A stretch of DNA of 64,000 nt, from positions 2,688,001 to 2,752,000 of the forward strand of contig OY970218.1 of NCBI GenBank assembly GCA_963713975.1. Reading direction: 5' to 3'. Below, one piece after another: positions 1-64,000 of the stretch (position 1 is the first letter of the stretch; each line of letters begins with the position of its first letter). The stretch comes from an uncultured Chloroflexia bacterium. GTDB lineage: Bacteria > Chloroflexota > Limnocylindria > Limnocylindrales > CSP1-4. The notes beneath the pieces are model-generated. The model did no database searches. It had not been told where the DNA came from and saw nothing but the letters and a program-made list of their open reading frames with translations. A program made the translations under genes and the position numbers.

Positions 1-38
1 CCAAGGAGCTCCAGGCGATCCTGGAGGCGGTCCGATGA
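1..38 (+). CDS. 3' end of an upstream CDS (partial)
   Basis: Frame from nt 3 reads KELQAILEAVR-TGA; the stop overlaps the next start as ATGA (35-38). Confidence 0.5.
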   Translation, partial: KELQAILEAVR

Positions 39-460
39 ACGACCGGAACGGCAACGGAGCGTTCGACCCCGTCGAGGAGGATGGCCCGGACGATGACGCC
101 CCCCTCGGAGCGGAAGAGGAGGCCGCGGCGACGGCCGAGGCGATGACCGAGGCCGATGAGACCCTCGACGAGCGGGTCGAGTCGGTGATGGAGGGCCTGG
201 ACGGGATCGAGCGCCTGCGGGAGGGCGAGTCGGTGACCTACCTGCGAGGCGGGCGTGCGTTCGCCGTCCTGATGCCGGAGCTCCTGGAGGTCGCACTGGA
301 TCCGGCCGTGGCCAAGGCGGCTCTCCGGACCCCGGACACGCGAGCGTCGGCCCGGGGCGCGGGCTGGATCGCGTTCACGCCGCGGGTGCTCGACCGGTTC
401 GCGCTCGATCGTGCCGAGGCCTGGCTGCGGTCCGCCCGCCGACGGGTCGCGGGCGGCTGA
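35..460 (+). CDS. hypothetical protein; acidic N-terminus, C-terminal part reminiscent of MmcQ/YjbR-like small domains
   Basis: 141 aa ORF with GC-type codon usage and ATGA coupling; GW(I)xF...AxAWLxxA pattern near the C-terminus. Confidence 0.6.
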   Translation: MNDRNGNGAFDPVEEDGPDDDAPLGAEEEAAATAEAMTEADETLDERVESVMEGLDGIERLREGESVTYLRGGRAFAVLMPELLEVALDPAVAKAALRTPDTRASARGAGWIAFTPRVLDRFALDRAEAWLRSARRRVAGG

Positions 461-525
461 GCCTCGGGCCGGGTCCTGTCGGCGGGTTGTGGGCCGGTGG
501 ACCCGTCGCCGGCGCCGGACACGAA

Positions 526-553
526 ACGACCCCGGCAATCTGACCGGGGTCGT
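526..553. terminator. hairpin between convergent genes, probable terminator
   Basis: ACGACCCCGG (526-535) / CCGGGGTCGT (544-553) perfect 10-bp stem with 8-nt loop. Confidence 0.55.
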
Positions 554-595
554 GTCTCGGTTGTCGTGTCGTGCCCGCGCTCGGCGGGCGCACGG

Positions 596-943
596 TCAGG
601 CCTTGGGGGCCGCGGACGCGAGTGCCGCCAGGCCGAACGCCTGCTCCAGCTGGTCCAGCGGGCGGAAGCCCACCACGCCCTGCGGCTGCTCGCCGGGCTT
701 GAAGTACGCAATGGTCGGGATGCTCATGATCCCGAACGCCTGCGAGAGGCGCGGGTTTGCATCGACATCCACCTTGACCACGTCCACGACGCCGTCGTAC
801 TTGGCTGCCAGCTTCTCCATCTCGGGGGCGACCATCTTGCAGGGTCCGCACCAGGCAGCCCAGAAGTCGACCACGACGGGCTTGTCATTGTTGAGCACCA
901 GCGCCTCGAACGTGTCGTCCGTCGCTGCCTTGATTTCCGCCAC
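596..943 (-). CDS. trxA: thioredoxin
   Basis: VDFWAAWCGPCK active site, SIPT cis-Pro motif, 115 aa. Confidence 0.95.
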   Translation of the reverse strand: MAEIKAATDDTFEALVLNNDKPVVVDFWAAWCGPCKMVAPEMEKLAAKYDGVVDVVKVDVDANPRLSQAFGIMSIPTIAYFKPGEQPQGVVGFRPLDQLEQAFGLAALASAAPKA

Positions 944-993
944 GGGGCGGCTCCTTTCTCCCGCCAGGCCGGCGGATCTGTGTCTCGACCCGG

Positions 994-1290
994 TCAGCGG
1001 GCAATAGCTTGAAGAACCCGGTACGCCTCCAGGACCTTGGGGTCCGCGAGGCGGTAGTAGACCGTGCTGCCGTCACGGCGTGCCGTGACGAGCCCGGCCG
1101 AGCGCAGCACCGCGAGATGCTGGCTCATGTTCGGCACCTGGCAGCTCACCCGTACGGCAAGGTCGCCCACGGAGGCCTCGCCGTCGGCGAGGGACTCGAG
1201 GACGCACAGGCGCTTGGGGTCACCGAGCGCGCGGGCCACGGCCGCGAAACGGCTGCGGTCCTCGTCGGTGCTGGCAACGGTGTCGATCAC
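994..1290 (-). CDS. ArsR/SmtB family transcriptional regulator
   Basis: ALGDPKRL...SQHLAVLRSAGLV...YYRL winged-HTH pattern. Confidence 0.9.
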   Translation of the reverse strand: MIDTVASTDEDRSRFAAVARALGDPKRLCVLESLADGEASVGDLAVRVSCQVPNMSQHLAVLRSAGLVTARRDGSTVYYRLADPKVLEAYRVLQAIAR

Positions 1291-1412
1291 CCGCGCAGTG
1301 TCTCACTGTTTGCGCAAGAACGCAAGTCCGTGGTTCGGGCATCTGAGGTCGCGGCCACCACACGGCGGCTGAGCTCCCATATGACGGACCCGGGCGCGGC
1401 ATACTCGCGGGC

Positions 1413-2429
1413 ATGAACCACCAGCCCGTCACCCTGGCCGCGATCCGTGAGACCCGCACCATGCTTGGCACTCGGGTGCACCACACGCCGATGCTGTCGT
1501 CGGCCACGGCCGGGCGCGTTGCCGGGCACGCGACAGGGTCGCGGCTCGCGGACGGCCGCGTGTACCTGAAGGCGGAGCACCTCCAGAAGACCGGCTCGTT
1601 CAAGGCGCGGGCCGCCCTTGCTCGCATCTCATCGCTCACCGCAGGAGAGCGTCGCCGGGGCGCGATCACCATCTCGGCCGGCAACGCAGGGCAGGCGTAC
1701 GCATGGGCCGCGCGCGAGGCCGGCGTGCCCATGACGGTGGTGATGCCGGAGGCGGCGGTCGAATCGAAGGTGGCCGCGTGCCTCGAATACGGTGCCGACG
1801 TCGTGCTCCACGGCACGCATGTCGGGGAGTCGCTCGAGCGCCTCGAGGAGCTGCGCCTGGAGCGCGACCTTGTCCTCGTCCACCCGTACGACGATCCGGA
1901 GGTCCTCCTGGGCAATGGGTCGTGCGGCCTCGAGATCCTGGAGGACCTGCCGGACGTCGATGTGATCGTGGTCGCCGTGGGCGGGGGCGGGCTGATCGGC
2001 GGAGTGACCGTGGCCGTGAGCGAGAGCCGCCCCCGGACTCGCGTCTACGGCGTGGAGCCGGCGGGATCGGACGCGCTGCGGCAGGCGATGGCCGCCGGCG
2101 AGCCGGTGCGCATCCTGCCCGGGAGCGTGGCCGACGGCCTCAACGCCCCTTCGGCCGGCAGGCTGGCGCTGGACGTCGCCAACCGCTATCTCGAGGGCGT
2201 CGTGGTGATCGACGACGCCACGATCCTGGCCGGGCTCCGCTTCGCGGTCGAGCGACTGAAGCAGGTCGTGGAGCCTGCCGGTGCTGCGGGACTGGCGGCG
2301 ATCCTGACGGGAGCGATCCCCGTCCGGGACGGCGAGCGGGTCGTCGTGATTCTCTCCGGCGGCAACGTGGCCACGGACCGCCTGGGAGCCCTCCTGGCCG
2401 ACGCTCCGCGTCTCGCCACGCCGCGCTGA
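1413..2429 (+). CDS. PLP-dependent threonine/serine dehydratase family protein (no ACT domain)
   Basis: LKAEHLQKTGSFKAR (PLP Lys), SAGN, VGGGGL, VEPAGA and SGGN motifs. Confidence 0.9.
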   Translation: MNHQPVTLAAIRETRTMLGTRVHHTPMLSSATAGRVAGHATGSRLADGRVYLKAEHLQKTGSFKARAALARISSLTAGERRRGAITISAGNAGQAYAWAAREAGVPMTVVMPEAAVESKVAACLEYGADVVLHGTHVGESLERLEELRLERDLVLVHPYDDPEVLLGNGSCGLEILEDLPDVDVIVVAVGGGGLIGGVTVAVSESRPRTRVYGVEPAGSDALRQAMAAGEPVRILPGSVADGLNAPSAGRLALDVANRYLEGVVVIDDATILAGLRFAVERLKQVVEPAGAAGLAAILTGAIPVRDGERVVVILSGGNVATDRLGALLADAPRLATPR

Positions 2430-3616
2430 TGGGCCCGGCGGGGGAGTCGCCCGGATTGGGAGCCACCGGACCGGATGCGGGCTCCACCGGACCCACCCAA
2501 GGTCCCGGGACGCCGCCGAGCCCGGCGCTGCTCCCCCCGCCTCCGCCGGCAGCCGTCCCGATACCGCCCCCGCCGCCACCGAACCAGGGCCCCAGACCCC
2601 CCGACGTCGCACCCGTCAGCGATGCCGTGCTCGCGATCCCGCTCGGGACGCGGGAGCTGGTGCGACGAGCCCTGGACCTGCTCACGCGGCGGGACACGGG
2701 CCTCCGTGGCGCATCGTTCTACATCGGCTTCATCCTCCTGATCACGGTCACGCCGATGGTCGTCATCCTGGGCCTGGCCATGACGCTGCCCGACCTGTGG
2801 GTCGTCGAGCCGATGGCGGAGACGCAGGCGTGGTCTGGCTGGGTGCTCCTGGCCGCGATCCCGGCCGGCCTCGGCTACATCGCCGCCTCCACGGAGGCCC
2901 GTGCCCTTGCTACGGCAGTGATCGGCGCCCGAGCCGAGGGGCGGCCGCTCGTCCTGCGCCAGTCGATTGCCGTGGCGCGCCGCCGGTTCTGGCCGATCCT
3001 GGGGGCACAGGTGCTGATCGGGATCATCGCCGGCATCGCCAGCCTGATCGGGCAGATCGTGGTCCTCCTGGCTTGGGGGCCCGTGGATGCGCTGACGTTC
3101 GGCGCGTCGCTGCTGATCTCGGTGATCCTGGGCGCGCCGTTCGTCTACGTGCCCGCGGGCATCGTGCTGGGCGAGGTCGGCGTGGGGGAGGCCATCGTCC
3201 GCTCGATCCGCCTCGTCCGCCTTCGGAAGCGGCTCGCGCTCGTGGTGACCCTGTTCGGCGTGCTGAGCCAGTTCCTGATCGTGTTCGGTCTGTCCACGGG
3301 CATCGATGCGGTGGCGCGGCTGCTGATCGGCACGGGCCTGACCGAGGACTTTCCGCGACCGCTGGTGGTCCCGATCGCAGCGGCGCTCGTGTTCGCCATG
3401 GGCACCCTGATCTTCCTCGTGGAGGCGATCGCCGCGGCACCTGCCGTCCATGCGTTCGAGGCCCTCACGCACTACACGCATGGGCTGGAGGTCGGCCGCC
3501 GTGAGCCGCTCACCGGCCGGCGCTCCTGGGATCCGTGGCTGACCCCGGGTCTCGCGATCTGCTCCCTGCTGGGACTGGTCGCGCTCATCGGTGGCGTGCT
3601 GGCGTTCCCAGGGTAG
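2429..3616 (+). CDS. multi-pass membrane protein with Pro-rich N-terminus
   Basis: ATG 2429 overlaps the previous stop (TGATG); about 7 hydrophobic segments; AIVRSIRLV motif typical of uncharacterised membrane families. Confidence 0.75.
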   Translation: MGPAGESPGLGATGPDAGSTGPTQGPGTPPSPALLPPPPPAAVPIPPPPPPNQGPRPPDVAPVSDAVLAIPLGTRELVRRALDLLTRRDTGLRGASFYIGFILLITVTPMVVILGLAMTLPDLWVVEPMAETQAWSGWVLLAAIPAGLGYIAASTEARALATAVIGARAEGRPLVLRQSIAVARRRFWPILGAQVLIGIIAGIASLIGQIVVLLAWGPVDALTFGASLLISVILGAPFVYVPAGIVLGEVGVGEAIVRSIRLVRLRKRLALVVTLFGVLSQFLIVFGLSTGIDAVARLLIGTGLTEDFPRPLVVPIAAALVFAMGTLIFLVEAIAAAPAVHAFEALTHYTHGLEVGRREPLTGRRSWDPWLTPGLAICSLLGLVALIGGVLAFPG

Positions 3617-3664
3617 GGAAGCCGGCGGTGGGGACGCATCGAGTGAGGTGCCCTCGCCCCGCCG

Positions 3665-4081
3665 TCAGTCGATGCCCAGCTCCGCGAGGCGATCCTCGTC
3701 CTCGATGCCCAGGTGGTGGGCGAGCTCGTGGAGGATGGTGATCCGCACCTCGTCGGCGAGGTCCTCGGGATCCGGAAAGTCCTGTTCGAGGGGCAGACGG
3801 AACAGCAGGATCCGGGTGGGGACCGGCACCCAGTCGCCGCCCCACTCGTCGAGCGGCACTCCCTCGTACAGGCCATAGAGCGTCTCGTCCGGCCCCATCT
3901 CGTTCTCGCGTAGCTGCTCGGGGGACGGCTCGTCGGCGATGACCATGGCGATCTCATCGAGCGCGGCCCGGAACGGCTGCGGAATCCCGGCAACGGCCCG
4001 GTCCACCAGGCGGTCGAAGCGCTCGTGGCGCGCGCGGGGACGCGATGGGGAGGAGCGTGATCCGCGGCGGCGCTTCGGCAT
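3665..4081 (-). CDS. zincin-like metallopeptidase family protein
   Basis: LYGLYEGVPL and TILHELAHHLG (HExxH) motifs. Confidence 0.9.
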   Translation of the reverse strand: MPKRRRGSRSSPSRPRARHERFDRLVDRAVAGIPQPFRAALDEIAMVIADEPSPEQLRENEMGPDETLYGLYEGVPLDEWGGDWVPVPTRILLFRLPLEQDFPDPEDLADEVRITILHELAHHLGIEDEDRLAELGID

Positions 4082-4102
4082 GGCGCCCGTATCCTAGCCG
4101 TC

Positions 4103-5149
4103 ATGACCCCCGATCCCGAGCCCGTGCCGCTGGAGCCGATCGCGCTGGACGCCTCGGCGGCGGCAGCGGCCGATCACGCGCTCGAACCGGAAGGCTTCCT
4201 CGTCGCAGCGGACGACGGGACCCGCATCCACTTTCACGACTGGGGAGGACCCTCGGGCTCCGTGACCGCGGCATCGGCCGGCCTTCCTGCCGTGGCCGCT
4301 CATGGCGTCCTGCTCGTGCCGGGGATGCTGCAGCCTGCCTGGTCGTGGGCACCCGTCGCGCGACGGCTGCCCCGGGTCCGCCGCACCATCGTGACGGATG
4401 TGCGAGGCCATGGACTCTCCGATGCGCCGCAGGACGGCTATGACCTCGAGACGCTGGCCGCGGACGTGGTCGCGGTCGCGGAGGGGTCCGGGGCGCTCGA
4501 CGGGGGAGCCGTCGTGCTGGCCGGTCACGGCTTCGGGGCGATGCTCGCCGCCTGCGCGGCCGTCCGGCTCGGGACGAGGTGCGCGGGTCTCGTGCTGGTC
4601 GACGGCGGCTGGGAGCGCGTCGAGGAGACCAGCGGCGTCGATGTCGAGGAGTTCCTGCGTGGCCTGGACGAACCACCGGAGGTGCTGCGATCCCTCGATG
4701 CGTTCCTCGCGGACCGGCGCGGCTTTGACCCGGGCACCTGGGATGCGGACCAGGAACGGGCGGCGAGGGACAGCGTGGTGGAGACGGCCGCGGGCCACGT
4801 GCTGCGGGCCGTGCGACCGCATGTCATCGACAGGATCACCCGGGCGATGTTCGACTACGAGCCCGCGTCCGTCCTGGCGGCCATCGACGCGCCCGTCACC
4901 GCGCTCGTGGCACTTGGCGCGGGGGACGCGGACGTTCGCCTGGGGGAGCTGCGCCGGGCCGCGGAGGCGCGCGTGACCGCTGGTCGTGGGCCCATTGGCG
5001 TGGCCGCCTTCACCCCGGAGGCTCACAACCTGATGCGCTATCGCCCGGCGGAGGTGGCGTCCGCGATCCTCGCCGTGGCCAGACCCGCGGCCGGACCCGC
5101 GGAGGCGCCCGTGGCCCGCGATCCGCGCGCTACCATCGCGGGACCATGA
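4103..5149 (+). CDS. alpha/beta hydrolase fold protein lacking the nucleophile Ser
   Basis: DVRGHGLSD, LVLVD and a C-terminal His are present; nucleophile elbow reads GHGFG. Confidence 0.85.
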   Translation: MTPDPEPVPLEPIALDASAAAAADHALEPEGFLVAADDGTRIHFHDWGGPSGSVTAASAGLPAVAAHGVLLVPGMLQPAWSWAPVARRLPRVRRTIVTDVRGHGLSDAPQDGYDLETLAADVVAVAEGSGALDGGAVVLAGHGFGAMLAACAAVRLGTRCAGLVLVDGGWERVEETSGVDVEEFLRGLDEPPEVLRSLDAFLADRRGFDPGTWDADQERAARDSVVETAAGHVLRAVRPHVIDRITRAMFDYEPASVLAAIDAPVTALVALGAGDADVRLGELRRAAEARVTAGRGPIGVAAFTPEAHNLMRYRPAEVASAILAVARPAAGPAEAPVARDPRATIAGP

Positions 5150-5853
5150 CCGATCGCCCCGAGCCCCGAGAGCTTCCCGAGAGCGTCCGCCGCATCGTCG
5201 ATGAGATCGAGCACGACATGGGCGATGACGATGGGCTGCACGGGCTCGACGACCCCGTTGGCGACGCCGCACCGATCCCGGGCGAGAACGGTGGCATCGA
5301 GGCGGCCGTTCGGCGGATCCTGCTGGAGATCGGCGAGGATCCCGATCGCGAGGGCCTGCGTGCCACGCCGGACCGGATGCACCGCATGTACCACGAGCTG
5401 ACCGCCGGCTACCACGTGGACCCGGATCGCCTGATCAACCATGCCATCTTCGAGGTGGGCTACTCGGAGATGGTGGTGGTCAAGGACATCTCGTTCTACT
5501 CACTGTGCGAGCACCACCTCCTCCCGTTCTTCGGTTCTGCGCACGTGGCCTATGTGCCCGACGGCCGGGTCATCGGGCTGTCCAAGATCCCGCGCATCGT
5601 CGAGATGTATGCACGGCGCCTGCAGGTCCAGGAGCGCATGACCCAGCAGGTCGGCGACTTCCTGATGGAGCGGCTGGCTCCCAAGGGCGTCGGCGTGGTC
5701 CTCGAGGCGACGCACCTGTGCGCGGCGATGCGGGGCGTTCGCAAGCCCGGCACCGTGATGACCACCGCTGCGGTCCTCGGCCTGTTCCGGCGCAACGACA
5801 AGACCCGGGCGGAGTTCTTCGCCCACATCTCCCGGCCGGCGCCGGGCGCCTAG
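5146..5853 (+). CDS. folE: GTP cyclohydrolase I
   Basis: GEDPDREGL..TP, SLCEHHLLPF, GLSKIPR, RLQVQER and HLCAAMRG motifs. Confidence 0.97.
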   Translation: MTDRPEPRELPESVRRIVDEIEHDMGDDDGLHGLDDPVGDAAPIPGENGGIEAAVRRILLEIGEDPDREGLRATPDRMHRMYHELTAGYHVDPDRLINHAIFEVGYSEMVVVKDISFYSLCEHHLLPFFGSAHVAYVPDGRVIGLSKIPRIVEMYARRLQVQERMTQQVGDFLMERLAPKGVGVVLEATHLCAAMRGVRKPGTVMTTAAVLGLFRRNDKTRAEFFAHISRPAPGA

Positions 5854-5882
5854 CGCGGCCGAGCGCCGCAGGGATTCGCGGG

Positions 5883-6044
5883 AGTCGTCCGGGCGTGCCC
5901 CTCAGCGGTTGAAGCGTCGGGCGACCTGCCGATCCACCCGCCCAGCGCTACGCCTGTCGGGTGCAGTGCCGTTTCCGCACCACGGATGTGCCGCCCGGCG
6001 GCGCAAACCGCGCTGCATCCGACCGTACAACCGCCCGGCGACTC
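5883..6044. other. long imperfect intergenic palindrome (REP-like element or structured RNA candidate)
   Basis: GAGTCG(T)CCGGGCG 5883-5896 pairs with 6032-6044; GTCGGGTGCAGTGC pairs with GCGCTGCATCCGAC in the inner arm. Confidence 0.45.
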
Positions 6045-6131
6045 ACCGGCGCCGCGGCTCCCGCGCGGGCGTCGGGCGCCCCCTGGATCGGGTCGCAGAG
6101 CGCCCAGTTTCATCCCGCTACAATCAGCGCC

Positions 6132-6539
6132 ATGACCGACCGACCGCTCAAGGTGCTGATCGCGAAGCCGGGCCTCGACGGCCATGATCGAGGCGCCAAG
6201 GTGCTCGCCCGTGGCCTCCGCGACGAGGGCTTCGAGGTGGTGTACACGGGGCTTCGCCAGACCCCCGAGATGATCGTGACGGCGGCCCTCCAGGAGGACG
6301 TCGACGTGGTCGGCCTCTCGATCCTGTCGGGCGCCCACATGACCCTGGTGCCCCGGGTCTGCACCCAGCTGCGAGAGCGCGGCCTGGACGACGTCCTGGT
6401 GACCGTGGGTGGGATCATCCCCGACGACGACGTCGAGCCCCTGCGCGCGGCCGGTGTCGCCGGTGTCTTCGGACCGGGGACGACCATTCGCGAGGTCGCC
6501 GACTTCATCCGTGCCAACGCCACCCCGCGCGCCGAGTGA
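6132..6539 (+). CDS. cobalamin-binding small subunit of an acyl-CoA mutase (MCM/IcmB-like)
   Basis: [10 protein letters not shown] (DxHxxG), GLSILSG and GGII motifs; start moved to ATG 6132 after TACAAT. Confidence 0.93.
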
Positions 6540-6552
6540 CGCGGGATCCGGC

Positions 6553-7554
6553 GTGACGCAGGATCCGGCCGAGCGCGCCGCGGTCCTCGCCGACGCCGCC
6601 CGCGCGGGCGACCGGCGGTCCCTCGCCAGGCTGCTGACCGCGGTCGAGAACCACACGGCGGTCGCCGAGCACGCACTGCGCCGCCTCTATCCCGTGGCCG
6701 GTAGGGCACACCTGGTGGGGATCACGGGCCCGCCGGGAGCCGGCAAGTCCACCCTGGTCGCATCGCTCATCGCCGAGCTGCGCAAGGCCGGGCGATCCGT
6801 GGCGGTCGTGGCCGTTGACCCGTCATCGCCGATCACCGGCGGCGCGCTCCTGGGTGACCGCGTCCGCATGCAGTCCTACGCCGCCGACGACGCGGTGTTC
6901 ATCCGCTCGATGGCGTCCCGCGGGCACGCCGGCGGGCTGGCGTCCACGTCCACCGCTGCGGCCGCCGTGCTCGACGCATCGGGCTTCGACATCGTGCTGC
7001 TGGAGACGGTCGGCACGGGCCAGAGCGAGGTCGAGGTGGCGGCTGCCGCCGACACGACCGTGGTGCTCGAGGCGCCCGAGATGGGCGACGAGGTGCAGGC
7101 AATCAAGGCAGGCCTGCTCGAAGTCGCGGACCTGGTCGTGGTCAACAAGGGAGACCGCCCTGGCGCCCAGCGGACTGCCGCCCAGCTGCGGGCAATGCTC
7201 GTGCCGTCGGTCGGGCGTGCCGAGACGGATCCCTCGCGGCCGACCCCCAAGCACCCCGAGGTCCTGGTCACCACGGCCTCGACCGGCGAGGGGGTCCCGG
7301 AGCTGCTCGTGGCCCTGGATCGGCATCGTGCCGCCGGCGTGGATGGACCGACGCGTGCGGCGCGCAGGACGAGAGCCGGGGCACAGGTGCGGGCCGTGGT
7401 CGTAGAGCGGATCTGGGCTCGCCTGGCGGCGCCGGGACTGGCCGGGAAGACGGACGCGGCGATCGATGCGGTGGCCAGCCACGAGATGGACCCGTACGCG
7501 GCGGCCGATCGTCTGCTGGCCGCCCTGGACGCTCGGGATGAGGAGCAGCGATGA
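6553..7554 (+). CDS. meaB: acyl-CoA mutase-associated GTPase MeaB
   Basis: GPPGAGKST, DPSSPITGGALLGDRVRM, ETVG.GQSE, KAGLLE and NKGD motifs; start approximate. Confidence 0.93.
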   Translation: MTQDPAERAAVLADAARAGDRRSLARLLTAVENHTAVAEHALRRLYPVAGRAHLVGITGPPGAGKSTLVASLIAELRKAGRSVAVVAVDPSSPITGGALLGDRVRMQSYAADDAVFIRSMASRGHAGGLASTSTAAAAVLDASGFDIVLLETVGTGQSEVEVAAAADTTVVLEAPEMGDEVQAIKAGLLEVADLVVVNKGDRPGAQRTAAQLRAMLVPSVGRAETDPSRPTPKHPEVLVTTASTGEGVPELLVALDRHRAAGVDGPTRAARRTRAGAQVRAVVVERIWARLAAPGLAGKTDAAIDAVASHEMDPYAAADRLLAALDARDEEQR

Positions 7555-8411
7555 GCATCGAGCGGGTGTTCGTGGCCGGGGCCGGGCTGATGGGCCACGG
7601 GATCGCACAGGTGCACGCGGCCATCGGCAAGCGGGTCGTGCTCTACGAGCCCGATCTCGCCCGGGCCGAAGCCGGCCGCGGACGCATCGCCACCAGCCTG
7701 GACCGGGCGATCGCGAAGCGAAGGATCACGGTCGAGGAGCGCGATGCTCTCCTCGACCTCCTCAGCACCACGGACGACCTGGAGGCAGCGGCGGATGCCG
7801 ACCTCGTCATCGAGGCCGTGTTCGAGGACGTCGACGTCAAGACGGGGCTGTGGACGGCCCTGGACCGGATCGCGCCGGCGAGCGCCGTCTTCGCGACCAA
7901 CACCTCGTCGATCGCCATCGACCGCCTGGCCGCCGCGGTGGGGGAGGCGAGGAGAGCCCGGTTCGCGGGCATGCACTTCTTCTCGCCGGTCCCGGTGATG
8001 CCGCTGATCGAGCTGATCCGGGGCACGGCGACCGGTGACGAGACGGAGGCCGCCCTCCGGGAGCTGGCCGCCGGGCTGGGCAAGCAGGTGATCGTGTCGG
8101 CGGATCGCCCCGGGTTCATCGTCAACCGGATCCTCATGCCCTTCCTGGGCGAGGCGATGCGGGCGTTCGAGGAGGGCCTGGGCACGGCCGAGGACATCGA
8201 CACCGGCGCGCGGGTGGGGCTCAACCACCCGATGGGGCCGCTCGAGCTCGCGGACTTCATCGGCCTCGACGTCGTCCTCGGCATCATGCGGGTGCTCAAC
8301 GAGGGGTTCGACCAGCCGCAGTTCGCGCCACCGGCGGTTCTCGAGCGCCTCGTCGCCGAGGGACACCTCGGGCAGAAGACCGGTCGGGGGTTCCACGTCT
8401 ACCCGCGCTGA
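7551..8411 (+). CDS. 3-hydroxybutyryl-CoA / 3-hydroxyacyl-CoA dehydrogenase
   Basis: GAGLMGHGIA, TNTSS, GMHFF.P, PGFIVNR and PMGPL motifs. Confidence 0.93.
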   Translation: MSIERVFVAGAGLMGHGIAQVHAAIGKRVVLYEPDLARAEAGRGRIATSLDRAIAKRRITVEERDALLDLLSTTDDLEAAADADLVIEAVFEDVDVKTGLWTALDRIAPASAVFATNTSSIAIDRLAAAVGEARRARFAGMHFFSPVPVMPLIELIRGTATGDETEAALRELAAGLGKQVIVSADRPGFIVNRILMPFLGEAMRAFEEGLGTAEDIDTGARVGLNHPMGPLELADFIGLDVVLGIMRVLNEGFDQPQFAPPAVLERLVAEGHLGQKTGRGFHVYPR

Positions 8412-8433
8412 GATCTGGAGGAGCGTCGCCGCC

Positions 8434-9669
8434 ATGGAGCAGCAGCCCGGACCCAACGGCCACGTCTATCTCGTCAGCGCCGCCCGGACCCCGATCGGGA
8501 AGTTCGGTGGCGCCCTTGCCGGCCTGTCGGCCGTGGACCTCGGGGCCGTGGCGATCCGCGCCGCGGTGGACCGCTCGGGGCTGTCGCCCGATGTGGCCAT
8601 CGACGAGGTCCTGATGGGCCAGGTGCTCCAGGCAGGGGCCGGCCAGGCGCCGGCACGCCAGGCGCTGCTGCAGGCGGGCCTGGCCGACACGACCCCGGCG
8701 ACGACCATCAACCGGGTCTGCGGCTCCGGGCTGAAGGCGATCATGCTCGCCGCGGCGGGCATCCGGGCGGGCGACGGCGACCTCTACGTGGCGGGCGGCA
8801 TGGAGTCCATGGACCAGGCGCCGTTCCTGCTGCGCAAGGCCCGGTTCGGCTACCGGCTGGGCGCCGGCTCGCTGGACGACGCCGCCGTTGCCGATGGGCT
8901 GTGGTGCGCGGTCGAGGACTGCCACATGGGCACCCACGCGGAGCGCGTGGCGATCAGCAACGACGTGTCACGCGAGGACCAGGACGCGTTCGCACTCGAG
9001 AGCCACCGGCGAGCGGTGGCCGCCCAGGATGCCGGGCGGTTCGACGCGGAGATGGCGGCGGTGACCGTGCGGGACGCGAAGGGGCGCGAGACCGAGGTCT
9101 GCGTGGACGAGGGCCCGCGCCGGGACTCCACGCTCGAGGCGCTGGCGAGGCTCAAGCCGGCGTTCGCGCTGCCCGACGGCGATGACCGGGGCGACGCGAC
9201 CGTCGGGACCGTCACGGCCGGCAATGCGCCCGGGATCACGGACGGAGCGGCGGCCCTGGTGGTGGCCTCCGAGCGGGCCGTTGAGCGGCACGGGCTCGCA
9301 CCGCTCGCGCGCATCGTCGGCTACGCGCAGGCGGAGGTGGCGCCGAAGTGGCTGTTCCTGGCTCCGGTCGCCGGCGTCCGTGCGCTGGAGCGGCGCACCG
9401 GCCTCGCGCCCGACGCATTCGACCTGGTCGAGCTCAACGAGGCCTTCGCGGCGCAGGTCCTCGCCGATGGCAGGGATCTCGGCCTCGATTGGGCGAGGGT
9501 GAACGTGAACGGGGGCGCGATCGCGCTGGGCCACCCGATCGGGGCGTCCGGTGCGCGGATCGCGGCGACGCTCGTCCACGAGCTCGTGCGCCGGGGCGGC
9601 CGATACGGCCTCGCGACGCTGTGTCTGGGCGGCGGCGGCTCCGTGGCGATGGCGGTCGAGCGCGTCTGA
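8434..9669 (+). CDS. acetyl-CoA C-acyltransferase (thiolase)
   Basis: NRVCGSG, NEAFA, GHPIGASG and CLGGG motifs. Confidence 0.95.
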   Translation: MEQQPGPNGHVYLVSAARTPIGKFGGALAGLSAVDLGAVAIRAAVDRSGLSPDVAIDEVLMGQVLQAGAGQAPARQALLQAGLADTTPATTINRVCGSGLKAIMLAAAGIRAGDGDLYVAGGMESMDQAPFLLRKARFGYRLGAGSLDDAAVADGLWCAVEDCHMGTHAERVAISNDVSREDQDAFALESHRRAVAAQDAGRFDAEMAAVTVRDAKGRETEVCVDEGPRRDSTLEALARLKPAFALPDGDDRGDATVGTVTAGNAPGITDGAAALVVASERAVERHGLAPLARIVGYAQAEVAPKWLFLAPVAGVRALERRTGLAPDAFDLVELNEAFAAQVLADGRDLGLDWARVNVNGGAIALGHPIGASGARIAATLVHELVRRGGRYGLATLCLGGGGSVAMAVERV

Positions 9670-11171
9670 TGTCCAACCCCGAGCCCGAGACCTACCGCCT
9701 GTTCATCGCCGGCCGCTGGGTGGAGTCCGTCTCAGGAGACAGCTTCGAGAGCGTGAACCCGGCCGACACCCGTGACGTGGTGGGTCGCTTCCAGGCCGGC
9801 ACCAGGGCCGACGTGGCCATGGCCGTCCGCGCCGCCGGCGATGCCTTCGATGCCTGGCGCGCGACCCCGGCGCCCAAGCGCGGCGAGCTCCTCTACCGCT
9901 TCGGCGCGCTCATGGCCGAGCACAAGGAACGGCTCGCCCGGGCGATGACCCGCGAGATGGGCAAGGTGCTGGCCGAGGCCCGCGGCGACGTGCAGGAGGG
10001 CATCGACATCGCGTTTCTCATGGCCGGCGAGGGGCGGCGCATGTTCGGCGACACGGTACCGAGCGAGCTGCCGGACAAGTGGGCGATGAGCATCCGCCAG
10101 CCGATCGGGATCGCCGGCATCGTGACGCCCTGGAACTTCCCCATGGCGATCCCGTGCTGGAAGATGATGCCCGCACTGGTGGCCGGCAACACGGTCGTCT
10201 TCAAGCCCTCCAGCGACGCACCCCATTGCGCGACGCTCCTGGTCGAGCTCATGGACGAGGCGGGCTTCCCGCCCGGCGTGGTGAACCTGGTGACCGGCGG
10301 TGGCACCGAGGTGGGGGACGCCATCGTCGACAGCCCGGACGTGCCGGTCATCTCCTTCACCGGCTCCTCGGCCACGGGGCGGTCCATCGCCGAGCGCGCG
10401 GGCCGGCGGCTCAAGCGGCTCAGCCTGGAGCTGGGCGGCAAGAACGCGGTCGTCGTCCTGCGTGACGCCGACCTTGACCTCGCCGTGGACGGGATCCTGT
10501 GGTCGGCGTTCGGCACCACCGGCCAGCGCTGCACGGCCTGCTCCCGCGTGATCGCGGACGCCCCGATCGCCGACGAGCTGGTGGCGCGCCTCGCGACCCG
10601 TGCCGCGGCCCTCCGGCTGGGCTCAGGGCTGGACGAGTCGGTCGAGGTGGGCCCACTGGTCAACGCCCCCGCCGTGGACAAGGTGGAGGGATACGTGGTG
10701 ATCGGTCGCGGGGAGGGAGACCTCGTGACCGGCGGCGCACGAGCGACCGGCGGCGACCTGGACCACGGGCACTTCTTCCAGCCCACGATCTTCGCCGGCG
10801 TGGGCTCGATGAGCCGGATCGCCCAGGAGGAGATCTTCGGACCCGTGCTGTCGGTGGTCCCGGTGGACGGCTACGCGGAGGCGGTGGCCGCCGCGAACCA
10901 CGTGCGCTACGGTCTCTCGGCGTCGATCTTCACGCGCGACGTGAACACCGCCTTCCGGGCGATGCGTGACTTCGAGACCGGCATCGTCTACGTCAATGCT
11001 GGGACGACCGGCGCCGAGACCCACCTGCCGTTCGGCGGCTGGAAGGACACGGGCAACGGCCACCGCGAGGCCGGCCACGTCGCCCTCGACACGTTCACCG
11101 AGTGGAAGTCGGTCTACATCGACTACAGCGGCCGGCTCCAGCGTGCCCAGATCGACAACCAGCCATCGTGA
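9669..11171 (+). CDS. aldehyde dehydrogenase family protein
   Basis: TPWNFP, FTGS, LELGGKN, GQRC, EEIFGP and PFGG motifs; start at the TGATG overlap. Confidence 0.95.
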   Translation: MSNPEPETYRLFIAGRWVESVSGDSFESVNPADTRDVVGRFQAGTRADVAMAVRAAGDAFDAWRATPAPKRGELLYRFGALMAEHKERLARAMTREMGKVLAEARGDVQEGIDIAFLMAGEGRRMFGDTVPSELPDKWAMSIRQPIGIAGIVTPWNFPMAIPCWKMMPALVAGNTVVFKPSSDAPHCATLLVELMDEAGFPPGVVNLVTGGGTEVGDAIVDSPDVPVISFTGSSATGRSIAERAGRRLKRLSLELGGKNAVVVLRDADLDLAVDGILWSAFGTTGQRCTACSRVIADAPIADELVARLATRAAALRLGSGLDESVEVGPLVNAPAVDKVEGYVVIGRGEGDLVTGGARATGGDLDHGHFFQPTIFAGVGSMSRIAQEEIFGPVLSVVPVDGYAEAVAAANHVRYGLSASIFTRDVNTAFRAMRDFETGIVYVNAGTTGAETHLPFGGWKDTGNGHREAGHVALDTFTEWKSVYIDYSGRLQRAQIDNQPS

Positions 11172-11248
11172 CCGTACGGCGCGCGAACGAGCGCGCACGG
11201 CGGTCGGGCGCGCGCGGTCGCGCACTTGCGCTATCCTTCCGCCGGTCC

Positions 11249-11323
11249 GGGCCGGTAGCTCAACGGTAGAGCAAGTGACTCTTAATCACTAGGTTCAGGG
11301 TTCGAGTCCCTGCCGGCTCACCA
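11249..11323 (+). tRNA. tRNA-Lys(CTT)
   Basis: Acceptor stem GGGCCGG/CCGGCTC, anticodon arm AGTGA-CTCTTAA-TCACT, T-arm GGTTCGAGTCC, encoded CCA; TATCCT -10-like at 11232-11237. Confidence 0.97.
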
Positions 11324-11368
11324 TTCACACGCGCACCATCGAAGGCCAGTCCAAGACCGGAGACCGCC

Positions 11369-11539
11369 GTGGCGAAGCTCAGCATCTCGCTCGACCTGAC
11401 GCTCATGCTGCTGGCGGCGGCGTTCTTCACGGCCGTTGGCTTCGTCACCGGTGCCACGTTCTTCGTGATCCTGTGCGGGGCGTGCCTGGGACTGATCCTG
11501 ATCGAGATCGTGACGCACCGCGGCCACGTCACCGAATAG
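11369..11539 (+). CDS. 56-aa small membrane protein (not in the ORF track)
   Basis: GGAG at 11359-11362, then GTG: MAKLSISLDLTLMLLAAAFFTAVGFVTGATFFVILCGACLGLILIEIVTHRGHVTE; strong G/C bias at third codon positions. Confidence 0.65.
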   Translation: MAKLSISLDLTLMLLAAAFFTAVGFVTGATFFVILCGACLGLILIEIVTHRGHVTE

Positions 11540-11659
11540 CCTCGGTCGACCGCCCCTCGGGCGCCGCTCGCCCTCGCCGGCGCGACCGCCTCGGGTTGCG
11601 CTGGCCACGCTGGCCCCCGGTGCTCCACTCCGTCTGCCGCACCCGCTAGCATCGGCGTG

Positions 11660-13192
11660 ATGAGCAGCCGCATCCGGCACCTTCTCCCCGTCGTGGCGGT
11701 GGTCGGCGCCTCCCTCGTCGTCGCAACCGTGGCGGTGGCCGTGCTCGAGACCACCCTCGGCATGGACAACGCCTCGTCCGCGTACCTCGTGGCCGTGGTC
11801 GCGGTCGCGCTGCTGGTCGGGACCGGGGGCGCCATCGTCACGGCCGTCGGATCGGCCGCCCTCTACAACGTCCTGTTCACCGAGCCACGCTATACCTTCG
11901 AGATCCACGAGCCGGGCGTGCTGCTCAGCGTGGTGCTCCTCCTGTTCGTGGGTGTCGTCGTCGGGCAGCTTGCCGCGCTCCAGCGCCAGCGGGCCGAGGC
12001 TGCCACGGCGCGCGAGCACGAGGCCCGTGCCCTGTTCGGGGTCAGCCGGTCACTGGCCACCCGCAACTCCATCGGGGAGGCACTCAGCGCCATCCTCGAC
12101 GTGCTGGTCACCGAAGCCGGGCTGGAGCGGGCATGGGTCGGGATCGGGCCGGATCCGGCGGTGGAGACGGTGGCTGCCGACACCGGCGATGGCCGTCCCC
12201 CGACCGCGCCCGGCCGGCTGCGGGTGCTCCAGCGCACCCCGGGTGACGAGCCCGCCCGCTGGGTGCTGGTGCAGCGACCCGGTGTGGCCGCCAGGTCGCC
12301 GGGTGCCGTGGACACCTACCGGGTCCGCATCGAGGCGAGCGGGGAGCCTCAGGGATCTATCTGGGCGACCCGTGCGCGGGAGCCCGGGGAACCGGATCCG
12401 GTCCAGAGCCGGCTGCTCGTGGCAGTCGCGGACCAGGTCGGGCAGGCGATCATGCACGATCGTGCGGCGGACCAGTCGCGGGCAGCGGACGTCGCGCACC
12501 AGAGCGACGCGCTCAAGTCGGCACTGCTGCAGTCCGTGTCGCACGACCTGCGGACGCCGCTGGCCACGATCCGCGCCGCGGCAGGTGGCCTTCGTCCGGG
12601 CAGCGCGCTGTCGGACGACGACAGGAGGGCCAGCGCAGATGCGATCGAGCGGGAGGTCGAGTACCTCAACCGGCTGGTGACCAATCTCCTCGACCTGTCG
12701 CGGATCGAGGCCGGGGCACTCCGGGCGCAGCGTGAGCTGTTCGATCTCGATGACCTCCTCGCCCGCTCCCTGGACAGCGTTCGCACCCGCCTCGACGGAC
12801 GGTCGCTGGAGACCGGCCTGCGGGCCTCGCCTGTCGAGGTCGACGCGGTCTTCGTCGACGAGGCAGTGACCAATCTCCTCGACAACGCGATCAAGTACAC
12901 GCCGGAAGGATCCCGGATCCGGGTCACAGCGCGGGATGTCGGGCCGCAGCTGGTCAGGCTCACCGTGGAGGACGATGGACCGGGGGTGCCCGACGAGGTG
13001 CTGGGCCGGCTGTTCGAGAAGTTCTACCGGGTGCCGGCCGGCCGCCGCCGGTCGAGGGAGGGAACGGGAATCGGGCTCGCGGTCACCCGCGGCCTCGTGG
13101 AGGCGACAGGGGGCACCGTGGTGGCGCGCCGCAGCGAGCTCGGCGGGCTCGCCGTGGACATCGACCTCCCGTCCCGCGAGGTCCCGGGCTGA
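11660..13192 (+). CDS. KdpD-like sensor histidine kinase (4 TM + GAF + HisKA + HATPase; no N-terminal KdpD/Usp domains)
   Basis: YNVLFTEPRYTF, SALLQSVSHDLRTPL, NLLDLSRIEAG, NAIKY and GTGIGL motifs. Confidence 0.9.
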   Translation: MSSRIRHLLPVVAVVGASLVVATVAVAVLETTLGMDNASSAYLVAVVAVALLVGTGGAIVTAVGSAALYNVLFTEPRYTFEIHEPGVLLSVVLLLFVGVVVGQLAALQRQRAEAATAREHEARALFGVSRSLATRNSIGEALSAILDVLVTEAGLERAWVGIGPDPAVETVAADTGDGRPPTAPGRLRVLQRTPGDEPARWVLVQRPGVAARSPGAVDTYRVRIEASGEPQGSIWATRAREPGEPDPVQSRLLVAVADQVGQAIMHDRAADQSRAADVAHQSDALKSALLQSVSHDLRTPLATIRAAAGGLRPGSALSDDDRRASADAIEREVEYLNRLVTNLLDLSRIEAGALRAQRELFDLDDLLARSLDSVRTRLDGRSLETGLRASPVEVDAVFVDEAVTNLLDNAIKYTPEGSRIRVTARDVGPQLVRLTVEDDGPGVPDEVLGRLFEKFYRVPAGRRRSREGTGIGLAVTRGLVEATGGTVVARRSELGGLAVDIDLPSREVPG

Positions 13193-13935
13193 TGCACCAC
13201 CCCGGACCGGGCCCCACGATCCTCGTGGTCGAGGACGACACCGAGACGCGATCCGCGCTCGTGCGAGAGCTGATCGCGGGCGGGTATGGGGTCGTGGAAG
13301 CCGCGGACGGGCGCAGTGCCCTGGAGCGGTGGGCCGCGCGCCGGCCGGACCTCGTGCTCCTCGACCTGGGGCTGCCCGACATCGACGGCCTGCAGGTCGT
13401 GGCCACCATCCGCCGCGAGGCGGCCACGCCGATCGTGATCCTCTCCGGCCGCTACGAGGAGCGCGAGAAGGTGGAGGCGCTCGACCGCGGCGCCGACGAC
13501 TACGTGACCAAGCCGTTCGGCGTGGACGAGCTCAGGGCCCGGTTGCGCGTCGCGCTGCGCCGGGCTGCCGGTCCCGGGGGAGACGCCGCGGGCCGGATCA
13601 CGGTGGGGTCACTGGTCCTCGACGTGGTCGGCCACGAGGTCCGGGTAGCAGGACGCCCACTCGACCTCACGCCGCGTGAGTTCGAGCTCCTGCGGGTGCT
13701 GCTCATGCACCGCGGTCGCGTGGCGACCAAGGGCCGGTTGCTGCGGGCCGTCTGGGGAGAGGCCTACCAGGGCGAGGACAGCTACATCTACGTACACGTG
13801 AGCCAGCTCCGCCGCAAGCTCGCCGCCGCCGATCCCGATGGCGGCCTGGGGACGCTGATCCTCACCGAGCCCGGCGTCGGGTACCGCATCCGTGATGACC
13901 CGGCCACGGGCAGCGTGGCGGACGAGGTCCTTTAG
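13192..13935 (+). CDS. KdpE-like OmpR-family response regulator
   Basis: LLDLGLPD, EKVEALDRGADDYVTKPF and LILTEPGVGYR motifs. Confidence 0.92.
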   Translation: MHHPGPGPTILVVEDDTETRSALVRELIAGGYGVVEAADGRSALERWAARRPDLVLLDLGLPDIDGLQVVATIRREAATPIVILSGRYEEREKVEALDRGADDYVTKPFGVDELRARLRVALRRAAGPGGDAAGRITVGSLVLDVVGHEVRVAGRPLDLTPREFELLRVLLMHRGRVATKGRLLRAVWGEAYQGEDSYIYVHVSQLRRKLAAADPDGGLGTLILTEPGVGYRIRDDPATGSVADEVL

Positions 13936-14003
13936 GGAAACCATAGGCCACCGGATCCGAGTCGCAACCGTCCCCTCTTGGCGCGCCGGCGGATGCTGGT
14001 GGC

Positions 14004-14252
14004 ATGGAAACCGCCGTCGAGGTCATCGGCCGCTCCGCGCCCGCCTGGGCTGGGGAGGAGCGACTGGTCCGCGAGGCCATCCTGATGGTCGCGTCGCAGG
14101 CGGCACCCCGCGTCCTCGTCGCCGGGATCGTCTTCGGGGAGCTGATCCTGGACACGTGCAAGCGCGCGGCGCTCGAAGCCGGCGTTCGCGTGGTCCCACG
14201 AACCACCGCAAGGGAGGATCGGCTCGACATCGTCGTCGAAGCCATTCGCTGA
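14004..14252 (+). CDS. hypothetical 82-aa protein
   Basis: Good codon usage; GATGCT -10-like element 6 nt before the ATG. Confidence 0.55.
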   Translation: METAVEVIGRSAPAWAGEERLVREAILMVASQAAPRVLVAGIVFGELILDTCKRAALEAGVRVVPRTTAREDRLDIVVEAIR

Positions 14253-14319
14253 TGCCCGACTGCCCGACAACCCCGCTCGGAGAGCCTGACTCCGAGCCAC
14301 TCCAGCTCTGGACGGCGTC

Positions 14320-16359
14320 GTGATCGGCGGTCGCCGCCCAATCACCGGTCGCAAGCCGGGCGACCGCCGGGTGCGAGTCGATCGCCCCCACGCGCCCTAC
14401 TTCCGGTACACGGGTCCAAACCAGCTGGTGGCCAAGCCGGCTGCCTCGGTGCCGCGGTCTGCGCTGGGCCGCACCGCCCTCCGTTGGAAGTCATGGCTGA
14501 TCGGCCGTCCGCTGGCCACCGAGGAGGAGATCGGCGAACGGCTGTCCAAGCGCCTCGCCCTGCCGATCTTCAGCTCGGATGCGATCTCGTCCTCCGCCTA
14601 CGCGACCGAGGAGATCCTGCGCGTCCTGGTGCTCGCCGGGGCCGGGGCTCTGCTGGTCTCCGTCGAGATCGCGGCCGCAATCTCGATCCTGCTGGTCGTC
14701 GTCGCGATCTCCTACCGCCAGGTCTGCAACGCGTTCCCGGGCGGAGGGGGCGCCTACGCGGTCGCGCGCCAGGAGCTGCGCCCGATCCTCGGCCTGGTCG
14801 CGGCATCCGCCCTGCTCATCGACTACGTGATGACCGTGGCCGTGTCCACGTCGTCCGCCATGGACCAGCTGATCTCCGTCGCACCCGGGCTGGATGTCGT
14901 CCGGCTGGAGGTCGCGGTCGCCGTGATCGCCCTGATCACGATCGCCAACCTGCGTGGCCTGCGGGAGTCGGGGAACATCTTCGCCGTCCCCACCTACGTG
15001 TTCGTGGCCATGGCCCTGGTCATCATCGCGTCCGGGATGGTGCACATCGCAACCGGCACGGTCGTGCCCATGCCCCCCCAGGCCGAGGCCATGTCCTACG
15101 GGACCCAGACGCTCGGCCTGGTGCTCATCCTGCGCGCATTTGCCAGCGGCTCCGTGGCCCTGACCGGCGTCGAGGCCATCGCCAACGGCGTTCCCGCCTT
15201 CAAGCCCCCGGAGGCCAGGAACGCCGGCAACACCCTGCTCGCCATGGCCGTCCTCCTGGCGGTCCTGTTCATCGGGATCACGGTCGTCGCCCGCGCCTAC
15301 GACATCGTCCCGTCCGAGGCGCTGTCCGGCGGACCGACGGTCATCGCCCTCGTGGCGCAGACCGCGTTTGGGGCCACCAGCCCGCTGTACTACGTCTTCC
15401 AGGTCGCGACCGCGCTGATCCTGTTTCTGGCGGCGAACACCAGCTTCAACGCCTTCCCGCGCCTGGCGGCGATCCTGGCCCACGATGGCTACTTCCCGCG
15501 CCAGTTCTCGTTCCGCGGCGACCGGCTCGCGTACAGCTGGGGGATCATCGCCCTCGCCGCCATCGCGGCCGGGATCTACCTCATCTTCCGGGGCAACACG
15601 TCGCACCTGATCCCGCTCTACTCCGTCGGGGTGTTCGTGTGCTTCACCCTGAGCCAGAGCGGCATGGTCATGCACTGGTTCCGCGGCCGCCAGGCCGGCT
15701 GGCGGTGGCGACTCGCGATCAACGCCAGCGGCGCCCTGATGACGTTGGTCGTGCTCGTGATCGTGCTCACGGAGAAGTTCGAGCACGGGGCGTTCGTGGT
15801 CGCGATCCTCATCCCGGTGATGGTCGGTGCGATGCTGTTCATCAACCGCCAGTACGCGGCCTCTCGGCGGCAGCTCGCGATCGACCCGGGCTACGTCCTG
15901 CCGCCGCCCAGCCGTGAGCAGCGCGCGATCGTGCCGGTGCCGGCCCTCAATCGTGCCGTGGTCCGCGCGATCAACACCGCCCGCTCGATCACCGGTGACG
16001 TGAGCGCGGTGTTCATCAGCGAGGACCCGGAGGCGTCGGCGCGGATGCGGGCGCGCTGGGAGCGGCAGGTTCCGGACGTGCCGCTGGTGATCGTCGAGAG
16101 CCCGTATCGCGCCCTCTCGGGGCCGCTCATGGCGTACCTGGACGTGCTGGACCGGGCCTGGCCGCCGGAGAAGGCGGAGCCGATCACCTTTGTCGTGGTG
16201 CCCGAGTACGTGGCCCGGCACTGGTGGGAGCGGATCCTGTACAACCAGTCCGCCCGACGGCTGCGCTCGGTCCTCCTTGGTCGCCCGCACACCGTGGTGG
16301 TGGACGTGCCGTACCGGCGGGACGACCAGCCGGAGGCATCCGCGATCGAGGTGGAGTAG
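14320..16359 (+). CDS. APC family permease, KimA/YdaO-type (putative K+ transporter)
   Basis: FSSDAISSSAYATEE, GGGAY, DYVMTVAVS, NLRG.RESG, ALTGVEAIANG, ANTSF..FP, LIPLYSVGVF and ESPYR motifs. Confidence 0.9.
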   Translation: MIGGRRPITGRKPGDRRVRVDRPHAPYFRYTGPNQLVAKPAASVPRSALGRTALRWKSWLIGRPLATEEEIGERLSKRLALPIFSSDAISSSAYATEEILRVLVLAGAGALLVSVEIAAAISILLVVVAISYRQVCNAFPGGGGAYAVARQELRPILGLVAASALLIDYVMTVAVSTSSAMDQLISVAPGLDVVRLEVAVAVIALITIANLRGLRESGNIFAVPTYVFVAMALVIIASGMVHIATGTVVPMPPQAEAMSYGTQTLGLVLILRAFASGSVALTGVEAIANGVPAFKPPEARNAGNTLLAMAVLLAVLFIGITVVARAYDIVPSEALSGGPTVIALVAQTAFGATSPLYYVFQVATALILFLAANTSFNAFPRLAAILAHDGYFPRQFSFRGDRLAYSWGIIALAAIAAGIYLIFRGNTSHLIPLYSVGVFVCFTLSQSGMVMHWFRGRQAGWRWRLAINASGALMTLVVLVIVLTEKFEHGAFVVAILIPVMVGAMLFINRQYAASRRQLAIDPGYVLPPPSREQRAIVPVPALNRAVVRAINTARSITGDVSAVFISEDPEASARMRARWERQVPDVPLVIVESPYRALSGPLMAYLDVLDRAWPPEKAEPITFVVVPEYVARHWWERILYNQSARRLRSVLLGRPHTVVVDVPYRRDDQPEASAIEVE

Positions 16360-16634
16360 GGCCGGGCTTCGGGGAGGCGGCGAGCCTGCGAGCGCACGCC
16401 ACGCGGGGCGGACAGGCCGGAGCGGCCCCCATACGGCAGGCCGGGAGGCAGGCCCGGCCCCCTTCCATACGGGCCCATTCGAGGTGCCCTTCGCCATGCA
16501 GCGCGGCGACCTCTGGTACGTGGTTGGACCCACCCGCATCCCCCAAGATCAGTACCGGCGTCCCCTTGTTCTATGGGCGCGGCCGCCGCAGGGCCTCCGG
16601 CACCTGCCCGTCGCGCCAAGCAGTCGAGTGAGTC

Positions 16635-17855
16635 ATGATGCGCGACCAGGGTCTCTATGCCGCGCTCATCGAGCGCGGGATGACCCGCAGGTCGTTCCTC
16701 AAGTTCTCCGCTGCCATGACCGCAGCGCTGGCGATTCCGGCCTCGTATGCGCCACGCATCGCGGAAGGCCTCACCACCGCTCCGCGCCTCCCCGTCATCT
16801 GGGTGCGCGGGCAGACCTGCGGGGGCAACACCGAGGCGCTCCTGCGGACCTCGAATCCCACGGTCTCCTCGCTCCTGCTGGACACCCTTTCGGTGGAGTA
16901 CCACGAGTCCCTGCTCGCGACGGCCGGAGCCGCGAGCGACGTCGCCCGCACGTCGGCGATGGAGGCCTACCCGGACGGCTACATCGCGGTGATCGAGGGC
17001 GCTATCCCGAACGGCGCGGACGGTGGCTACTGCCTCGTGGGTGGCCGCCCCGTGGCGGACGTGGCGCGCGAGGTCTGCGACGGCGCCCTGGCCACGATCG
17101 CGGTCGGAGCCTGCGCGTTCGACGGCGGTGCACCTGCAGCGAGCGGCGGCCTTACCGATGCCGGCGGCGTCCGTCGCGTGGTCGGCGACTCCACCCTGAT
17201 CACGCTGCCGGGCTGCCCGATGAACGTGCTCAACCTGACCGCCGTGATCGTCCACTACCTGACCCTCCGCGAGTGGCCGCCGCTTGACCCGATGGGCCGG
17301 CCCCTGGCTGCCTACGGGAACCTGCTCCACAACCAGTGCGAGCGACGGCCGCACTTCGAGTTCGGCGAGTTCGCCCTGTCCTGGGGCGACGAGGGAGCCC
17401 AGCGCGGCTGGTGCCTGTACAAGGTGGGCTGCAAGGGTCCGGAGACGATGGCCAACTGCCCCACCGTCCGCTACGGCGACGGGGTCAGCTGGAACGTGCG
17501 CGCCGGCCACGGGTGCGCAGGCTGCGTGGCGCCCGACTTCTGGGATGCGATGGGCCCGGCCTACCTTCGGCTGCCGTCGCCGGTGCCCTTCCTGCCCAAC
17601 ATGACGGTTGACGTGGTGGGGGCAGCGGCGGTCGGTGCCGTGGCCCTCGTTGCCGGAGCGCACGCGGTGGGCATGGGTGCCCGCTACAAGCGGCGGGCGC
17701 GCATCGAGCGTCGCGAGGCCCTTGCGGGCGCCGATGGCACGACCGCCGCCCATGGCACGGCCGATGCCGATGCTGCGACCGACGCCGATGCCATGGACAC
17801 GCCGGAGCCCGTCGTGCCCACCGGCGATGGCCCCACCCCGGCCGGGGAGCGCTGA
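16635..17855 (+). CDS. [NiFe]-hydrogenase-like small subunit (Tat signal, C-terminal TM anchor)
   Basis: TRRSFLK Tat motif; GAC, PGCP, HNQCERR, CLYKVGCKGP, NCP and GHGCAGC; proximal motif reads CGGN. Confidence 0.92.
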   Translation: MMRDQGLYAALIERGMTRRSFLKFSAAMTAALAIPASYAPRIAEGLTTAPRLPVIWVRGQTCGGNTEALLRTSNPTVSSLLLDTLSVEYHESLLATAGAASDVARTSAMEAYPDGYIAVIEGAIPNGADGGYCLVGGRPVADVAREVCDGALATIAVGACAFDGGAPAASGGLTDAGGVRRVVGDSTLITLPGCPMNVLNLTAVIVHYLTLREWPPLDPMGRPLAAYGNLLHNQCERRPHFEFGEFALSWGDEGAQRGWCLYKVGCKGPETMANCPTVRYGDGVSWNVRAGHGCAGCVAPDFWDAMGPAYLRLPSPVPFLPNMTVDVVGAAAVGAVALVAGAHAVGMGARYKRRARIERREALAGADGTTAAHGTADADAATDADAMDTPEPVVPTGDGPTPAGER

Positions 17856-17856
17856 G

Positions 17857-19632
17857 ATGGCTCGTATCGTCATCGACCCGGTCACCCGTGCCGGCGGCCA
17901 GCTGCGGGTGGAGGCGGACGTGACCGGCGGTCGCGTGACCGGGGCATGGTCCTCCGCCACCATGTTCAGGGGCATGGAGAACGTCCTGCGCGGTCGGGAC
18001 CCACGCGATGCCTGGCTCCTGGCACAGCGCGTCTGCGGCACCTGCACCGGGGTCCACGCCCTCGCGTCGGTCCGGGCCGTGGAGCAGGCGCTGGGCATCA
18101 CCATCCCCACCAACGCCCGCCTCATCCGAAACATCCTTGCCGGCACCCTGGTCGTCCGCGATCACGTCATGCGCCTGTACCAGGAGGGACTTCCGGACTG
18201 GGTCGACACGTCGGCCGCCGTCTCCGCAGACGTGACGGCAACGTCCCGCCTGGCGCGCGCAGGCAGCCCCTGGCCCAACGCCGGAGCGGACTACTTCCAG
18301 GGCGTGCGAGACCGCCTGACGGCGATCGCCACATCGGGCCAGCCCGGCCCGTTCGCGAGCGCCTGGCCGGGTCACCCCGCCTATCGCCTGAGTCCGGAGC
18401 AGAGCCTCATCCTCGTGGCCCACGTGCTGGAGGCGTTCGACTGGCAGAGCGACTTCATGCGCATCCACGCCCTGCTGGGCGGCAAGGACCCGCACCCGCA
18501 GACCTACCTCGTCGGCGGCATGGCGCTAGTGCCACCGTGGGGCGGTCCGGCTGCGTCGCAGACGCGCCAGCACCCGCAGGTCCCGGACCGCAACGCCCCG
18601 CTCGCGCTGAGCAGCGATGGCATCGACCTGATGCGCCGGTTGGTCGCCGGGGCCAGGACGTTCGTCGAGCAGGTCTATGACCCGGACGTGCGGATGCTCC
18701 TCGACGCCTACCCGGAGTGGATCTCGACCGGCGCGGGACCCGGCAACTTCCTGTCCTTCGGCGAGTTCCCGCTGGATGACGAGGCCGGCGCGGCGAGGCT
18801 CCTTCCCGGGGGACGGCTGATGGACGGCAACCTGGAGCGTGCCGAGCCAGTGGCCGAGACCGCGGTGGCCGAGAGTGCCTCGCACGCCTGGTACACCTAC
18901 GGCACCGGCGACGCCTCGCTGCGCCGCCCGGCCGAGGGGGAGACCGCCCCCGACTTCACCGTCCCGGAGCTGCCGCTCAAGGAGCTCGACGTTCGCGGGA
19001 AGTACACGTGGGTCAAGGCAGCCCGCTATGACGGGCGCGTGATGGAGACCGGCCCTCTCGCCCGCGTACTGGTGGCCGCCGCCAACGGCCAGGCCGACAT
19101 CCGCCAGGCGCTCGGTGAGAGGCTCACGGACCTCGGGCTCGAGTCCGCGGCACTGACCGGTGCGCTCGCGAGGACCCTCGCACGCGCGATCGAGGCCGAG
19201 GTCGTCGTCCGCAAGCTGGATGGCTGGCTGTGGGAGCTCCGGTCGAACCTGGCGACGGGCGACGTGTCCGTGACCAGCATCGAGCTCTGGGATCCCGTCG
19301 CGTGGCCGTCGGAGGCCGTCGGCTTCTCGCTCGGCGAGGGCCCGCGTGGGTCGGTTGGCCACTGGATCCGGATCAAGGACGCCGTCATCGACCACTACCA
19401 GCTGCTGGACGGCTCGACGTGGAACGCGTCGCCCCGCGACGGCCTCGGTGTCGCCGGCCCGATGGAATCCGCGCTCGCGGGCCTCGACGTTGCCGACCCC
19501 GCGATGCCAGTGGAGCTGCTCCGCGTTATCCACTCCTTCGCGCCGTGCGCCGCGTGTGCCGCTCACGTCTTCGACCCGGGGGCTGCCTCCCGACGCCCTG
19601 GCCCTGCCCATCCCGCGGAGGGGATCCGATGA
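17857..19632 (+). CDS. group 1 [NiFe]-hydrogenase-like large subunit with divergent active-site residues
   Basis: L1 QRVCGTCTGVH; L2 SFAPCAACAAH plus a 21-aa tail; GPRG, GGKDPHP and METGPLAR motifs. Confidence 0.9.
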   Translation: MARIVIDPVTRAGGQLRVEADVTGGRVTGAWSSATMFRGMENVLRGRDPRDAWLLAQRVCGTCTGVHALASVRAVEQALGITIPTNARLIRNILAGTLVVRDHVMRLYQEGLPDWVDTSAAVSADVTATSRLARAGSPWPNAGADYFQGVRDRLTAIATSGQPGPFASAWPGHPAYRLSPEQSLILVAHVLEAFDWQSDFMRIHALLGGKDPHPQTYLVGGMALVPPWGGPAASQTRQHPQVPDRNAPLALSSDGIDLMRRLVAGARTFVEQVYDPDVRMLLDAYPEWISTGAGPGNFLSFGEFPLDDEAGAARLLPGGRLMDGNLERAEPVAETAVAESASHAWYTYGTGDASLRRPAEGETAPDFTVPELPLKELDVRGKYTWVKAARYDGRVMETGPLARVLVAAANGQADIRQALGERLTDLGLESAALTGALARTLARAIEAEVVVRKLDGWLWELRSNLATGDVSVTSIELWDPVAWPSEAVGFSLGEGPRGSVGHWIRIKDAVIDHYQLLDGSTWNASPRDGLGVAGPMESALAGLDVADPAMPVELLRVIHSFAPCAACAAHVFDPGAASRRPGPAHPAEGIR

Positions 19633-20480
19633 CGATCGTCGCCCAGGAGCCTGCCGCCACGGTCCCGGAAGACCCGGCCGGCACGACCGCGTCCACCGTT
19701 GTGGACGCGGCTCAGGTGTCACCCGGACCCGATGCCGGCCACGGGGACGCGACTGCGGGGCACGGGGCGCACGAGATCGAGAACCCGGACCAGCGGGTCC
19801 GCCTGATGGTGTGGCAGATCCCGGTGCGGGTCACCCACTGGGTCACGGCCAGCTGCATCGTGGTGCTGAGCCTGACCGGCGGCTACATCGCGGACCCGTT
19901 CCTCATCCCGGCCGGCGGCGGCGTGATGTCCACCGTCCGCCTGATCCACATCATCGCCGCCCTCACGTTCCTGCTATCGGGCCTGGTGCGCACGTACTGG
20001 CTGCTGGCGGGGAACCGCTTCTCGCGATGGACGGCGTTCATCCCGACCTCGCGCTACCAGGCCACTGAGCTCTTCCGCCAGGCCGGGTTCTACGGCTTCG
20101 TTCGGCCCGAGATCCCCAAGGTGCTGGGCCACAACCAGCTGGCCGCGACCGCGTACCTCGTGCTGTTCGGGCTGCTGCTGGTCGAGACCGTCACCGGTTT
20201 CGCCCTCGATGGCCTGATGGGTGCCGAGCCGGGCGCCACGCTGTTCGGCTGGCTGCGCGAGCTCGTTGGCGCCCAGCAGCTGCGTCTCATCCATCACCTG
20301 GCGATGTGGCTGATCCTGGCGATCGCCCTGTTCCACGTGTACAGCTGCGTCCTGGTGGATCACATCGAGCACAACGGCCTCATCTCCAGCATCGTCAGCG
20401 GCTTCAAGTTCCCGACCCGCGAGGAGGTCGTCGAGTCGCGCGACGGCGGACCGGAGCTGCTGGACCGGGTGGAGCCGTGA
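19629..20480 (+). CDS. hydrogenase b-type cytochrome subunit (HyaC-like)
   Basis: VW..PVRVTHW, RLIH, GHN, RLIHH and FHVY heme His motifs; SIVSGFK. Confidence 0.9.
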   Translation: MTIVAQEPAATVPEDPAGTTASTVVDAAQVSPGPDAGHGDATAGHGAHEIENPDQRVRLMVWQIPVRVTHWVTASCIVVLSLTGGYIADPFLIPAGGGVMSTVRLIHIIAALTFLLSGLVRTYWLLAGNRFSRWTAFIPTSRYQATELFRQAGFYGFVRPEIPKVLGHNQLAATAYLVLFGLLLVETVTGFALDGLMGAEPGATLFGWLRELVGAQQLRLIHHLAMWLILAIALFHVYSCVLVDHIEHNGLISSIVSGFKFPTREEVVESRDGGPELLDRVEP

Positions 20481-21028
20481 CGGTCACGCAACGGAACCTG
20501 GTCGTAGTCGGGGTGGGCAACGTGCTGCTGGGCGATGACGCTGCCGGTGTCCGGGTGGTCGAGGGTCTCGAGGCCCTGGCTGGACGTGACCCGCATGCGT
20601 TGCCGCCGGAGACGCGGCTCGTGGATGGCGGGACGCTGGGCACGGACCTCCTGCCGGTCATCGATGGCGCATCCGGCGTGGTGCTGGTCGATGCCGTCCG
20701 CCTGGGTGGGGCGGCTGGATCGGTGAGCGTGCTGCATGAGGACGAGATCGATGCTCTGGGCGGATTGGCCGACGGCGGCAGCACCGGTGCCGTGGGCGAG
20801 CTCGTGGCGACCGCCCGCTTCCTGGGACGGCTGACCGGGCCGCTATCGCTGGTGGGTATCGAGGTGGCAGAGGTCGAGCCCGGGCTGGGCCTCTCCGGCG
20901 CCGTCGACCGGGCGCTGCCGGTCGCGATCGAGGCCGTCCGCGGCGAGCTGCGCCGCATGGGCGGGTCGTGGCAACCAGCCATGGATGGTGGCGCCAGCAA
21001 CGCACGAATGGCAGGGGCGACGGCATGA
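20477..21028 (+). CDS. hydrogenase maturation protease (HyaD-like)
   Basis: VGNVLLGDDAAG, VDGGT, VDAV and GLS..V motifs; the usual SxH His is absent. Confidence 0.88.
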   Translation: MTVTQRNLVVVGVGNVLLGDDAAGVRVVEGLEALAGRDPHALPPETRLVDGGTLGTDLLPVIDGASGVVLVDAVRLGGAAGSVSVLHEDEIDALGGLADGGSTGAVGELVATARFLGRLTGPLSLVGIEVAEVEPGLGLSGAVDRALPVAIEAVRGELRRMGGSWQPAMDGGASNARMAGATA

Positions 21029-21768
21029 GATCAAGATTCGACCGCACGCTGCGGCTGCTGATCCTCGCGAACATCCTCGTGGTCGCGCTGCTGGCCGGCA
21101 CGATGGTGCTGGACTGGCTGCGGGTGATCCCTGCCCGCGGCACGGCCGACGCAACGACCGCCCCCGCCGTGTCGCCCACGCCCGAGACGATGCAGATGGG
21201 CCTCGCCCACATCCCGACCTCCAACAGCTGCCTCCTCTGCCACCAGAGTGGCGGTGCCGCCGAGCTCAAGACCATCCCGGCAATCGGGCACCAGCTCGAA
21301 GGGTGGACGGCGTGCCTGACCTGCCATACCGACGAGTCGCTTGGCCGCCAGGCACCGGGGCACGTCGGGATCGCGGAGACCGAATGCCTCAACTGCCACA
21401 AGGTTGCCCAGGACGGCCCGGCGATCACCCAGGCCCACGCCGACCTTCACGAGGCCTGTCTCGACTGCCATGGCAGCGTCGCACACCTGCCGTCGAGCAT
21501 GGTGGGCCGCAACCAGGACGAGTGCTGGCTGTGCCACAAACCGAACCCTTCGCCGCCGCCGACCAAGCCGCATCCCGACCCGCAGAACCTGACCTGCCGC
21601 TCGTGTCACCAGTCCGCGGAGGCGGGTGCGCTGCCGATCGACCACGCCCTGCGCGAGGACTCCACCTGCACCCTGTGCCACGACATCGACGGCTCGGCCG
21701 TGCCGAGCCCAAGTGCCGTGGAGCCCGACGGCGACGAGCTTCCATCGGCGAGCCCGAGTGGCGGCTGA
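21025..21768 (+). CDS. membrane-anchored heptaheme c-type cytochrome
   Basis: N-terminal TM helix; seven CxxCH motifs (CLLCH, CLTCH, CLNCH, CLDCH, CWLCH, CRSCH, CTLCH); ATGA coupling. Confidence 0.92.
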   Translation: MRSRFDRTLRLLILANILVVALLAGTMVLDWLRVIPARGTADATTAPAVSPTPETMQMGLAHIPTSNSCLLCHQSGGAAELKTIPAIGHQLEGWTACLTCHTDESLGRQAPGHVGIAETECLNCHKVAQDGPAITQAHADLHEACLDCHGSVAHLPSSMVGRNQDECWLCHKPNPSPPPTKPHPDPQNLTCRSCHQSAEAGALPIDHALREDSTCTLCHDIDGSAVPSPSAVEPDGDELPSASPSGG

Positions 21769-21807
21769 CGGATCCCGCAGCGATGCCGCATACGCGATGA
21801 TGGGGTC

Positions 21808-22263
21808 ATGCTGGACACGCTGATCCTCACCTGGGAGGACCTCGACGGTCTCGTCGCGCGCCTCGCCGGGCGGGTCGGGCGTGAACATGACCTGGTCCTC
21901 GCCATCACCCGGGGTGGGCTGGTCCCGGCCGGGATGCTCGCCTACCGCCTCGACCTTCGCGAGATCCTCGTTGCGGGAGCCATCTTCTACCGGCCCGAGG
22001 GCGGCACCCACCCTGCCCCCGTGATCGGTCACTTTCCGGCGGCCTCGCTCCTCGAGGGCCAGCGGGTCCTGGTCGTGGATGAGGTGTGGGAGACCGGCGA
22101 GACCATGACGGAGGTCCTGGCGAGGGTGCGGGCCGCCGGCGGCCAACCCGTCTCGGCCGTCATCCACTACAAGCCGGGCCGGTCCCGGGTGGCGGGTGCG
22201 CCGGACCACCATGCCGCGACGCTCGAGGGCTGGGTCACCTACCCGTACAAGGCCGGCGGCTGA
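21808..22263 (+). CDS. type I phosphoribosyltransferase (xanthine/purine PRT-like)
   Basis: AITRGGLVP, VLVVDEVWETGET PRPP loop, W..YPY. Confidence 0.88.
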   Translation: MLDTLILTWEDLDGLVARLAGRVGREHDLVLAITRGGLVPAGMLAYRLDLREILVAGAIFYRPEGGTHPAPVIGHFPAASLLEGQRVLVVDEVWETGETMTEVLARVRAAGGQPVSAVIHYKPGRSRVAGAPDHHAATLEGWVTYPYKAGG

Positions 22264-22275
22264 CCGGCGCCTGGA

Positions 22276-22292
22276 TCTCAGCGGCGTCTCAG
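22276..22292 (+). promoter_or_regulatory. MprA-type direct-repeat box 1
   Basis: TCTCAG-cggcg-TCTCAG upstream of the YceI gene. Confidence 0.8.
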
Positions 22293-22341
22293 CAACGTAT
22301 GGTTGTCTGAGCGACCGAGTCACCAGCCGCAGGAGTGCCCA

Positions 22342-23121
22342 ATGTCCACCCAGCGTCCCACGTCCCGGCGGGGCCCGGTCCTCGCCGTCATCGTGCTCGC
22401 CGTCATCGTCGTCGCTGTGGCGGGCATCTGGTACCTGTTCCTGCGCCCCGGGGGTCCCGCACCGGTGTCGCTGGGAACCCCGGCTCCGGACGTGCCTGCA
22501 GCGACGGCCGCGCCCGCCGCGTCCCCGGGGCCGGCGACAGGTGCACCGGGGACCGTCGCCCCCGACGGGATCACAGGGACCTGGGCCGTCGACCCGTCTG
22601 TCGGGTCGTTCGGCGACTTCTCCGGCTCCTTCGCCGGGTACCGCGTCCAGGAGACGCTGGCCAACATTGGGGCGACGGAGGCGGTGGGACGGACACCGGA
22701 CGTCACGGGCTCGATCACGATCGACGACACCACCATCACCGCCGCCGAGCTGACCGTGGATCTCACCACGCTGCAGAGCGACGAGCGGTTCCGCGACGGC
22801 CAGCTGCGTCGCCAGGCCCTCGAGACCGGCGAGTTCCCCACGGCCATCTTCACCCTCACCGAGCCGGTCGACATCGGATCGGTGCCGGCCGAGGGCACGA
22901 CCGTCGAGGTCACCGCGGCAGGGGATCTCACGCTTCACGGAGTCACGCAGGCGGTCCAGGTGCCGCTTCAGGCGCGCCTGCAGGGCGGCGTGGTCACGGT
23001 TGCCGGGTCGATTCCCATCGTCTTTGCCGACTACGGCATCGCGAAGCCCGAGGCGATGGTGGTGCTGTCCGTGGAGGACCACGGCGTGATGGAGGTCCAG
23101 CTCCAGCTCACGCGAAGCTGA
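22342..23121 (+). CDS. YceI family protein with N-terminal TM anchor
   Basis: AGGAG RBS; GYRVQE, AVGRT, LQSD..RD, FPTA.F and GDLTLHGVT motifs. Confidence 0.9.
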   Translation: MSTQRPTSRRGPVLAVIVLAVIVVAVAGIWYLFLRPGGPAPVSLGTPAPDVPAATAAPAASPGPATGAPGTVAPDGITGTWAVDPSVGSFGDFSGSFAGYRVQETLANIGATEAVGRTPDVTGSITIDDTTITAAELTVDLTTLQSDERFRDGQLRRQALETGEFPTAIFTLTEPVDIGSVPAEGTTVEVTAAGDLTLHGVTQAVQVPLQARLQGGVVTVAGSIPIVFADYGIAKPEAMVVLSVEDHGVMEVQLQLTRS

Positions 23122-23125
23122 GCGC

Positions 23126-23142
23126 TCTCAGGCGGCTCTCAG
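23126..23142 (+). promoter_or_regulatory. MprA-type direct-repeat box 2
   Basis: TCTCAG-gcggc-TCTCAG upstream of the GT39 gene. Confidence 0.8.
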
Positions 23143-23241
23143 GGAGTGCCGTTTGAATAGCCGTAGGTCGCGGCGTTCCCGGTGGCATCTCCTCCCCACC
23201 GAGAGCGCCGCGCCCTGCTGATCAGCGGGAGCCCATCACCG

Positions 23242-25137
23242 GTGACGACATCCATCGCAGCGGGCCCGGACATCGTCCGGGACGATCCCCGGCTGGCCCT
23301 GGCCTGGCGCCTCGCCCCGCTGGCGCTGGCCGTGCTGGCCGCCATCGCCTACGGTCTGAACCTGACCGTCAGCGGGTACGCGAACACCTACTACTCGGCG
23401 GCCGCCCAGGCCGGGTCGCAGAGCTGGTCCGCGATGCTGTTCGGGTCCCTGGACGCGGCCGGGTTCATCACGGTTGACAAGCCGCCTGTCTCCCTGTGGG
23501 CCCAGGGCCTCTCGGTGCGGATCCTGGGCCTCGGTCCCTGGGCGGTGCTCCTGCCGCAGGCACTCGCGGGGGTCGCCGCGGTGGTCATCCTCCACGACGC
23601 CGTCCGCCGCCAGCTCGGCCGCGAGGCGGCCCTCATCGCAGGGGTCGCATTCGCGCTCACCCCCGTCGCCGTCCTGGTCTTCCGCTACAACAACCCCGAC
23701 GCGGTTCTGGTACTGCTGCTCGTGGCCGCGGCATGGGCGCTGGTCCGGGGCCTGGAGGACGGCCGTCTCCGCTGGCCGCTGGTCGCCGCGGTGCTGATCG
23801 GGCTGGCCTTCCTCACCAAGTTCCTCCAGGCGTACCTCGTGCTGCCCGCGTTCCTCGCGACCTATCTCGTTGCCGCGCCGGGCGGGATCGGGCGAAGGAT
23901 CGCCGTGCTGGCGGCCTCCGCCGTCGCCGTGCTGGCCTCGTCGTTGTGGTGGGTGGCGCTGGTGGACCTGCTGCCGGCGTCATCGCGCCCCTACATCGGC
24001 GGCTCCCGGGACAACACCGCGCTCGACCTCCTGCTGGGCTACGACGGCCTCGGCCGGATCTTCGGAGGCGGAGGTAGCGCAGCAGCGTCCGGCGGGAGGC
24101 CAGGGGGTGGCGCCATATTTGGAGGCAGCGTGGGCCTGCTGCGGATGTTCAATGCCGAGTGGGCGGGCCAGGTGGGCTGGCTGCTGCCGGCGGCACTGAT
24201 CGGGCTGGCGACCGGCCTCGTCACGCGCCTGCGGGCACCCCGCACGGACCCGCGACGGGCAGCCTTCCTCCTGTGGGGCACCTGGGCCGTCGTCCACATC
24301 CTGGTGTTCTCGCTGATGAGCGGCATCGTGCACCCGTACTACGCGGTTGCCATCGCACCGGCAGCGGCGGCGCTCACCGGTGGCGGCGTCGTGGAGCTGT
24401 GGAGACCCCGAGCCCGCTTCGCGCCGGCGGGCCTCGTGCTGGGCGGGATGATCGTGGTGACGGCGTGGTGGTGCTGGCAGGTGCTGGACCGGACGCCGGA
24501 GTTCTGGCCCGGCGCCGGCGTGGCGGCGTTCTTCGTGGCCGTCTCGGCCGGGATCCTGGTCGCCGTCACGTCCCTGGTGGACGACCCAAGATCGCCGGGG
24601 ATTGGGTGGATCGCCCTGGTGCTGGGGGTTGGCGCCATGCTCGTCGGGCCCGTGCTCTACGCCGGCGAGACCATGGGACGGGCGATCGCGGGTGGCGACC
24701 CCGCGGCGGGCCCGAGCACGAGCCGTCCTGGCGGCTTCCCGGGCGGCCCAGGCGGCTTCCCGGGTGACGCGGCGGGCACGGACGAGCAACTCGTGTCGTG
24801 GCTCCTCGAGCACCAGGGCACGGAGACGTGGCTGGTGGCGGTCGGCTCGGCGAACCAGGCCGGGCCGCTCCAGCTGGCGTCGGGCGTGCCGGTCATGGCC
24901 ATGGGTGGCTTCATGGGCTCCGATCCCGCGCCAACGCTGGAGCAGCTCCAGGCGTACGTGCGGGATGGCAGCCTGCGGTTCGTCCTGCTCGGCGGTCGGG
25001 ACGGCGGCCCAGGCGGGTTCTTCGGCGGGGACGGGCAGGGGAGTGTGGCCGGCGAGCGATCCGACTGGGTGACGACGGCCTGCAGTCCCGTGGACGGCCT
25101 GTCCGCGACGCTCTACGACTGCCGCGGGGCCGGCTGA
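23242..25137 (+). CDS. GT-C/GT39 (ArnT/PMT, YkcB-like) membrane glycosyltransferase
   Basis: N.YYSAA, FITVDKPP, RYNNPD, RPYIGGS, GY.GL.R, HPYY and MAMGGF.GSDP motifs; start could be 23182. Confidence 0.88.
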   Translation: MTTSIAAGPDIVRDDPRLALAWRLAPLALAVLAAIAYGLNLTVSGYANTYYSAAAQAGSQSWSAMLFGSLDAAGFITVDKPPVSLWAQGLSVRILGLGPWAVLLPQALAGVAAVVILHDAVRRQLGREAALIAGVAFALTPVAVLVFRYNNPDAVLVLLLVAAAWALVRGLEDGRLRWPLVAAVLIGLAFLTKFLQAYLVLPAFLATYLVAAPGGIGRRIAVLAASAVAVLASSLWWVALVDLLPASSRPYIGGSRDNTALDLLLGYDGLGRIFGGGGSAAASGGRPGGGAIFGGSVGLLRMFNAEWAGQVGWLLPAALIGLATGLVTRLRAPRTDPRRAAFLLWGTWAVVHILVFSLMSGIVHPYYAVAIAPAAAALTGGGVVELWRPRARFAPAGLVLGGMIVVTAWWCWQVLDRTPEFWPGAGVAAFFVAVSAGILVAVTSLVDDPRSPGIGWIALVLGVGAMLVGPVLYAGETMGRAIAGGDPAAGPSTSRPGGFPGGPGGFPGDAAGTDEQLVSWLLEHQGTETWLVAVGSANQAGPLQLASGVPVMAMGGFMGSDPAPTLEQLQAYVRDGSLRFVLLGGRDGGPGGFFGGDGQGSVAGERSDWVTTACSPVDGLSATLYDCRGAG

Positions 25138-25180
25138 CGCGTCCCGAGGTGGCGTGCGGAGTCCTGGGCCCGACGCTGGT

Positions 25181-25197
25181 TCTCAGGGTGCTCTCAT
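25181..25197 (+). promoter_or_regulatory. MprA-type direct-repeat box 3
   Basis: TCTCAG-ggtgc-TCTCAT; GACGAT -10-like element begins 10 nt downstream. Confidence 0.78.
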
Positions 25198-25219
25198 CGC
25201 GCAGCCCGACGATCCTGCC

Positions 25220-26593
25220 GTGAGCGCAACGCCCTCCATCCGCCCGCGCCCGGTCCCGCTGCCCCGCACCTGGGGAGTCCATGCGCGCGACATCGTCGCC
25301 CTGCTGGTGGGCAACGGCATCTTCATCGTCCTGATGTGGGTTCGCCACGGAGCCCTCAACGAGTTCGGCTCGCTCGCCGCCGGCCTCACCGCGCTTGGAC
25401 AGCTGGCGGCCCTCGAGGGCACCTACCTCGCACTGGTGGGGATCGTCCTCATGGCCCGCAGCCCCTGGCTGGACGAGGCGTTCGGGATGGACCGGCTCGC
25501 CTGGGCTCACCGCTGGCTCGGGTTCGCAGCGGTGTGGCTGATCGGTGCCCACCTGGTGCTGACCGTCACGGGGTACGCCTTTGGCGACGGGCAGGACCCG
25601 ATCACGGAGCTGGTCACGCTGGTCATGACCTACCCGTTCGTGCTCCTGGGTCTCGTGGGCTTCGTGCTGTTCGTGATGCTGGGCGTCACCTCCGTGCGGG
25701 CCGCACGCCGGCGCGTGTCGTACGAGACCTGGTTCTTCCTCCACCTGTACGCGTACCTCGCGATCGCTCTCGCGTTCCTGCACCAGCTCCATGCCGGCGC
25801 GGACTTCATCCACGACCAGCTCGCCGCGATCTACTGGATCAGCCTGTACGTGATCGCCGCGCTCCTCGTTCTCGTCTTCCGCGTCGGCCAGCCCCTGGCC
25901 ACCTCGCTTCGCCACCGCCTGCGGGTCTCGGCCGTCGTGCCCGAGACGGCCGGGGTGACCTCGATCTACCTCGCCGGGCGCGATCTTGACCGGCTGCCCG
26001 TTCGCTCCGGCCAGTACTTCGTCATCCGCTTCCTCACCCGCGATGGCTGGTGGCGCGGCCACCCGTACTCGCTCTCGTCGGCGCCCAACGGCAACTGGCT
26101 CCGGATCACCGTCAAGGCCCTGGGCGACGACAGCACGCGGCTGCAGCGCGTGCCCGTGGGAACGCCGGTGTTCGTGGAAGGTCCCTACGGCGTCCTCACC
26201 GGCGCCCGCCGGACGCGGCCCAGGGTGACGTTCATCGCGGGCGGCATCGGGATTGCCCCGCTGCGGGCGCTGCTGGAGTCGCTCCCCGCCGCCCGCGGCG
26301 ATCTCACCCTGCTCTACCGGGCCCGCCACGAGTCGGACGTCGTGTTCCGCGAGGAGCTGCGCCTGCTTGCCGCTCATCGCGGCGCAACGGTCCATCTCCT
26401 GCTCGGCCGGCGTGGCGCAACGGGGTCCGAGAATCCCCTCGGGAGCGAGTCGCTCGCCCGTCTCGTGCCCGACATCAGCGAGCACGAGGTCTACGTCTGC
26501 GGGCCCGCCGAGATGATGCAGGCGACCGAGGCGTCGCTCCGGCGATTGGGCGTGCCGGACCGGCACATCCACGCCGAGCGGTTCGCCTACTGA
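25220..26593 (+). CDS. ferric-reductase-like transmembrane domain plus FAD/NAD-binding oxidoreductase
   Basis: TM His residues (HRWLG, GAH, WFFLH, FLHQ); HPYSLS, EGPYG, AGGIGIAP, YVCGP and HAERF motifs. Confidence 0.9.
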   Translation: MSATPSIRPRPVPLPRTWGVHARDIVALLVGNGIFIVLMWVRHGALNEFGSLAAGLTALGQLAALEGTYLALVGIVLMARSPWLDEAFGMDRLAWAHRWLGFAAVWLIGAHLVLTVTGYAFGDGQDPITELVTLVMTYPFVLLGLVGFVLFVMLGVTSVRAARRRVSYETWFFLHLYAYLAIALAFLHQLHAGADFIHDQLAAIYWISLYVIAALLVLVFRVGQPLATSLRHRLRVSAVVPETAGVTSIYLAGRDLDRLPVRSGQYFVIRFLTRDGWWRGHPYSLSSAPNGNWLRITVKALGDDSTRLQRVPVGTPVFVEGPYGVLTGARRTRPRVTFIAGGIGIAPLRALLESLPAARGDLTLLYRARHESDVVFREELRLLAAHRGATVHLLLGRRGATGSENPLGSESLARLVPDISEHEVYVCGPAEMMQATEASLRRLGVPDRHIHAERFAY

Positions 26594-26607
26594 CCTCCAC
26601 CCGGCGC

Positions 26608-26624
26608 TCTCAGGCCCTTCTCAG
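26608..26624 (+). promoter_or_regulatory. MprA-type direct-repeat box 4
   Basis: TCTCAG-gccct-TCTCAG upstream of the FMN-binding protein gene. Confidence 0.8.
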
Positions 26625-26679
26625 CGATCCGGGCAATCCTTCGGTCCAGTCCACCCACTACCCTCCAGGAGAACACGAT

Positions 26680-27162
26680 ATGCCGAAGCGGGGCGCATTC
26701 GCTCTCGGGCTCACGGCGGTTGCGCTCGTCCTCCTGCTCAACTTCCAGACGCCGTCCGCAGCACCGTCGTCGTCGGCCAATCCGGGCATCGCCCGCACCT
26801 CCAACGCGGCAGGCTCCTCGGGAACGAGTGGCTCCTCGGGCGCCGACGGCTCCTCGGGCACCGGCGGCACCGGCACCGCCACCGAGCGGCGCACGGTTGA
26901 CGGGGCCGTCGTCAGCACCCGGTTCGGGAGCGTGCAGGTCGAGGTGACGCTGGACGGCGGCACGATCGTGGACGTTGCGGCGCTCCAGCTGCCCAGCGGC
27001 GATCGTCGGACCAACCAGATCTCGTCGTACGCCGAGCCCATCCTGCGCACGCAGGCACTGCAGGTCCAAAGCTCGACCATCGATGGGATCTCCGGCGCGA
27101 CGTACACGAGCGACGCCTACGCGCGGTCGCTCCAGGCAGCCCTCGACACCGCCGGCATCTGA
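26680..27162 (+). CDS. extracytosolic FMN-binding (flavinylated) protein
   Basis: AGGAG RBS, signal/anchor, low-complexity linker, G.VQV, IDGISGATYTS flavinylation motif. Confidence 0.9.
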   Translation: MPKRGAFALGLTAVALVLLLNFQTPSAAPSSSANPGIARTSNAAGSSGTSGSSGADGSSGTGGTGTATERRTVDGAVVSTRFGSVQVEVTLDGGTIVDVAALQLPSGDRRTNQISSYAEPILRTQALQVQSSTIDGISGATYTSDAYARSLQAALDTAGI

Positions 27163-27172
27163 GCCCGACCGC

Positions 27173-28018
27173 GTGTCGACCGCCCCCGGGACCAAGGAGC
27201 CGGACGCCGGGGATCCCGTGCCCGACCTCGGACAGCGCCGGCGCCAGCTGCGCGTGGAGCACGTCATGGGTACGACGGCCTCCATCGACGTCCGGGAGCC
27301 GTTCGTCCCGGAGGGCGTCCTGGACGCCGTGATCGAGTGGTTCCACGACGTGGATCGCCGGTTCAGCCCCTATCGCGCGGACGGCGAGGTGACCCGCGTT
27401 GGGAGCGGTGAGCTTGCCTTCGAGGACGCCAGCCCGGACGTCCGGGCCGTGTTCACGCTGGCGGATGTGATGCGCCTGAGGACGGACGGATTCTTCGATC
27501 CGTCGGGCCATCGGCCGGACGGGCGCCGGGACCCGACGGGCGTCATCAAGGGATGGGCGGTGGACGAAGGGCTCTCGATGCTGCGCCTGGCGGGCGCCCG
27601 GAACGTGCAGGTGGTCGTCGGCGGGGATCTGGTCGCTGTCGGCCGCCCGGCGGTGGGACGTTCATGGCGGATCGGCATCCGGCACCCTGACCATCCCGAC
27701 CGCGTCGCGGCCGTCCTGGAGGTCTCGGATCTCGCGGTGGCGACCTCCGGGCTGTACGAGCGGGGCGGTCACATCAGGGACCCCCGGTCCGGGGCCGTGC
27801 CCCACGGCCTGCGGAGCATGACGGTCGTCGGGCCGAACCTGGCTGCCGCCGACGCCTACGCGACGGCCGCCTTTGCCATGGGCGAGCGGGGCATCGCGTG
27901 GGTTGCACGCCAGGAAGGGTTCGGTGCCATCGCGATCACTGCCGATGACCGGGTCATCTGGACGCCGCTCGCTCACCTGCTGCTCGTGCAGGATCCGGAC
28001 GCGGCCTCGGCCGACTGA
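27173..28018 (+). CDS. apbE: FAD:protein FMN transferase
   Basis: MGT, FSPYR, KGWAVD, GGD, W.IGI.HP, VATSG.YER, HI.DP and ADAYATA motifs; start approximate. Confidence 0.9.
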   Translation: MSTAPGTKEPDAGDPVPDLGQRRRQLRVEHVMGTTASIDVREPFVPEGVLDAVIEWFHDVDRRFSPYRADGEVTRVGSGELAFEDASPDVRAVFTLADVMRLRTDGFFDPSGHRPDGRRDPTGVIKGWAVDEGLSMLRLAGARNVQVVVGGDLVAVGRPAVGRSWRIGIRHPDHPDRVAAVLEVSDLAVATSGLYERGGHIRDPRSGAVPHGLRSMTVVGPNLAAADAYATAAFAMGERGIAWVARQEGFGAIAITADDRVIWTPLAHLLLVQDPDAASAD

Positions 28019-28046
28019 CCGCGGCCTCCCCGGGCCTCTCTCCTTC

Positions 28047-28063
28047 TCTCAGGCCTATCTCAT
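28047..28063 (+). promoter_or_regulatory. MprA-type direct-repeat box 5
   Basis: TCTCAG-gccta-TCTCAT upstream of the HtrA-like gene. Confidence 0.78.
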
Positions 28064-28119
28064 GGACGTGCGGTTGACTTGACGCTGCGAGCCACCGCGT
28101 TCCCACCCAGGAGCAACCG

Positions 28120-29028
28120 ATGACCTACCCGTTCGTCCCCGCCGAGCCCGAGCCGCCGGGCGGGACGCCGCCGGCCCCGCCCGCCCCGGTCGTGACCGCC
28201 GCGACACCGGAGCGACCGCGAGGCGGTCTCGGTGTGGGGCAGGTGTTCGCCGCCGCCGTTCTCAGCGCCGTCCTTGCGTCGGGGGGAACGGTTCTCGCCG
28301 TCCACGAGCTCGTGCCGCAGGCGACGCCGATCCCGGCCCAGGCCGTGGGCACCGCGACCAGCACGGGGACAACGACGGTCCAGGCGAGGGACCTGACAGA
28401 CGTCGTCGCCGCGGCCCGCCTGTCGGTCGTGACGATCTACGCGGACGGCCTGTCCGCGGACCAGTTCTCGCCCTTCGGGCAGCCCGTGAGCGGCGTGGGC
28501 TCCGGGATCATCCTGACCGGCGATGGCTACATCCTCACCAACCGGCACGTGGTTGAGGGCAGCTCCACCCTGAGCGTCGAGCTCGAGAGCGGCGCCACCT
28601 ATCCGGCCACGATCGTCGACCAGGCGTCCGACCAGGACCTCGCCGTGGTCAAGATCGACATGACCGGGCTCAGCGCGGCCCGCATCGGCGATTCCACGGG
28701 GATCCAGGTCGGCCAGACGGCGATCGCGATCGGCAGCCCGCTGGGCACCTACACCGAGACCGTGACCCGTGGCATCGTGTCCGGCCTCGGGCGTGAGATC
28801 ACAGTCCGCGACGAGCAGACGGGTCGTCCGACCACGCTGACCGGCCTCATCCAGACGGATGCCGCGATCAACCCCGGCAACAGCGGCGGACCCCTGCTCG
28901 ACGCGACCGGCGCCGTGATCGGCGTCAATACCGCGGTATCGACGAGCGCCCAGGGCCTGGGGTTCGCGATCCCGATCGCCGAGGCCGCGGCGCTGATCTC
29001 GCGCGCCACGTCGGGTGCCGGCGCCTGA
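28120..29028 (+). CDS. HtrA/PepD-like trypsin serine protease without PDZ domain
   Basis: TM anchor, GSG, TNRHV, DLAV, IQTDAAINPGNSGG; protein ends just after GFAIP. Confidence 0.92.
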   Translation: MTYPFVPAEPEPPGGTPPAPPAPVVTAATPERPRGGLGVGQVFAAAVLSAVLASGGTVLAVHELVPQATPIPAQAVGTATSTGTTTVQARDLTDVVAAARLSVVTIYADGLSADQFSPFGQPVSGVGSGIILTGDGYILTNRHVVEGSSTLSVELESGATYPATIVDQASDQDLAVVKIDMTGLSAARIGDSTGIQVGQTAIAIGSPLGTYTETVTRGIVSGLGREITVRDEQTGRPTTLTGLIQTDAAINPGNSGGPLLDATGAVIGVNTAVSTSAQGLGFAIPIAEAAALISRATSGAGA

Positions 29029-29057
29029 CACACCGCGCGCTCGCCCGCGTCCCAGTC

Positions 29058-29074
29058 TCTCAGCGGCTTCTCAT
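29058..29074 (+). promoter_or_regulatory. MprA-type direct-repeat box 6
   Basis: TCTCAG-cggct-TCTCAT; GACCAT -10-like element begins 10 nt downstream; heads the ABC/two-component run. Confidence 0.78.
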
Positions 29075-29128
29075 GGGCGGGCCCGACCATTCCAGTCAGC
29101 GTCCATCCACTGCGCCTGAGGCAAGCCC

Positions 29129-30295
29129 GTGAAGCTCAAGGTCCTGGTCATCGTCGTGCTGCTCGTCGCAGGCGGCGTCGCCGTATTCATGTCACTCGGA
29201 GGTCTGCCGTCAGGCGATTCCGCGAGCTCCACCTCCTACCTGACCTCGACCGCGGCCACGGGCGACGTGACCGACGAGGTCGCGGCCACCGGGACCATCG
29301 CCCCGGCCGCGAGCTACGTCCTCGGGTTTGGCTCGGCCCCGCAGCTGGTCGGTGACACCACGCCCGCCGTGGGTTCCGGTACCTGGACGGTGAAGGACGT
29401 GAACGTTGCCGTCGGCGATGCCGTCAAGGCCGGCGACGTGCTCGCGACAGCCTCCACCAGCGACCTCGTCAAGCAGCTCACGTCGGCGAACGCGTCCCTG
29501 GCATCCGCCAAGCTCGCCGAGAAGGCGGCCAAGAAGACGCGGACGGACGCGTCGGGCACCGATGCAATCCGGCAGGCCAAGATCGGCGTCTACAACGCGG
29601 CCAACGCCCGCCGCCAGGCGGAGTCGGATGTGGCGAGCCTCAAGGACCAGATCGCCCTCTCCAGGCTGGTGGCTCCCATCGACGGCACGGTGACCGCCAT
29701 CGCGATCGCCCCCGGCCTCGAGGCCACGGGCACCGCGATCACGATCGACTCCGGCGACTTCGAGGTGACCGCCGACGTGGTCGAGACGGACATTGCCTCC
29801 ATGACCCTGGGGCAGGATGCCACGGTGACGGTGAGCGCGATCGACGCGGCGATCGGGGGCAAGGTCGACACGATCGCCCCGGCAGCCGCATCCAGCAGTG
29901 GCAGTGGGAGCGTGGTCTCGTTCCCCGTCACGGTCGCGCTGACCGGCGCCCCGTCGACCCTCCGGTCCGGCATGACCGCCGACATCACGATCGTCACCTC
30001 CTCCGCCCCGAACGTCCTGATGATCCCCAGCGCGGCCCTGCGCGGCACCAGCGGCGACTACGCCGTCCAGGTGATGGGCGCTGACGGCACGGTGACGTCG
30101 ACGCCCGTGACCGTCGGCCTGGTGACGAGCTCCGAGGCCGAGATCACGTCCGGCCTGGCGGCGGGCGACGTGGTGGTCACGGGCATCAACACGGACCGCA
30201 TCGCATCGACGACCACCACGACCTCCGGCCGGGGCGGGCTCGGCGGCGGCGTCGCCATCCCGGGCGTGGGCGGCGGCGGCCGGGTCCAGCCGTGA
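29129..30295 (+). CDS. membrane fusion / adaptor protein (MacA/YknX-like)
   Basis: N-terminal TM, VGD.VKAGDVL lipoyl half, APIDG, LRSGMTA and EITSGL..GD.V motifs. Confidence 0.88.
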   Translation: MKLKVLVIVVLLVAGGVAVFMSLGGLPSGDSASSTSYLTSTAATGDVTDEVAATGTIAPAASYVLGFGSAPQLVGDTTPAVGSGTWTVKDVNVAVGDAVKAGDVLATASTSDLVKQLTSANASLASAKLAEKAAKKTRTDASGTDAIRQAKIGVYNAANARRQAESDVASLKDQIALSRLVAPIDGTVTAIAIAPGLEATGTAITIDSGDFEVTADVVETDIASMTLGQDATVTVSAIDAAIGGKVDTIAPAAASSSGSGSVVSFPVTVALTGAPSTLRSGMTADITIVTSSAPNVLMIPSAALRGTSGDYAVQVMGADGTVTSTPVTVGLVTSSEAEITSGLAAGDVVVTGINTDRIASTTTTTSGRGGLGGGVAIPGVGGGGRVQP

Positions 30296-30990
30296 CGCTC
30301 GAAGCGGCCCCGGTGACCGCCACGCCGATCGTCAGCCTCCGCGGGATCGGGCGGACCTACGACATGGGCACGGTCACCGTGCCCGCGCTGCGGGACGTGG
30401 ATCTCGACGTCAACCAGGGCGAATTCCTCGCCATCGTCGGCCCCTCCGGATCCGGCAAGAGCACGATGATGCACATCATCGGCTGCCTCGACCGGCCCAC
30501 GACCGGGACCTACCTGCTGGCCGGCCAGCCGGTTGAGGAGCTCGACGACGACGGGTTGGCCGGGGTCCGCAGCCGGACGATCGGGTTTGTGTTCCAGTCC
30601 TACAACCTGCTGCCACGGACGAGTGCCGTTGACAACGTCGCCACGCCGCTGCTCTACCAGGGCGTGGGGCGGGCGGAGCGGGTCCGGCGCGCAACGGCAG
30701 CGCTCGAGCGCCTTGGCCTGGCCGACCGCCTCGACCACGAGCCCAGCGAGCTCTCCGGTGGCCAGCAGCAGCGGGTCGCCGTCGCTCGGGCGATCGTCAC
30801 GGATCCGGCGCTGATCCTCGCGGACGAGCCGACCGGCAACCTCGACCAGGCGTCGGGCCACGAGGTCCTCGAGCTGCTGCGAGAGCTCAACACGGCGGGC
30901 AGCACGATCGTGCTCATCACGCACGACGCCGAGGTTGCGGAGGCCGCCGGCCGACAGATCCACATCCGCGATGGAAGGCTTCTCGCATGA
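30292..30990 (+). CDS. ABC transporter ATP-binding protein (MacB/LolD-like)
   Basis: [27 protein letters not shown] and ITH motifs. Confidence 0.95.
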
Positions 30991-32177
30991 GGCTCATCGA
31001 GCTCATTCGCCTGGCCTTCTCGCGCCTTCGCACGGGTCGGCTGCGGGCCGCCCTGACGATGCTGGGCGTGATCATCGGGGTCGCGTCGGTGGTCGCGCTC
31101 GTCGGCGTCGGCCAGGGCACCTCGTCCAGCATCACCGATCGGCTGTCGAGCCTCGGCACCAACCTGTTGACGATCAACACGGCCGGAGCCAACGGCGGCG
31201 CCAGTTCCACCCTCACGCTGGGCGACTCGGAGGCGATCCGTGGCGTGGCCGGCGTCGCCGGTGTCGCGCCCGAGACACAGACCCAGGAGACGGTCGCCGC
31301 CGGGACGACCACGACCGACACCTCGATCATCGGAACCACGGCCGACTACGCGGCGGTCCGCGCCTACGACGTCTGGCAGGGCACGTTCCTGACCGAGTCC
31401 GCGGTCGAGAGCGGGCTCCGGGTGGCCGTCCTTGGCGCCACGACGGCGGACACGCTCGGGCTCGACGGGTCCGCGATCGGCACCGACATCACCATCGCGG
31501 GTCTTCCGTTCCGGGTGATCGGCATCCTCCAGCCCAAGGGAAGCTCCGGCTTCCAGGATCCCGACGACCAGGTGATGGTGCCGGTAGGGATCGTGGAGAA
31601 GTACTTCGTGGCCGGTGACGGCGTGCGCACGATCGGCGTGAGCGTCGCGGACGAGTCCCAGATGACCGCCGTCCAGGACGACATCACGTCCCTGCTGCGG
31701 TCGCGCCATGGACTGGCTGCCACCGACGACGATGACTTCAGCATCCAGGACCAGGCCCAGCTGCTCGCGACGGCCTCGTCGATCAGCGGGACCCTGACGC
31801 TGCTGCTTGGCGGGATCGCCTCGATCTCGCTGATCGTGGGCGGCATCGGGATCATGAACATCATGCTGGTCTCCGTCCGCGAGCGGACGCGGGAGATCGG
31901 TATCCGCAAGGCCGTCGGCGCCCGCGGCCGCGACATCCTGGCCCAGTTCCTCATCGAGGCACTCACGCTGTCCGCCCTCGGTGGCGTGATCGGGATCGTG
32001 GTCGGCCTCACCATCTCGGGCCTGATCGCCCGGGTCGGCAACATCACCTTTGCCTTCAGCCCAGCCACCCTCGCCGTCGCCCTGCTGTTCAGTCTGGCCG
32101 TCGGCGTGGTGTTCGGCGTCTGGCCGGCCCGCCTGGCCGCCCGCCTCGACCCCATTGCCGCGCTTCGCTACGAATAG
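30987..32177 (+). CDS. ABC transporter permease (MacB/YknZ-like)
   Basis: [34 protein letters not shown] and [10 protein letters not shown] motifs. Confidence 0.95.
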
Positions 32178-32190
32178 GAGAGCACGTCCC

Positions 32191-32907
32191 GTGACCACGC
32201 CGCCGTTCGACCCGGGGAACCCCTCGTCCATCTCGCCCGGGGACCGCACCGAGCCGGTTCCGCCCGTCCCGCCCGTCCCGCCCTACCAGCCCGTGTTCCA
32301 GCCGGTGGCACCCGAGCCCGCTTCCGCGCCGATCCCGGCGGTGCCCGTCCCGGCGTCGCCGGTCCGGCGCACCTCGTCCGGATCGTCGCGCGCGATCAAC
32401 GTCGTGCTGGGGGCTGCGGTGCTCATCGCCGTCGCGGGCATCTCGTTCGCCGCAGGCCGCGCCACAGCACCCGCGGCGTCGGCGACGAGCGCCTTCGCGG
32501 GCCGCAACGGCGGTGCAGCCGTTCCCGGCGCCAGCTTCGATCCCAACGGGAATGGATTTCCGGATGCCAGCGGCCGGCCCGGAGGCTTGACGGGCAACGG
32601 CACGGGCACCGGCCGGGATGGCTTCGGCGGCCTCAGCGGCGGGCTCGTGATCGAGGGGACCGTGGATTCCGTGGCTCCCGACTCGGTCACGATCATGACG
32701 GCCGAGGGCACCACCGTCACGGTGGGGACCGACTCGAGCACGACGTACCATTCCGCCACGCAGGCCGCGGCGTCGGACGTCACGGCAGGTGACACCGTCA
32801 AGCTCCAGGTGGCCGGCGGGTTCCCGCGCGGCGGCAATGGCGGCGGTACGGGCGACAGCGGCTCGGTCGCGCTCGGCACCGCCGGCGACATCACCATCGT
32901 CCCCTGA
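32191..32907 (+). CDS. hypothetical single-TM protein with Gly-rich linker and beta-rich C-terminal domain
   Basis: AGGAG RBS; Pro-rich N-terminus, TM ending FAAGR, G.V....DSVTI...T.Y...GDTV pattern. Confidence 0.7.
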
Positions 32908-32929
32908 TCCGGGGGCCCAGAGGCACCAG

Positions 32930-33607
32930 ATGCACCTCCTCCTGGTCGAGGACGACGAACGCCTTGCCCGCGCCCTGACCCGCCTGCTCGAGGGCGACCG
33001 CCACGTCGTGGAGCACGCGCCCGACGGACGGACCGGGATCGAGCTCGCGGAGGCCATCGAGGGCCTCGACGCCGTCATCCTCGACATCGGGTTGCCGGAC
33101 ATGTCCGGCCTCGACGTCGCCCGCCGGATCCGTGCGGACGGCGTCGAGACCAGCATCCTGATGCTCACCGCCCGCGACACGGTCAACGACCGCGTGATCG
33201 GCCTCGATGCCGGCGCGGACGACTACGTCGTGAAGCCGTTCTCGTACCAGGAGGTCTCGGCGCGCCTGCGGGCCCTCGCCCGACGTGCCGAACCCGGTCC
33301 GCGGCGCCCGGAGCCCAAGCTCCAGTCCGGGTCCATCGTGCTGGACGAGGCCGCTCGCCGGGTGACGGTCGATGGTGCGACCGTGGACCTGAGCCCACGC
33401 GAGTTCTCGCTGCTGGAGGCGCTCCTCCGCCATACCGGCCAGACCCTGACGCGCGACCAGCTCCTGGATCTCGCCTGGCCGTTCAGTGTCGCGGTGACCC
33501 CGAACGCCGTGGATGCCTACGTCCACTACCTCCGAACGAAGCTGGGCGTTGCCGGGTCCCACCTCGAGACCGTGCGCGGCGTGGGATATCGCCTTTCCGA
33601 TGACTGA
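32930..33607 (+). CDS. OmpR-family response regulator (MprA-like)
   Basis: LVEDD, ILDIGLP, MLTARD, GLDAGADDYVVKPF, N.VD.YV.YLR.K and TVRGVGY motifs. Confidence 0.93.
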   Translation: MHLLLVEDDERLARALTRLLEGDRHVVEHAPDGRTGIELAEAIEGLDAVILDIGLPDMSGLDVARRIRADGVETSILMLTARDTVNDRVIGLDAGADDYVVKPFSYQEVSARLRALARRAEPGPRRPEPKLQSGSIVLDEAARRVTVDGATVDLSPREFSLLEALLRHTGQTLTRDQLLDLAWPFSVAVTPNAVDAYVHYLRTKLGVAGSHLETVRGVGYRLSDD

Positions 33608-35015
33608 CGGAGCCCGGGTCGACCCTCTCGAGGACGGTCCGGAGCGGGCGGTCCTCGCCGATGAGGCGCGCCTGTTGCGGCGGGTCCGGCTGCGCCTGGT
33701 GGCGTGGAGCGGCATCTCAACGCTGCTCGTCCTGCTGCTCCTCGGGGCTGCCCTGTATGCGGTCGTGGCGAACACGCTGGCGGCAGCCAGCGTCACCCAG
33801 CTCGCGAGCCGCGTCGACCCCTGGGTGACGGTGCTCGAGGGAACGGATCCCAACTCGGACCAGTCCCCAGGCTTCGGGTTCCAGCCGGGGCGGGGCAACA
33901 CCTTCCTGTTCGCGTTCGACGACGGTGGCCAGGTCGTCCAGCTGGGCCGCGAGCGGGTCGTGGTGCTGCCCGGCATGCCGGAGCCCGCCAGCCTCGCCGC
34001 CGCCCGTGCGGCCCCGGACGGACGGGACGTGCGCACGGTGGACGTGGAGATGGGCCCCGAGCCAGTTCCTTCCCGGCTGCTGACCCAGAGGGTCGTCTAC
34101 GCGGCCGACGGCCAGACGTATTTTCTTCAGGCGCTCCAGGACCGCTCGACCGAGGTGGACACGCTCAACGCGCTCCTGGTCGCGCTCCTCGCCGGCGGGC
34201 TCGTAGCGGTCCTCGTCTCCATCGGACTGGGCATGGTCTACGCGCGGCGCGCCCTCGTCCCGATCCGGGAATCCCTGGCCGCCCAGCGGACCGCCCTCCG
34301 CCGCCAGCGCGAGTTCGCCGCGGACGCCAGCCATGAGCTGCGGACGCCGTTGACCGTTATCCGAGCGTCGGTGGAGCACCTCGCCCGCCACCGCGACGAG
34401 CCGCTCGGCAGCTCGTCGGAGGCCCTCGACGACATCGATGCGGAGGTTTCGCACCTGTCCCTGCTCGTGGACGACCTGCTCCTGCTGGCCCGCTCGGACT
34501 CGGGTGCCGTGCCGCTGGACCGGATGCCGCTCGACCTGGGTGACGTTGCGCTCGATGCCGCGGCCGCGGTGGGTCGCACCGCGGGGGGGCGGGGGGTCCT
34601 CGTCCGGGTGGACCCCGAGCCGGTCATGCTCGTTGGTGACCCCGCCCGACTGCGCCAGCTGGTCATGATCCTGGTCGACAACGCCGTGCATCACAGCCCC
34701 CGGGGCGGGACGGTTGACGTCATCATCCGACGGCAGCCCGGCTTCGCGTCGGTCGAGGTCGCCGACCAGGGACCCGGGGTGCGTCCGGAGGACATGGCGC
34801 ACGTGTTCGACAGGTTCTATCGCGCCCCGGGGGCACCGTCCGGCGGGACGGGGCTCGGTCTCGCCATCGCACACTGGATCGTGGAGCGTCATGGAGGCCG
34901 CGTCGGCGTTGCCAACCGGGTCGGCGGCGGTGCCGTGTTCAGGATCGAGCTCCCAGTGGGCGACGAGGGAGCAGCCTCGACGCCGGCCACCGGAACGGAC
35001 GTCCGTTCGGGTTGA
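33600..35015 (+). CDS. sensor histidine kinase (2 TM, HisKA, HATPase)
   Basis: QREFAADASHELRTPL, LVDNA, D.GPG, FDRFYR and GLGLAI motifs. Confidence 0.93.
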   Translation: MTDGARVDPLEDGPERAVLADEARLLRRVRLRLVAWSGISTLLVLLLLGAALYAVVANTLAAASVTQLASRVDPWVTVLEGTDPNSDQSPGFGFQPGRGNTFLFAFDDGGQVVQLGRERVVVLPGMPEPASLAAARAAPDGRDVRTVDVEMGPEPVPSRLLTQRVVYAADGQTYFLQALQDRSTEVDTLNALLVALLAGGLVAVLVSIGLGMVYARRALVPIRESLAAQRTALRRQREFAADASHELRTPLTVIRASVEHLARHRDEPLGSSSEALDDIDAEVSHLSLLVDDLLLLARSDSGAVPLDRMPLDLGDVALDAAAAVGRTAGGRGVLVRVDPEPVMLVGDPARLRQLVMILVDNAVHHSPRGGTVDVIIRRQPGFASVEVADQGPGVRPEDMAHVFDRFYRAPGAPSGGTGLGLAIAHWIVERHGGRVGVANRVGGGAVFRIELPVGDEGAASTPATGTDVRSG

Positions 35016-35052
35016 GCGGACCCTCTGCCAGGGGCTGCCGCGGGCCGCTGCG

Positions 35053-35125
35053 TGCTACCCTCTGGCCATCCTGAGGGCCGGTCCCGTGAGGCCGGCGTCG
35101 CGGTCCCGTGAGGCCGGGTAGGAGG
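35053..35125 (+). promoter_or_regulatory. carAB leader: extended -10, two PyrR-like binding loops, RBS
   Basis: TGcTACCCT at 35053-35061; CGGTCCCGTGAGGCCGG at 35079-35095 and 35101-35117; AGGAGG at 35120-35125. Confidence 0.7.
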
Positions 35126-35132
35126 AAGACCA

Positions 35133-35189
35133 GTGCGCATGCGCATGCCCGCCCGCGGCCTTCGCCCGCCGCGGCCCGCCGGGGCCTGA
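35133..35189 (+). CDS. putative 18-aa leader peptide MRMRMPARGLRPPRPAGA
   Basis: AGGAGG 7 nt upstream of the GTG; its TGA directly abuts the carA GTG. Confidence 0.5.
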   Translation: MRMRMPARGLRPPRPAGA

Positions 35190-36362
35190 GTGACCGTTCC
35201 ACCGTCCATCGGACAGCCGCCGCTGCCGCGCGCCGACGCGATCGTCGACCCTCGGGTGGGCGACGCCGGTCCAGCGCTGCTGGCGCTGGAGGACGGCACC
35301 GTGTTCCCCGGCATCGCATTCGGTGCCGGCTCGGCGTCTGGCGGGGACCTGGTGGTCAACACCTCGCAGACCGGCTACCAGGAGATCGCGACGGATCCCT
35401 CGTATGCGGGCCAGGTCGTGGTGATGACGTACCCCCTGATCGGCAACTACGGCCGCCTCGAGGCGGACGACCAGTCGGAGCGACCCTGGCTGCGCGGGCT
35501 CGTGGTCGCGAACGCGACGGCCGCGGTCCTCGACGATGCGCGACAGCTGGCCACCCTCCTGCGGGCCAACCGGATCCCCGCCATCGCCGGGGTCGACACG
35601 CGGGCCCTCGCCCGCCACCTCCGGGCCAGCGGCTGCCTGCGCGGGATCATCACGGAACCGGGCATGACGGACCCGGACGCGGCCGTCGCGCTTGCCCGGG
35701 CCGTGCCCCGCTGGGAGGACCAGGACTTCGTGGCCCAGGTCTCGCCGGCGGCGGTCCGCGAGATCGGTGAGGTCGGCGAGGATCCCGCGGTGCCCCTGGT
35801 CGCCATCGTTGACTTCGGGCTCAAGGCAAGCATCGTCGGCTCCCTGCGCCGCCGTGGTGTCCGCGTGCGCATCCTGCCGCACACCGCACCGGCCGGGGAG
35901 GTGCTGGCCGCCGACGTGTCCGGGATCGTGCTGTCCCCGGGCCCCGGCGATCCGGCGCGACTGGCCGGTCCCGTGGCGCTCGCCCGGACGATCATCGACG
36001 ACGGCCGGCCGCTGCTGGGCATCTGCCTGGGCCACCAGATCATCGGGCGCGCCGCGGGGGCCGAGACGAGCCGCCTGCGGTTCGGGCACCACGGGGCGAA
36101 CCACCCGGTCCAGGACCTGGACACGGGGTACGTGCAGGTGACGGCCCAGAACCACGAGGTCCAGGTGGTGGGGGACAGCCTCCTGGCGAGCTCGGGCTTC
36201 CGCGTCAGCCAGCTCAACCTCAACGACCGCTCGGTGGAGGGCCTGCGCCACGCGGAGAAGCCCATCGAGACCGTGCAGTACCACCCCGAGGGCGCGCCAG
36301 GGCCACTCGACGCGCTCGCCGTGTTCGACCGGTTCGTGGCCGCCTGCCGGCGCAGCGCGTGA
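35190..36362 (+). CDS. carA: carbamoyl-phosphate synthase small subunit
   Basis: LEDGT.F, TGYQE..TDPSY.GQ, GICLGHQ, HGANHPV and QYHPE motifs. Confidence 0.97.
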   Translation: MTVPPSIGQPPLPRADAIVDPRVGDAGPALLALEDGTVFPGIAFGAGSASGGDLVVNTSQTGYQEIATDPSYAGQVVVMTYPLIGNYGRLEADDQSERPWLRGLVVANATAAVLDDARQLATLLRANRIPAIAGVDTRALARHLRASGCLRGIITEPGMTDPDAAVALARAVPRWEDQDFVAQVSPAAVREIGEVGEDPAVPLVAIVDFGLKASIVGSLRRRGVRVRILPHTAPAGEVLAADVSGIVLSPGPGDPARLAGPVALARTIIDDGRPLLGICLGHQIIGRAAGAETSRLRFGHHGANHPVQDLDTGYVQVTAQNHEVQVVGDSLLASSGFRVSQLNLNDRSVEGLRHAEKPIETVQYHPEGAPGPLDALAVFDRFVAACRRSA

Positions 36363-39300
36363 CCACGCAACCACCCGGCGTCGCCCCGCTGCCGGTGCCG
36401 CCCATGCACGCCCACCGCCCCAAGCCGGCATCGGTGCTCATCCTGGGCAGCGGTCCCGTCGTCATCGGGCAGGCGGCCGAGTTCGACTACGCCGGGACGC
36501 AGGCCTGCCGCGCGCTTCGCGCCGAGGGTGTGCGGACGATCCTCGTCAACTCCAACCCGGCCACGATCATGACCGACCCCACGGTGGCCGATGCCGTCTA
36601 CCTCGAGCCGCTCACGGTGCCGGCGATCGAGGCCGTCATCGCGCGCGAGAAGCCAGAGGGGCTGCTGGCGGGCCTCGGCGGCCAGACCGCGCTCAACCTG
36701 GCGATGGCCCTGGCCGAGGCGGGGGTGCTGGACCGCCACGGCGTCCGTCTGCTGGGGACGCCCCTCGAGGCCATCCGGATGGCCGAGGACCGCGAGGCGT
36801 TCCGGGACCTGCTCGACCGGATCGAACAGCCCTACGCGCCGTCGTTCATCGTCGAGGGCGACGATGACGAGGCCCGCCTCGCCGCCGCGCGGGAGGCGCT
36901 CGAGACCATCGGCCTGCCGGCCATCATCCGGCCGGCGTTCACGCTGGGCGGGACCGGTGGCGGCATCGTCGAGACGGAGGAGGCGTACTGGGAGCGTGTC
37001 CGCGCCGGCCTGCGGGCGAGCCCCATCAAGCAGGTCATGATCGAGCGCTGTCTCGTGGGCTGGCAGGAGATCGAGTACGAGGTTATGCGCGACGCCGAGG
37101 ACACGTGCATCGCCGTGTGCTCCATGGAGAACGTGGACCCGCTGGGCGTCCACACGGGCGACTCGATCGTGGTGGCGCCCGTCCAGACGCTGACCGACCA
37201 GGTCCACCAGCGCCTCCGCAGCGCCTCGCTCGCCATCATCCGCGCACTGGGCGTGGAGGGCGGCTGCAACGTCCAGTTCGCGCTCTCGCCCGACTCCACC
37301 GAGTACGCGGTCATCGAGGTCAACCCGCGCGTCTCGCGCTCGTCGGCGCTGGCGTCCAAGGCCACGGGCTACCCGATCGCGCGCGTCGCGGCCCAGATCG
37401 CCACAGGCCGGACGCTGGCCGAGATCCCGAACGTGGTGACCGGCACGACCGTTGCCGCCTTCGAGCCGGCGCTGGACTACGTGGTGGTCAAGCTGCCGCG
37501 CTTCCCGTTCGACAAGTTCCCGACCGCGGACCGCCGCCTCGGGTCGCAGATGAAGGCGACCGGCGAGGTCATGGCCATCGACCGGACGTTCGGCGCGGCC
37601 CTCAACAAGGCGCTGCGGGGCCTGGAGCAGGCCGGCGCCGGCGGGCTGGGCGAGGACCCGTCGTGGCACCCGACCTTCGACTACCTGGCGGCCGTGTATG
37701 CCGGCGTCGACGCCGACGAGGGAGGGGAGGGGGGCCTCGACGGCCTGCCCCTCGAGGACACGGCCATCCGCTGGATCGACGAGCGCGGTGAGGCCTGCGA
37801 GAGCTCGCGGTTCGCCCAGCGCTCGGCGGCCCCGGTCGTCCTGCGGCAGTTCCTGGAGCCGTCCGACTCGCGGCTGTGGCGGATCCTCGGCCTGTTGCGG
37901 CGGGGCGTGCCGCAGGAGGTGGTCCGCAGGGCAACGGGAATCTCCGCCTGGTTCCTCGCCGAGATGGGCCGCAACGTCACGCTCGAGGCGGACGTCCGCG
38001 CCATGGGTCCGCGCCTCGTGGACCCTGAGGACGCCGAGGGCGCCGCGCTGCTGGCCACCGCCAAGCGGGCGGCCTTCGCGGACCGCGACCTGGCGGGCCT
38101 CGCCGGGATCCAGGAGGCGGCCGTCCGCGGCGCCAGGACTGCCCTGGCGCTCGTGCCCGGGTTCGCCATGGTGGACACCTGCGCCGCGGAGTTCGCGGCC
38201 GAGACCCCGTACTTCTACTCGACCTACGCGTCTGCTGGCTCGCCGCCCGAAGCACCGCCGGTTGCCCGGCCCGCGGCCCTGGTCATCGGGAGCGGTCCGG
38301 TCCGGATCGGGCAGGGGATCGAGTTCGACTACTGCGCCGTGCAGGCGGCCGACGTTCTGCGCCGCGAGGGCTGGAGCGCGGTCATGGTCAACTCCAACCC
38401 TGAGACCGTGTCCACGGACTTCGACGCCTCCACGCGCCTCTACTTCGAGCCGCTGGACGCGGAGAGCGTCCGCAGCATCATCGAGTTCGAGAGCGGCGCA
38501 ACCGGGACCCACCGGGCCGCCGCCGCCGACATGCTCCCGGCGGTCGTCGCGTTCGGGGGCCAGACGCCACTCAACCTTGCCGCTCCGCTGGTCGCCGCCG
38601 GCGTGCCCCTGCTGGGCTCGGACCTGGAGGCGATCGACCAGGCCGAGGAGCGCACCCGGTTCTCCGCCCTCCTGGACCGCCTCGGCATCCCGCAACCCGA
38701 GGGTGGCATGGCGGAGTCCATCGAGGAGGCGCTGACCCTGGCCGAGCGGATCGGCTACCCGGTCATCGTCCGGCCCTCGTTCGTCATCGGCGGGCTCGCC
38801 ATCGACTTTGCGTACTCGCCCGAGGATCTCGCGCGCCACCTTGCCGCGGCCTCCGTGGTGGATCCCGACCGGCCCGTCCGGATCGACCGCTTCCTCGAGG
38901 GGATCGAGGTGGACGTCGACGCGATCTCCGACGGGACGGACGTGCTGATCCCCGGCCTCCTGGAGCACGTCGAGCGGGCGGGCGTCCACTCCGGTGACTC
39001 GATCGGGGTCTACCCGCCGCAGCACGTTGCCGACGGCGACCAGGCCCTCATCGTGTCCACGATGGAGCGCATCTGCCTGGCGCTTGGTGCGAGGGGGCTC
39101 GTGAATGCCCAGTTCATCGTCCGCGACGACGGGGTCTACCTGATCGAGGTCAATCCCCGTGCCTCGCGGACCGTGCCATTCATGTCCAAGGTGACCGGCG
39201 TGCCGATGGTGGAGCTGGCCGTCCGGATCTCGCTCGGGAAGACCCTGCGCCAGCTCGGCTGGGAGGGCGGCCTCCGCCCGGAGCCGCCGTTCGTGGCCGT

Positions 39301-39919
39301 GAAGTCGCCCGCATTCTCGACGGCCAAGCTCAAGGGCGTGGACCCGTCGGTCGGGCCGTTCATGCAGTCGACCGGAGAGGTCATCGGGATCGCGGTGGAC
39401 CCGCGCGTGGCCATGGCCAAGGCACTGACGGGCGCCGCGCTGATCCCGCCCCGGGCCGGGGAGGGCGAGCCGCCGCTGGTGCTGCTCTCGATCGCAGACC
39501 GTGACAAGTGGGGCGTCCCGGACCTGGGCCGGGCGCTGGTCCGGGCCGGCTACCGGCTTGCGGCAACGGGGGGCACGCGGGCAGCGCTCGAGGCCGTCGG
39601 CATCGACGCCATCGCACCCGTCGCCAAGTTGGGCGAGGAGCCGGTGGATGGCGAGGCCGGCATCCTCGAGCTCATCGCGTCGGGCGACGTGCGGCTGGTC
39701 GTCAACACGCCGACGCCCCGGTCGGGTGCCGTTCGGGATGCGGCCGACATCCGGCACGCGACGATCGCCGAGGGGATCCTGTGCTTCACGTCGATCGAGA
39801 CCGGGATCGCCGCGGCCGAGGCGCTGGACCCGTCGATCGCCGATGCCATCGCGATCGTGCGGCCGATCACGGACTGGGTTCCGGCGATGGCGCCCGACAC
39901 GGCGGCCGGCCGGCCCTAG
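36359..39919 (+). CDS. carB: carbamoyl-phosphate synthase large subunit
   Basis: GSGP..IGQ..EFDY twice, NSNPATIMTD, GVHTGDS, EVNPR.SR twice, C-terminal MGS domain. Confidence 0.97.
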   Translation: MTTQPPGVAPLPVPPMHAHRPKPASVLILGSGPVVIGQAAEFDYAGTQACRALRAEGVRTILVNSNPATIMTDPTVADAVYLEPLTVPAIEAVIAREKPEGLLAGLGGQTALNLAMALAEAGVLDRHGVRLLGTPLEAIRMAEDREAFRDLLDRIEQPYAPSFIVEGDDDEARLAAAREALETIGLPAIIRPAFTLGGTGGGIVETEEAYWERVRAGLRASPIKQVMIERCLVGWQEIEYEVMRDAEDTCIAVCSMENVDPLGVHTGDSIVVAPVQTLTDQVHQRLRSASLAIIRALGVEGGCNVQFALSPDSTEYAVIEVNPRVSRSSALASKATGYPIARVAAQIATGRTLAEIPNVVTGTTVAAFEPALDYVVVKLPRFPFDKFPTADRRLGSQMKATGEVMAIDRTFGAALNKALRGLEQAGAGGLGEDPSWHPTFDYLAAVYAGVDADEGGEGGLDGLPLEDTAIRWIDERGEACESSRFAQRSAAPVVLRQFLEPSDSRLWRILGLLRRGVPQEVVRRATGISAWFLAEMGRNVTLEADVRAMGPRLVDPEDAEGAALLATAKRAAFADRDLAGLAGIQEAAVRGARTALALVPGFAMVDTCAAEFAAETPYFYSTYASAGSPPEAPPVARPAALVIGSGPVRIGQGIEFDYCAVQAADVLRREGWSAVMVNSNPETVSTDFDASTRLYFEPLDAESVRSIIEFESGATGTHRAAAADMLPAVVAFGGQTPLNLAAPLVAAGVPLLGSDLEAIDQAEERTRFSALLDRLGIPQPEGGMAESIEEALTLAERIGYPVIVRPSFVIGGLAIDFAYSPEDLARHLAAASVVDPDRPVRIDRFLEGIEVDVDAISDGTDVLIPGLLEHVERAGVHSGDSIGVYPPQHVADGDQALIVSTMERICLALGARGLVNAQFIVRDDGVYLIEVNPRASRTVPFMSKVTGVPMVELAVRISLGKTLRQLGWEGGLRPEPPFVAVKSPAFSTAKLKGVDPSVGPFMQSTGEVIGIAVDPRVAMAKALTGAALIPPRAGEGEPPLVLLSIADRDKWGVPDLGRALVRAGYRLAATGGTRAALEAVGIDAIAPVAKLGEEPVDGEAGILELIASGDVRLVVNTPTPRSGAVRDAADIRHATIAEGILCFTSIETGIAAAEALDPSIADAIAIVRPITDWVPAMAPDTAAGRP

Positions 39920-41436
39920 CCGGGGTACGCCGACGCGGGCACGGAGCCCGCGGCCGGGACCTCCACCACGATCGCCTGGCCCAGCGACCAGAGCGTGAGC
40001 GTGGTCAGGGCCACCATCACGATCGCCAGGGGGATCTCCCGGGCACGCACGTTGCGCCTGGTGGGGACCGGGGCGTCCTTGATCTTGCGGTGCCGCATGT
40101 CCCGGGGCGGTTTGGCGTTCGCGGCCGCCTCCGCGTCCCGCTGGGCGGTCACGTGGCCGGCCCACGCCCCGAGCATGTGGCCACCGACGACCGCGGCGAG
40201 CTGGGCGGTCCACACGAGGCCTGGTGGCAGCCATGACCCGGTCGGCGTGAAGAACGCCGTGCCGAACACGTCCCACCCCTGCTGGAGCGGGTCCGAGACC
40301 GCGATCACGATCCGCTGGCCGTCGATGAGCAGGTACGTCAGGTAGTGGGCGATGAGGTAGCCCATCGCGATCGGCAGCAGTCCGGCGCCGATCGCGCCCC
40401 AGCTCACCGAACGGCCGACCCAGAGCGCCGCCGCCGAGACCACGGCGAGCCATCCGAGCAGGAGGAACGTCTTCGCCACGAGCTGCGGAGCCCCGAACAC
40501 GGAGGCGAACGGGACGGTCTGCGACATGCCGTCGAAGATGATCGACGCAACGCCGATCGCGACCAGAACGACGAGGGGAGGGTTCCACGTCGCACCCAGG
40601 AGCGACGTCGCGAACGGGTGGCGGGCCACGACCGTCACGTCGACGGCGTCGGGATCGGTCGGGTCCGGCCGCTTCGGCGTCGCGGTCCCGGAGGCCGTCA
40701 CGACGCCCATCGGTGCCAGCCGGTTGAGCGTCCGGAACCAGACGGTGAACGTCTCGCCCTGGGCGCGCCACTGGTTCCGGCCGAACTGCGCCATCAGCAC
40801 GAGGGAGAGCAGCGTGTAGCCGGCGAGCACCACCGCAAGCGTCTGGCTGCCGACGACCGCCACGAGCTCCAGCCAGACGAAGAACGCGAGGCCCAGCACG
40901 GCCGGCCAGAGCCTGAGTGCAGGCGGGATCTCGGACACGGACCAGCCCCGGACGCCGACGACGCGCAGGATCCGGGCGAGGATGTCATGCAGCGTGGCGA
41001 ATGGATCGACCCACTCCCACACGGGCGCGACCAGTGCCGACAGGAGTGCGAGGCCGACCCACCCGTAGACCCACAGGAACAATGGGGCGACGGCGGCGTC
41101 GGAGGATCCTCCCGCGATGCCCTGCGCCATGATCCACGCCCATCCCAGGAGCCCGGTGGCGCGGAGCAGGTACCGGACGACCATGGGCACCGGGATGATG
41201 CGGTCGGGTGGCACATCGGGCGCCCGCATGTCCCTCGCGAGCACGAACAGGAACGACAGGGCCACGGTCACGGCGGCGCCGGCAAGGTACGCGGCGAGCG
41301 GCAGTGAGCTCTCGTAGCTGGGGGAGAGGCCGTGCGCCGCGGCGACCGCGGGGAGGGCGAGCACGATCGTGACACCGAGCGCGACACCCGCGGGGTGAGC
41401 GAGGCGCGCGCGCATGGGTCGCGGTTCAGGGCTCAC
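39916..41436 (-). CDS. multi-pass membrane protein with signal peptide and mature N-terminal His (FedB-like uncharacterised family)
   Basis: AAA-HG signal; LPL..Y..GA....ALSF, W...DPF.T, PIAMGYLIAHY, SDP...GW..FG and GH...A..H motifs. Confidence 0.75.
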   Translation of the reverse strand: MSPEPRPMRARLAHPAGVALGVTIVLALPAVAAAHGLSPSYESSLPLAAYLAGAAVTVALSFLFVLARDMRAPDVPPDRIIPVPMVVRYLLRATGLLGWAWIMAQGIAGGSSDAAVAPLFLWVYGWVGLALLSALVAPVWEWVDPFATLHDILARILRVVGVRGWSVSEIPPALRLWPAVLGLAFFVWLELVAVVGSQTLAVVLAGYTLLSLVLMAQFGRNQWRAQGETFTVWFRTLNRLAPMGVVTASGTATPKRPDPTDPDAVDVTVVARHPFATSLLGATWNPPLVVLVAIGVASIIFDGMSQTVPFASVFGAPQLVAKTFLLLGWLAVVSAAALWVGRSVSWGAIGAGLLPIAMGYLIAHYLTYLLIDGQRIVIAVSDPLQQGWDVFGTAFFTPTGSWLPPGLVWTAQLAAVVGGHMLGAWAGHVTAQRDAEAAANAKPPRDMRHRKIKDAPVPTRRNVRAREIPLAIVMVALTTLTLWSLGQAIVVEVPAAGSVPASAYPG

Positions 41437-41440
41437 GCGA

Positions 41441-42121
41441 TCAGGCAGTCCGGCTGCGACGGAGGACGAGGACGCCCACGAGGGCCACGAGGGCCAGCGC
41501 TACAGCGATCGGGAGGATCACATCGCTGCCGGACGCGCTCGTCGAGGTTGTGTCGGTGCCGGAGCCAGGGCCCGGCGATGGGACGGCAGACGGCGGCGTG
41601 GTCGGCGCAGGCGTGGCCGTGGCCGTCACGGATGGTGACGCACTCTGGACGGTGGCTGGTGGCGGCGTCGGCGTGGCAGGCGCAGGCGATGGCTCGCTGA
41701 CCGTGAACGCGAGTGTGCCGCGCTCCACGTGGCCATCCTCCGCGACCGCGGCCCACTCGATGGTGAACACCCCTGGGCCCAGCACGAGCCCCGTGGCAGC
41801 CATGACCCTGGAGCCGTCCTTCGATGCCCTGCCCGTTCCCGCGGTCCCATCGGGTCCGAGGATCTTGAACGAGCTCTTGGCCGCATCCAGTCCCTCGGAG
41901 AACCTCAGGGTGATCGTCTCGGGCGGCGCGGAGAGGATCGAGTCTGCCGCCGGATCCGACCTCACGAGGTCGGCGTGGCCGAGGGCGGGAAGCGCGACCA
42001 GCATCGCCAGCATGAGCCCGGCTACGATCGGCAGGATGATCCTGGCAGAGACGCTGCGGGGGCGGATGCCCAGGGCGGCACGGCGTCCCCCAGGTCCACG
42101 GTTGTGCTCGGAGGTGGTCAC
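41441..42121 (-). CDS. copC: CopC-domain copper-binding protein with Pro/Thr linker and C-terminal anchor
   Basis: Signal, then HADLVRSDP, LRFSE, W..VAEDGH...G...F; start approximate (GTG 8 nt after TAGACT). Confidence 0.85.
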   Translation of the reverse strand: MTTSEHNRGPGGRRAALGIRPRSVSARIILPIVAGLMLAMLVALPALGHADLVRSDPAADSILSAPPETITLRFSEGLDAAKSSFKILGPDGTAGTGRASKDGSRVMAATGLVLGPGVFTIEWAAVAEDGHVERGTLAFTVSEPSPAPATPTPPPATVQSASPSVTATATPAPTTPPSAVPSPGPGSGTDTTSTSASGSDVILPIAVALALVALVGVLVLRRSRTA

Positions 42122-42188
42122 GGGTCGGGAGTCTACCCGTGGACCGCGGAGTTCGCCGGTCGTGCCCCTTCGCTCCAGGAACCCGACT

Positions 42189-42215
42189 GCCATCCGAACG
42201 CGCGATCCGCGCGAA
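42189..42215 (+). promoter_or_regulatory. putative SigK-type ECF promoter
   Basis: GCCATCC-N15-GCGAA; same spacing as the motif upstream of the SigK-like gene. Confidence 0.5.
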
Positions 42216-42256
42216 GATTGGGTGAACACGGCCATCCGTGCCGTCCTGGAGGTTGC

Positions 42257-42694
42257 ATGCCCGGCCCGTCGCAATCGGCGCCCCCGACCGTCACACCGAT
42301 CACGCTGGTGGACGGTGACGCCTATGTCCCGGGCGCCTGCAACATCGGCCCCTGGGAGATCCGGCGCCGGCGCGCGTTCGCGATCACGGGGTTCGCGGTC
42401 GCCCTGGTCATGTTCGCCGTCCTCGTGGTCGCCGGCGCGCCGGCCTGGGCACGCCTGCTGCTGCTCCTGCCACTGTGGGGCGGGGCATTCTCCTGGCTCC
42501 AGGCACGGCGGCGGTTCTGCGCCGCGTTCGCGATGGCCGGTATCTCGAACTTCGGGGATGGCGACGGTTCGCGGCGCTCCGTGCAGGATGCGGAGGCACA
42601 TCGCCTGGACATGCTCGCCACGATGCGCCTGACTCGCGACTCGTTCCTGATCGCGATCGTGCCGACCGTCATCGCGGTGCTCCTCCCGATCTAG
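42257..42694 (+). CDS. small 3-TM membrane protein with two Cys (CNIG..E..RR, R.FC)
   Basis: GGAGG RBS, 145 aa, three hydrophobic segments. Confidence 0.75.
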   Translation: MPGPSQSAPPTVTPITLVDGDAYVPGACNIGPWEIRRRRAFAITGFAVALVMFAVLVVAGAPAWARLLLLLPLWGGAFSWLQARRRFCAAFAMAGISNFGDGDGSRRSVQDAEAHRLDMLATMRLTRDSFLIAIVPTVIAVLLPI

Positions 42695-42729
42695 GGAGAG
42701 GCCGGGTCGCCGATCGGGCCGGTTGGGGA

Positions 42730-42927
42730 TCAGGCGTGGTGGCCGGCCACCGTGGTGCCGATCGAGATCAGGCGGCGCCCGAGCGTGTGGCGCGTGCGGG
42801 TCACGAGACCGGGCTCATTCGCGCTGGCGCGGCGTGGCGCACGTACCTCGGTGGCGACCGAGTGGAGCTCTGCGATCCGATCGTGGGCAAGATGGTCAAC
42901 GCCGGAGAGGTGAAGCGGCTCGTACAT
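42730..42927 (-). CDS. small hypothetical protein (65 aa)
   Basis: GGGAG RBS 8 nt before the ATG; MYEPLHLSGVDHLAHDRIAEL...LGRRLISIG. Confidence 0.6.
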   Translation of the reverse strand: MYEPLHLSGVDHLAHDRIAELHSVATEVRAPRRASANEPGLVTRTRHTLGRRLISIGTTVAGHHA

Positions 42928-43000
42928 CGATCTGACTCCCTGGCTGCGGGTGGTTGGGACGCTGGTTGGGTCGTACGTGGTTGGCATCGATCTCACTGTT

Positions 43001-43018
43001 GTTAGTCCTTCATCTAAC
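43001..43018. promoter_or_regulatory. operator copy A, GTTAG-N8-CTAAC
   Basis: Palindrome upstream of the small gene; matches the copy at 44162-44179. Confidence 0.65.
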
Positions 43019-43063
43019 TCGAGTGCCGCGAGGGACGCGGGCCTGAGCTCTGGGGTGTTGGGG

Positions 43064-44137
43064 CTAGGCGAGGTAGCGCTTGAGCTCGGACGACGCGTCG
43101 TCCAGCCGGTCGCGCCGGAGGCTGTAGTAGGACAGCCCGCCTTCCTCGGTCAGCGTCACCAGGCCGGCGGCCCGGAGATGCGCGAGGTGGTGCTTGATCG
43201 TCGGCTTGGACAGCTCCATGCGCTCGGCGATCTCGGTCAGGTAGCAGTCCCGGTCCCGCAGCAGGCGCAGGATCCGGAGCCGGCTCTCGTCGCCCAGGGC
43301 TCGATGCAGGCGCAGGAGGTCCTGGGGCGGGGCGAGGGGATCATGGGGCTCGAGGGCCGCGTCGGCGACCGGGTAGACGAAGATCCGCCAGTCGCCACTG
43401 GTGAAGGTGAAGTTGTAGGGCCGAGCGAGGTAGGACGGGGCGAGGATCAGGCGGCGGATGCCCGGCTCCGAAAGCCAGCGGACGCCGTTGGTCGTGCGCT
43501 CGATCAGCTCTGTCGGACCGAGGGTTGCGCGGTCCGTGGCACGGAGCTCGACGTCCTGCTCGATGATCTGGCGTACCCGCGGCTCGATCTCCTGGTAGTG
43601 CGGCAGCCAGGCCTCCATCCGGTCCGCGATCGCCCCGACGAACGCCTCGCCGTCATCGAACAGGCGGCCGAGCCACGGATGCTTGGGCTCCGGCCAGCAG
43701 GCGAGGATCCGCTCCCTGGCGCCCTGATCGCCTTCGAGCGCGGCGGCGACATCCGGGCGGAGGTTGGCGTCGTGCAGCGCGTCGGACAGGACGACATCGG
43801 CGAAGGCGGCACCGGTCGTGGAGCGCAGCAGCGACACGTAGGCGGCGGCGTCGGTCACGTCGGGACGATCCACCAGGAGCCCGGCGCCAAAGATGCACAG
43901 GTCGTCGTCGACCACGGAGCCCTGCGTCGTGGGCAGGCTCGCACGGGCGCGGGCGAGCCACGCCCGATCCTCCGCCGGGAGCTCATCCTGCTCTCCGACC
44001 TCGGTCGCGAGGCTGAGCGCGAAGTCATAGGCGGTCCGGACGTCGAAGGTCGACGGCTGCGAGACACCCGAGCCCACGCTGCGCACGGGCGAGCGGGTGG
44101 GGGCGACGCGGGCAGCGGAGCGGGTGGGTGTCGGCAT
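43064..44137 (-). CDS. ArsR-family regulator with large N-terminal domain and C-terminal HTH
   Basis: RALGDESRLRIL...TIKHHLAHLRAAGLV...YYSL; L.L.PS.F-like region; start 44137 or 44152. Confidence 0.88.
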   Translation of the reverse strand: MPTPTRSAARVAPTRSPVRSVGSGVSQPSTFDVRTAYDFALSLATEVGEQDELPAEDRAWLARARASLPTTQGSVVDDDLCIFGAGLLVDRPDVTDAAAYVSLLRSTTGAAFADVVLSDALHDANLRPDVAAALEGDQGARERILACWPEPKHPWLGRLFDDGEAFVGAIADRMEAWLPHYQEIEPRVRQIIEQDVELRATDRATLGPTELIERTTNGVRWLSEPGIRRLILAPSYLARPYNFTFTSGDWRIFVYPVADAALEPHDPLAPPQDLLRLHRALGDESRLRILRLLRDRDCYLTEIAERMELSKPTIKHHLAHLRAAGLVTLTEEGGLSYYSLRRDRLDDASSELKRYLA

Positions 44138-44159
44138 GATCTTCCTGTTCATCGAACTG

Positions 44160-44197
44160 ATGTTAGATGAGTATCTAACATTGGATCGGATTGTCAA
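44160..44197 (-). promoter_or_regulatory. sigmaA-type promoter overlapped by operator copy B
   Basis: TTGACA on the minus strand (44192-44197); perfect ATGTTAGAT-N4-ATCTAACAT palindrome at 44160-44181 covering the -10 region. Confidence 0.75.
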
Positions 44198-44296
44198 GTG
44201 GCAATCGACGCCGTGCCCGACATCCGTCCGGCACGCGTCGTCCTTCTCGTTCGCAACCGCTCGACGGCGGCGGCGTGCGGGAGCGACAATCCGGCG

Positions 44297-45556
44297 ATGA
44301 CAGACACGGTGACGAGCTCGGCGGGCATGGCGGTGCAGCCGGACGACATGGCAACGGCGCCGGCCGCGCGATCGACGACCATCGCCGAGATGGAGGCGCA
44401 CACCGCGCACAACTACCATCCGCTGCCCGTCGTTCTCACGCGGGGCGAGGGCGCCTGGGTCGAGGACACCGATGGCCGTCGCTACCTGGACATGCTGGCC
44501 GGGTACAGCGCGCTCAACTTCGGCCATCGCCATCCGCGGCTCATCGAGGCGGCCGAACGGCAGCTGGGGCGCCTGACGCTCACCAGCCGGGCGTTCCACA
44601 ACGACCTCCTGGGCACCTTCACCCGCGAGCTCGCGGCACTATGCGGCATGGACACGGTGCTGCCCATGAACACCGGGGCGGAGGCCGTCGAGACCGCGCT
44701 CAAGATGGCGCGCAAGTGGGGCTACGAGCGGAAGGGCGTGCCCGAGGGTCGCGCGAAGATCGTCACCTTCGACGGCAACTTCCACGGCCGGACGATCACC
44801 ATCGTCAGCTTCTCGAGCGATCCGGCGGCGAGGGCGGGCTTCGGCCCCCAGACACCCGGCTTCGTGACCGTGCCCTACGGGGACGCGGACGCCCTGGCGG
44901 GGGCGATCGACGACGACACCGTCGCCGTCCTGCTCGAGCCGATCCAGGGCGAGGCGGGCGTGCTCATCCCGCCCGACGGCTACCTGGCTGAGGTCCGCAG
45001 GCTGTGCACCGAGGCCAACGTCCTGATGCTGGCCGACGAGATCCAGTCGGGCCTCGGCCGCGCCGGCGCGACGTTCGCGTGCGATCACGAAGGGGTCCGA
45101 CCGGACGCCTACATCCTGGGCAAGGCCCTCGGCGGCGGGATCCTGCCGGTGTCGGCGGTGGTCTCGAGCGCGGAGATCATGGCCGTGTTCCACCCGGGCG
45201 AGCACGGGAGCACCTTCGGTGGCAACCCGCTTGCCTGTGCCGTTGGGATCGAGGTGGTCCGGATGCTGGCGACGGGCGAGCCCCAGGAGCGGGCCCGGGA
45301 CCTGGGTGCCCATCTCCGGCGCCGCCTCGACGAGCTGCCCCGGGACCGCGTGTCCGCCGTCCGGACGCGCGGCCTGTGGGCAGGGATCGACGTTGTCGGA
45401 CGAACCGGGCGCGACGTGTGCGAGGGGCTGATGCGTCGCGGGGTGCTGGCCAAGGACACGCACGGTTCCACGATCCGGTTCGCGCCGCCCATCGTCATCG
45501 AGCGCGAGGAGCTCGACTGGGCGGTCGACCAGCTGCGCGAGGAGCTGCAGGCCTAG
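44297..45556 (+). CDS. rocD: ornithine--oxo-acid transaminase
   Basis: AHNYHPLPVV, YSALNFGH, LTLTSRAF, PMNTGAEAVE, EPIQGEAG, DEIQSG and HGSTFGGNP motifs. Confidence 0.93.
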   Translation: MTDTVTSSAGMAVQPDDMATAPAARSTTIAEMEAHTAHNYHPLPVVLTRGEGAWVEDTDGRRYLDMLAGYSALNFGHRHPRLIEAAERQLGRLTLTSRAFHNDLLGTFTRELAALCGMDTVLPMNTGAEAVETALKMARKWGYERKGVPEGRAKIVTFDGNFHGRTITIVSFSSDPAARAGFGPQTPGFVTVPYGDADALAGAIDDDTVAVLLEPIQGEAGVLIPPDGYLAEVRRLCTEANVLMLADEIQSGLGRAGATFACDHEGVRPDAYILGKALGGGILPVSAVVSSAEIMAVFHPGEHGSTFGGNPLACAVGIEVVRMLATGEPQERARDLGAHLRRRLDELPRDRVSAVRTRGLWAGIDVVGRTGRDVCEGLMRRGVLAKDTHGSTIRFAPPIVIEREELDWAVDQLREELQA

Positions 45557-45656
45557 GTCTGGGTCCCGCAACCGGTCCGGACGCGTCCGGCCACCCTGCC
45601 CGCGGTCCCACCCTACAATCGCCCCAACCCACCCTCCGCCTGAGGATCCCTTGCGC

Positions 45657-46960
45657 ATGCCCGTTCCCGTCGTCAAGTTCAGCGACGAGCGCCTGGCCAA
45701 CGGCCTGCGCCTGATCGTCGCCGAGGACCACCTGGCGCCGGTGGTCGCCGTGAACGTCTGGTACAACGTCGGCTCCAAGCACGAGGTCCCGGGCAAGACC
45801 GGGTTCGCCCACCTGTTCGAGCACGTGATGTTCCAGGGGTCGGCCAACGTCGGCAAGGCCGAGCACATGGCCCTGGTGCAGGGGGCGGGGGGACGCTCAA
45901 CGGGACCACGTGGGTGGATCGGACCAACTACTTCGAGACGATGCCCTCGCACCAGCTGGAGCTCGCGCTGTGGCTGGAGGCGGACCGCATGGGAACGCTC
46001 CTCGACGCGCTCAGCCAGGAGAACCTGGACAACCAGCGCGAGGTCGTCAAGAACGAGAAGCGGTGGAGCTACGACAACCGGCCGTATGGCTCCTGGATGG
46101 AGAAGACGCTCGCGCTGCTCTACCCGGAGGACCACCCGTACCACCACCCGACGATCGGGTCGATGGACGACCTCGATGCGGCCTCGCTGGAGGACATCGG
46201 GGCCTTCTTCGCCACCTACTACGTGCCGAACAACGCCGTCCTGTCGGTCGTCGGCGACTGTGACACGGCCCAGGTCCGGGCGTGGGCGGAGCGGTACTTC
46301 GGCCCGATCGCGGCCAACCCCGCGATCCCGCCGCTCCCGGACATGACCCTGCCGCCGATCCTCGGGGACGAGCGTCGGGAGACCGTCGAGGACAAGGTGC
46401 CCCTGGCGCGGGTCTACTTGGCCTTCCGGGCGCCTGCGTTCGGGGATCGAAGGCTGGATGCCATCGACATCGCAGGCCAGATCCTGACCGGTGGCAAGGG
46501 CAGCCGGCTTCACCGGCGCCTGGTCCGCGAGGACCGCCTCGCACAGGACGTCGCGATCTTCACGCTGCCGTTCGTGGGTGGTGCCGGTGCCGTCGTCGGC
46601 TGGGCGACCGTCCGGCCCGGCGTGGACCCCGCGGCCGTCGAGGCGGCCTATCTCGAGGAGCTGGAGCGCATCGCCTCGGAGCTGCCGAGCGAGGACGAGC
46701 TGGCGCGGGCCAAGGCGCTGACCGAGGCGGACGAGCTGGGGTCGCTGGCGCGCGTCGAGGAGCGGGCGGACCGGCTGTCCATGTTCGCGACCCTGTTCGA
46801 CGACCCCGGCCTCGTGAACACGCTGCTGCCGCGGTACCTGTCCGTGACGGCGGAACAGATCCGGGACGCCGCTCGAGCGATCTTCCGGCCGGACAACCGG
46901 ATCGTCCTGACCTACGTTCCCACGACGACCGGCGAGCCGGCCGGCGAGGAGGCGGCATGA
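45657..46960 (+). pseudogene. M16 (pitrilysin-family) peptidase, catalytic subunit, split by a 1-nt frameshift
   Basis: HLFEH motif in the first frame; continues as TLNGTTWVDRTNYFE only if one base is added at the G6 run 45887-45892. Confidence 0.85.
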
Positions 46961-48354
46961 GCACCGGTCCCGACATGATCACGGAGCGGCCGGTGCCGGG
47001 TCATCCGCGCCCGTACGAGTTTCCGGGCACGGTTCGCACGACCCTCGCCAACGGTCTCCAGGTCATCGTCACGCCGATGCCCGGACGGGAGCTCGTCGCG
47101 GCGTCCTTGGCGCTCCGGACCGGCGCGGCCGACGAGCCCGATGACCTGGGCGGCGCGACGGTCCTCACCGCGCGGGGCCTTACCGAGGGCACCGAGATCC
47201 GCGACGCGATCGCCCTCACCGAGGCCGCAGAGCGACTCGGTGCGTCGATCCACGCGGAGGCCGGCTGGGATGCGGTCTCGGCGGGCCTTGATGTTCCGGC
47301 GAGCCGGCTCGTCCCCGCCCTCGACCTCCTCGCGGAGGTGGTCCGTCGCCCGGCGTTCCCCGAGAGCGAGATCGAGCGCCTGCGGGACGAGCGCCTGACC
47401 GACCTGCTCCAGGCGAAGGCGGATCCCCGCCGGCGTGCGGACGAGGCGTACGTCTCGTCCATCTACGCGTCGTCGAGCCCGTACCGCCGTCCCGCCGGAG
47501 GAGCCGCCGAGACGGTCGAGGGCCTGACGGCGTCGGAGCTGCGAGCGGTCCATCACCGCGCCTACGTTCCCTCGAGCGCCGCGCTCGTCATCGCCGGCGA
47601 CGTGGATCCGGACGAGATCATCCGGTCCGCCGAGGCGCTGTTCGGCGACTGGTCGGGAACCGGCGAGCCCGAGCCCGCCACGATCGACGATTCGGCCGCC
47701 GCCAACGCGCGCTTCGTCCGGGTGGTGCACCGGCCCGGCTCGGTGCAGAGCGAGATCCGGATCGGCCACCCGGGCCTCCGGCGCCGCCATCCGGACTACC
47801 ACGCGGTCGCCGTGATGAGCGCGATCCTGGGCGGGCTGTTCAACTCCAGACTGAACATGAATCTGCGCGAGGAGAAGGGGTACACCTACGGCGCGAGCGC
47901 GGGCTTCGACCTTCGCCGCGGCCGCGGACCCTTCACCGCGCGTGCGGCAGTCAACACGGAGGTCACCGTCCCCGCCCTGCACGAGTTCCTGGTGGAGCTG
48001 GACAGGATCCGCGAGGGTCTCGTGAGCGACGCCGAGCTGCGGGCCGCCCGCGACTACCTCGTGGGGGTCTTCCCGCTGCGGTTCGAGACGCCCGGACCCG
48101 TGGCCGGCTCGCTCGCCGGGCTCTTCGTCCACGGGCTCGATCACGACGAGCTCGACCGTTACCGGCCCGCCATCGAGGCCGTGACTGCCGCCGACGTACA
48201 GCGGGTCGCACGCTCGCACGTGCGGCCCGAGGAGGCCGGGGTGGTGCTGGTGGGGGACCACGACCAGTTCGGCGAAGCGCTCGAGGCGGCGGCGCTCGGT
48301 CCGGTCGAGGTTGTCCGGGACGCGGAGCCCGTTGCCCCGGCGTCGGAAGCGTAG
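46957..48354 (+). CDS. M16 peptidase, non-catalytic partner subunit
   Basis: LANGL, no HxxEH, ILGG.FNSRL..NLREEKGYTYG. Confidence 0.9.
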   Translation: MSTGPDMITERPVPGHPRPYEFPGTVRTTLANGLQVIVTPMPGRELVAASLALRTGAADEPDDLGGATVLTARGLTEGTEIRDAIALTEAAERLGASIHAEAGWDAVSAGLDVPASRLVPALDLLAEVVRRPAFPESEIERLRDERLTDLLQAKADPRRRADEAYVSSIYASSSPYRRPAGGAAETVEGLTASELRAVHHRAYVPSSAALVIAGDVDPDEIIRSAEALFGDWSGTGEPEPATIDDSAAANARFVRVVHRPGSVQSEIRIGHPGLRRRHPDYHAVAVMSAILGGLFNSRLNMNLREEKGYTYGASAGFDLRRGRGPFTARAAVNTEVTVPALHEFLVELDRIREGLVSDAELRAARDYLVGVFPLRFETPGPVAGSLAGLFVHGLDHDELDRYRPAIEAVTAADVQRVARSHVRPEEAGVVLVGDHDQFGEALEAAALGPVEVVRDAEPVAPASEA

Positions 48355-48416
48355 TCGCGGGCTGTTCGCAGCCCGCACCGTCCGCACCCCCGAGCCTGCT
48401 CGTCCGGGCCGTCGGC

Positions 48417-48442
48417 TGAAACCTTTGTGCCCGCGGATGTCT
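48417..48442 (+). promoter_or_regulatory. putative ECF-sigma promoter
   Basis: TGAAAC-N16-GTCT upstream of the secreted protein/ECF module. Confidence 0.5.
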
Positions 48443-48498
48443 CGGGAGGAGTGAGGCGGCGCCAGCGAGGGAGGCCGCAATCCAGCGGAGCACCCAGC

Positions 48499-48972
48499 AT
48501 GCGTTCAACCACAGCAATGGCCCGCTCCGTCGGGACCGCGACGGTAGCCCTGTTCCTGGTGGCGGGCGCCGCGTTCGCGACCAGCAGCTTCGTCTCGGGC
48601 GGACGACAGGACGACACCAGCCCGGCCGCAGCCGAAGCCGTGGCGGCTGGGGCCACCTCGACGCCCGAGGCCACCGAGACCGCGGAGCCGACCGAGACGC
48701 CCGAGGCCACCGAGACCGCGGAGCCGACCGAGACGCCCGAGGCCACCGAGACCGCGGAGCCGACCGAGACGCCCGAGGCCACCGAGACCGCGGAGCCGGT
48801 CTACGCCAGCGACTCGACGACCACCAGCAAGGACAGCACGGCCGGCCACGACGATGGTGACGACGAGCCGGACGAGGATGCCGGCGACGACCATGACGGC
48901 CACGACGACGGCGACAGTGACCATGCAACCGCCGAACCGACCCACGACGGTGAGGACGACAGCGACGACTAG
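48499..48972 (+). CDS. secreted low-complexity protein with TPEATETAEPTE repeats and Asp/His-rich tail
   Basis: GGAG RBS, signal peptide ending AFA, repeats, HDDGD-type tail. Confidence 0.75.
   Translation: MRSTTAMARSVGTATVALFLVAGAAFATSSFVSGGRQDDTSPAAAEAVAAGATSTPEATETAEPTETPEATETAEPTETPEATETAEPTETPEATETAEPVYASDSTTTSKDSTAGHDDGDDEPDEDAGDDHDGHDDGDSDHATAEPTHDGEDDSDD
48661..48798 (+). repeat. perfect 36-bp coding tandem repeat, about 3.8 copies
   Basis: ACGCCCGAGGCCACCGAGACCGCGGAGCCGACCGAG at 48661, 48697 and 48733; 30 bp of a fourth copy at 48769. Confidence 0.95.
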
Positions 48973-49101
48973 ACCGATCGGGCCAGAGGCTTCGTGACCT
49001 CCGTCCTGCGATGGGAGCCGGCTCGAGCCGCGACGATCGCGTCTGGAACCGGTCCGGTTCCCGGCGAGCCGCCCCATCGGGCAGACTCGACGCCTCGCAG
49101 G

Positions 49102-49731
49102 ATGGAGGGAGCCCTGGTCGACCGGCCCCAGACCCGTACCAAGGACACCGGAGCCACGAGCGATGACCGCACGATCGTCGACGCTGTGCTTGCCGGCGAC
49201 CGCGACGCCTTCCGACTCCTTGTCGAGCGGGAGGGCCCGTCGGTCGTTTCGGCGTGCGCGCGGGTCCTTGGCGATCGCTCCGAGGCCGAGGACGTGGCGC
49301 AGGAGGCCTTCGTGATCGCGTTCCGGTCGCTCGGGACCTGGCGCGGTGATGGCGTGTTCGGCGCCTGGTTGTCACGGATCGCCGTCCGTCTTGCCATCCG
49401 TCGCGCCGCCCAGCGCAAGCAGGTCACCTGGCTGGATCCCATCGCGGCCGAGTCGGACCCGTCCGGTCACGACCGGTACCGGACGAGCGTCTCGATGGAC
49501 GCCCTTGATCCGGCGCACACGCTGCTGCGCACGGAACGCGACTCCCACATCCGGGCGGCGGTTGCGTCACTGGACGAGCCGTACCGTGAGGTCGTGGCCC
49601 TCCAATTCTTCGCGGAGCGCTCCCTGGCGGAGATCGCCACCGCCACCAATCGTCCGCTCGGGACCGTGAAGACACACCTGCATCGAGGGCTCGCGCGCCT
49701 GCGCGGCGCTCTCGAGGAGGCGGAACGATGA
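49102..49731 (+). CDS. ECF sigma-70 factor
   Basis: GDRDAF, AEDVAQEAF, WL.RIA and GTVKT.LHR motifs; start approximate. Confidence 0.92.
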   Translation: MEGALVDRPQTRTKDTGATSDDRTIVDAVLAGDRDAFRLLVEREGPSVVSACARVLGDRSEAEDVAQEAFVIAFRSLGTWRGDGVFGAWLSRIAVRLAIRRAAQRKQVTWLDPIAAESDPSGHDRYRTSVSMDALDPAHTLLRTERDSHIRAAVASLDEPYREVVALQFFAERSLAEIATATNRPLGTVKTHLHRGLARLRGALEEAER

Positions 49732-50531
49732 CCGCCGGCCGACCGGGCGAGCGGGCCAGGCCCTTCGGTCCCGACGAGCTGGACGGCGTGTCCGGGATCG
49801 CCCCGGATGAGCTCTCCGCCGAGGTCCGCCTGGCCCGTGACATCGAGACTGTCGCCGCCCGCGGCGGCGTCACGCCCTCGGCCGGGTTCACGGACCGGGT
49901 GATGACGGCGGTCGCGGCAGAGCCCGTCCCGGCGCCCGTGATCGCGGCCGGAAGCGCCCTGCGGCGCGGGGCTGCCGGCGGCTTGCTCGCGGCGATCCGC
50001 GACTCGTTCCGGGTCACCTTCGGCGGTGGCTTCCCGGCAGTGGTTCGAGCCCAGGCGCTGGCGCTGGTGCTGGCGGTCGTCGTCGTCGCGGGTGGTGGCG
50101 GTTTCGCGACGGCCGGCGCATTGGGCCTGTTCGATGAGCGGCCCTCCCCGACACCGGGACCGTCGGTCGTCGTCCCCTCGCCGTCGGTCGGGCCCAGCCC
50201 GTCGCCAGAGGAGCTGACCGCGCCGGAGGTCACGCAGTCGCCAGCCCCGACACCGGACGGCTCGCTCGAGCCCGCGGCCAGCGACGAATCGGACACCCAC
50301 GCCCCTGGCGAGACGAAAGAGCCCGATGAAGATGGCGGCGCCGATTCGTCCCGCACGCCGTCACCCACGAACCGGCCTCAGGGGACGCCGAAGCCGTCGC
50401 CGACTCCCGAGCCGACCCATGACGACGATGACGGAGAGGAAGAGACGCACACCCCGGTGCCGAAGGGAACGGCCACGCCCGACCGGACCCCCTGGCCCAG
50501 CCCAACGCCGTCACCCACGGGCGAGCACTAG
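49728..50531 (+). CDS. putative anti-sigma membrane protein with Pro/Thr/acidic extracellular tail
   Basis: Coupled to the ECF gene; PS.GF.DRVM motif; one TM. Confidence 0.7.
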   Translation: MTAGRPGERARPFGPDELDGVSGIAPDELSAEVRLARDIETVAARGGVTPSAGFTDRVMTAVAAEPVPAPVIAAGSALRRGAAGGLLAAIRDSFRVTFGGGFPAVVRAQALALVLAVVVVAGGGGFATAGALGLFDERPSPTPGPSVVVPSPSVGPSPSPEELTAPEVTQSPAPTPDGSLEPAASDESDTHAPGETKEPDEDGGADSSRTPSPTNRPQGTPKPSPTPEPTHDDDDGEEETHTPVPKGTATPDRTPWPSPTPSPTGEH

Positions 50532-50620
50532 TGCCAGCCGGGCCATTGGCCCGATTCGCAAGTCCCTGGGACTACGCCCTCCCAACGGCATCCCTCCGCC
50601 GCTCCGCCTAGACTCATCCC

Positions 50621-51283
50621 ATGATCGCCGTCGTTGGAGTCCCCGCGTGGCGCGAGACCGAGCCTGCCGGCCCGGCCGGACGCTGCTCCGAGATTGCACT
50701 CGCCGCCGCCGCGAAGGACGCGCGTGTGGAGCTCGTCGGTCGCGCCGGCGATGATCCTGCCGGGGACGCGCTGCTGATCGCCCTGGCCCGAGCCGGGGTC
50801 GGCCATGCCGCGATGCTCCGGGATCCGGCCCGGCGGACGCCCGTGGTGACCACGCCGCCGGAGGCCGACAGAGCGGTGCTCGGGGACGAGCCACTGCCGC
50901 CGGCCGTTTCGCCCGTAGGTTCCGGGGGACCGCGCCTCGATGTCGCCGACGTGGCTCTCGGGCTCGGCTACGTCACGGACTTCCGGGTCCTCGTCGTGGC
51001 GGACGACGTCCCCGCCGACGCGCTCCCGGCGGCCATCGACGCGGCGGCGTTCGCCGGCGCACACCTGGTGGTGCTGGTCCCACCCGACGGGTCGATTCCG
51101 GCGGCCGTTCCCTCGGGCGCGACGGTGCTGGCTGTCCCGGGAGAGGCCGACGACGGGGCGTTCGGCGCGTTCGTTGGCGCCTACGCGGCGGCTCTCGACG
51201 CCGGTGCCGTACCGGCGGAGGCATTCGCGGCTGCGGTCGGCGACAACGGCTGGGGCACGGCGGAGGTGATCGGGACCGACTGA
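50621..51283 (+). CDS. degenerate PfkB/ribokinase-like protein
   Basis: VELVGRAGDDPAG..L..L...GV N-terminal PfkB signature; no DTxGAGD motif. Confidence 0.65.
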   Translation: MIAVVGVPAWRETEPAGPAGRCSEIALAAAAKDARVELVGRAGDDPAGDALLIALARAGVGHAAMLRDPARRTPVVTTPPEADRAVLGDEPLPPAVSPVGSGGPRLDVADVALGLGYVTDFRVLVVADDVPADALPAAIDAAAFAGAHLVVLVPPDGSIPAAVPSGATVLAVPGEADDGAFGAFVGAYAAALDAGAVPAEAFAAAVGDNGWGTAEVIGTD

Positions 51284-51307
51284 CCGATCGGGACCGACTG
51301 ACCGATC
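51268..51307. repeat. 18-bp tandem duplication at a convergent gene junction
   Basis: GATCGGGACCGACTGACC twice, plus GATC. Confidence 0.85.
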
Positions 51308-52037
51308 AGGGGCCGGTCGGAGGCCCGGATGGCGGCTCCGCGGGCATGTCCGGGGCCAGTTCCGCGGTTATGTCGATCGGCAGGATCAACTCGGGTCCGT
51401 CGTTCCGCACGTTGTTGACGAGGGTGGCGACGGGATACGCGGCCAGCACCACGTCCTCCCGCGGCTCGAGCAGTGCCCGGAGCTCGCCGGGATCCCGCGG
51501 TGTCGGGTCGAGCCATGTCGCCCATCCGTCGGGCGGCACCACGACCGGCATCCGGTCATGGATGGTGGCCATGAAGTCGTTGGGCCGGGTCGTGATGATG
51601 GTGAACGTCCGCAGCCAGTCGCCGGTCGCCTCGTCGCGTCGCCCGGTCCAGAGCCCGGCCAGGGCCAGCAGTCCTTCGTCCGGTTCGTGGATCCGCACCG
51701 GCTGCCGCCGTGCCCCATCCTTCTGCCACTCGTAGAAGCCGTCCACCGGGACCAGGCAGCGGCGTCGGCGGTAGGCGTCCCGGAACATCCCGCTCGTCGC
51801 AAGCGACTCCGCCCGGGCGTTGAAGGCTCGCGACGCCTTGCGAGGGTCCGCCCAGGACGGGACGAGTCCCCAGCGGTAGCGCACGACGGCCCGCCGGTCC
51901 TCGCGCTGGACCACGACCGCCGCCTCATCGGTGGGTGCGACGTTGTAGCGTCCGCCCGGGTCATCCGCGAGGTCGTCGGCATCGAAGATGCTCGCGATGT
52001 CGGAGGTCGGGCGTTGCTGGGTGAACCGGCCGCACAT
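51306..52037 (-). CDS. SOS response-associated peptidase (SRAP/YedK/HMCES)
   Basis: Starts MCGRF; YNVAPT, WGLVP, FNAR.E, GFYEW and IHDRMP motifs. Confidence 0.95.
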   Translation of the reverse strand: MCGRFTQQRPTSDIASIFDADDLADDPGGRYNVAPTDEAAVVVQREDRRAVVRYRWGLVPSWADPRKASRAFNARAESLATSGMFRDAYRRRRCLVPVDGFYEWQKDGARRQPVRIHEPDEGLLALAGLWTGRRDEATGDWLRTFTIITTRPNDFMATIHDRMPVVVPPDGWATWLDPTPRDPGELRALLEPREDVVLAAYPVATLVNNVRNDGPELILPIDITAELAPDMPAEPPSGPPTGP

Positions 52038-52092
52038 GGCCCCGAGTCTACTCGCGCCGGGCTGAACGGCCACCTCAGGTACAGTCGCCCCC

Positions 52093-53310
52093 GTGACCCT
52101 CCCGCCGTCCGTCGACCCCCAGGCCCTGCTGGCGCAGTCCGGCCCCCTGACCCGCGAGGCGGCCGAGGGCGCCCTGGCGCACGCCGCCCAGCTGATGATC
52201 TCCGCGGACTTCATCGATGCCGCCCGGCTGTACCAGCGCGTGATCGGCTTCGACGACCCGGCGGTCACCGCCCGCGCGATGGTGGGGCTTGGCGAGGCGC
52301 TGCACCGGCTGGACGACGACGCCCAGGCCCTGCGCAACTGGGAGGCAGCGACAGACCTGCCCGAGAACCCCTACACCTACGTGGCATGGCGCAACGTCGC
52401 CGCGGCCCGGGTACGGTCGGGTGACCTGCAGGGCGCGCTGAACGCATATCGCCAGGCGGACCGGCGGGCGCCCCAGGACGACAAGGCGGAGATCGCCTCG
52501 CGGATGGGCTGGCTGTCCAAGGAGGTCGGGGACAAGGGTGCGGCGGGCCGCTACTTCGCCCGGGCACGCGGCGACACCGGCATGTCGTACTCGCTCATCC
52601 TGCTCGCGATCACCGTGGTCGTGTCCTTGTTCGTCGAGTTCGGCGGCGAACAGGGCAAGGCGCTCGGCGAGCTGCTGATGATGAACAAGGTGGCCCTCGC
52701 GGACGGCGAGATCTGGCGCCTGTGGACGGTCACCCTGGTCCACGCGAAGCTCACCGAGATGCCGCTCCACCTGATCATGAACATGTATGCGCTGTACCTC
52801 GCCGGCCCCTTCACGGAGCGGCTCTACGGGCGCCGGTGGTTCCTGGCGTTCTACCTGATCGCGGCGGCCGGCGGCTCGCTCGCGACGTTCGCATTCGGTT
52901 CCGCGCAGTTCAGCGTGGGGGCGTCGGGGGCGGTCTTCGGCCTGTTCGGCGTGCTGATCGCGGTCCAGTTCATCCATCGGCCGCTTCTGGACCGGGGCTC
53001 CCGCTCGTTCCTCGGGCAGATTGCCGCCCTGGTGGTCCTCAACATGATCCTGGGCCTCTCGATGGGCGGCACCATCGACAACTGGGCGCACATTGGCGGC
53101 CTCGCGACGGGGTTCCTGTTGGGTGCGTTGATCGCGCCGACCGGGGTGCCGACCATCCGGTCGATCTGGCTGCGCCCGGGTCCGACGCCGGGATCGACGG
53201 TGCCGGCGTTCGGCGTCGCGGGCAACCAGGTGGTTCGGATCGCCGGTGTGGCGGCCCTGATCGCGGCGTTCGCGGTGCTCTGGACGCTGGGCGTCGCAGT
53301 CTGGTCCTGA
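52093..53310 (+). CDS. rhomboid intramembrane serine protease with N-terminal TPR-like domain
   Basis: EIWRL, H.....LHL.MN, GASG and AHIGG motifs; N-terminal helical TPR-like repeats. Confidence 0.9.
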   Translation: MTLPPSVDPQALLAQSGPLTREAAEGALAHAAQLMISADFIDAARLYQRVIGFDDPAVTARAMVGLGEALHRLDDDAQALRNWEAATDLPENPYTYVAWRNVAAARVRSGDLQGALNAYRQADRRAPQDDKAEIASRMGWLSKEVGDKGAAGRYFARARGDTGMSYSLILLAITVVVSLFVEFGGEQGKALGELLMMNKVALADGEIWRLWTVTLVHAKLTEMPLHLIMNMYALYLAGPFTERLYGRRWFLAFYLIAAAGGSLATFAFGSAQFSVGASGAVFGLFGVLIAVQFIHRPLLDRGSRSFLGQIAALVVLNMILGLSMGGTIDNWAHIGGLATGFLLGALIAPTGVPTIRSIWLRPGPTPGSTVPAFGVAGNQVVRIAGVAALIAAFAVLWTLGVAVWS

Positions 53311-53353
53311 GGCCCGCCCGGCCCGGTCGCGAACCCCGCCCGACTCGACCGCC

Positions 53354-54184
53354 TCAGAGCTCCCCGAACACGACCTGCGGTCCGGGCTCGCCTTGGACCC
53401 CGCCTTCCGGCTCGAGCGTGATCATCACGGCGGTGCTGTTGGCGAGGTCGACGCCGATCGGGGCCACGAACGCGCCACTGCCGTCGAAGCCGACCACCTG
53501 GAGGGGGTGAACGCCTGCGTCGTCGGCGTACCAGAGCTGGTAGCCGTGCCCGGCCGGGGTGGGCGGCAGGCCCTGCGCGACGATGTACGACGAATTGGCG
53601 CCCGGCACATAGACGACGGCGGCCTGGGCGCTGGGGGCCAGCGGCTCGGCGTGCAATGCGACCGTGACGTGGGATGGGTTCGCGACCACCGTCATGGCGT
53701 TGCCCCGCTGGGCGAGCGCCGATCCCAGCGCCGCGACCTGCGCCGATGCCCGATCCAGGTCCTGCTGTAGCGTGATGCTCCGGGCCCCCAGCCCGACGGC
53801 AAGGAACCCGATCCCGGCCGCGAGGCCGAGCGCGGCGAGGAGGGGCCGGCGGGAACCGGGGCGCCGCAACGGGATGAGTTCGCCGGCGGGCGCCGCGGGG
53901 CCCGCAGCGGACGCGACGGGGGGCAGGACGACCAGCCCGGGAACGCGCTTCGGGTCGGGCTCGGTGGCGAGCGCACGGCGGATCCCGAGCAGCAGGTCGG
54001 GCGGCGGAACGCGCTCCGGCGCCGCGAGCGCCAGGTCGGCCATCACCTGGCCGAGTTCCAGCTCGAGGTCCCGGCAGTCGGCGCAGGTCCGGCGGTGGAC
54101 CTCGTACCGTGCGCGCTCGTCCGGCGCGAGGTCGTCGAGCGCGGCGCCCGCCGGCAGCAGCAGCTCGGCCGCGCCGTGGATCAT
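53354..54184 (-). CDS. anti-sigma factor (RskA-like) with ZAS motif
   Basis: HRRTCADC (HxxxCxxC), one TM, LP....YQLW and ITLEP.GG...P motifs. Confidence 0.9.
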   Translation of the reverse strand: MIHGAAELLLPAGAALDDLAPDERARYEVHRRTCADCRDLELELGQVMADLALAAPERVPPPDLLLGIRRALATEPDPKRVPGLVVLPPVASAAGPAAPAGELIPLRRPGSRRPLLAALGLAAGIGFLAVGLGARSITLQQDLDRASAQVAALGSALAQRGNAMTVVANPSHVTVALHAEPLAPSAQAAVVYVPGANSSYIVAQGLPPTPAGHGYQLWYADDAGVHPLQVVGFDGSGAFVAPIGVDLANSTAVMITLEPEGGVQGEPGPQVVFGEL

Positions 54185-54954
54185 CCCTCGGCTCCAAGGA
54201 CCGCGTCCGCGGCGGGCAGCTCGGAGATGGAGTCTCCCAGGACGTCTCGGAGGCGCAGTAGCGCGCTGCGGATGCGCGTCTTGGCCGTTCCCAGGGGGAT
54301 GTCGAGTCGTTCCGAGACCTCGACGTGCGTCAGCCCATGGAAGAAGGCGAGCTCCAGCGATTCACGCTGGATGGGTGTCAGCTCCTCGATGGCCTCGAGG
54401 ACCTTCTCCTTGCGGATTCGCACCCACGCCTCGTGGTCCACGTCGTCGTCGGCCTCGTGGAACTCGAGGTCCACGTCCGCCGTGCGCTTGCGGATGTTGG
54501 CTTCGCGGCGGACCAGGTCGATCGCCTTGTGCCTGGCGAGCGAGAACAGCCACGGAGCCACGGCTCCGCGCTCCGGGTCGAACCGGCTGGCATCGCGCCA
54601 GAGCGCGACGAAGACCTCCTGGACCACGTCCTGGGCGAAGCGCTCGGCACCTGTGACCTGGTAGGCGAGGGAGTACAGCGGTCCTGAGTAGCGCGCGTAG
54701 AGCTCCTCGACGGCTCGCTCGTCCCTGTCCACGATCCGGGCGAGCAGGGCGGCGTCCTCGGCCTTCTTCCTGGCACGTACGTCTTCCGGCTCCCGCAAGC
54801 GAGTCTCCCTCGGCGCCGTTCCCGTCCCTGTCCCGAGATCATACCGAACGCCGGGAGGGCCAACCGGCGGCATCGCCGTGCGAGGCCCGGGAAGAAACGA
54901 CCGCCCGACCAGCATCGACAGCGGGCCGGAGGGCAGGGCTACGAGGGACTCCAT
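54181..54954 (-). CDS. ECF sigma factor (SigK-like)
   Basis: AQDVVQEVF..LW....FDP.RG, H.AID.VR, LAFF.GLTH and LGTAKTRIR motifs. Confidence 0.92.
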   Translation of the reverse strand: MESLVALPSGPLSMLVGRSFLPGPRTAMPPVGPPGVRYDLGTGTGTAPRETRLREPEDVRARKKAEDAALLARIVDRDERAVEELYARYSGPLYSLAYQVTGAERFAQDVVQEVFVALWRDASRFDPERGAVAPWLFSLARHKAIDLVRREANIRKRTADVDLEFHEADDDVDHEAWVRIRKEKVLEAIEELTPIQRESLELAFFHGLTHVEVSERLDIPLGTAKTRIRSALLRLRDVLGDSISELPAADAVLGAEG

Positions 54955-54963
54955 CGCCCCCTG

Positions 54964-54990
54964 TTCGCCCGATCGCTCCGCGTGGATTGG
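54964..54990 (-). promoter_or_regulatory. putative SigK-type autoregulatory promoter
   Basis: CCAATCC-N15-GCGAA on the minus strand just upstream of the sigma ATG. Confidence 0.55.
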
Positions 54991-55011
54991 AAGGACCGCT
55001 ACGATCAGGGC

Positions 55012-56028
55012 GTGTTCGCGATGCTCAACGGTCCCTGGCCCCGTGTCTCAACCGGTGGGGACCGGCTGGCCGACCTCGAGGCGGCGGTCGCGGCAGGTCG
55101 CGCGGCCTCGACCGACCTGGCGGTTGCGATCGACCGCGTCGCTGCGGAGGCGGTGACGGCACAGGTCGAAGCCGGGCTGGGTCTCCTGACCGATGGGAGC
55201 GTGCGCTGGCCCGACCCGGCACGGGCCGTGTCCGAGGCGCTCCGGCAGGGCGACGCCGGGCCCGGGGGGATGCTGGTCCGGGCATGGTGTGCCACCGCGG
55301 CTCTCACCGGCACGCCGGTCGCCCAGCCGATCCCGGGGCCGTGGACGCTGGCGACGGGGGAGGGCGTCGCGGCAGGCAACCCTCGACGCGTGGCGAGTCG
55401 CGCAGTTGAGCTTGCGGACGCGCTGGCCGGTGAGCTGGCGGCATTGGCGGCGGCGGGCTGTCCGGTCGTGCAGGTCATGGAGCCGGAGGTGGTCGGGATC
55501 GGCGAGGACACGGCTGCCCGGGACGGCTTCAGACTGGCCCAGCGGCGACTGCTGGCGCTGGCGCCCGACCTCCACGCGATGCTGGCCATCACGGGCGGAT
55601 CCGCCCATGCGACAGGCGCCCCGACGGTCTTCGATGCCCCGTACAGCTCGTATCTGTTCGACCTCATCGCCGGTCCGGACAACTGGCACCTGGTCCGGGC
55701 CGCGCCCGCGGACCGCGGCATCATCTGCGCCGTGCTCAGGTCCGGGGACGGTGCCGAGGCCTGGGACCAGGCTCCCCAGCTGGTGTGGGCCGCGCGGTAT
55801 GCCGCCTCGGCCGGCGCAAGGGGACTGGAGCGAGTAGGGATCGCAAACGCGTCTCCCCTGACGGGCCTGGATCCCGCCGTTGCGCGTCGGGCGCTGGAGG
55901 CGCTGGGGCGTGCAGCGACGCTTGCCGGCATGCCGGTCGCCGAGGCGGTCGAGGCAGGCCTCGACCCACGGACGGTCAACACGCTGCCCAAGACCGCGGG
56001 CGTGCCGGCGGCAGACAAGCCAGGTTGA
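55012..56028 (+). CDS. single-barrel MetE-like (cobalamin-independent methionine synthase-like) protein lacking Zn ligands
   Basis: G.WPR, Q.EAG..LLTDG.VRW.D, PGP.TL and VQV.EP motifs; no HxC or PDCG. Confidence 0.7.
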
Positions 56029-56250
56029 CCCGACCTGCCCTGACCCGCCCAACATCGACCCCCGACGGCCCCGGCTGGCTCCGGGCAGCAACACCGGGTT
56101 GCGCCCGAGGCGCCAGCCTGCCACCATCCGGGAAGCCGTCCGGTCGGGCCACATGGCCCAGCGGACGCGGGCCATTGGTCCTGTGGCATCCGTCCTGCCC
56201 CCGGCCGTGCCGGGAAGCTGCACCGCCTGGTCGGTGAGGAGGTCGTCCCG

Positions 56251-56745
56251 GTGTCCGAGCTGCGCATCGCGCTCGAGGTGAACGGTGAGCACCGGGAGGT
56301 GGACGTCGAGCCGCGTCGGCTCCTCGTCCAGGTCATCCGCGAGGAGCTGGGCCTGACCGGGACGCACGTCGGCTGCGACACGAGCCAGTGCGGGGCCTGC
56401 ACCGTCCACGTCGATGGGAAGGCCGTGAAGAGCTGCACCATGCTCGCCGTCCAGGCGGATGGCTCGAGCGTCACCACCATCGAGGGGATGGGGGACGTGG
56501 GCAGCCTCCACCCGCTTCAGAACGCGTTCTGGGAGAAACATGGTCTGCAGTGCGGCTTCTGCACCCCGGGGATGATCATGGCAGCCGCCGACCTGCTTGC
56601 CCGCAACGCGGAGCCCACGGACACCGAGATCCGCCATGCCATCGAGGGCAACATCTGCCGCTGCACCGGCTACCACAACATCGTGCTGGCCGTGCGCGAG
56701 GCCGCCCGGGTCATGCGCGACGGCGCCACCACCGCAATGGCCTGA
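56251..56745 (+). CDS. (2Fe-2S)-binding subunit, CoxS-like
   Basis: [23 protein letters not shown] and GNICRCTGY motifs. Confidence 0.95.
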
Positions 56746-56756
56746 GGAGGAGCGAC

Positions 56757-59159
56757 GTGACCACCGACGTCCTCGGCGCGCCCGTCAAGCGGGTCGAAGA
56801 TCCCCGGTTCATCACCGGCAAGGGCCGCTACCTCGACGACATCAGCATGCCCGGCATGGTCCATATGTCGATCCTCCGGAGCCCCTACGCCCACGCCAAC
56901 GTCAAGGCCATCGACACCACGGTGGCCAAAGCGGCGCCTGGTGTCCTCGCGGTGATCGTCGGCGCGGACATCCCGTACAACCCGCTCCCCATGGCCTGGC
57001 CGGCGGGCGGCGCCTCCGGCATCCGGAACAACGTCAACATGCCTCGGGTGCTGGCCACGGACTCGGTCAAGTGGACCGGTGAGGGGGTGGCGGCGGTGAT
57101 CGCCGAGACCCTGGAGCAGGCGGTGGACGCGATCGAGCTGATCCAGGTCGATTGGGAGCCGCTTCCAGCCGTCGTGGACGCCGAGAAGGCGACCCAGACC
57201 GGCGCCCCCCAGCTCCACGAGAACGCGCCCAACAACGTGGTGTTCGACTGGTCCGTCGGCGACAAGGCGGGCACCGACGCCGCCTTCGACGGCGCGGAGG
57301 TCGTGGTCCGTCAGCGCCTGGTCAACCAGCGACTGATCCCGAACCCGATGGAGGTCCGGGGCGACATCGGCTGGTACAACCCGGGGACGGACGAGTACAC
57401 GATCTGGATGTCCAGCCAGACCCCGCACATCCAGCGGCTGCTGCTGACGGCCTTCGTGACCGGCATCCCGGAGCACAAGGTGCGGTGCATCAGCCCGGAC
57501 GTCGGTGGCGCCTTCGGCACCAAGATCTTCTGCTACGCGGACATGGCGCTGGTGATGTTCGCCAGCAAGCTGATCGGCGGCCGGCCGGTCAAGTGGGTGG
57601 AGTCCCGCCGCGAGAGCTACCACAGCACGATCCATGGCCGGGACCACATCACGTACGTCGAGGCTGCGGCGACGAAGACGGGCGAGGTCCATGGCCTTCG
57701 CGTCAGGACGTACGCCAACCTGGGCGGACGCCTGTCCACGATCGGCCCGGGCATCCCGACGACGCTCTACGGCCGGATCCTGTCGGGTCCGTACAAGATC
57801 CCGAACGTCCATTGCGAGGTCACCGGCGTCTACACGAACACGACGTTCGTGGACGCGTATCGAGGTGCCGGCCGCCCAGAGGCCACCTACGTGGTCGAGC
57901 GGGCCATGGACCTGGTGGCAGACGAGCTGGGGATCGACCCGGTCGAGATCCGGCGGCGGAACTTTCTGCCGCCCGACAGCTTCCCCTACGACAACCCGTC
58001 CGGCCTCCTCACGGCCGTCAATGGCAGCAAGCTGTTCATCGACTCCGGCAACTACGAGCCCGCCCTTGACAAGGCGCTGGCGATGGCCGGCTACGCCGAC
58101 CGCGCGGCAAGGAAGGCCGAGGCGAAGCGCCGCGGCAGGCTCATGGGGGTCGGCCTGTCCACCTACATCGAGGTCTGCGGTGTCGCGCCGTCGAAGTGGA
58201 TCGGCGCCGTCGGTGAGGGCTGGGGCGCGGCGATGTGGGAGTCGTCCAATATCAAGGTCCACCTGACCGGCAAGGTCGTGGTCACGATGGGCACCCAGCC
58301 GCAGGGCCAGGGTCACGAGACCACCTATGCGCAGATCATCAGCCACGAGCTGGGGATCCCGATGGACGACATCGTGATCCAGCACTCGGACACCCAGGGC
58401 ACCCCGTTCGGCTATGGCTCCTACGGCAGCCGCACGTCAAACGTGGGCACCGGCGCCGCGCTCAAGGCGGCGGCCAAGATCCGAGAGAAGGCACGCTTGT
58501 ACGCCGCCCACATGCTGGAGGCAGCCCCCGAGGACATCGAGATCGACGGACCGAACTACAGCGTCAAAGGCTCGCCCGACAAGGTCAAGACCATCCAGGA
58601 GATCGCGTTCGCCCTGGATCTCGCGTTCGACACGCCGGCGGGCATGGAGCCCTACCTGGACGAGACCGCCTACCACGACACGCCCAACTGCACGTTCCCG
58701 TTCGGGACCCACATCGCGATCGTCGAGATCGACGAGGAGACTGGAGTGGTCGATCTCGTCCGCTACGTGGCGGTGGATGATGTCGGCAAGAAGATCAACC
58801 CGATGATCGTGGACGGCCAGCTCCACGGCGGCATCGCCCAGGGCATCGGTCAGGCACTGTGGGAGGAGGCCATCTACAGCGATGACGGTCAGCTCCTCAG
58901 CGGGTCGATGCTGGACTATGCGCTGCCACGGGCGTCGTGGCTGCCGGCCTTCGAGCTGGACGAGACCATCACACCGTCCCCGGTCAACGCGCTGGGCGTG
59001 AAGGGCGTCGGTGAGGCCGGCTGCATCGCCAGCACCGCCGCCGTGGCCAACGCCGTCATCGACGCGCTGAGCCCGCTCGGCATCCGCCATCTCGACATGC
59101 CGTACACCGCACAGAAGGTCTGGGGAGCGATCCAGGCCGCGAAGGGAGGCCAGGCATGA
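56757..59159 (+). CDS. xanthine dehydrogenase-family molybdopterin subunit (form II CoxL-like)
   Basis: GGAFG.K, AYRGAGR, GQGHET, GQLHGG..QG and KGVGE motifs; GAGGAGG RBS. Confidence 0.95.
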   Translation: MTTDVLGAPVKRVEDPRFITGKGRYLDDISMPGMVHMSILRSPYAHANVKAIDTTVAKAAPGVLAVIVGADIPYNPLPMAWPAGGASGIRNNVNMPRVLATDSVKWTGEGVAAVIAETLEQAVDAIELIQVDWEPLPAVVDAEKATQTGAPQLHENAPNNVVFDWSVGDKAGTDAAFDGAEVVVRQRLVNQRLIPNPMEVRGDIGWYNPGTDEYTIWMSSQTPHIQRLLLTAFVTGIPEHKVRCISPDVGGAFGTKIFCYADMALVMFASKLIGGRPVKWVESRRESYHSTIHGRDHITYVEAAATKTGEVHGLRVRTYANLGGRLSTIGPGIPTTLYGRILSGPYKIPNVHCEVTGVYTNTTFVDAYRGAGRPEATYVVERAMDLVADELGIDPVEIRRRNFLPPDSFPYDNPSGLLTAVNGSKLFIDSGNYEPALDKALAMAGYADRAARKAEAKRRGRLMGVGLSTYIEVCGVAPSKWIGAVGEGWGAAMWESSNIKVHLTGKVVVTMGTQPQGQGHETTYAQIISHELGIPMDDIVIQHSDTQGTPFGYGSYGSRTSNVGTGAALKAAAKIREKARLYAAHMLEAAPEDIEIDGPNYSVKGSPDKVKTIQEIAFALDLAFDTPAGMEPYLDETAYHDTPNCTFPFGTHIAIVEIDEETGVVDLVRYVAVDDVGKKINPMIVDGQLHGGIAQGIGQALWEEAIYSDDGQLLSGSMLDYALPRASWLPAFELDETITPSPVNALGVKGVGEAGCIASTAAVANAVIDALSPLGIRHLDMPYTAQKVWGAIQAAKGGQA

Positions 59160-60016
59160 TCCCGGCGGCCGTCGGGTACACCCGGGCGAGCAGCGTCGAC
59201 GAGGCGCTCCAGATCCTCGCGTCGGACGACGGCGCCAAGGTCATCGCCGGCGGCATGAGCCTGCTGCCGCTGATGAAGCTCCGGCTGGCCCAGCCGGCCA
59301 TGCTGGTGGACATCGGACGGCTGGCCGAGCTGCGCGGGGTCCACCGGCTGGGCGACGGGCGGCTCGCGGTCGGTGCCCTCACCACGTACGCAGACCTGCT
59401 GGACTCTCCGGCGAACCAGTACGGCGTGCTCCACGATGTCCTCCCGACCATCGGCGACGTCCAGGTCCGGAATCGCGGGACCTTGGGCGGCGCGATCGCC
59501 CATGCGGACCCCAGCTCCGATCTCCCGGCGGCGCTGCTGGCCCTGGACGCGGAACTCGTGCTGCAGTCCGCGCGCGGCACGAGGACCGTGCGTGCAGACG
59601 GCTTCTTCGAAGGCGCGTTCATGACCGGGCTGGGGCACGACGAGCTCGTCACCCAGGTCATCCTGCCGGCCCCGCTCGATCACGCCGGCTCGGCCTACGC
59701 CTCGCTCGAGCAGCCGGCATCCGGGTACGCGATGGTAGGCGTCGCCGCCGTCGTGATCAGCGGCACCGATGGCCGGATTGCCTCGGCCGGGATCGGCATC
59801 ACCGGTGTCCACGAGCACGCCTACCGGGCTCCAGAGGTCGAGGCCGCGCTCGTCGGCACCGACGGGTCGGCGTCGGCCATCGCGGCCGCCGCGGCCCACG
59901 CGACCGACGAGGTCGAGGTCAACGCCGACATCCACGCCGGACGCGACTACCGCACCGCGATGGCGACCGTGGTCACGCGCCGGGCGATCGAGGCGGCCCT
60001 GGCCCGGCTCGGCTGA
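59156..60016 (+). CDS. FAD-binding subunit, CoxM-like
   Basis: AGGMSLLP.MKLR, QVRNRGTLGG.IAHADP and DIH....YR motifs. Confidence 0.93.
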   Translation: MIPAAVGYTRASSVDEALQILASDDGAKVIAGGMSLLPLMKLRLAQPAMLVDIGRLAELRGVHRLGDGRLAVGALTTYADLLDSPANQYGVLHDVLPTIGDVQVRNRGTLGGAIAHADPSSDLPAALLALDAELVLQSARGTRTVRADGFFEGAFMTGLGHDELVTQVILPAPLDHAGSAYASLEQPASGYAMVGVAAVVISGTDGRIASAGIGITGVHEHAYRAPEVEAALVGTDGSASAIAAAAAHATDEVEVNADIHAGRDYRTAMATVVTRRAIEAALARLG

Positions 60017-60041
60017 CGCTGCGGCTTCCGGAACCCGACGG

Positions 60042-61091
60042 ATGCGGCTCGAGCAGATCGTCCCGGGCCGTACACCGTCCGCCGGGCTCAGCGGCGCGAT
60101 CCTGACCCGCGACCTCTCGATCGCGGGTCGTCGCCTGCCGAAAGGAACGCGGCTGTCACCGGAGGACCTGGCCCTTGTCGCCGAGGCACCCGCCGGTGCC
60201 GCCGTCACCGTCCTGGTGCCGGACCCCGGGGATGTGCACGAGGACGACGCGGCGGTGCGTCTCGCGGCCGCCGTCGTGGGGGAGGGGGCCGCGGTCACGC
60301 CGCGGGGGCCCGTCCAGTCACGGCTGGACCTGGTCGCCACCGCGGCCGGCGTGGTGGAGGTCCGGCTCGCGGCGCTGGAGCGTCTCAACCGCATGGATCC
60401 GCTCGAGGTGTTCACGGTCTTCGACGGGCAGGTCGTCGAGCCCGGTGACCTCGTGGCGAGCGTCAAGATCGCACCCCACCTGGTGCCGGAGGCCATTCTT
60501 GTCGCGGGTGAGTCGGTGGCGCGGCGCGGCGGCCCGCTGGTTGGGGTCCGTCCCTTCCGGCCGGTCCGTCTGGCCGCGGTGGTCAAGGAGCGGGTGACCG
60601 GAGCGGCGCGCAGCCGGTTCGAGACCTCCATCCAGTCCAAGGCGGAGGGCATGGGTGCGCGTCTCGGGATGGTGGCCTACGTGCGCGACGACGTGGTCGC
60701 TGTCACGGAGGCGCTCGGCGCGGCGATTGCGCCCGGACCCCTCCGGGCCGCAATCGTGCTCACCGCAGGCGGCGCGAGCACGAACCCTGCGGACCCCTTC
60801 TTCCTTGCCGTCGAGGCCATGGGCGGAAGGATCGTCCGCCACGGCGTGCCATCCCACCCGGGCTCCATGCTCTGGCTGGCCGTGATCGGCCGTGCCGCCA
60901 TCGTCGGCCTGCCCAGCTGCGGCGCGTACTCGATGGCGACCGCTGCCGACCTCCTCCTGCCGCGCCTGGTGGCCGGCCAGCCACCGACCGCGGCGACCGT
61001 CGCCCGCCTCGCCCACGGCGGCATCCTCAACCGCAGCCAGCGATTCCGGTTTCCGCCCTACGCTCGCCATCTCGAACCGCCGCAGGGCTGA
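60042..61091 (+). CDS. molybdopterin-binding (MoeA/MogA-like) accessory protein
   Basis: D.HEDDAA, ASVKI.P, GG.S..P.D, G.P..PG.ML and GLP.C motifs. Confidence 0.8.
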   Translation: MRLEQIVPGRTPSAGLSGAILTRDLSIAGRRLPKGTRLSPEDLALVAEAPAGAAVTVLVPDPGDVHEDDAAVRLAAAVVGEGAAVTPRGPVQSRLDLVATAAGVVEVRLAALERLNRMDPLEVFTVFDGQVVEPGDLVASVKIAPHLVPEAILVAGESVARRGGPLVGVRPFRPVRLAAVVKERVTGAARSRFETSIQSKAEGMGARLGMVAYVRDDVVAVTEALGAAIAPGPLRAAIVLTAGGASTNPADPFFLAVEAMGGRIVRHGVPSHPGSMLWLAVIGRAAIVGLPSCGAYSMATAADLLLPRLVAGQPPTAATVARLAHGGILNRSQRFRFPPYARHLEPPQG

Positions 61092-61137
61092 CGGCCCCGC
61101 CGGGTGGCGGCCGGTCGAGGTGTCTGGGCGGCCGGGG

Positions 61138-61163
61138 TGTAATCGTTCGGGGTCCTCCGCGTT
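61138..61163 (+). promoter_or_regulatory. putative ECF-sigma promoter
   Basis: TGTAAT-N16-CGTT upstream of the secreted protein/ECF module. Confidence 0.55.
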
Positions 61164-61203
61164 GTCCTTGGTGATCAACCCACACCACGGAGGGATAGCC
61201 CCC

Positions 61204-61932
61204 ATGCGACGAACCCGGCTGGCCCGCTTCCTGGGGGCCGCAATGCTGGCCGCCCTGGTGCTCCCGCAGGCCGCGCTTGCCACCCCAGGGACCGCGACCA
61301 AGGCCAACGCCGACCTCGCGCCGATCAAGCTCGGTTGTGCGCTCGTGGTCCCGAACCCGCTGGCATCCGCCGCGCCCAACCGGGCGATCGTCTGCCGCTG
61401 GTCGGCTCCCGATGGTGTCGCCATCCGTGCCTTCCGGCTGTGGCGCTCCGTGGACGCCGCCCCGCGCCGGCTCGCTGCCACGATCCCCGCTGCCGACGCG
61501 CTTCGGCATGCCGACCGCAACATCCGTTCCGGCCATACCTATCACTACCGCGTGATCGGGCTGGCGGCGGACGGGACGAGGGTCGCGAGGAGCGCACGGG
61601 TCACGGTCCACGTCGGACGGCAGGCCGAGACGCTGCGCCTTGGCTGTGCGGTGGTGATCGACGCCGGGCATCGTGGCGTCGCCTGCCACTGGTCGGACGC
61701 CGCGCGGCCGGCGGCCGTCCGGTACGTGCTGTATCGCTCGGTCGATGGTGGTCCTCGTGAGGCCGTCTACCGGACGGGCGAGGACGGCCGCCGCCGGTAC
61801 TTGGACACGGATGTGAAGGCCGGCCAGGTGGTCCGCTACGCGGTGGTCGCCCTCAACGCCCACAACCGGATTGTCTCGTTCGGCGGGCCCGACCGGGTTC
61901 GCATCCCGAACGGGTTCGTCCCCGCGACGTAG
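61204..61932 (+). CDS. secreted protein with two repeated Cys-pair FN3-like beta domains
   Basis: GGAGG RBS, signal ending ALA; LGCA...CxWS...L.RSVD...Y.V repeated twice. Confidence 0.8.
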   Translation: MRRTRLARFLGAAMLAALVLPQAALATPGTATKANADLAPIKLGCALVVPNPLASAAPNRAIVCRWSAPDGVAIRAFRLWRSVDAAPRRLAATIPAADALRHADRNIRSGHTYHYRVIGLAADGTRVARSARVTVHVGRQAETLRLGCAVVIDAGHRGVACHWSDAARPAAVRYVLYRSVDGGPREAVYRTGEDGRRRYLDTDVKAGQVVRYAVVALNAHNRIVSFGGPDRVRIPNGFVPAT

Positions 61933-61965
61933 CCCACCATCGCCGCGGCCGTCACACTGGGCCCG

Positions 61966-62538
61966 GTGGAAGGGCGCGCAGATGCCGAAGGCGATGAGCG
62001 GGAACTGGTCGAGCGGGCGAGGGTCGATCCGTCGGCCTTCGCCGAGCTCTACAGGCGATACCTGCCGCGTGTCTATGCGTTCGCCTATCGCCGGACAGGT
62101 GCGGTGGAGGTCGCCGAGGACATCACCTCGGCGGCCTTCGAGCGCGCGCTGCGCAACCTGGGCTCCTTCGCGTGGCGGCCGGGCGGCTTCGGGCCGTGGC
62201 TGTTCCGCATCGTCGCCAACGAGCTTGCCGACCATTACCGCCGGGCCGGACGTTCCGGCTCCGAGCGCACCGCGGTCGCGCTGCGCAACCTGCATGCCCA
62301 GGAGCCGCCTGATCCCGCGGACGAGGTTGGCGCCCGTGACGCCGTCGCGGAGGTGCTGGCCGCAATGGACCTCCTGAGCCCCCGCTACCAGCAGGCGCTC
62401 TCGCTGCGGTATCTCGCGGGGCTCAGCCCCGACGAGGCGGCGGCCGCCATGGGCACGTCCAAGGCGACGATGGCAGTCGTGGTCCACCGCGCGACGCGGG
62501 CGCTGCGCAAGGCCCTCACGACGGAGGACGGGTCGTGA
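61966..62538 (+). CDS. ECF sigma-70 factor
   Basis: AFAELY..Y...VY, AEDITS..F, WLFRI..N and HRA...LR motifs. Confidence 0.92.
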   Translation: MEGRADAEGDERELVERARVDPSAFAELYRRYLPRVYAFAYRRTGAVEVAEDITSAAFERALRNLGSFAWRPGGFGPWLFRIVANELADHYRRAGRSGSERTAVALRNLHAQEPPDPADEVGARDAVAEVLAAMDLLSPRYQQALSLRYLAGLSPDEAAAAMGTSKATMAVVVHRATRALRKALTTEDGS

Positions 62539-63623
62539 GCGACGACACCCGCCGCCAGCTCGACGAGGCCGGCAGGCGACCCGTGCCACCGCCGGACCCC
62601 GCGTTCGCTGACGGCCTCGAGGGGCGTCTCCGGGCCGTTGCCTCGAGCCTGCCCCCGGCGTCGCCGCGTCCGCCGCGGCGACGGTGGATCGTGACCAGCC
62701 GGGGACTGCTCGGAGCCGGCATGGGGCTGGCCGGGCTCGCGCTTGCCATCGCCGTTGGCGCGTCTGTCCTGGCTCCTCGTCCCTCGGCAGGCCCGGCCCC
62801 TGAGCTGGCCGGGCTCGTCAACGTCGAGGTCGCGCTCATCGACGGCACGACCCTCGAGGATCCCGACGGCCTCCTCCTCCCCGAGGGCGCCGTCGTCACG
62901 GTCGGGCAGGGAGGGTCGGCGCGGGTCGGCGACACCGTCCTTGGCCCCGGTGACACGGCCACGATGCGCGATGGCCGCCTCCAGGTGGAGCACCAGTCTC
63001 CGGTCGCGGTGCTGCCCCAGCCGACGCCCACCCGCTCAAGACCTCCAGAAGAGACCGGCCGACCCGCCTCGCAGCCACCCGCCTCGCAGCCACCGCAACG
63101 ATCCCCATCGCCGACGCCGGGCGGGGCCGCGACCGCTTCGCCCCCGTCTGCGGCGACGTCCACGCCATCGCCGTCGCCGACCGCGCGGCCCGCGCGCACG
63201 GATCCATCTCCGGCCGCCACCTCCACCTCCAAGCCGGCGATCCACCGGCCCGTGCTCCGGGCACGCCTGATCAGCGGCCCGCGCGTGGCGGTGCGCTGGA
63301 CGGCCACCCGGGGGGCGCACAGCTACCTCCTGCTCGCCACGTGGTCCACGTCCGGACCCGCCCCGAAACCGACCTACCCGGCCGCCCCGGGCACTCGGAT
63401 CGTCGGCGAGTTCGCCAGCCCGCCAGCACAGGCGCTCCGGATGCGGGTGCCTGACGGGGTCGTGGAGGTTCGGCTCCGGGTGGTCGCCCTGCGGCCCGAT
63501 GGCACGGTGCTCCGGCAGAGCCGGGTAGTGACGGTGACGATCGCCCCCAACGCCAGCCTGAGCTCCGACCCCGACGTCAGCCCCAGCCCGAGTCCGACGC
63601 CGACCCCGACGCCGGCCCCCTGA
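62535..63623 (+). CDS. putative anti-sigma membrane protein with Pro-rich linker and C-terminal beta domain
   Basis: GTGA-coupled to the ECF gene; PDPAF...LE..L, one TM, extracellular domains. Confidence 0.7.
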   Translation: MSDDTRRQLDEAGRRPVPPPDPAFADGLEGRLRAVASSLPPASPRPPRRRWIVTSRGLLGAGMGLAGLALAIAVGASVLAPRPSAGPAPELAGLVNVEVALIDGTTLEDPDGLLLPEGAVVTVGQGGSARVGDTVLGPGDTATMRDGRLQVEHQSPVAVLPQPTPTRSRPPEETGRPASQPPASQPPQRSPSPTPGGAATASPPSAATSTPSPSPTARPARTDPSPAATSTSKPAIHRPVLRARLISGPRVAVRWTATRGAHSYLLLATWSTSGPAPKPTYPAAPGTRIVGEFASPPAQALRMRVPDGVVEVRLRVVALRPDGTVLRQSRVVTVTIAPNASLSSDPDVSPSPSPTPTPTPAP

Positions 63624-63697
63624 CGCGCCAACCGCCGCGTTTCGCGTCGCCGGCTCGCGGGTGCCCGACACGAGTCCCCGGTGTAGGATCGGCCCCC

Positions 63698-64000
63698 ATG
63701 GAATCCGATCAGCCTCGCACCGCCGCCGCAGCGGCTGCAACCCGTTCCTCGGCCCGCGACGGGCGCCCGGAGGCGACCCGCAGCATCGAGGGCATCACGG
63801 CCGCGTTCCGCGATCACGGCTACATCGCCGAGCGCTCGCTCGCAACCACCGTGTTCCTGGCGCTCGAGCTCGGCCGGCCGCTGCTGCTCGAGGGCGAGGC
63901 GGGCGTCGGCAAGACCGAGCTGGCGAAGGTCCTCGCCACCACCCTCGGGACACGGCTCATCCGGCTCCAGTGCTACGAGGGCCTGGACGTCAACACGGCC
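63698..64000 (+). CDS. MoxR-family AAA+ ATPase (CoxD-like), truncated by the window end
   Basis: PLLLEGEAGVGKTE and LIRLQCYEGLD; TAGGAT -10-like element upstream. Confidence 0.9.
   Translation, partial: MESDQPRTAAAAAATRSSARDGRPEATRSIEGITAAFRDHGYIAERSLATTVFLALELGRPLLLEGEAGVGKTELAKVLATTLGTRLIRLQCYEGLDVNTA

Follow-up and report, generated by a model that had tools for sequence, protein, structure and literature searches.

A diverged [NiFe]-hydrogenase operon in a Chloroflexota lineage without the proton-gate glutamate

The gate glutamate of [NiFe] hydrogenases has been termed the 'universal proton gate' (available part of PMC8020662). What, then, is encoded by a hydrogenase-like operon in which this residue is replaced? 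Such an operon lies in the 64,000-nucleotide stretch of DNA analysed here (the window). A soil-type Chloroflexota lineage without the proton-gate Glu would provide a natural test of how protons and electrons move in hydrogenases. Our literature searches found no published description of a Glu-less heptahaem hydrogenase lineage.

An intact operon with altered catalytic residues

The operon spans positions 16635-21768 of the plus strand, on which all operon features given below lie, and encodes a small subunit, a large subunit, a cytochrome b, a HybD-type protease and a heptahaem cytochrome c, in this order. All ORF calls are full length, with no stop or frameshift, and the junctions consist of a 1-bp gap (TGAgATG) followed by three overlaps (ATGA, GTGA and ATGA). 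Pfam and NCBIfam profile matches back the family identity of all five proteins; ORFs, families and junctions agree with the initial annotation, which had described five full-length, tightly coupled hydrogenase-like genes. GC3 is 0.81-0.93 in the operon and 0.88-0.94 in neighbouring genes. Purifying selection acts on all five genes, which are intact and coupled in translation.

Residues are numbered as in E. coli Hyd-1, by alignment to HyaB, HyaA and HybD. The large subunit (591 aa, 17857-19632) matches PF00374 NiFeSe_Hases over model positions 1-508/508 (556.8 bits), and its best solved relative is 3myr_B (E 2.8e-147). Compared with HyaB, it carries E28G, H30Q and D574A, and keeps C76, C79, C576, C579, D118, H119, P508, R509 and H582. 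TRAGGQ (17884-17901) replaces TRIEGH, and with it the proton-gate Glu28 and His30. RVCGTCTGVH (18028-18057) keeps both N-terminal Ni/Fe cysteines, with Val78 changed to Thr between them, and RDHVMRLYQEGLPDW (18157-18201) keeps Asp118 and His119 of the canonical His-rich motif, without histidines 122, 125 and 127 and Leu126. Pro508 and Arg509 are retained in EGPRGSVGH (19336-19362), next to Ala507Gly and Leu512Val, while LLDGSTWN (19402-19425) shows Val530Asp and Pro531Gly/Ala. In SFAPCAACAAH (19534-19566) the two C-terminal cysteines and the His of the cleavage site remain, with the canopy Asp574 changed to Ala. The active-site shell is altered beyond the gate (V78T, L126 variable, L512V, V530D, P531G/A, A507G, G503S); the earlier claim of a replaced canopy holds for D574 only, the arginine being kept.

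After GGKDPHPQTYLVGGM, about 14 extra residues are inserted (PPWGGP...HPQVP..., 18532-18600). The insertion is a gap in 3myr_B and 4c3o_A and, among related loci, is confined to the clade described below, where W228, G229, G230, P231, H239 and P240 are invariant (alignment A1). Its WGGP recurs in 119 of the 120 closest proteins, and its AF2 model has pLDDT <50. The C-terminal extension (19567-19629) has 21 residues ending in E-G-I-R.

The small subunit (406 aa, 16635-17855) has a Tat signal and a C-terminal membrane anchor: it matches NiFe_hyd_SSU_C, Oxidored_q6 and TAT_signal in Pfam and hydA TIGR00391 (363 bits, cut-off 179.5), and contains the N-terminal twin-arginine motif TRRSFLKF (16683-16706) and a hydrophobic stretch at residues 322-349. 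The Fe-S cluster ligands are kept at 10/11 positions. The proximal-cluster motif WVRGQTCGGN (16800-16829, aligned to HyaA/HybO) differs from mature HyaA by H13R, E16T, T18G and C20N, with C17 kept; Glu16 and Thr18, the gate partners in Hyd-1, are missing. The initial annotation is to be trimmed for position 20, where N/D is common to the clade and its canonical relatives.

The HybD/HyaD-family maturation endopeptidase (183 aa, 20477-21028; HycI Pfam 51.5 bits, TIGR00072 100.1 bits with a cut-off of 47.45) lacks the third metal ligand, since LADGGSTGAVGEL (20765-20803), which matches the HybD His93 site, contains no His. Replaced metal binding had been proposed for this protein; one of three ligands (H93) is truly lost, but D62 is kept and E16 has become D. 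The broader proposal of residues replaced in three genes stands for E28G/H30Q/D574A, the protease H93 and the small-subunit changes, though its scope was overstated.

The dihaem b-type cytochrome subunit (283 aa, 19629-20480) scores 130.6 bits against CytB-hydrogenase TIGR02125 (cut-off 121.5), and its five His occur without exception in the clade (19/19) and in other sequences (45/45). The membrane-anchored heptahaem cytochrome c (247 aa, 21025-21768) has a single N-terminal helix (21049-21120) and seven CxxCH motifs (21229-21681); ATG 21025 was chosen as its start, the longest ORF beginning at GTG 20968. It matches Cytochrome_C7 (Pfam, 41 bits) and also Cytochrom_c3_2. The seven CxxCH and seven further conserved His recur in 119 of its 120 closest homologues, and identity among the 119 closest homologues is 62-86%.

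A Glu28-less lineage and its genomic setting

Our comparison set comprised 81 related operons or genomic loci, 21 of them without Glu28. These 21 form one clade (SH-aLRT 100, stem 0.24) nested in canonical group-1f-like enzymes. Position 28 is Gly in 19 of them, Asn in one and Ser in one, against Glu in 57/57 canonical relatives, and of the closest 120 database proteins (55-100% identity), 118 were readable here, none with Glu28. The last result and the single clade of 21/81 loci indicate that the lineage is old, large and maintained; recurrence at 21 of 81 related loci and in 118/118 readable sequences excludes chance as the origin of the substitutions. No clade member retains the Cys576-Glu28-(Thr18S/Glu16S) proton gate network.

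Other positions vary within the clade to different degrees. Small-subunit position 16 is T8 A5 G3 S2 D2 (n=20; Asp in 56/56 canonical relatives), large-subunit position 78 is T18 S2 V1 (n=21; Val in 57/57), and V530D is fixed in 21/21. Position 574 among the closest 120 proteins is A71 N18 D15 S12 G2, with two truncated. The metal-ligand His93 occurs in 0/15 clade and 47/47 canonical proteases. Of 19 clade rows read, 18 have a C-terminal extension of 19-21 residues, usually with an ExxR end, and one gave 0; canonical relatives mostly have 15-16 residues. Kept throughout the clade are the Mg-site Glu, all four Ni-Fe cysteines, Arg509 and the cleavage His; R497, D102, H103 and E446 (window numbering) are invariant in the 21 sequences. 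The heptahaem gene is present at 17/17 clade loci with enough flanking DNA and at 0/49 canonical loci; used as a marker, it shows the operon to be patchily distributed (27/401 genomes of the class).

Clade members are 51-86% identical, very recent copies being excluded. Nei-Gojobori estimates from 8 pairs gave dN/dS of 0.09-0.28 for the small subunit, 0.13-0.40 for the large subunit, 0.09-0.26 for cytochrome b, 0.11-0.23 for the heptahaem protein and, highest of the five, 0.30-0.52 for the protease. Conservation within the clade ranks cytochrome b above the small subunit and the large subunit last, the reverse of canonical relatives: clade pairs at a large-subunit identity of 0.55-0.65 show 0.65 in the small subunit and 0.73 in cytochrome b (n=99), and canonical pairs show 0.62, 0.52 and 0.35 for large subunit, small subunit and cytochrome b (n=913), a comparison that sets a narrow clade against a multi-phylum set. 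In the clade, evolution of the large subunit outpaces that of its electron-transfer partners, the opposite of what canonical relatives show. Among large-subunit columns at least 95% conserved in 57 canonical relatives, 49/201 (24%) are variable in the clade, as are 12/84 in the small subunit and 3/39 in cytochrome b.

The window holds no hyp genes, as had been noted. HypF, HypC, HypD and HypE lie at 1.980-1.986 Mb of the contig and HypA at 2.668 Mb; a profile search of the genome, estimated to be 92% complete, gave no HypB above cut-off. For cytochrome c assembly the genome has two CcsA-type genes; a haem-copper oxidase and cytochrome bd are encoded as well. Given HypF/C/D/E/A and the CcsA-type genes, it should be able to mature the operon's parts. 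The window enzyme is the only group-1 hydrogenase of this 3.62-Mb single-contig genome; no canonical group-1 paralogue accompanies it, while 5/5 relatives examined also keep one.

The initial annotation had proposed a maintained group-1-derived, Tat-exported redox complex rather than random decay; as its function it offered an unusual hydrogenase wired to both quinone and a multihaem chain, a sensor, an electron conduit or action on another substrate. The view of a maintained complex is borne out by the clade-wide substitutions, their single origin, dN/dS well below 1, strict heptahaem co-occurrence and the enzyme's place as sole group-1 hydrogenase beside HypC/D/E/F. Clade orthologues share the changes under purifying selection, and among the nearest characterised types the PDB chains and the Roseiflexus and Acidobacteriaceae relatives all have the canonical residues.

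Possible functions of the operon

We see about an even chance that the product of the operon is a [NiFe] uptake hydrogenase that is membrane-bound, faces outward and, though diverged, still works; it would belong to a paralogous lineage with a single origin from group-1f-like enzymes within one Chloroflexota (Limnocylindria-type) family. H2 cleavage would take place at a Cys4 Ni-Fe site of conventional type beside the pendant arginine, and protons would leave via the retained Arg-Asp-water-His-Glu chain (R497-D102-H103-E446), possibly also via water filling the space left by large-subunit Gly13 and small-subunit Gly/Thr. Electrons would pass through three Fe-S clusters and the dihaem cytochrome b to the quinone pool, with the clade-specific heptahaem cytochrome, tethered on the outer face, as a second exit or entry. 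The dedicated protease may have co-evolved with the altered large subunit, given the lost His93 and the longer extension with its conserved end. In the available part of PMC3325256, the T. roseopersicina E14Q variant kept ~50% activity and R487I and D103L lost activity; in that of PMC8020662, H2O/OH- entry rescues the proton relay of Hyd-1 E28Q, and [NiFeSe] enzymes naturally have Asp574Ser. Against a working hydrogenase stand the altered active-site shell, the freed columns, the large subunit's place as least conserved core subunit, the protease's lost ligand and high dN/dS, and the HypB result. Moreover, the gate glutamate matters in every model enzyme tested, and D. fructosovorans E25Q is reportedly inactive.

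It is possible, if rather doubtful, that the large subunit serves mainly as a folded scaffold for cofactors, or as an H2 site with a slow or regulatory role, and that electron transfer, connecting quinone pool (cytochrome b), Fe-S chain and outward heptahaem, is what is selected. The inverted conservation rank, the freeing of 24% of ancestrally invariant columns, the disappearance of the proton gate, gas-channel gate positions and protease ligand, and the very strong conservation of the heptahaem protein all favour such a role, and the canonical paralogue in 5/5 fetched relatives could handle H2. Since the large subunit is relaxed relative to its partners, non-catalytic options stay alive. However, if no cofactor were inserted, it would be difficult to account for the clade-wide retention of the Ni-Fe site, C-terminal extension and dedicated protease; moreover, dN/dS of the large subunit stays low, this genome has no canonical paralogue, and the identity comparison has the unequal breadth given above.

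Changed chemistry appears improbable, yet several substitutions hint at it: the Ni-Fe (or other metal) site would act on a non-H2 substrate, for example a small polar or charged molecule admitted by a channel that has ceased to be hydrophobic, or would have a strongly altered bias or affinity. The channel-end residues Val74 and Leu122 of D. fructosovorans (available part of 10.1101/2025.11.19.689374), whose equivalence was assigned by numbering offset, have become Thr/Ser (20/21) and variable A/R/E/S/T, respectively. The lost protease ligand points the same way. So does the fixed carboxylate of V530D, two residues before a Ser/Thr that presumably hydrogen-bonds a cyanide ligand. Positive evidence for another substrate is nevertheless nil, the metal ligands and Arg509 match an H2 enzyme, and the channel-end position is not fixed to a single residue, a variability that suggests relaxation rather than new specificity. 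Finally, three genes have lost textbook residues, the protease is relaxed and the distribution is patchy, which might recall a redundant pseudo-enzyme being lost. This is barely credible and already contradicted by conservation: the frames are open, the architecture is constant at all 17 clade loci with enough flank and in no fewer than 118 database clusters, with identities as low as 55%, dN/dS lies far under 1, and clade-specific positions (V530D, the WGGP insertion) are fixed.

Comparison with known hydrogenases

The nearest named relatives are HydDB group 1f uptake hydrogenases of Roseiflexus and Acidobacterium/Acidobacteriaceae (large-subunit identity 47-51%); the available parts of PMC5900883 and 10.1101/457697 assign the Acidobacterium and Roseiflexus enzymes to group 1f. 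The clade nests among the Chloroflexota members of this group-1f-like assemblage. Both share the order small subunit, large subunit, cytochrome b, protease, and the unusual proximal-cluster motif Cys-x-Gly-Asn and CA(F/W)DGG. Canonical members have IEGH (57/57), CGVC, EAPRG, SFDPC and the protease His (47/47), and the heptahaem gene in 0/49; the clade is without Glu28 and small-subunit Asp16, and new in it are an insertion of ~14 residues, V530D, the lengthened C-terminal extension and the fifth gene.

E. coli Hyd-1 (HyaABCD) and Salmonella Hyd-5 (group 1d) resemble the window enzyme in their Tat-exported heterodimer, dihaem cytochrome b and dedicated HyaD protease, and their solved chains match it with E 5e-130 to 7e-141. 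Unlike the window enzyme, Hyd-1 has E28, H30, D574, small-subunit H13/E16 and six-cysteine proximal-cluster ligation, and the window proteins score far below the Hyd-1/Hyd-2 NCBIfam equivalog cut-offs (433 vs 1101; 299 vs 659). A multihaem bis-His c3/c7-type cytochrome as outer-side electron partner recalls the periplasmic [NiFe]/[NiFeSe] enzymes of Desulfovibrio, whose physiological partner is cytochrome c3. There, however, the enzyme is without cytochrome b and the cytochrome is a soluble protein, usually with four haems, whereas the window operon encodes a membrane-tethered heptahaem protein beside cytochrome b. [NiFeSe] enzymes also lack the canopy Asp (available part of PMC8020662).

The best solved match is the Hyn enzyme of Allochromatium vinosum/Thiocapsa roseopersicina (group 1e, PDB 3MYR). 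Its partners are Isp1/Isp2, not a cytochrome b and a heptahaem cytochrome. Hyn is the enzyme for which a proton route along Arg487-Asp103-water-His104-Glu436 was put forward and tested (available part of PMC3325256). The clade's R497-D102-H103-E446 aligns with A. vinosum R487-D103-H104-E436, and all four route residues are invariant in the clade, although Hyn still has the gate Glu.

Operon architecture and residue changes

The operon occupies window positions 16635–21768 and comprises five + strand genes without internal stops. They encode a small subunit (406 aa), which carries a twin-arginine signal and, at its C terminus, a hydrophobic anchor; a [NiFe] large subunit (591 aa); a b-type cytochrome (283 aa); a maturation endopeptidase (183 aa); and a cytochrome c (247 aa), which has one helix at the N terminus and seven copies of CxxCH. 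The genes meet at the junctions TGAgATG, ATGA, GTGA and ATGA, and their GC3 (0.81–0.93) resembles that of the neighbouring genes. All five identities agree with Pfam and NCBIfam models. The large subunit covers model positions 1–508 of 508 in PF00374 (556.8 bits) and is matched by 54 distinct PDB sequences at E ≤ 1e-20, the best solved matches being A. vinosum 3myr_B (E 2.8e-147) and Salmonella Hyd-5 4c3o_A (E 7.3e-141). The small subunit matches TIGR00391 hydA (363.2 bits; cut-off 179.5) and TAT_signal, and cytochrome b matches TIGR02125 (130.6 bits; cut-off 121.5). The protease passes the HycI Pfam model (51.5 bits; cut-off 23) and TIGR00072 (100.1; cut-off 47.45), and falls under the hupD subfamily cut-off (80.9 versus 151.8). 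A promoter and terminator scan of 16200–22400 returned no site of either kind, and a sequencing-run search with the whole operon matched no run and no RNA dataset.

The initial annotation described replaced residues in three separate genes, and alignment to the E. coli K-12 hya and hyb proteins confirmed that these observations are correct. In the large subunit, E28 is replaced by Gly, H30 by Gln and D574 by Ala (HyaB numbering), so that the R-x-E-G-H proton-gate motif is absent and the window reads TRAGGQ. The metal-binding cysteines C76, C79, C576 and C579 (window C60/C63 and C564/C567) are retained, together with H119 and H582. Replacement of the active-site canopy, also claimed at the outset, narrows to D574 alone, as R509, P508 and D118 are present. 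In HybD, a metal is bound by the triad Glu/Asp16, Asp62 and His93. The operon's protease has no counterpart of H93, has Asp at position 16 and retains D62; the proposed replacement of its metal site thus comes down to the loss of one ligand.

The small subunit carries the changes H13 to R, E16 to T, T18 to G and C20 to N (mature HyaA numbering). Ten of the 11 canonical Fe-S ligand positions are retained, C20 being Asn and the rest of the proximal, medial and distal ligands being present. The Asn at position 20 had been taken as special to this gene; this was ruled out, since Cys-Ala-Gly-Asn/Asp is also present in the canonical relatives, the related group-1f-like loci that keep the gate glutamate. 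Cytochrome b has all five histidines that are invariant among its relatives.

A group-1 lineage without the gate glutamate

A search of 5.8 billion proteins yielded 8000 scored candidates, 4184 of them at E ≤ 1e-50, the best 120 being 55–100% identical to the large subunit. Scanning a single genome for each species gave 596 confirmed relatives, and the best 80 of these 596 loci were retained. Among the resulting 81 rows, window included, 21 lack the glutamate, 59 read IEGH and one is unreadable by the motif pattern. A maximum-likelihood tree (IQ-TREE quick search, LG+G4) was built from 79 of the 81 rows, two of under 500 residues being excluded, with E. coli HyaB and HybC. The 21 Glu-less rows, to which loci L016 and L022 belong, form one clade (SH-aLRT 100, stem 0.24) nested among canonical Limnocylindrales/Chloroflexota enzymes, with the enzymes of Roseiflexus, Anaerolineae and Acidobacteriota in more outlying positions. 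Relative to HyaB and HybC, the clade groups with Roseiflexus and Acidobacteriaceae in a tree without references for groups 1a–1c, 1e and 1g–1l. Group 1f is the name given to Acidobacterium and Roseiflexus enzymes of such type in two reports (PMC5900883, 10.1101/457697).

Collection of these orthologous operons, which the initial annotation had proposed, established that the substitutions are common to the clade. Glu28 is missing in all 21 clade loci and in 118 of 118 readable close homologues. At this position the best 120 of the 4184 matches have Gly (97), Asn (16), Asp (3) or Ser (2), the remaining 2 being N-terminally truncated; at the Asp574 position the same set has Ala (71), Asn (18), Asp (15), Ser (12) or Gly (2). 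The four metal-binding cysteines are invariant in the 21 clade sequences. A sequencing or assembly artefact was ruled out by the identical changes in independent assemblies. The three clade members with Asp at the gate (IDGH/TDGH; P0053, P0063 and P0072) may be partial reversions, and would be useful natural comparators.

Several further traits accompany the missing glutamate. The heptahaem gene occurs in 17 of 17 clade loci versus none of 49 canonical ones, counting loci with at least 3.5 kb downstream. His at the HybD-93 column is found in 0 of 15 clade proteases versus 47 of 47 canonical ones, and His at HyaC positions 22, 63, 125, 184 and 198 is invariant in 19 of 19 clade cytochromes b. 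In the window's large subunit, H570 is followed by a C-terminal extension of 21 residues, the predicted substrate of the cognate endopeptidase encoded in the same operon. This extension has 19–21 residues, usually with an ExxR end, in 18 of 19 clade rows read (the other has none) and mostly 15–16 in the canonical relatives. An insertion of ~14 residues, PPWGGP...HPxVP, follows GGKDPHPQTYLVGGM in clade members only, and its WGGP is found in 119 of the best 120 of the 4184 database matches.

Clade-specific positions were defined as those with one residue in at least 85% of canonical relatives that is nearly absent from the clade. In the large subunit, I27, E28, H122, H125, L126 and H127 are lost, and the changes comprise V78 to T/S (20/21), N227 to D, G503 to S, A507 to G, L512 to V, V530 to D (21/21) and P531 to A/G. 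In the D. vulgaris Miyazaki F (DvMF) enzyme, the CO pocket is lined by Leu482 and Val500, which we take to be Hyd-1 L512 and V530, and Ser502 binds a cyanide. The clade-specific positions of the small subunit are D/E16, H210, R211 and N236. In D. fructosovorans, Val74 and Leu122 sit close to the active site at the gas-channel end (10.1101/2025.11.19.689374); from the numbering offset relative to the cysteines, we infer that they correspond to Hyd-1 V78 and L126. An AlphaFold2 model of the large subunit from the 21-row alignment had a mean pLDDT of 70.1 and a pTM of 0.79. Its pLDDT is below 50 in the insertion (209–248), in the loops that bind the metals and in the C-terminal extension, and therefore neither the insertion nor Asp518 was placed from it.

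PMC10498676 describes, for the DvMF enzyme, Glu34L at 3.2 Å from the Cys546L thiolate and 2.5 Å from Thr18S, which points at Glu16S. As the clade is without both Glu28 and its small-subunit partners, all three members of a DvMF-type network have been removed. In one clade member, L021, Ser also replaces the proximal-cluster ligand Cys149 of the small subunit (LPGSPLN), either as a real further loss or as an assembly error.

Constraint and genomic setting

dN/dS was estimated by the Nei-Gojobori method with a custom script, for eight pairs, of which four include the window and four compare other clade loci with each other. The values are 0.09–0.28 for the small subunit, 0.13–0.40 for the large subunit, 0.09–0.26 for cytochrome b, 0.11–0.23 for the heptahaem cytochrome and 0.30–0.52 for the protease. 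All five genes are thus under constraint, weakest in the protease. Together with the conservation across the clade, this supports the earlier interpretation that the operon is maintained rather than decaying. Simple decay, which would make the substitutions the mark of a dying locus, is excluded by the conservation data, and we regard it as very improbable.

The mean identities over 99 clade pairs are 0.65 for the small subunit and 0.73 for cytochrome b, in the 0.55–0.65 bin of large-subunit identity, versus 0.62 (large), 0.52 (small) and 0.35 (cytochrome b) over 913 canonical pairs at matched large-subunit identity. On these sequence comparisons the relative subunit rates in the clade are unusual, the conservation rank being inverted with respect to the canonical relatives, in comparison sets that are uneven: the clade is drawn from a single bacterial family and its canonical counterpart from several phyla, which inflates apparent conservation in the clade. 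The trend of the large subunit is opposite to that bias. Columns at least 95% conserved in the canonical relatives were also scored for their fate in the clade. In the large subunit, 145 of 201 were kept, 7 switched to a new fixed residue and 49 became variable; the corresponding figures are 71, 1 and 12 of 84 in the small subunit, and 34, 2 and 3 of 39 in cytochrome b.

The source genome is a single contig of 3.62 Mb, estimated to be 92% complete, and the operon is its sole group-1 hydrogenase. Four further large-subunit-like genes adjoin NuoF/NuoE/HoxU/HoxY-like or complex-I-like genes and seem to be of the group 3 and group 4 kinds. Despite these four, a HycI-family search of the genome matched a single gene, that of the operon's His-less protease. 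A check for hypA–F, suggested initially, succeeded for five of the six: HypF, HypC, HypD and HypE lie at 1.980–1.986 Mb and HypA beside one cytosolic enzyme, and in this 92% complete genome no HypB match exceeded the cut-off, the best (22 bits versus 121) lying inside the window at ~6706–7155. For cytochrome c assembly the genome has two genes of the CcsA type, and it also encodes cytochrome bd and subunit I of a haem-copper oxidase.

Of 401 genomes sampled from the class, 27 encode the heptahaem protein, which is concentrated in the window's family (23 of 137), in its own genus (9 of 12) and in one other genus (8 of 11). A large-subunit match at E ≤ 1e-60 is present in 36 of 151 family genomes, several of which have two. 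The search for a canonical paralogue found none in the source genome, which retains the Glu-less type only, and one in each of the five relatives fetched, four of which belong to a single genus: every one of these second copies has IEGH, RICGVC, EAPRG, SFDPC and WLEFQDCAGN. Four of them are accompanied by a His-bearing protease, and the fifth gave no protease match. Both types therefore coexist as diverged paralogues, each having a protease of its own. In the genome of another relative, G440, two clade-type large subunits, both 51% identical to the window's, lie 4.6 kb apart on one contig (C5:12314-14053 and 16914-18653), and there is also a third, more distant copy. Among the canonical loci, L048 and L050 are near-identical group-1f-like operons 324 kb apart on one Terriglobia contig of an acidobacterial genome, with branch lengths of 0 and 0.0018 in the tree.

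Upstream of the operon, at 11657–16359, lie a DUF4118/HisKA/HATPase sensor kinase with a KdpD-like N-terminus, an OmpR-type regulator and a 679-aa APC-family permease. Synteny of these three genes is confined to the closest clade loci: L015–L017 share the kinase and regulator, and the permease extends to L018 and L022 as well. Downstream, at 21808–26593, are a 151-aa phosphoribosyltransferase (77–89% identity among the matches listed, 8 of 11), a YceI-like protein, a glycosyltransferase of the PMT_2/YkcB type and a FAD/NAD membrane protein resembling ferric reductases, the last of possible interest for its closeness to the haem wire. These genes recur behind the operon in many clade loci; a functional link was rejected, as the arrangement resembles lineage synteny.

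Predicted mechanism and relation to known hydrogenases

The operon encodes an intact, maintained, Tat-targeted complex that bears the Ni-Fe ligands and is accompanied by cytochrome b and a tethered heptahaem protein. HypC, HypD, HypE and HypF are present for NiFe(CN)2CO cofactor assembly, and both the cofactor and H2 turnover are predicted from sequence. We infer that H2 would still be split at the metal site. Protons would exit via the Arg-Asp-water-His-Glu chain, whose residues are invariant in the clade (window R497-D102-H103-E446, corresponding to A. vinosum R487-D103-H104-E436). In T. roseopersicina, mutation of this Arg-Asp-His-Glu chain abolished activity and E14Q retained about half, according to PMC3325256. 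For Hyd-1 E28Q, PMC8020662 describes a rescue of proton transfer by a water or hydroxide that enters next to the altered residue; Gly at position 13 of the large subunit and 18 of the small subunit could provide space for such a rescuing water. Electrons would leave via cytochrome b to quinone, as well as via the heptahaem protein on the outer face.

Two other readings are left room by how far the shell has been remodelled, by the relaxation of the large subunit and by the changes in the protease. The complex could serve as an electron conduit or sensor, a possibility we consider real and yet rather unlikely; it could also perform changed chemistry at the metal site, which seems to us improbable. 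A more specific proposal, that the clade is a former H2-turnover chassis that now conducts from quinol to the heptahaem protein (or the reverse), its Ni-Fe subunit persisting as a scaffold, as a sensor of gas or redox state, or as the catalyst of a reaction with a different small molecule, is doubtful. If that conversion were true, environmental surveys counting such genes as H2 oxidisers would be wrong for a whole soil lineage. More generally, an inactive enzyme would mean that a hydrogenase was recruited to another role and that the numbers of soil H2 oxidisers estimated from genes would have to be corrected. On the preferred reading, that of continued H2 turnover, the textbook proton path would be dispensable, and the clade would be a naturally occurring scaffold on which proton exit, catalytic bias and O2 behaviour could be dissected. 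That a protease without the His accompanies an altered large subunit also bears on substrate recognition by maturation proteases.

The heptahaem cytochrome has 497 database matches at E ≤ 0.001. Seven CxxCH motifs are present in 119 of the best 120 of these (62–100% identity), and in the same 120, behind the single N-terminal helix, seven further His are at least 95% conserved, a pattern that fits bis-His haems. A predicted complex with cytochrome b scored 0.01 against a mark of 0.32, in a run without controls, and was given no weight in either direction. The source genome also encodes a c7/c3-type multihaem paralogue of 222 aa (G000:C1:1992900-1993451; L010:18844-19512, - strand), 42% identical to the operon's cytochrome over residues 21–183; it adjoins an NrfD-like gene ~7 kb from hypFCDE. 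Similar second copies (34–47% identity) occur in many relatives.

Our full-text literature search, whose coverage leaves out most subscription-journal papers, returned no account of a Glu-less group-1 clade and no report of a heptahaem cytochrome encoded within a hydrogenase operon. The accessible text of a Chloroflexi supergroup survey (10.1101/2021.08.23.457424) mentions groups 1h and 1l, 1f variants and 3c–3e without the Glu-less clade, and its hydrogenase tree and tables may hold clade sequences unremarked.

Among known multihaem proteins, the heptahaem cytochrome passes only generic c7/c3 and paired-CXXCH domain models and falls far under the cut-offs of DmsE (35.7 versus 192.2), NrfH (22.6 versus 134.2), HmcA (15 versus 400) and also NrfB. 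An operon-encoded, membrane-tethered heptahaem protein would be an undescribed electron exit for a cytochrome-b-linked hydrogenase. PMC8020662 regards the gate glutamate beside the terminal cysteine as a universal element of the [NiFe]-hydrogenase mechanism. Here, a whole maintained lineage is without this glutamate and its small-subunit partners and retains the arginine-centred route, so that the operon contradicts, in a directly testable manner, a "universal" mechanistic residue of a well-studied enzyme class.
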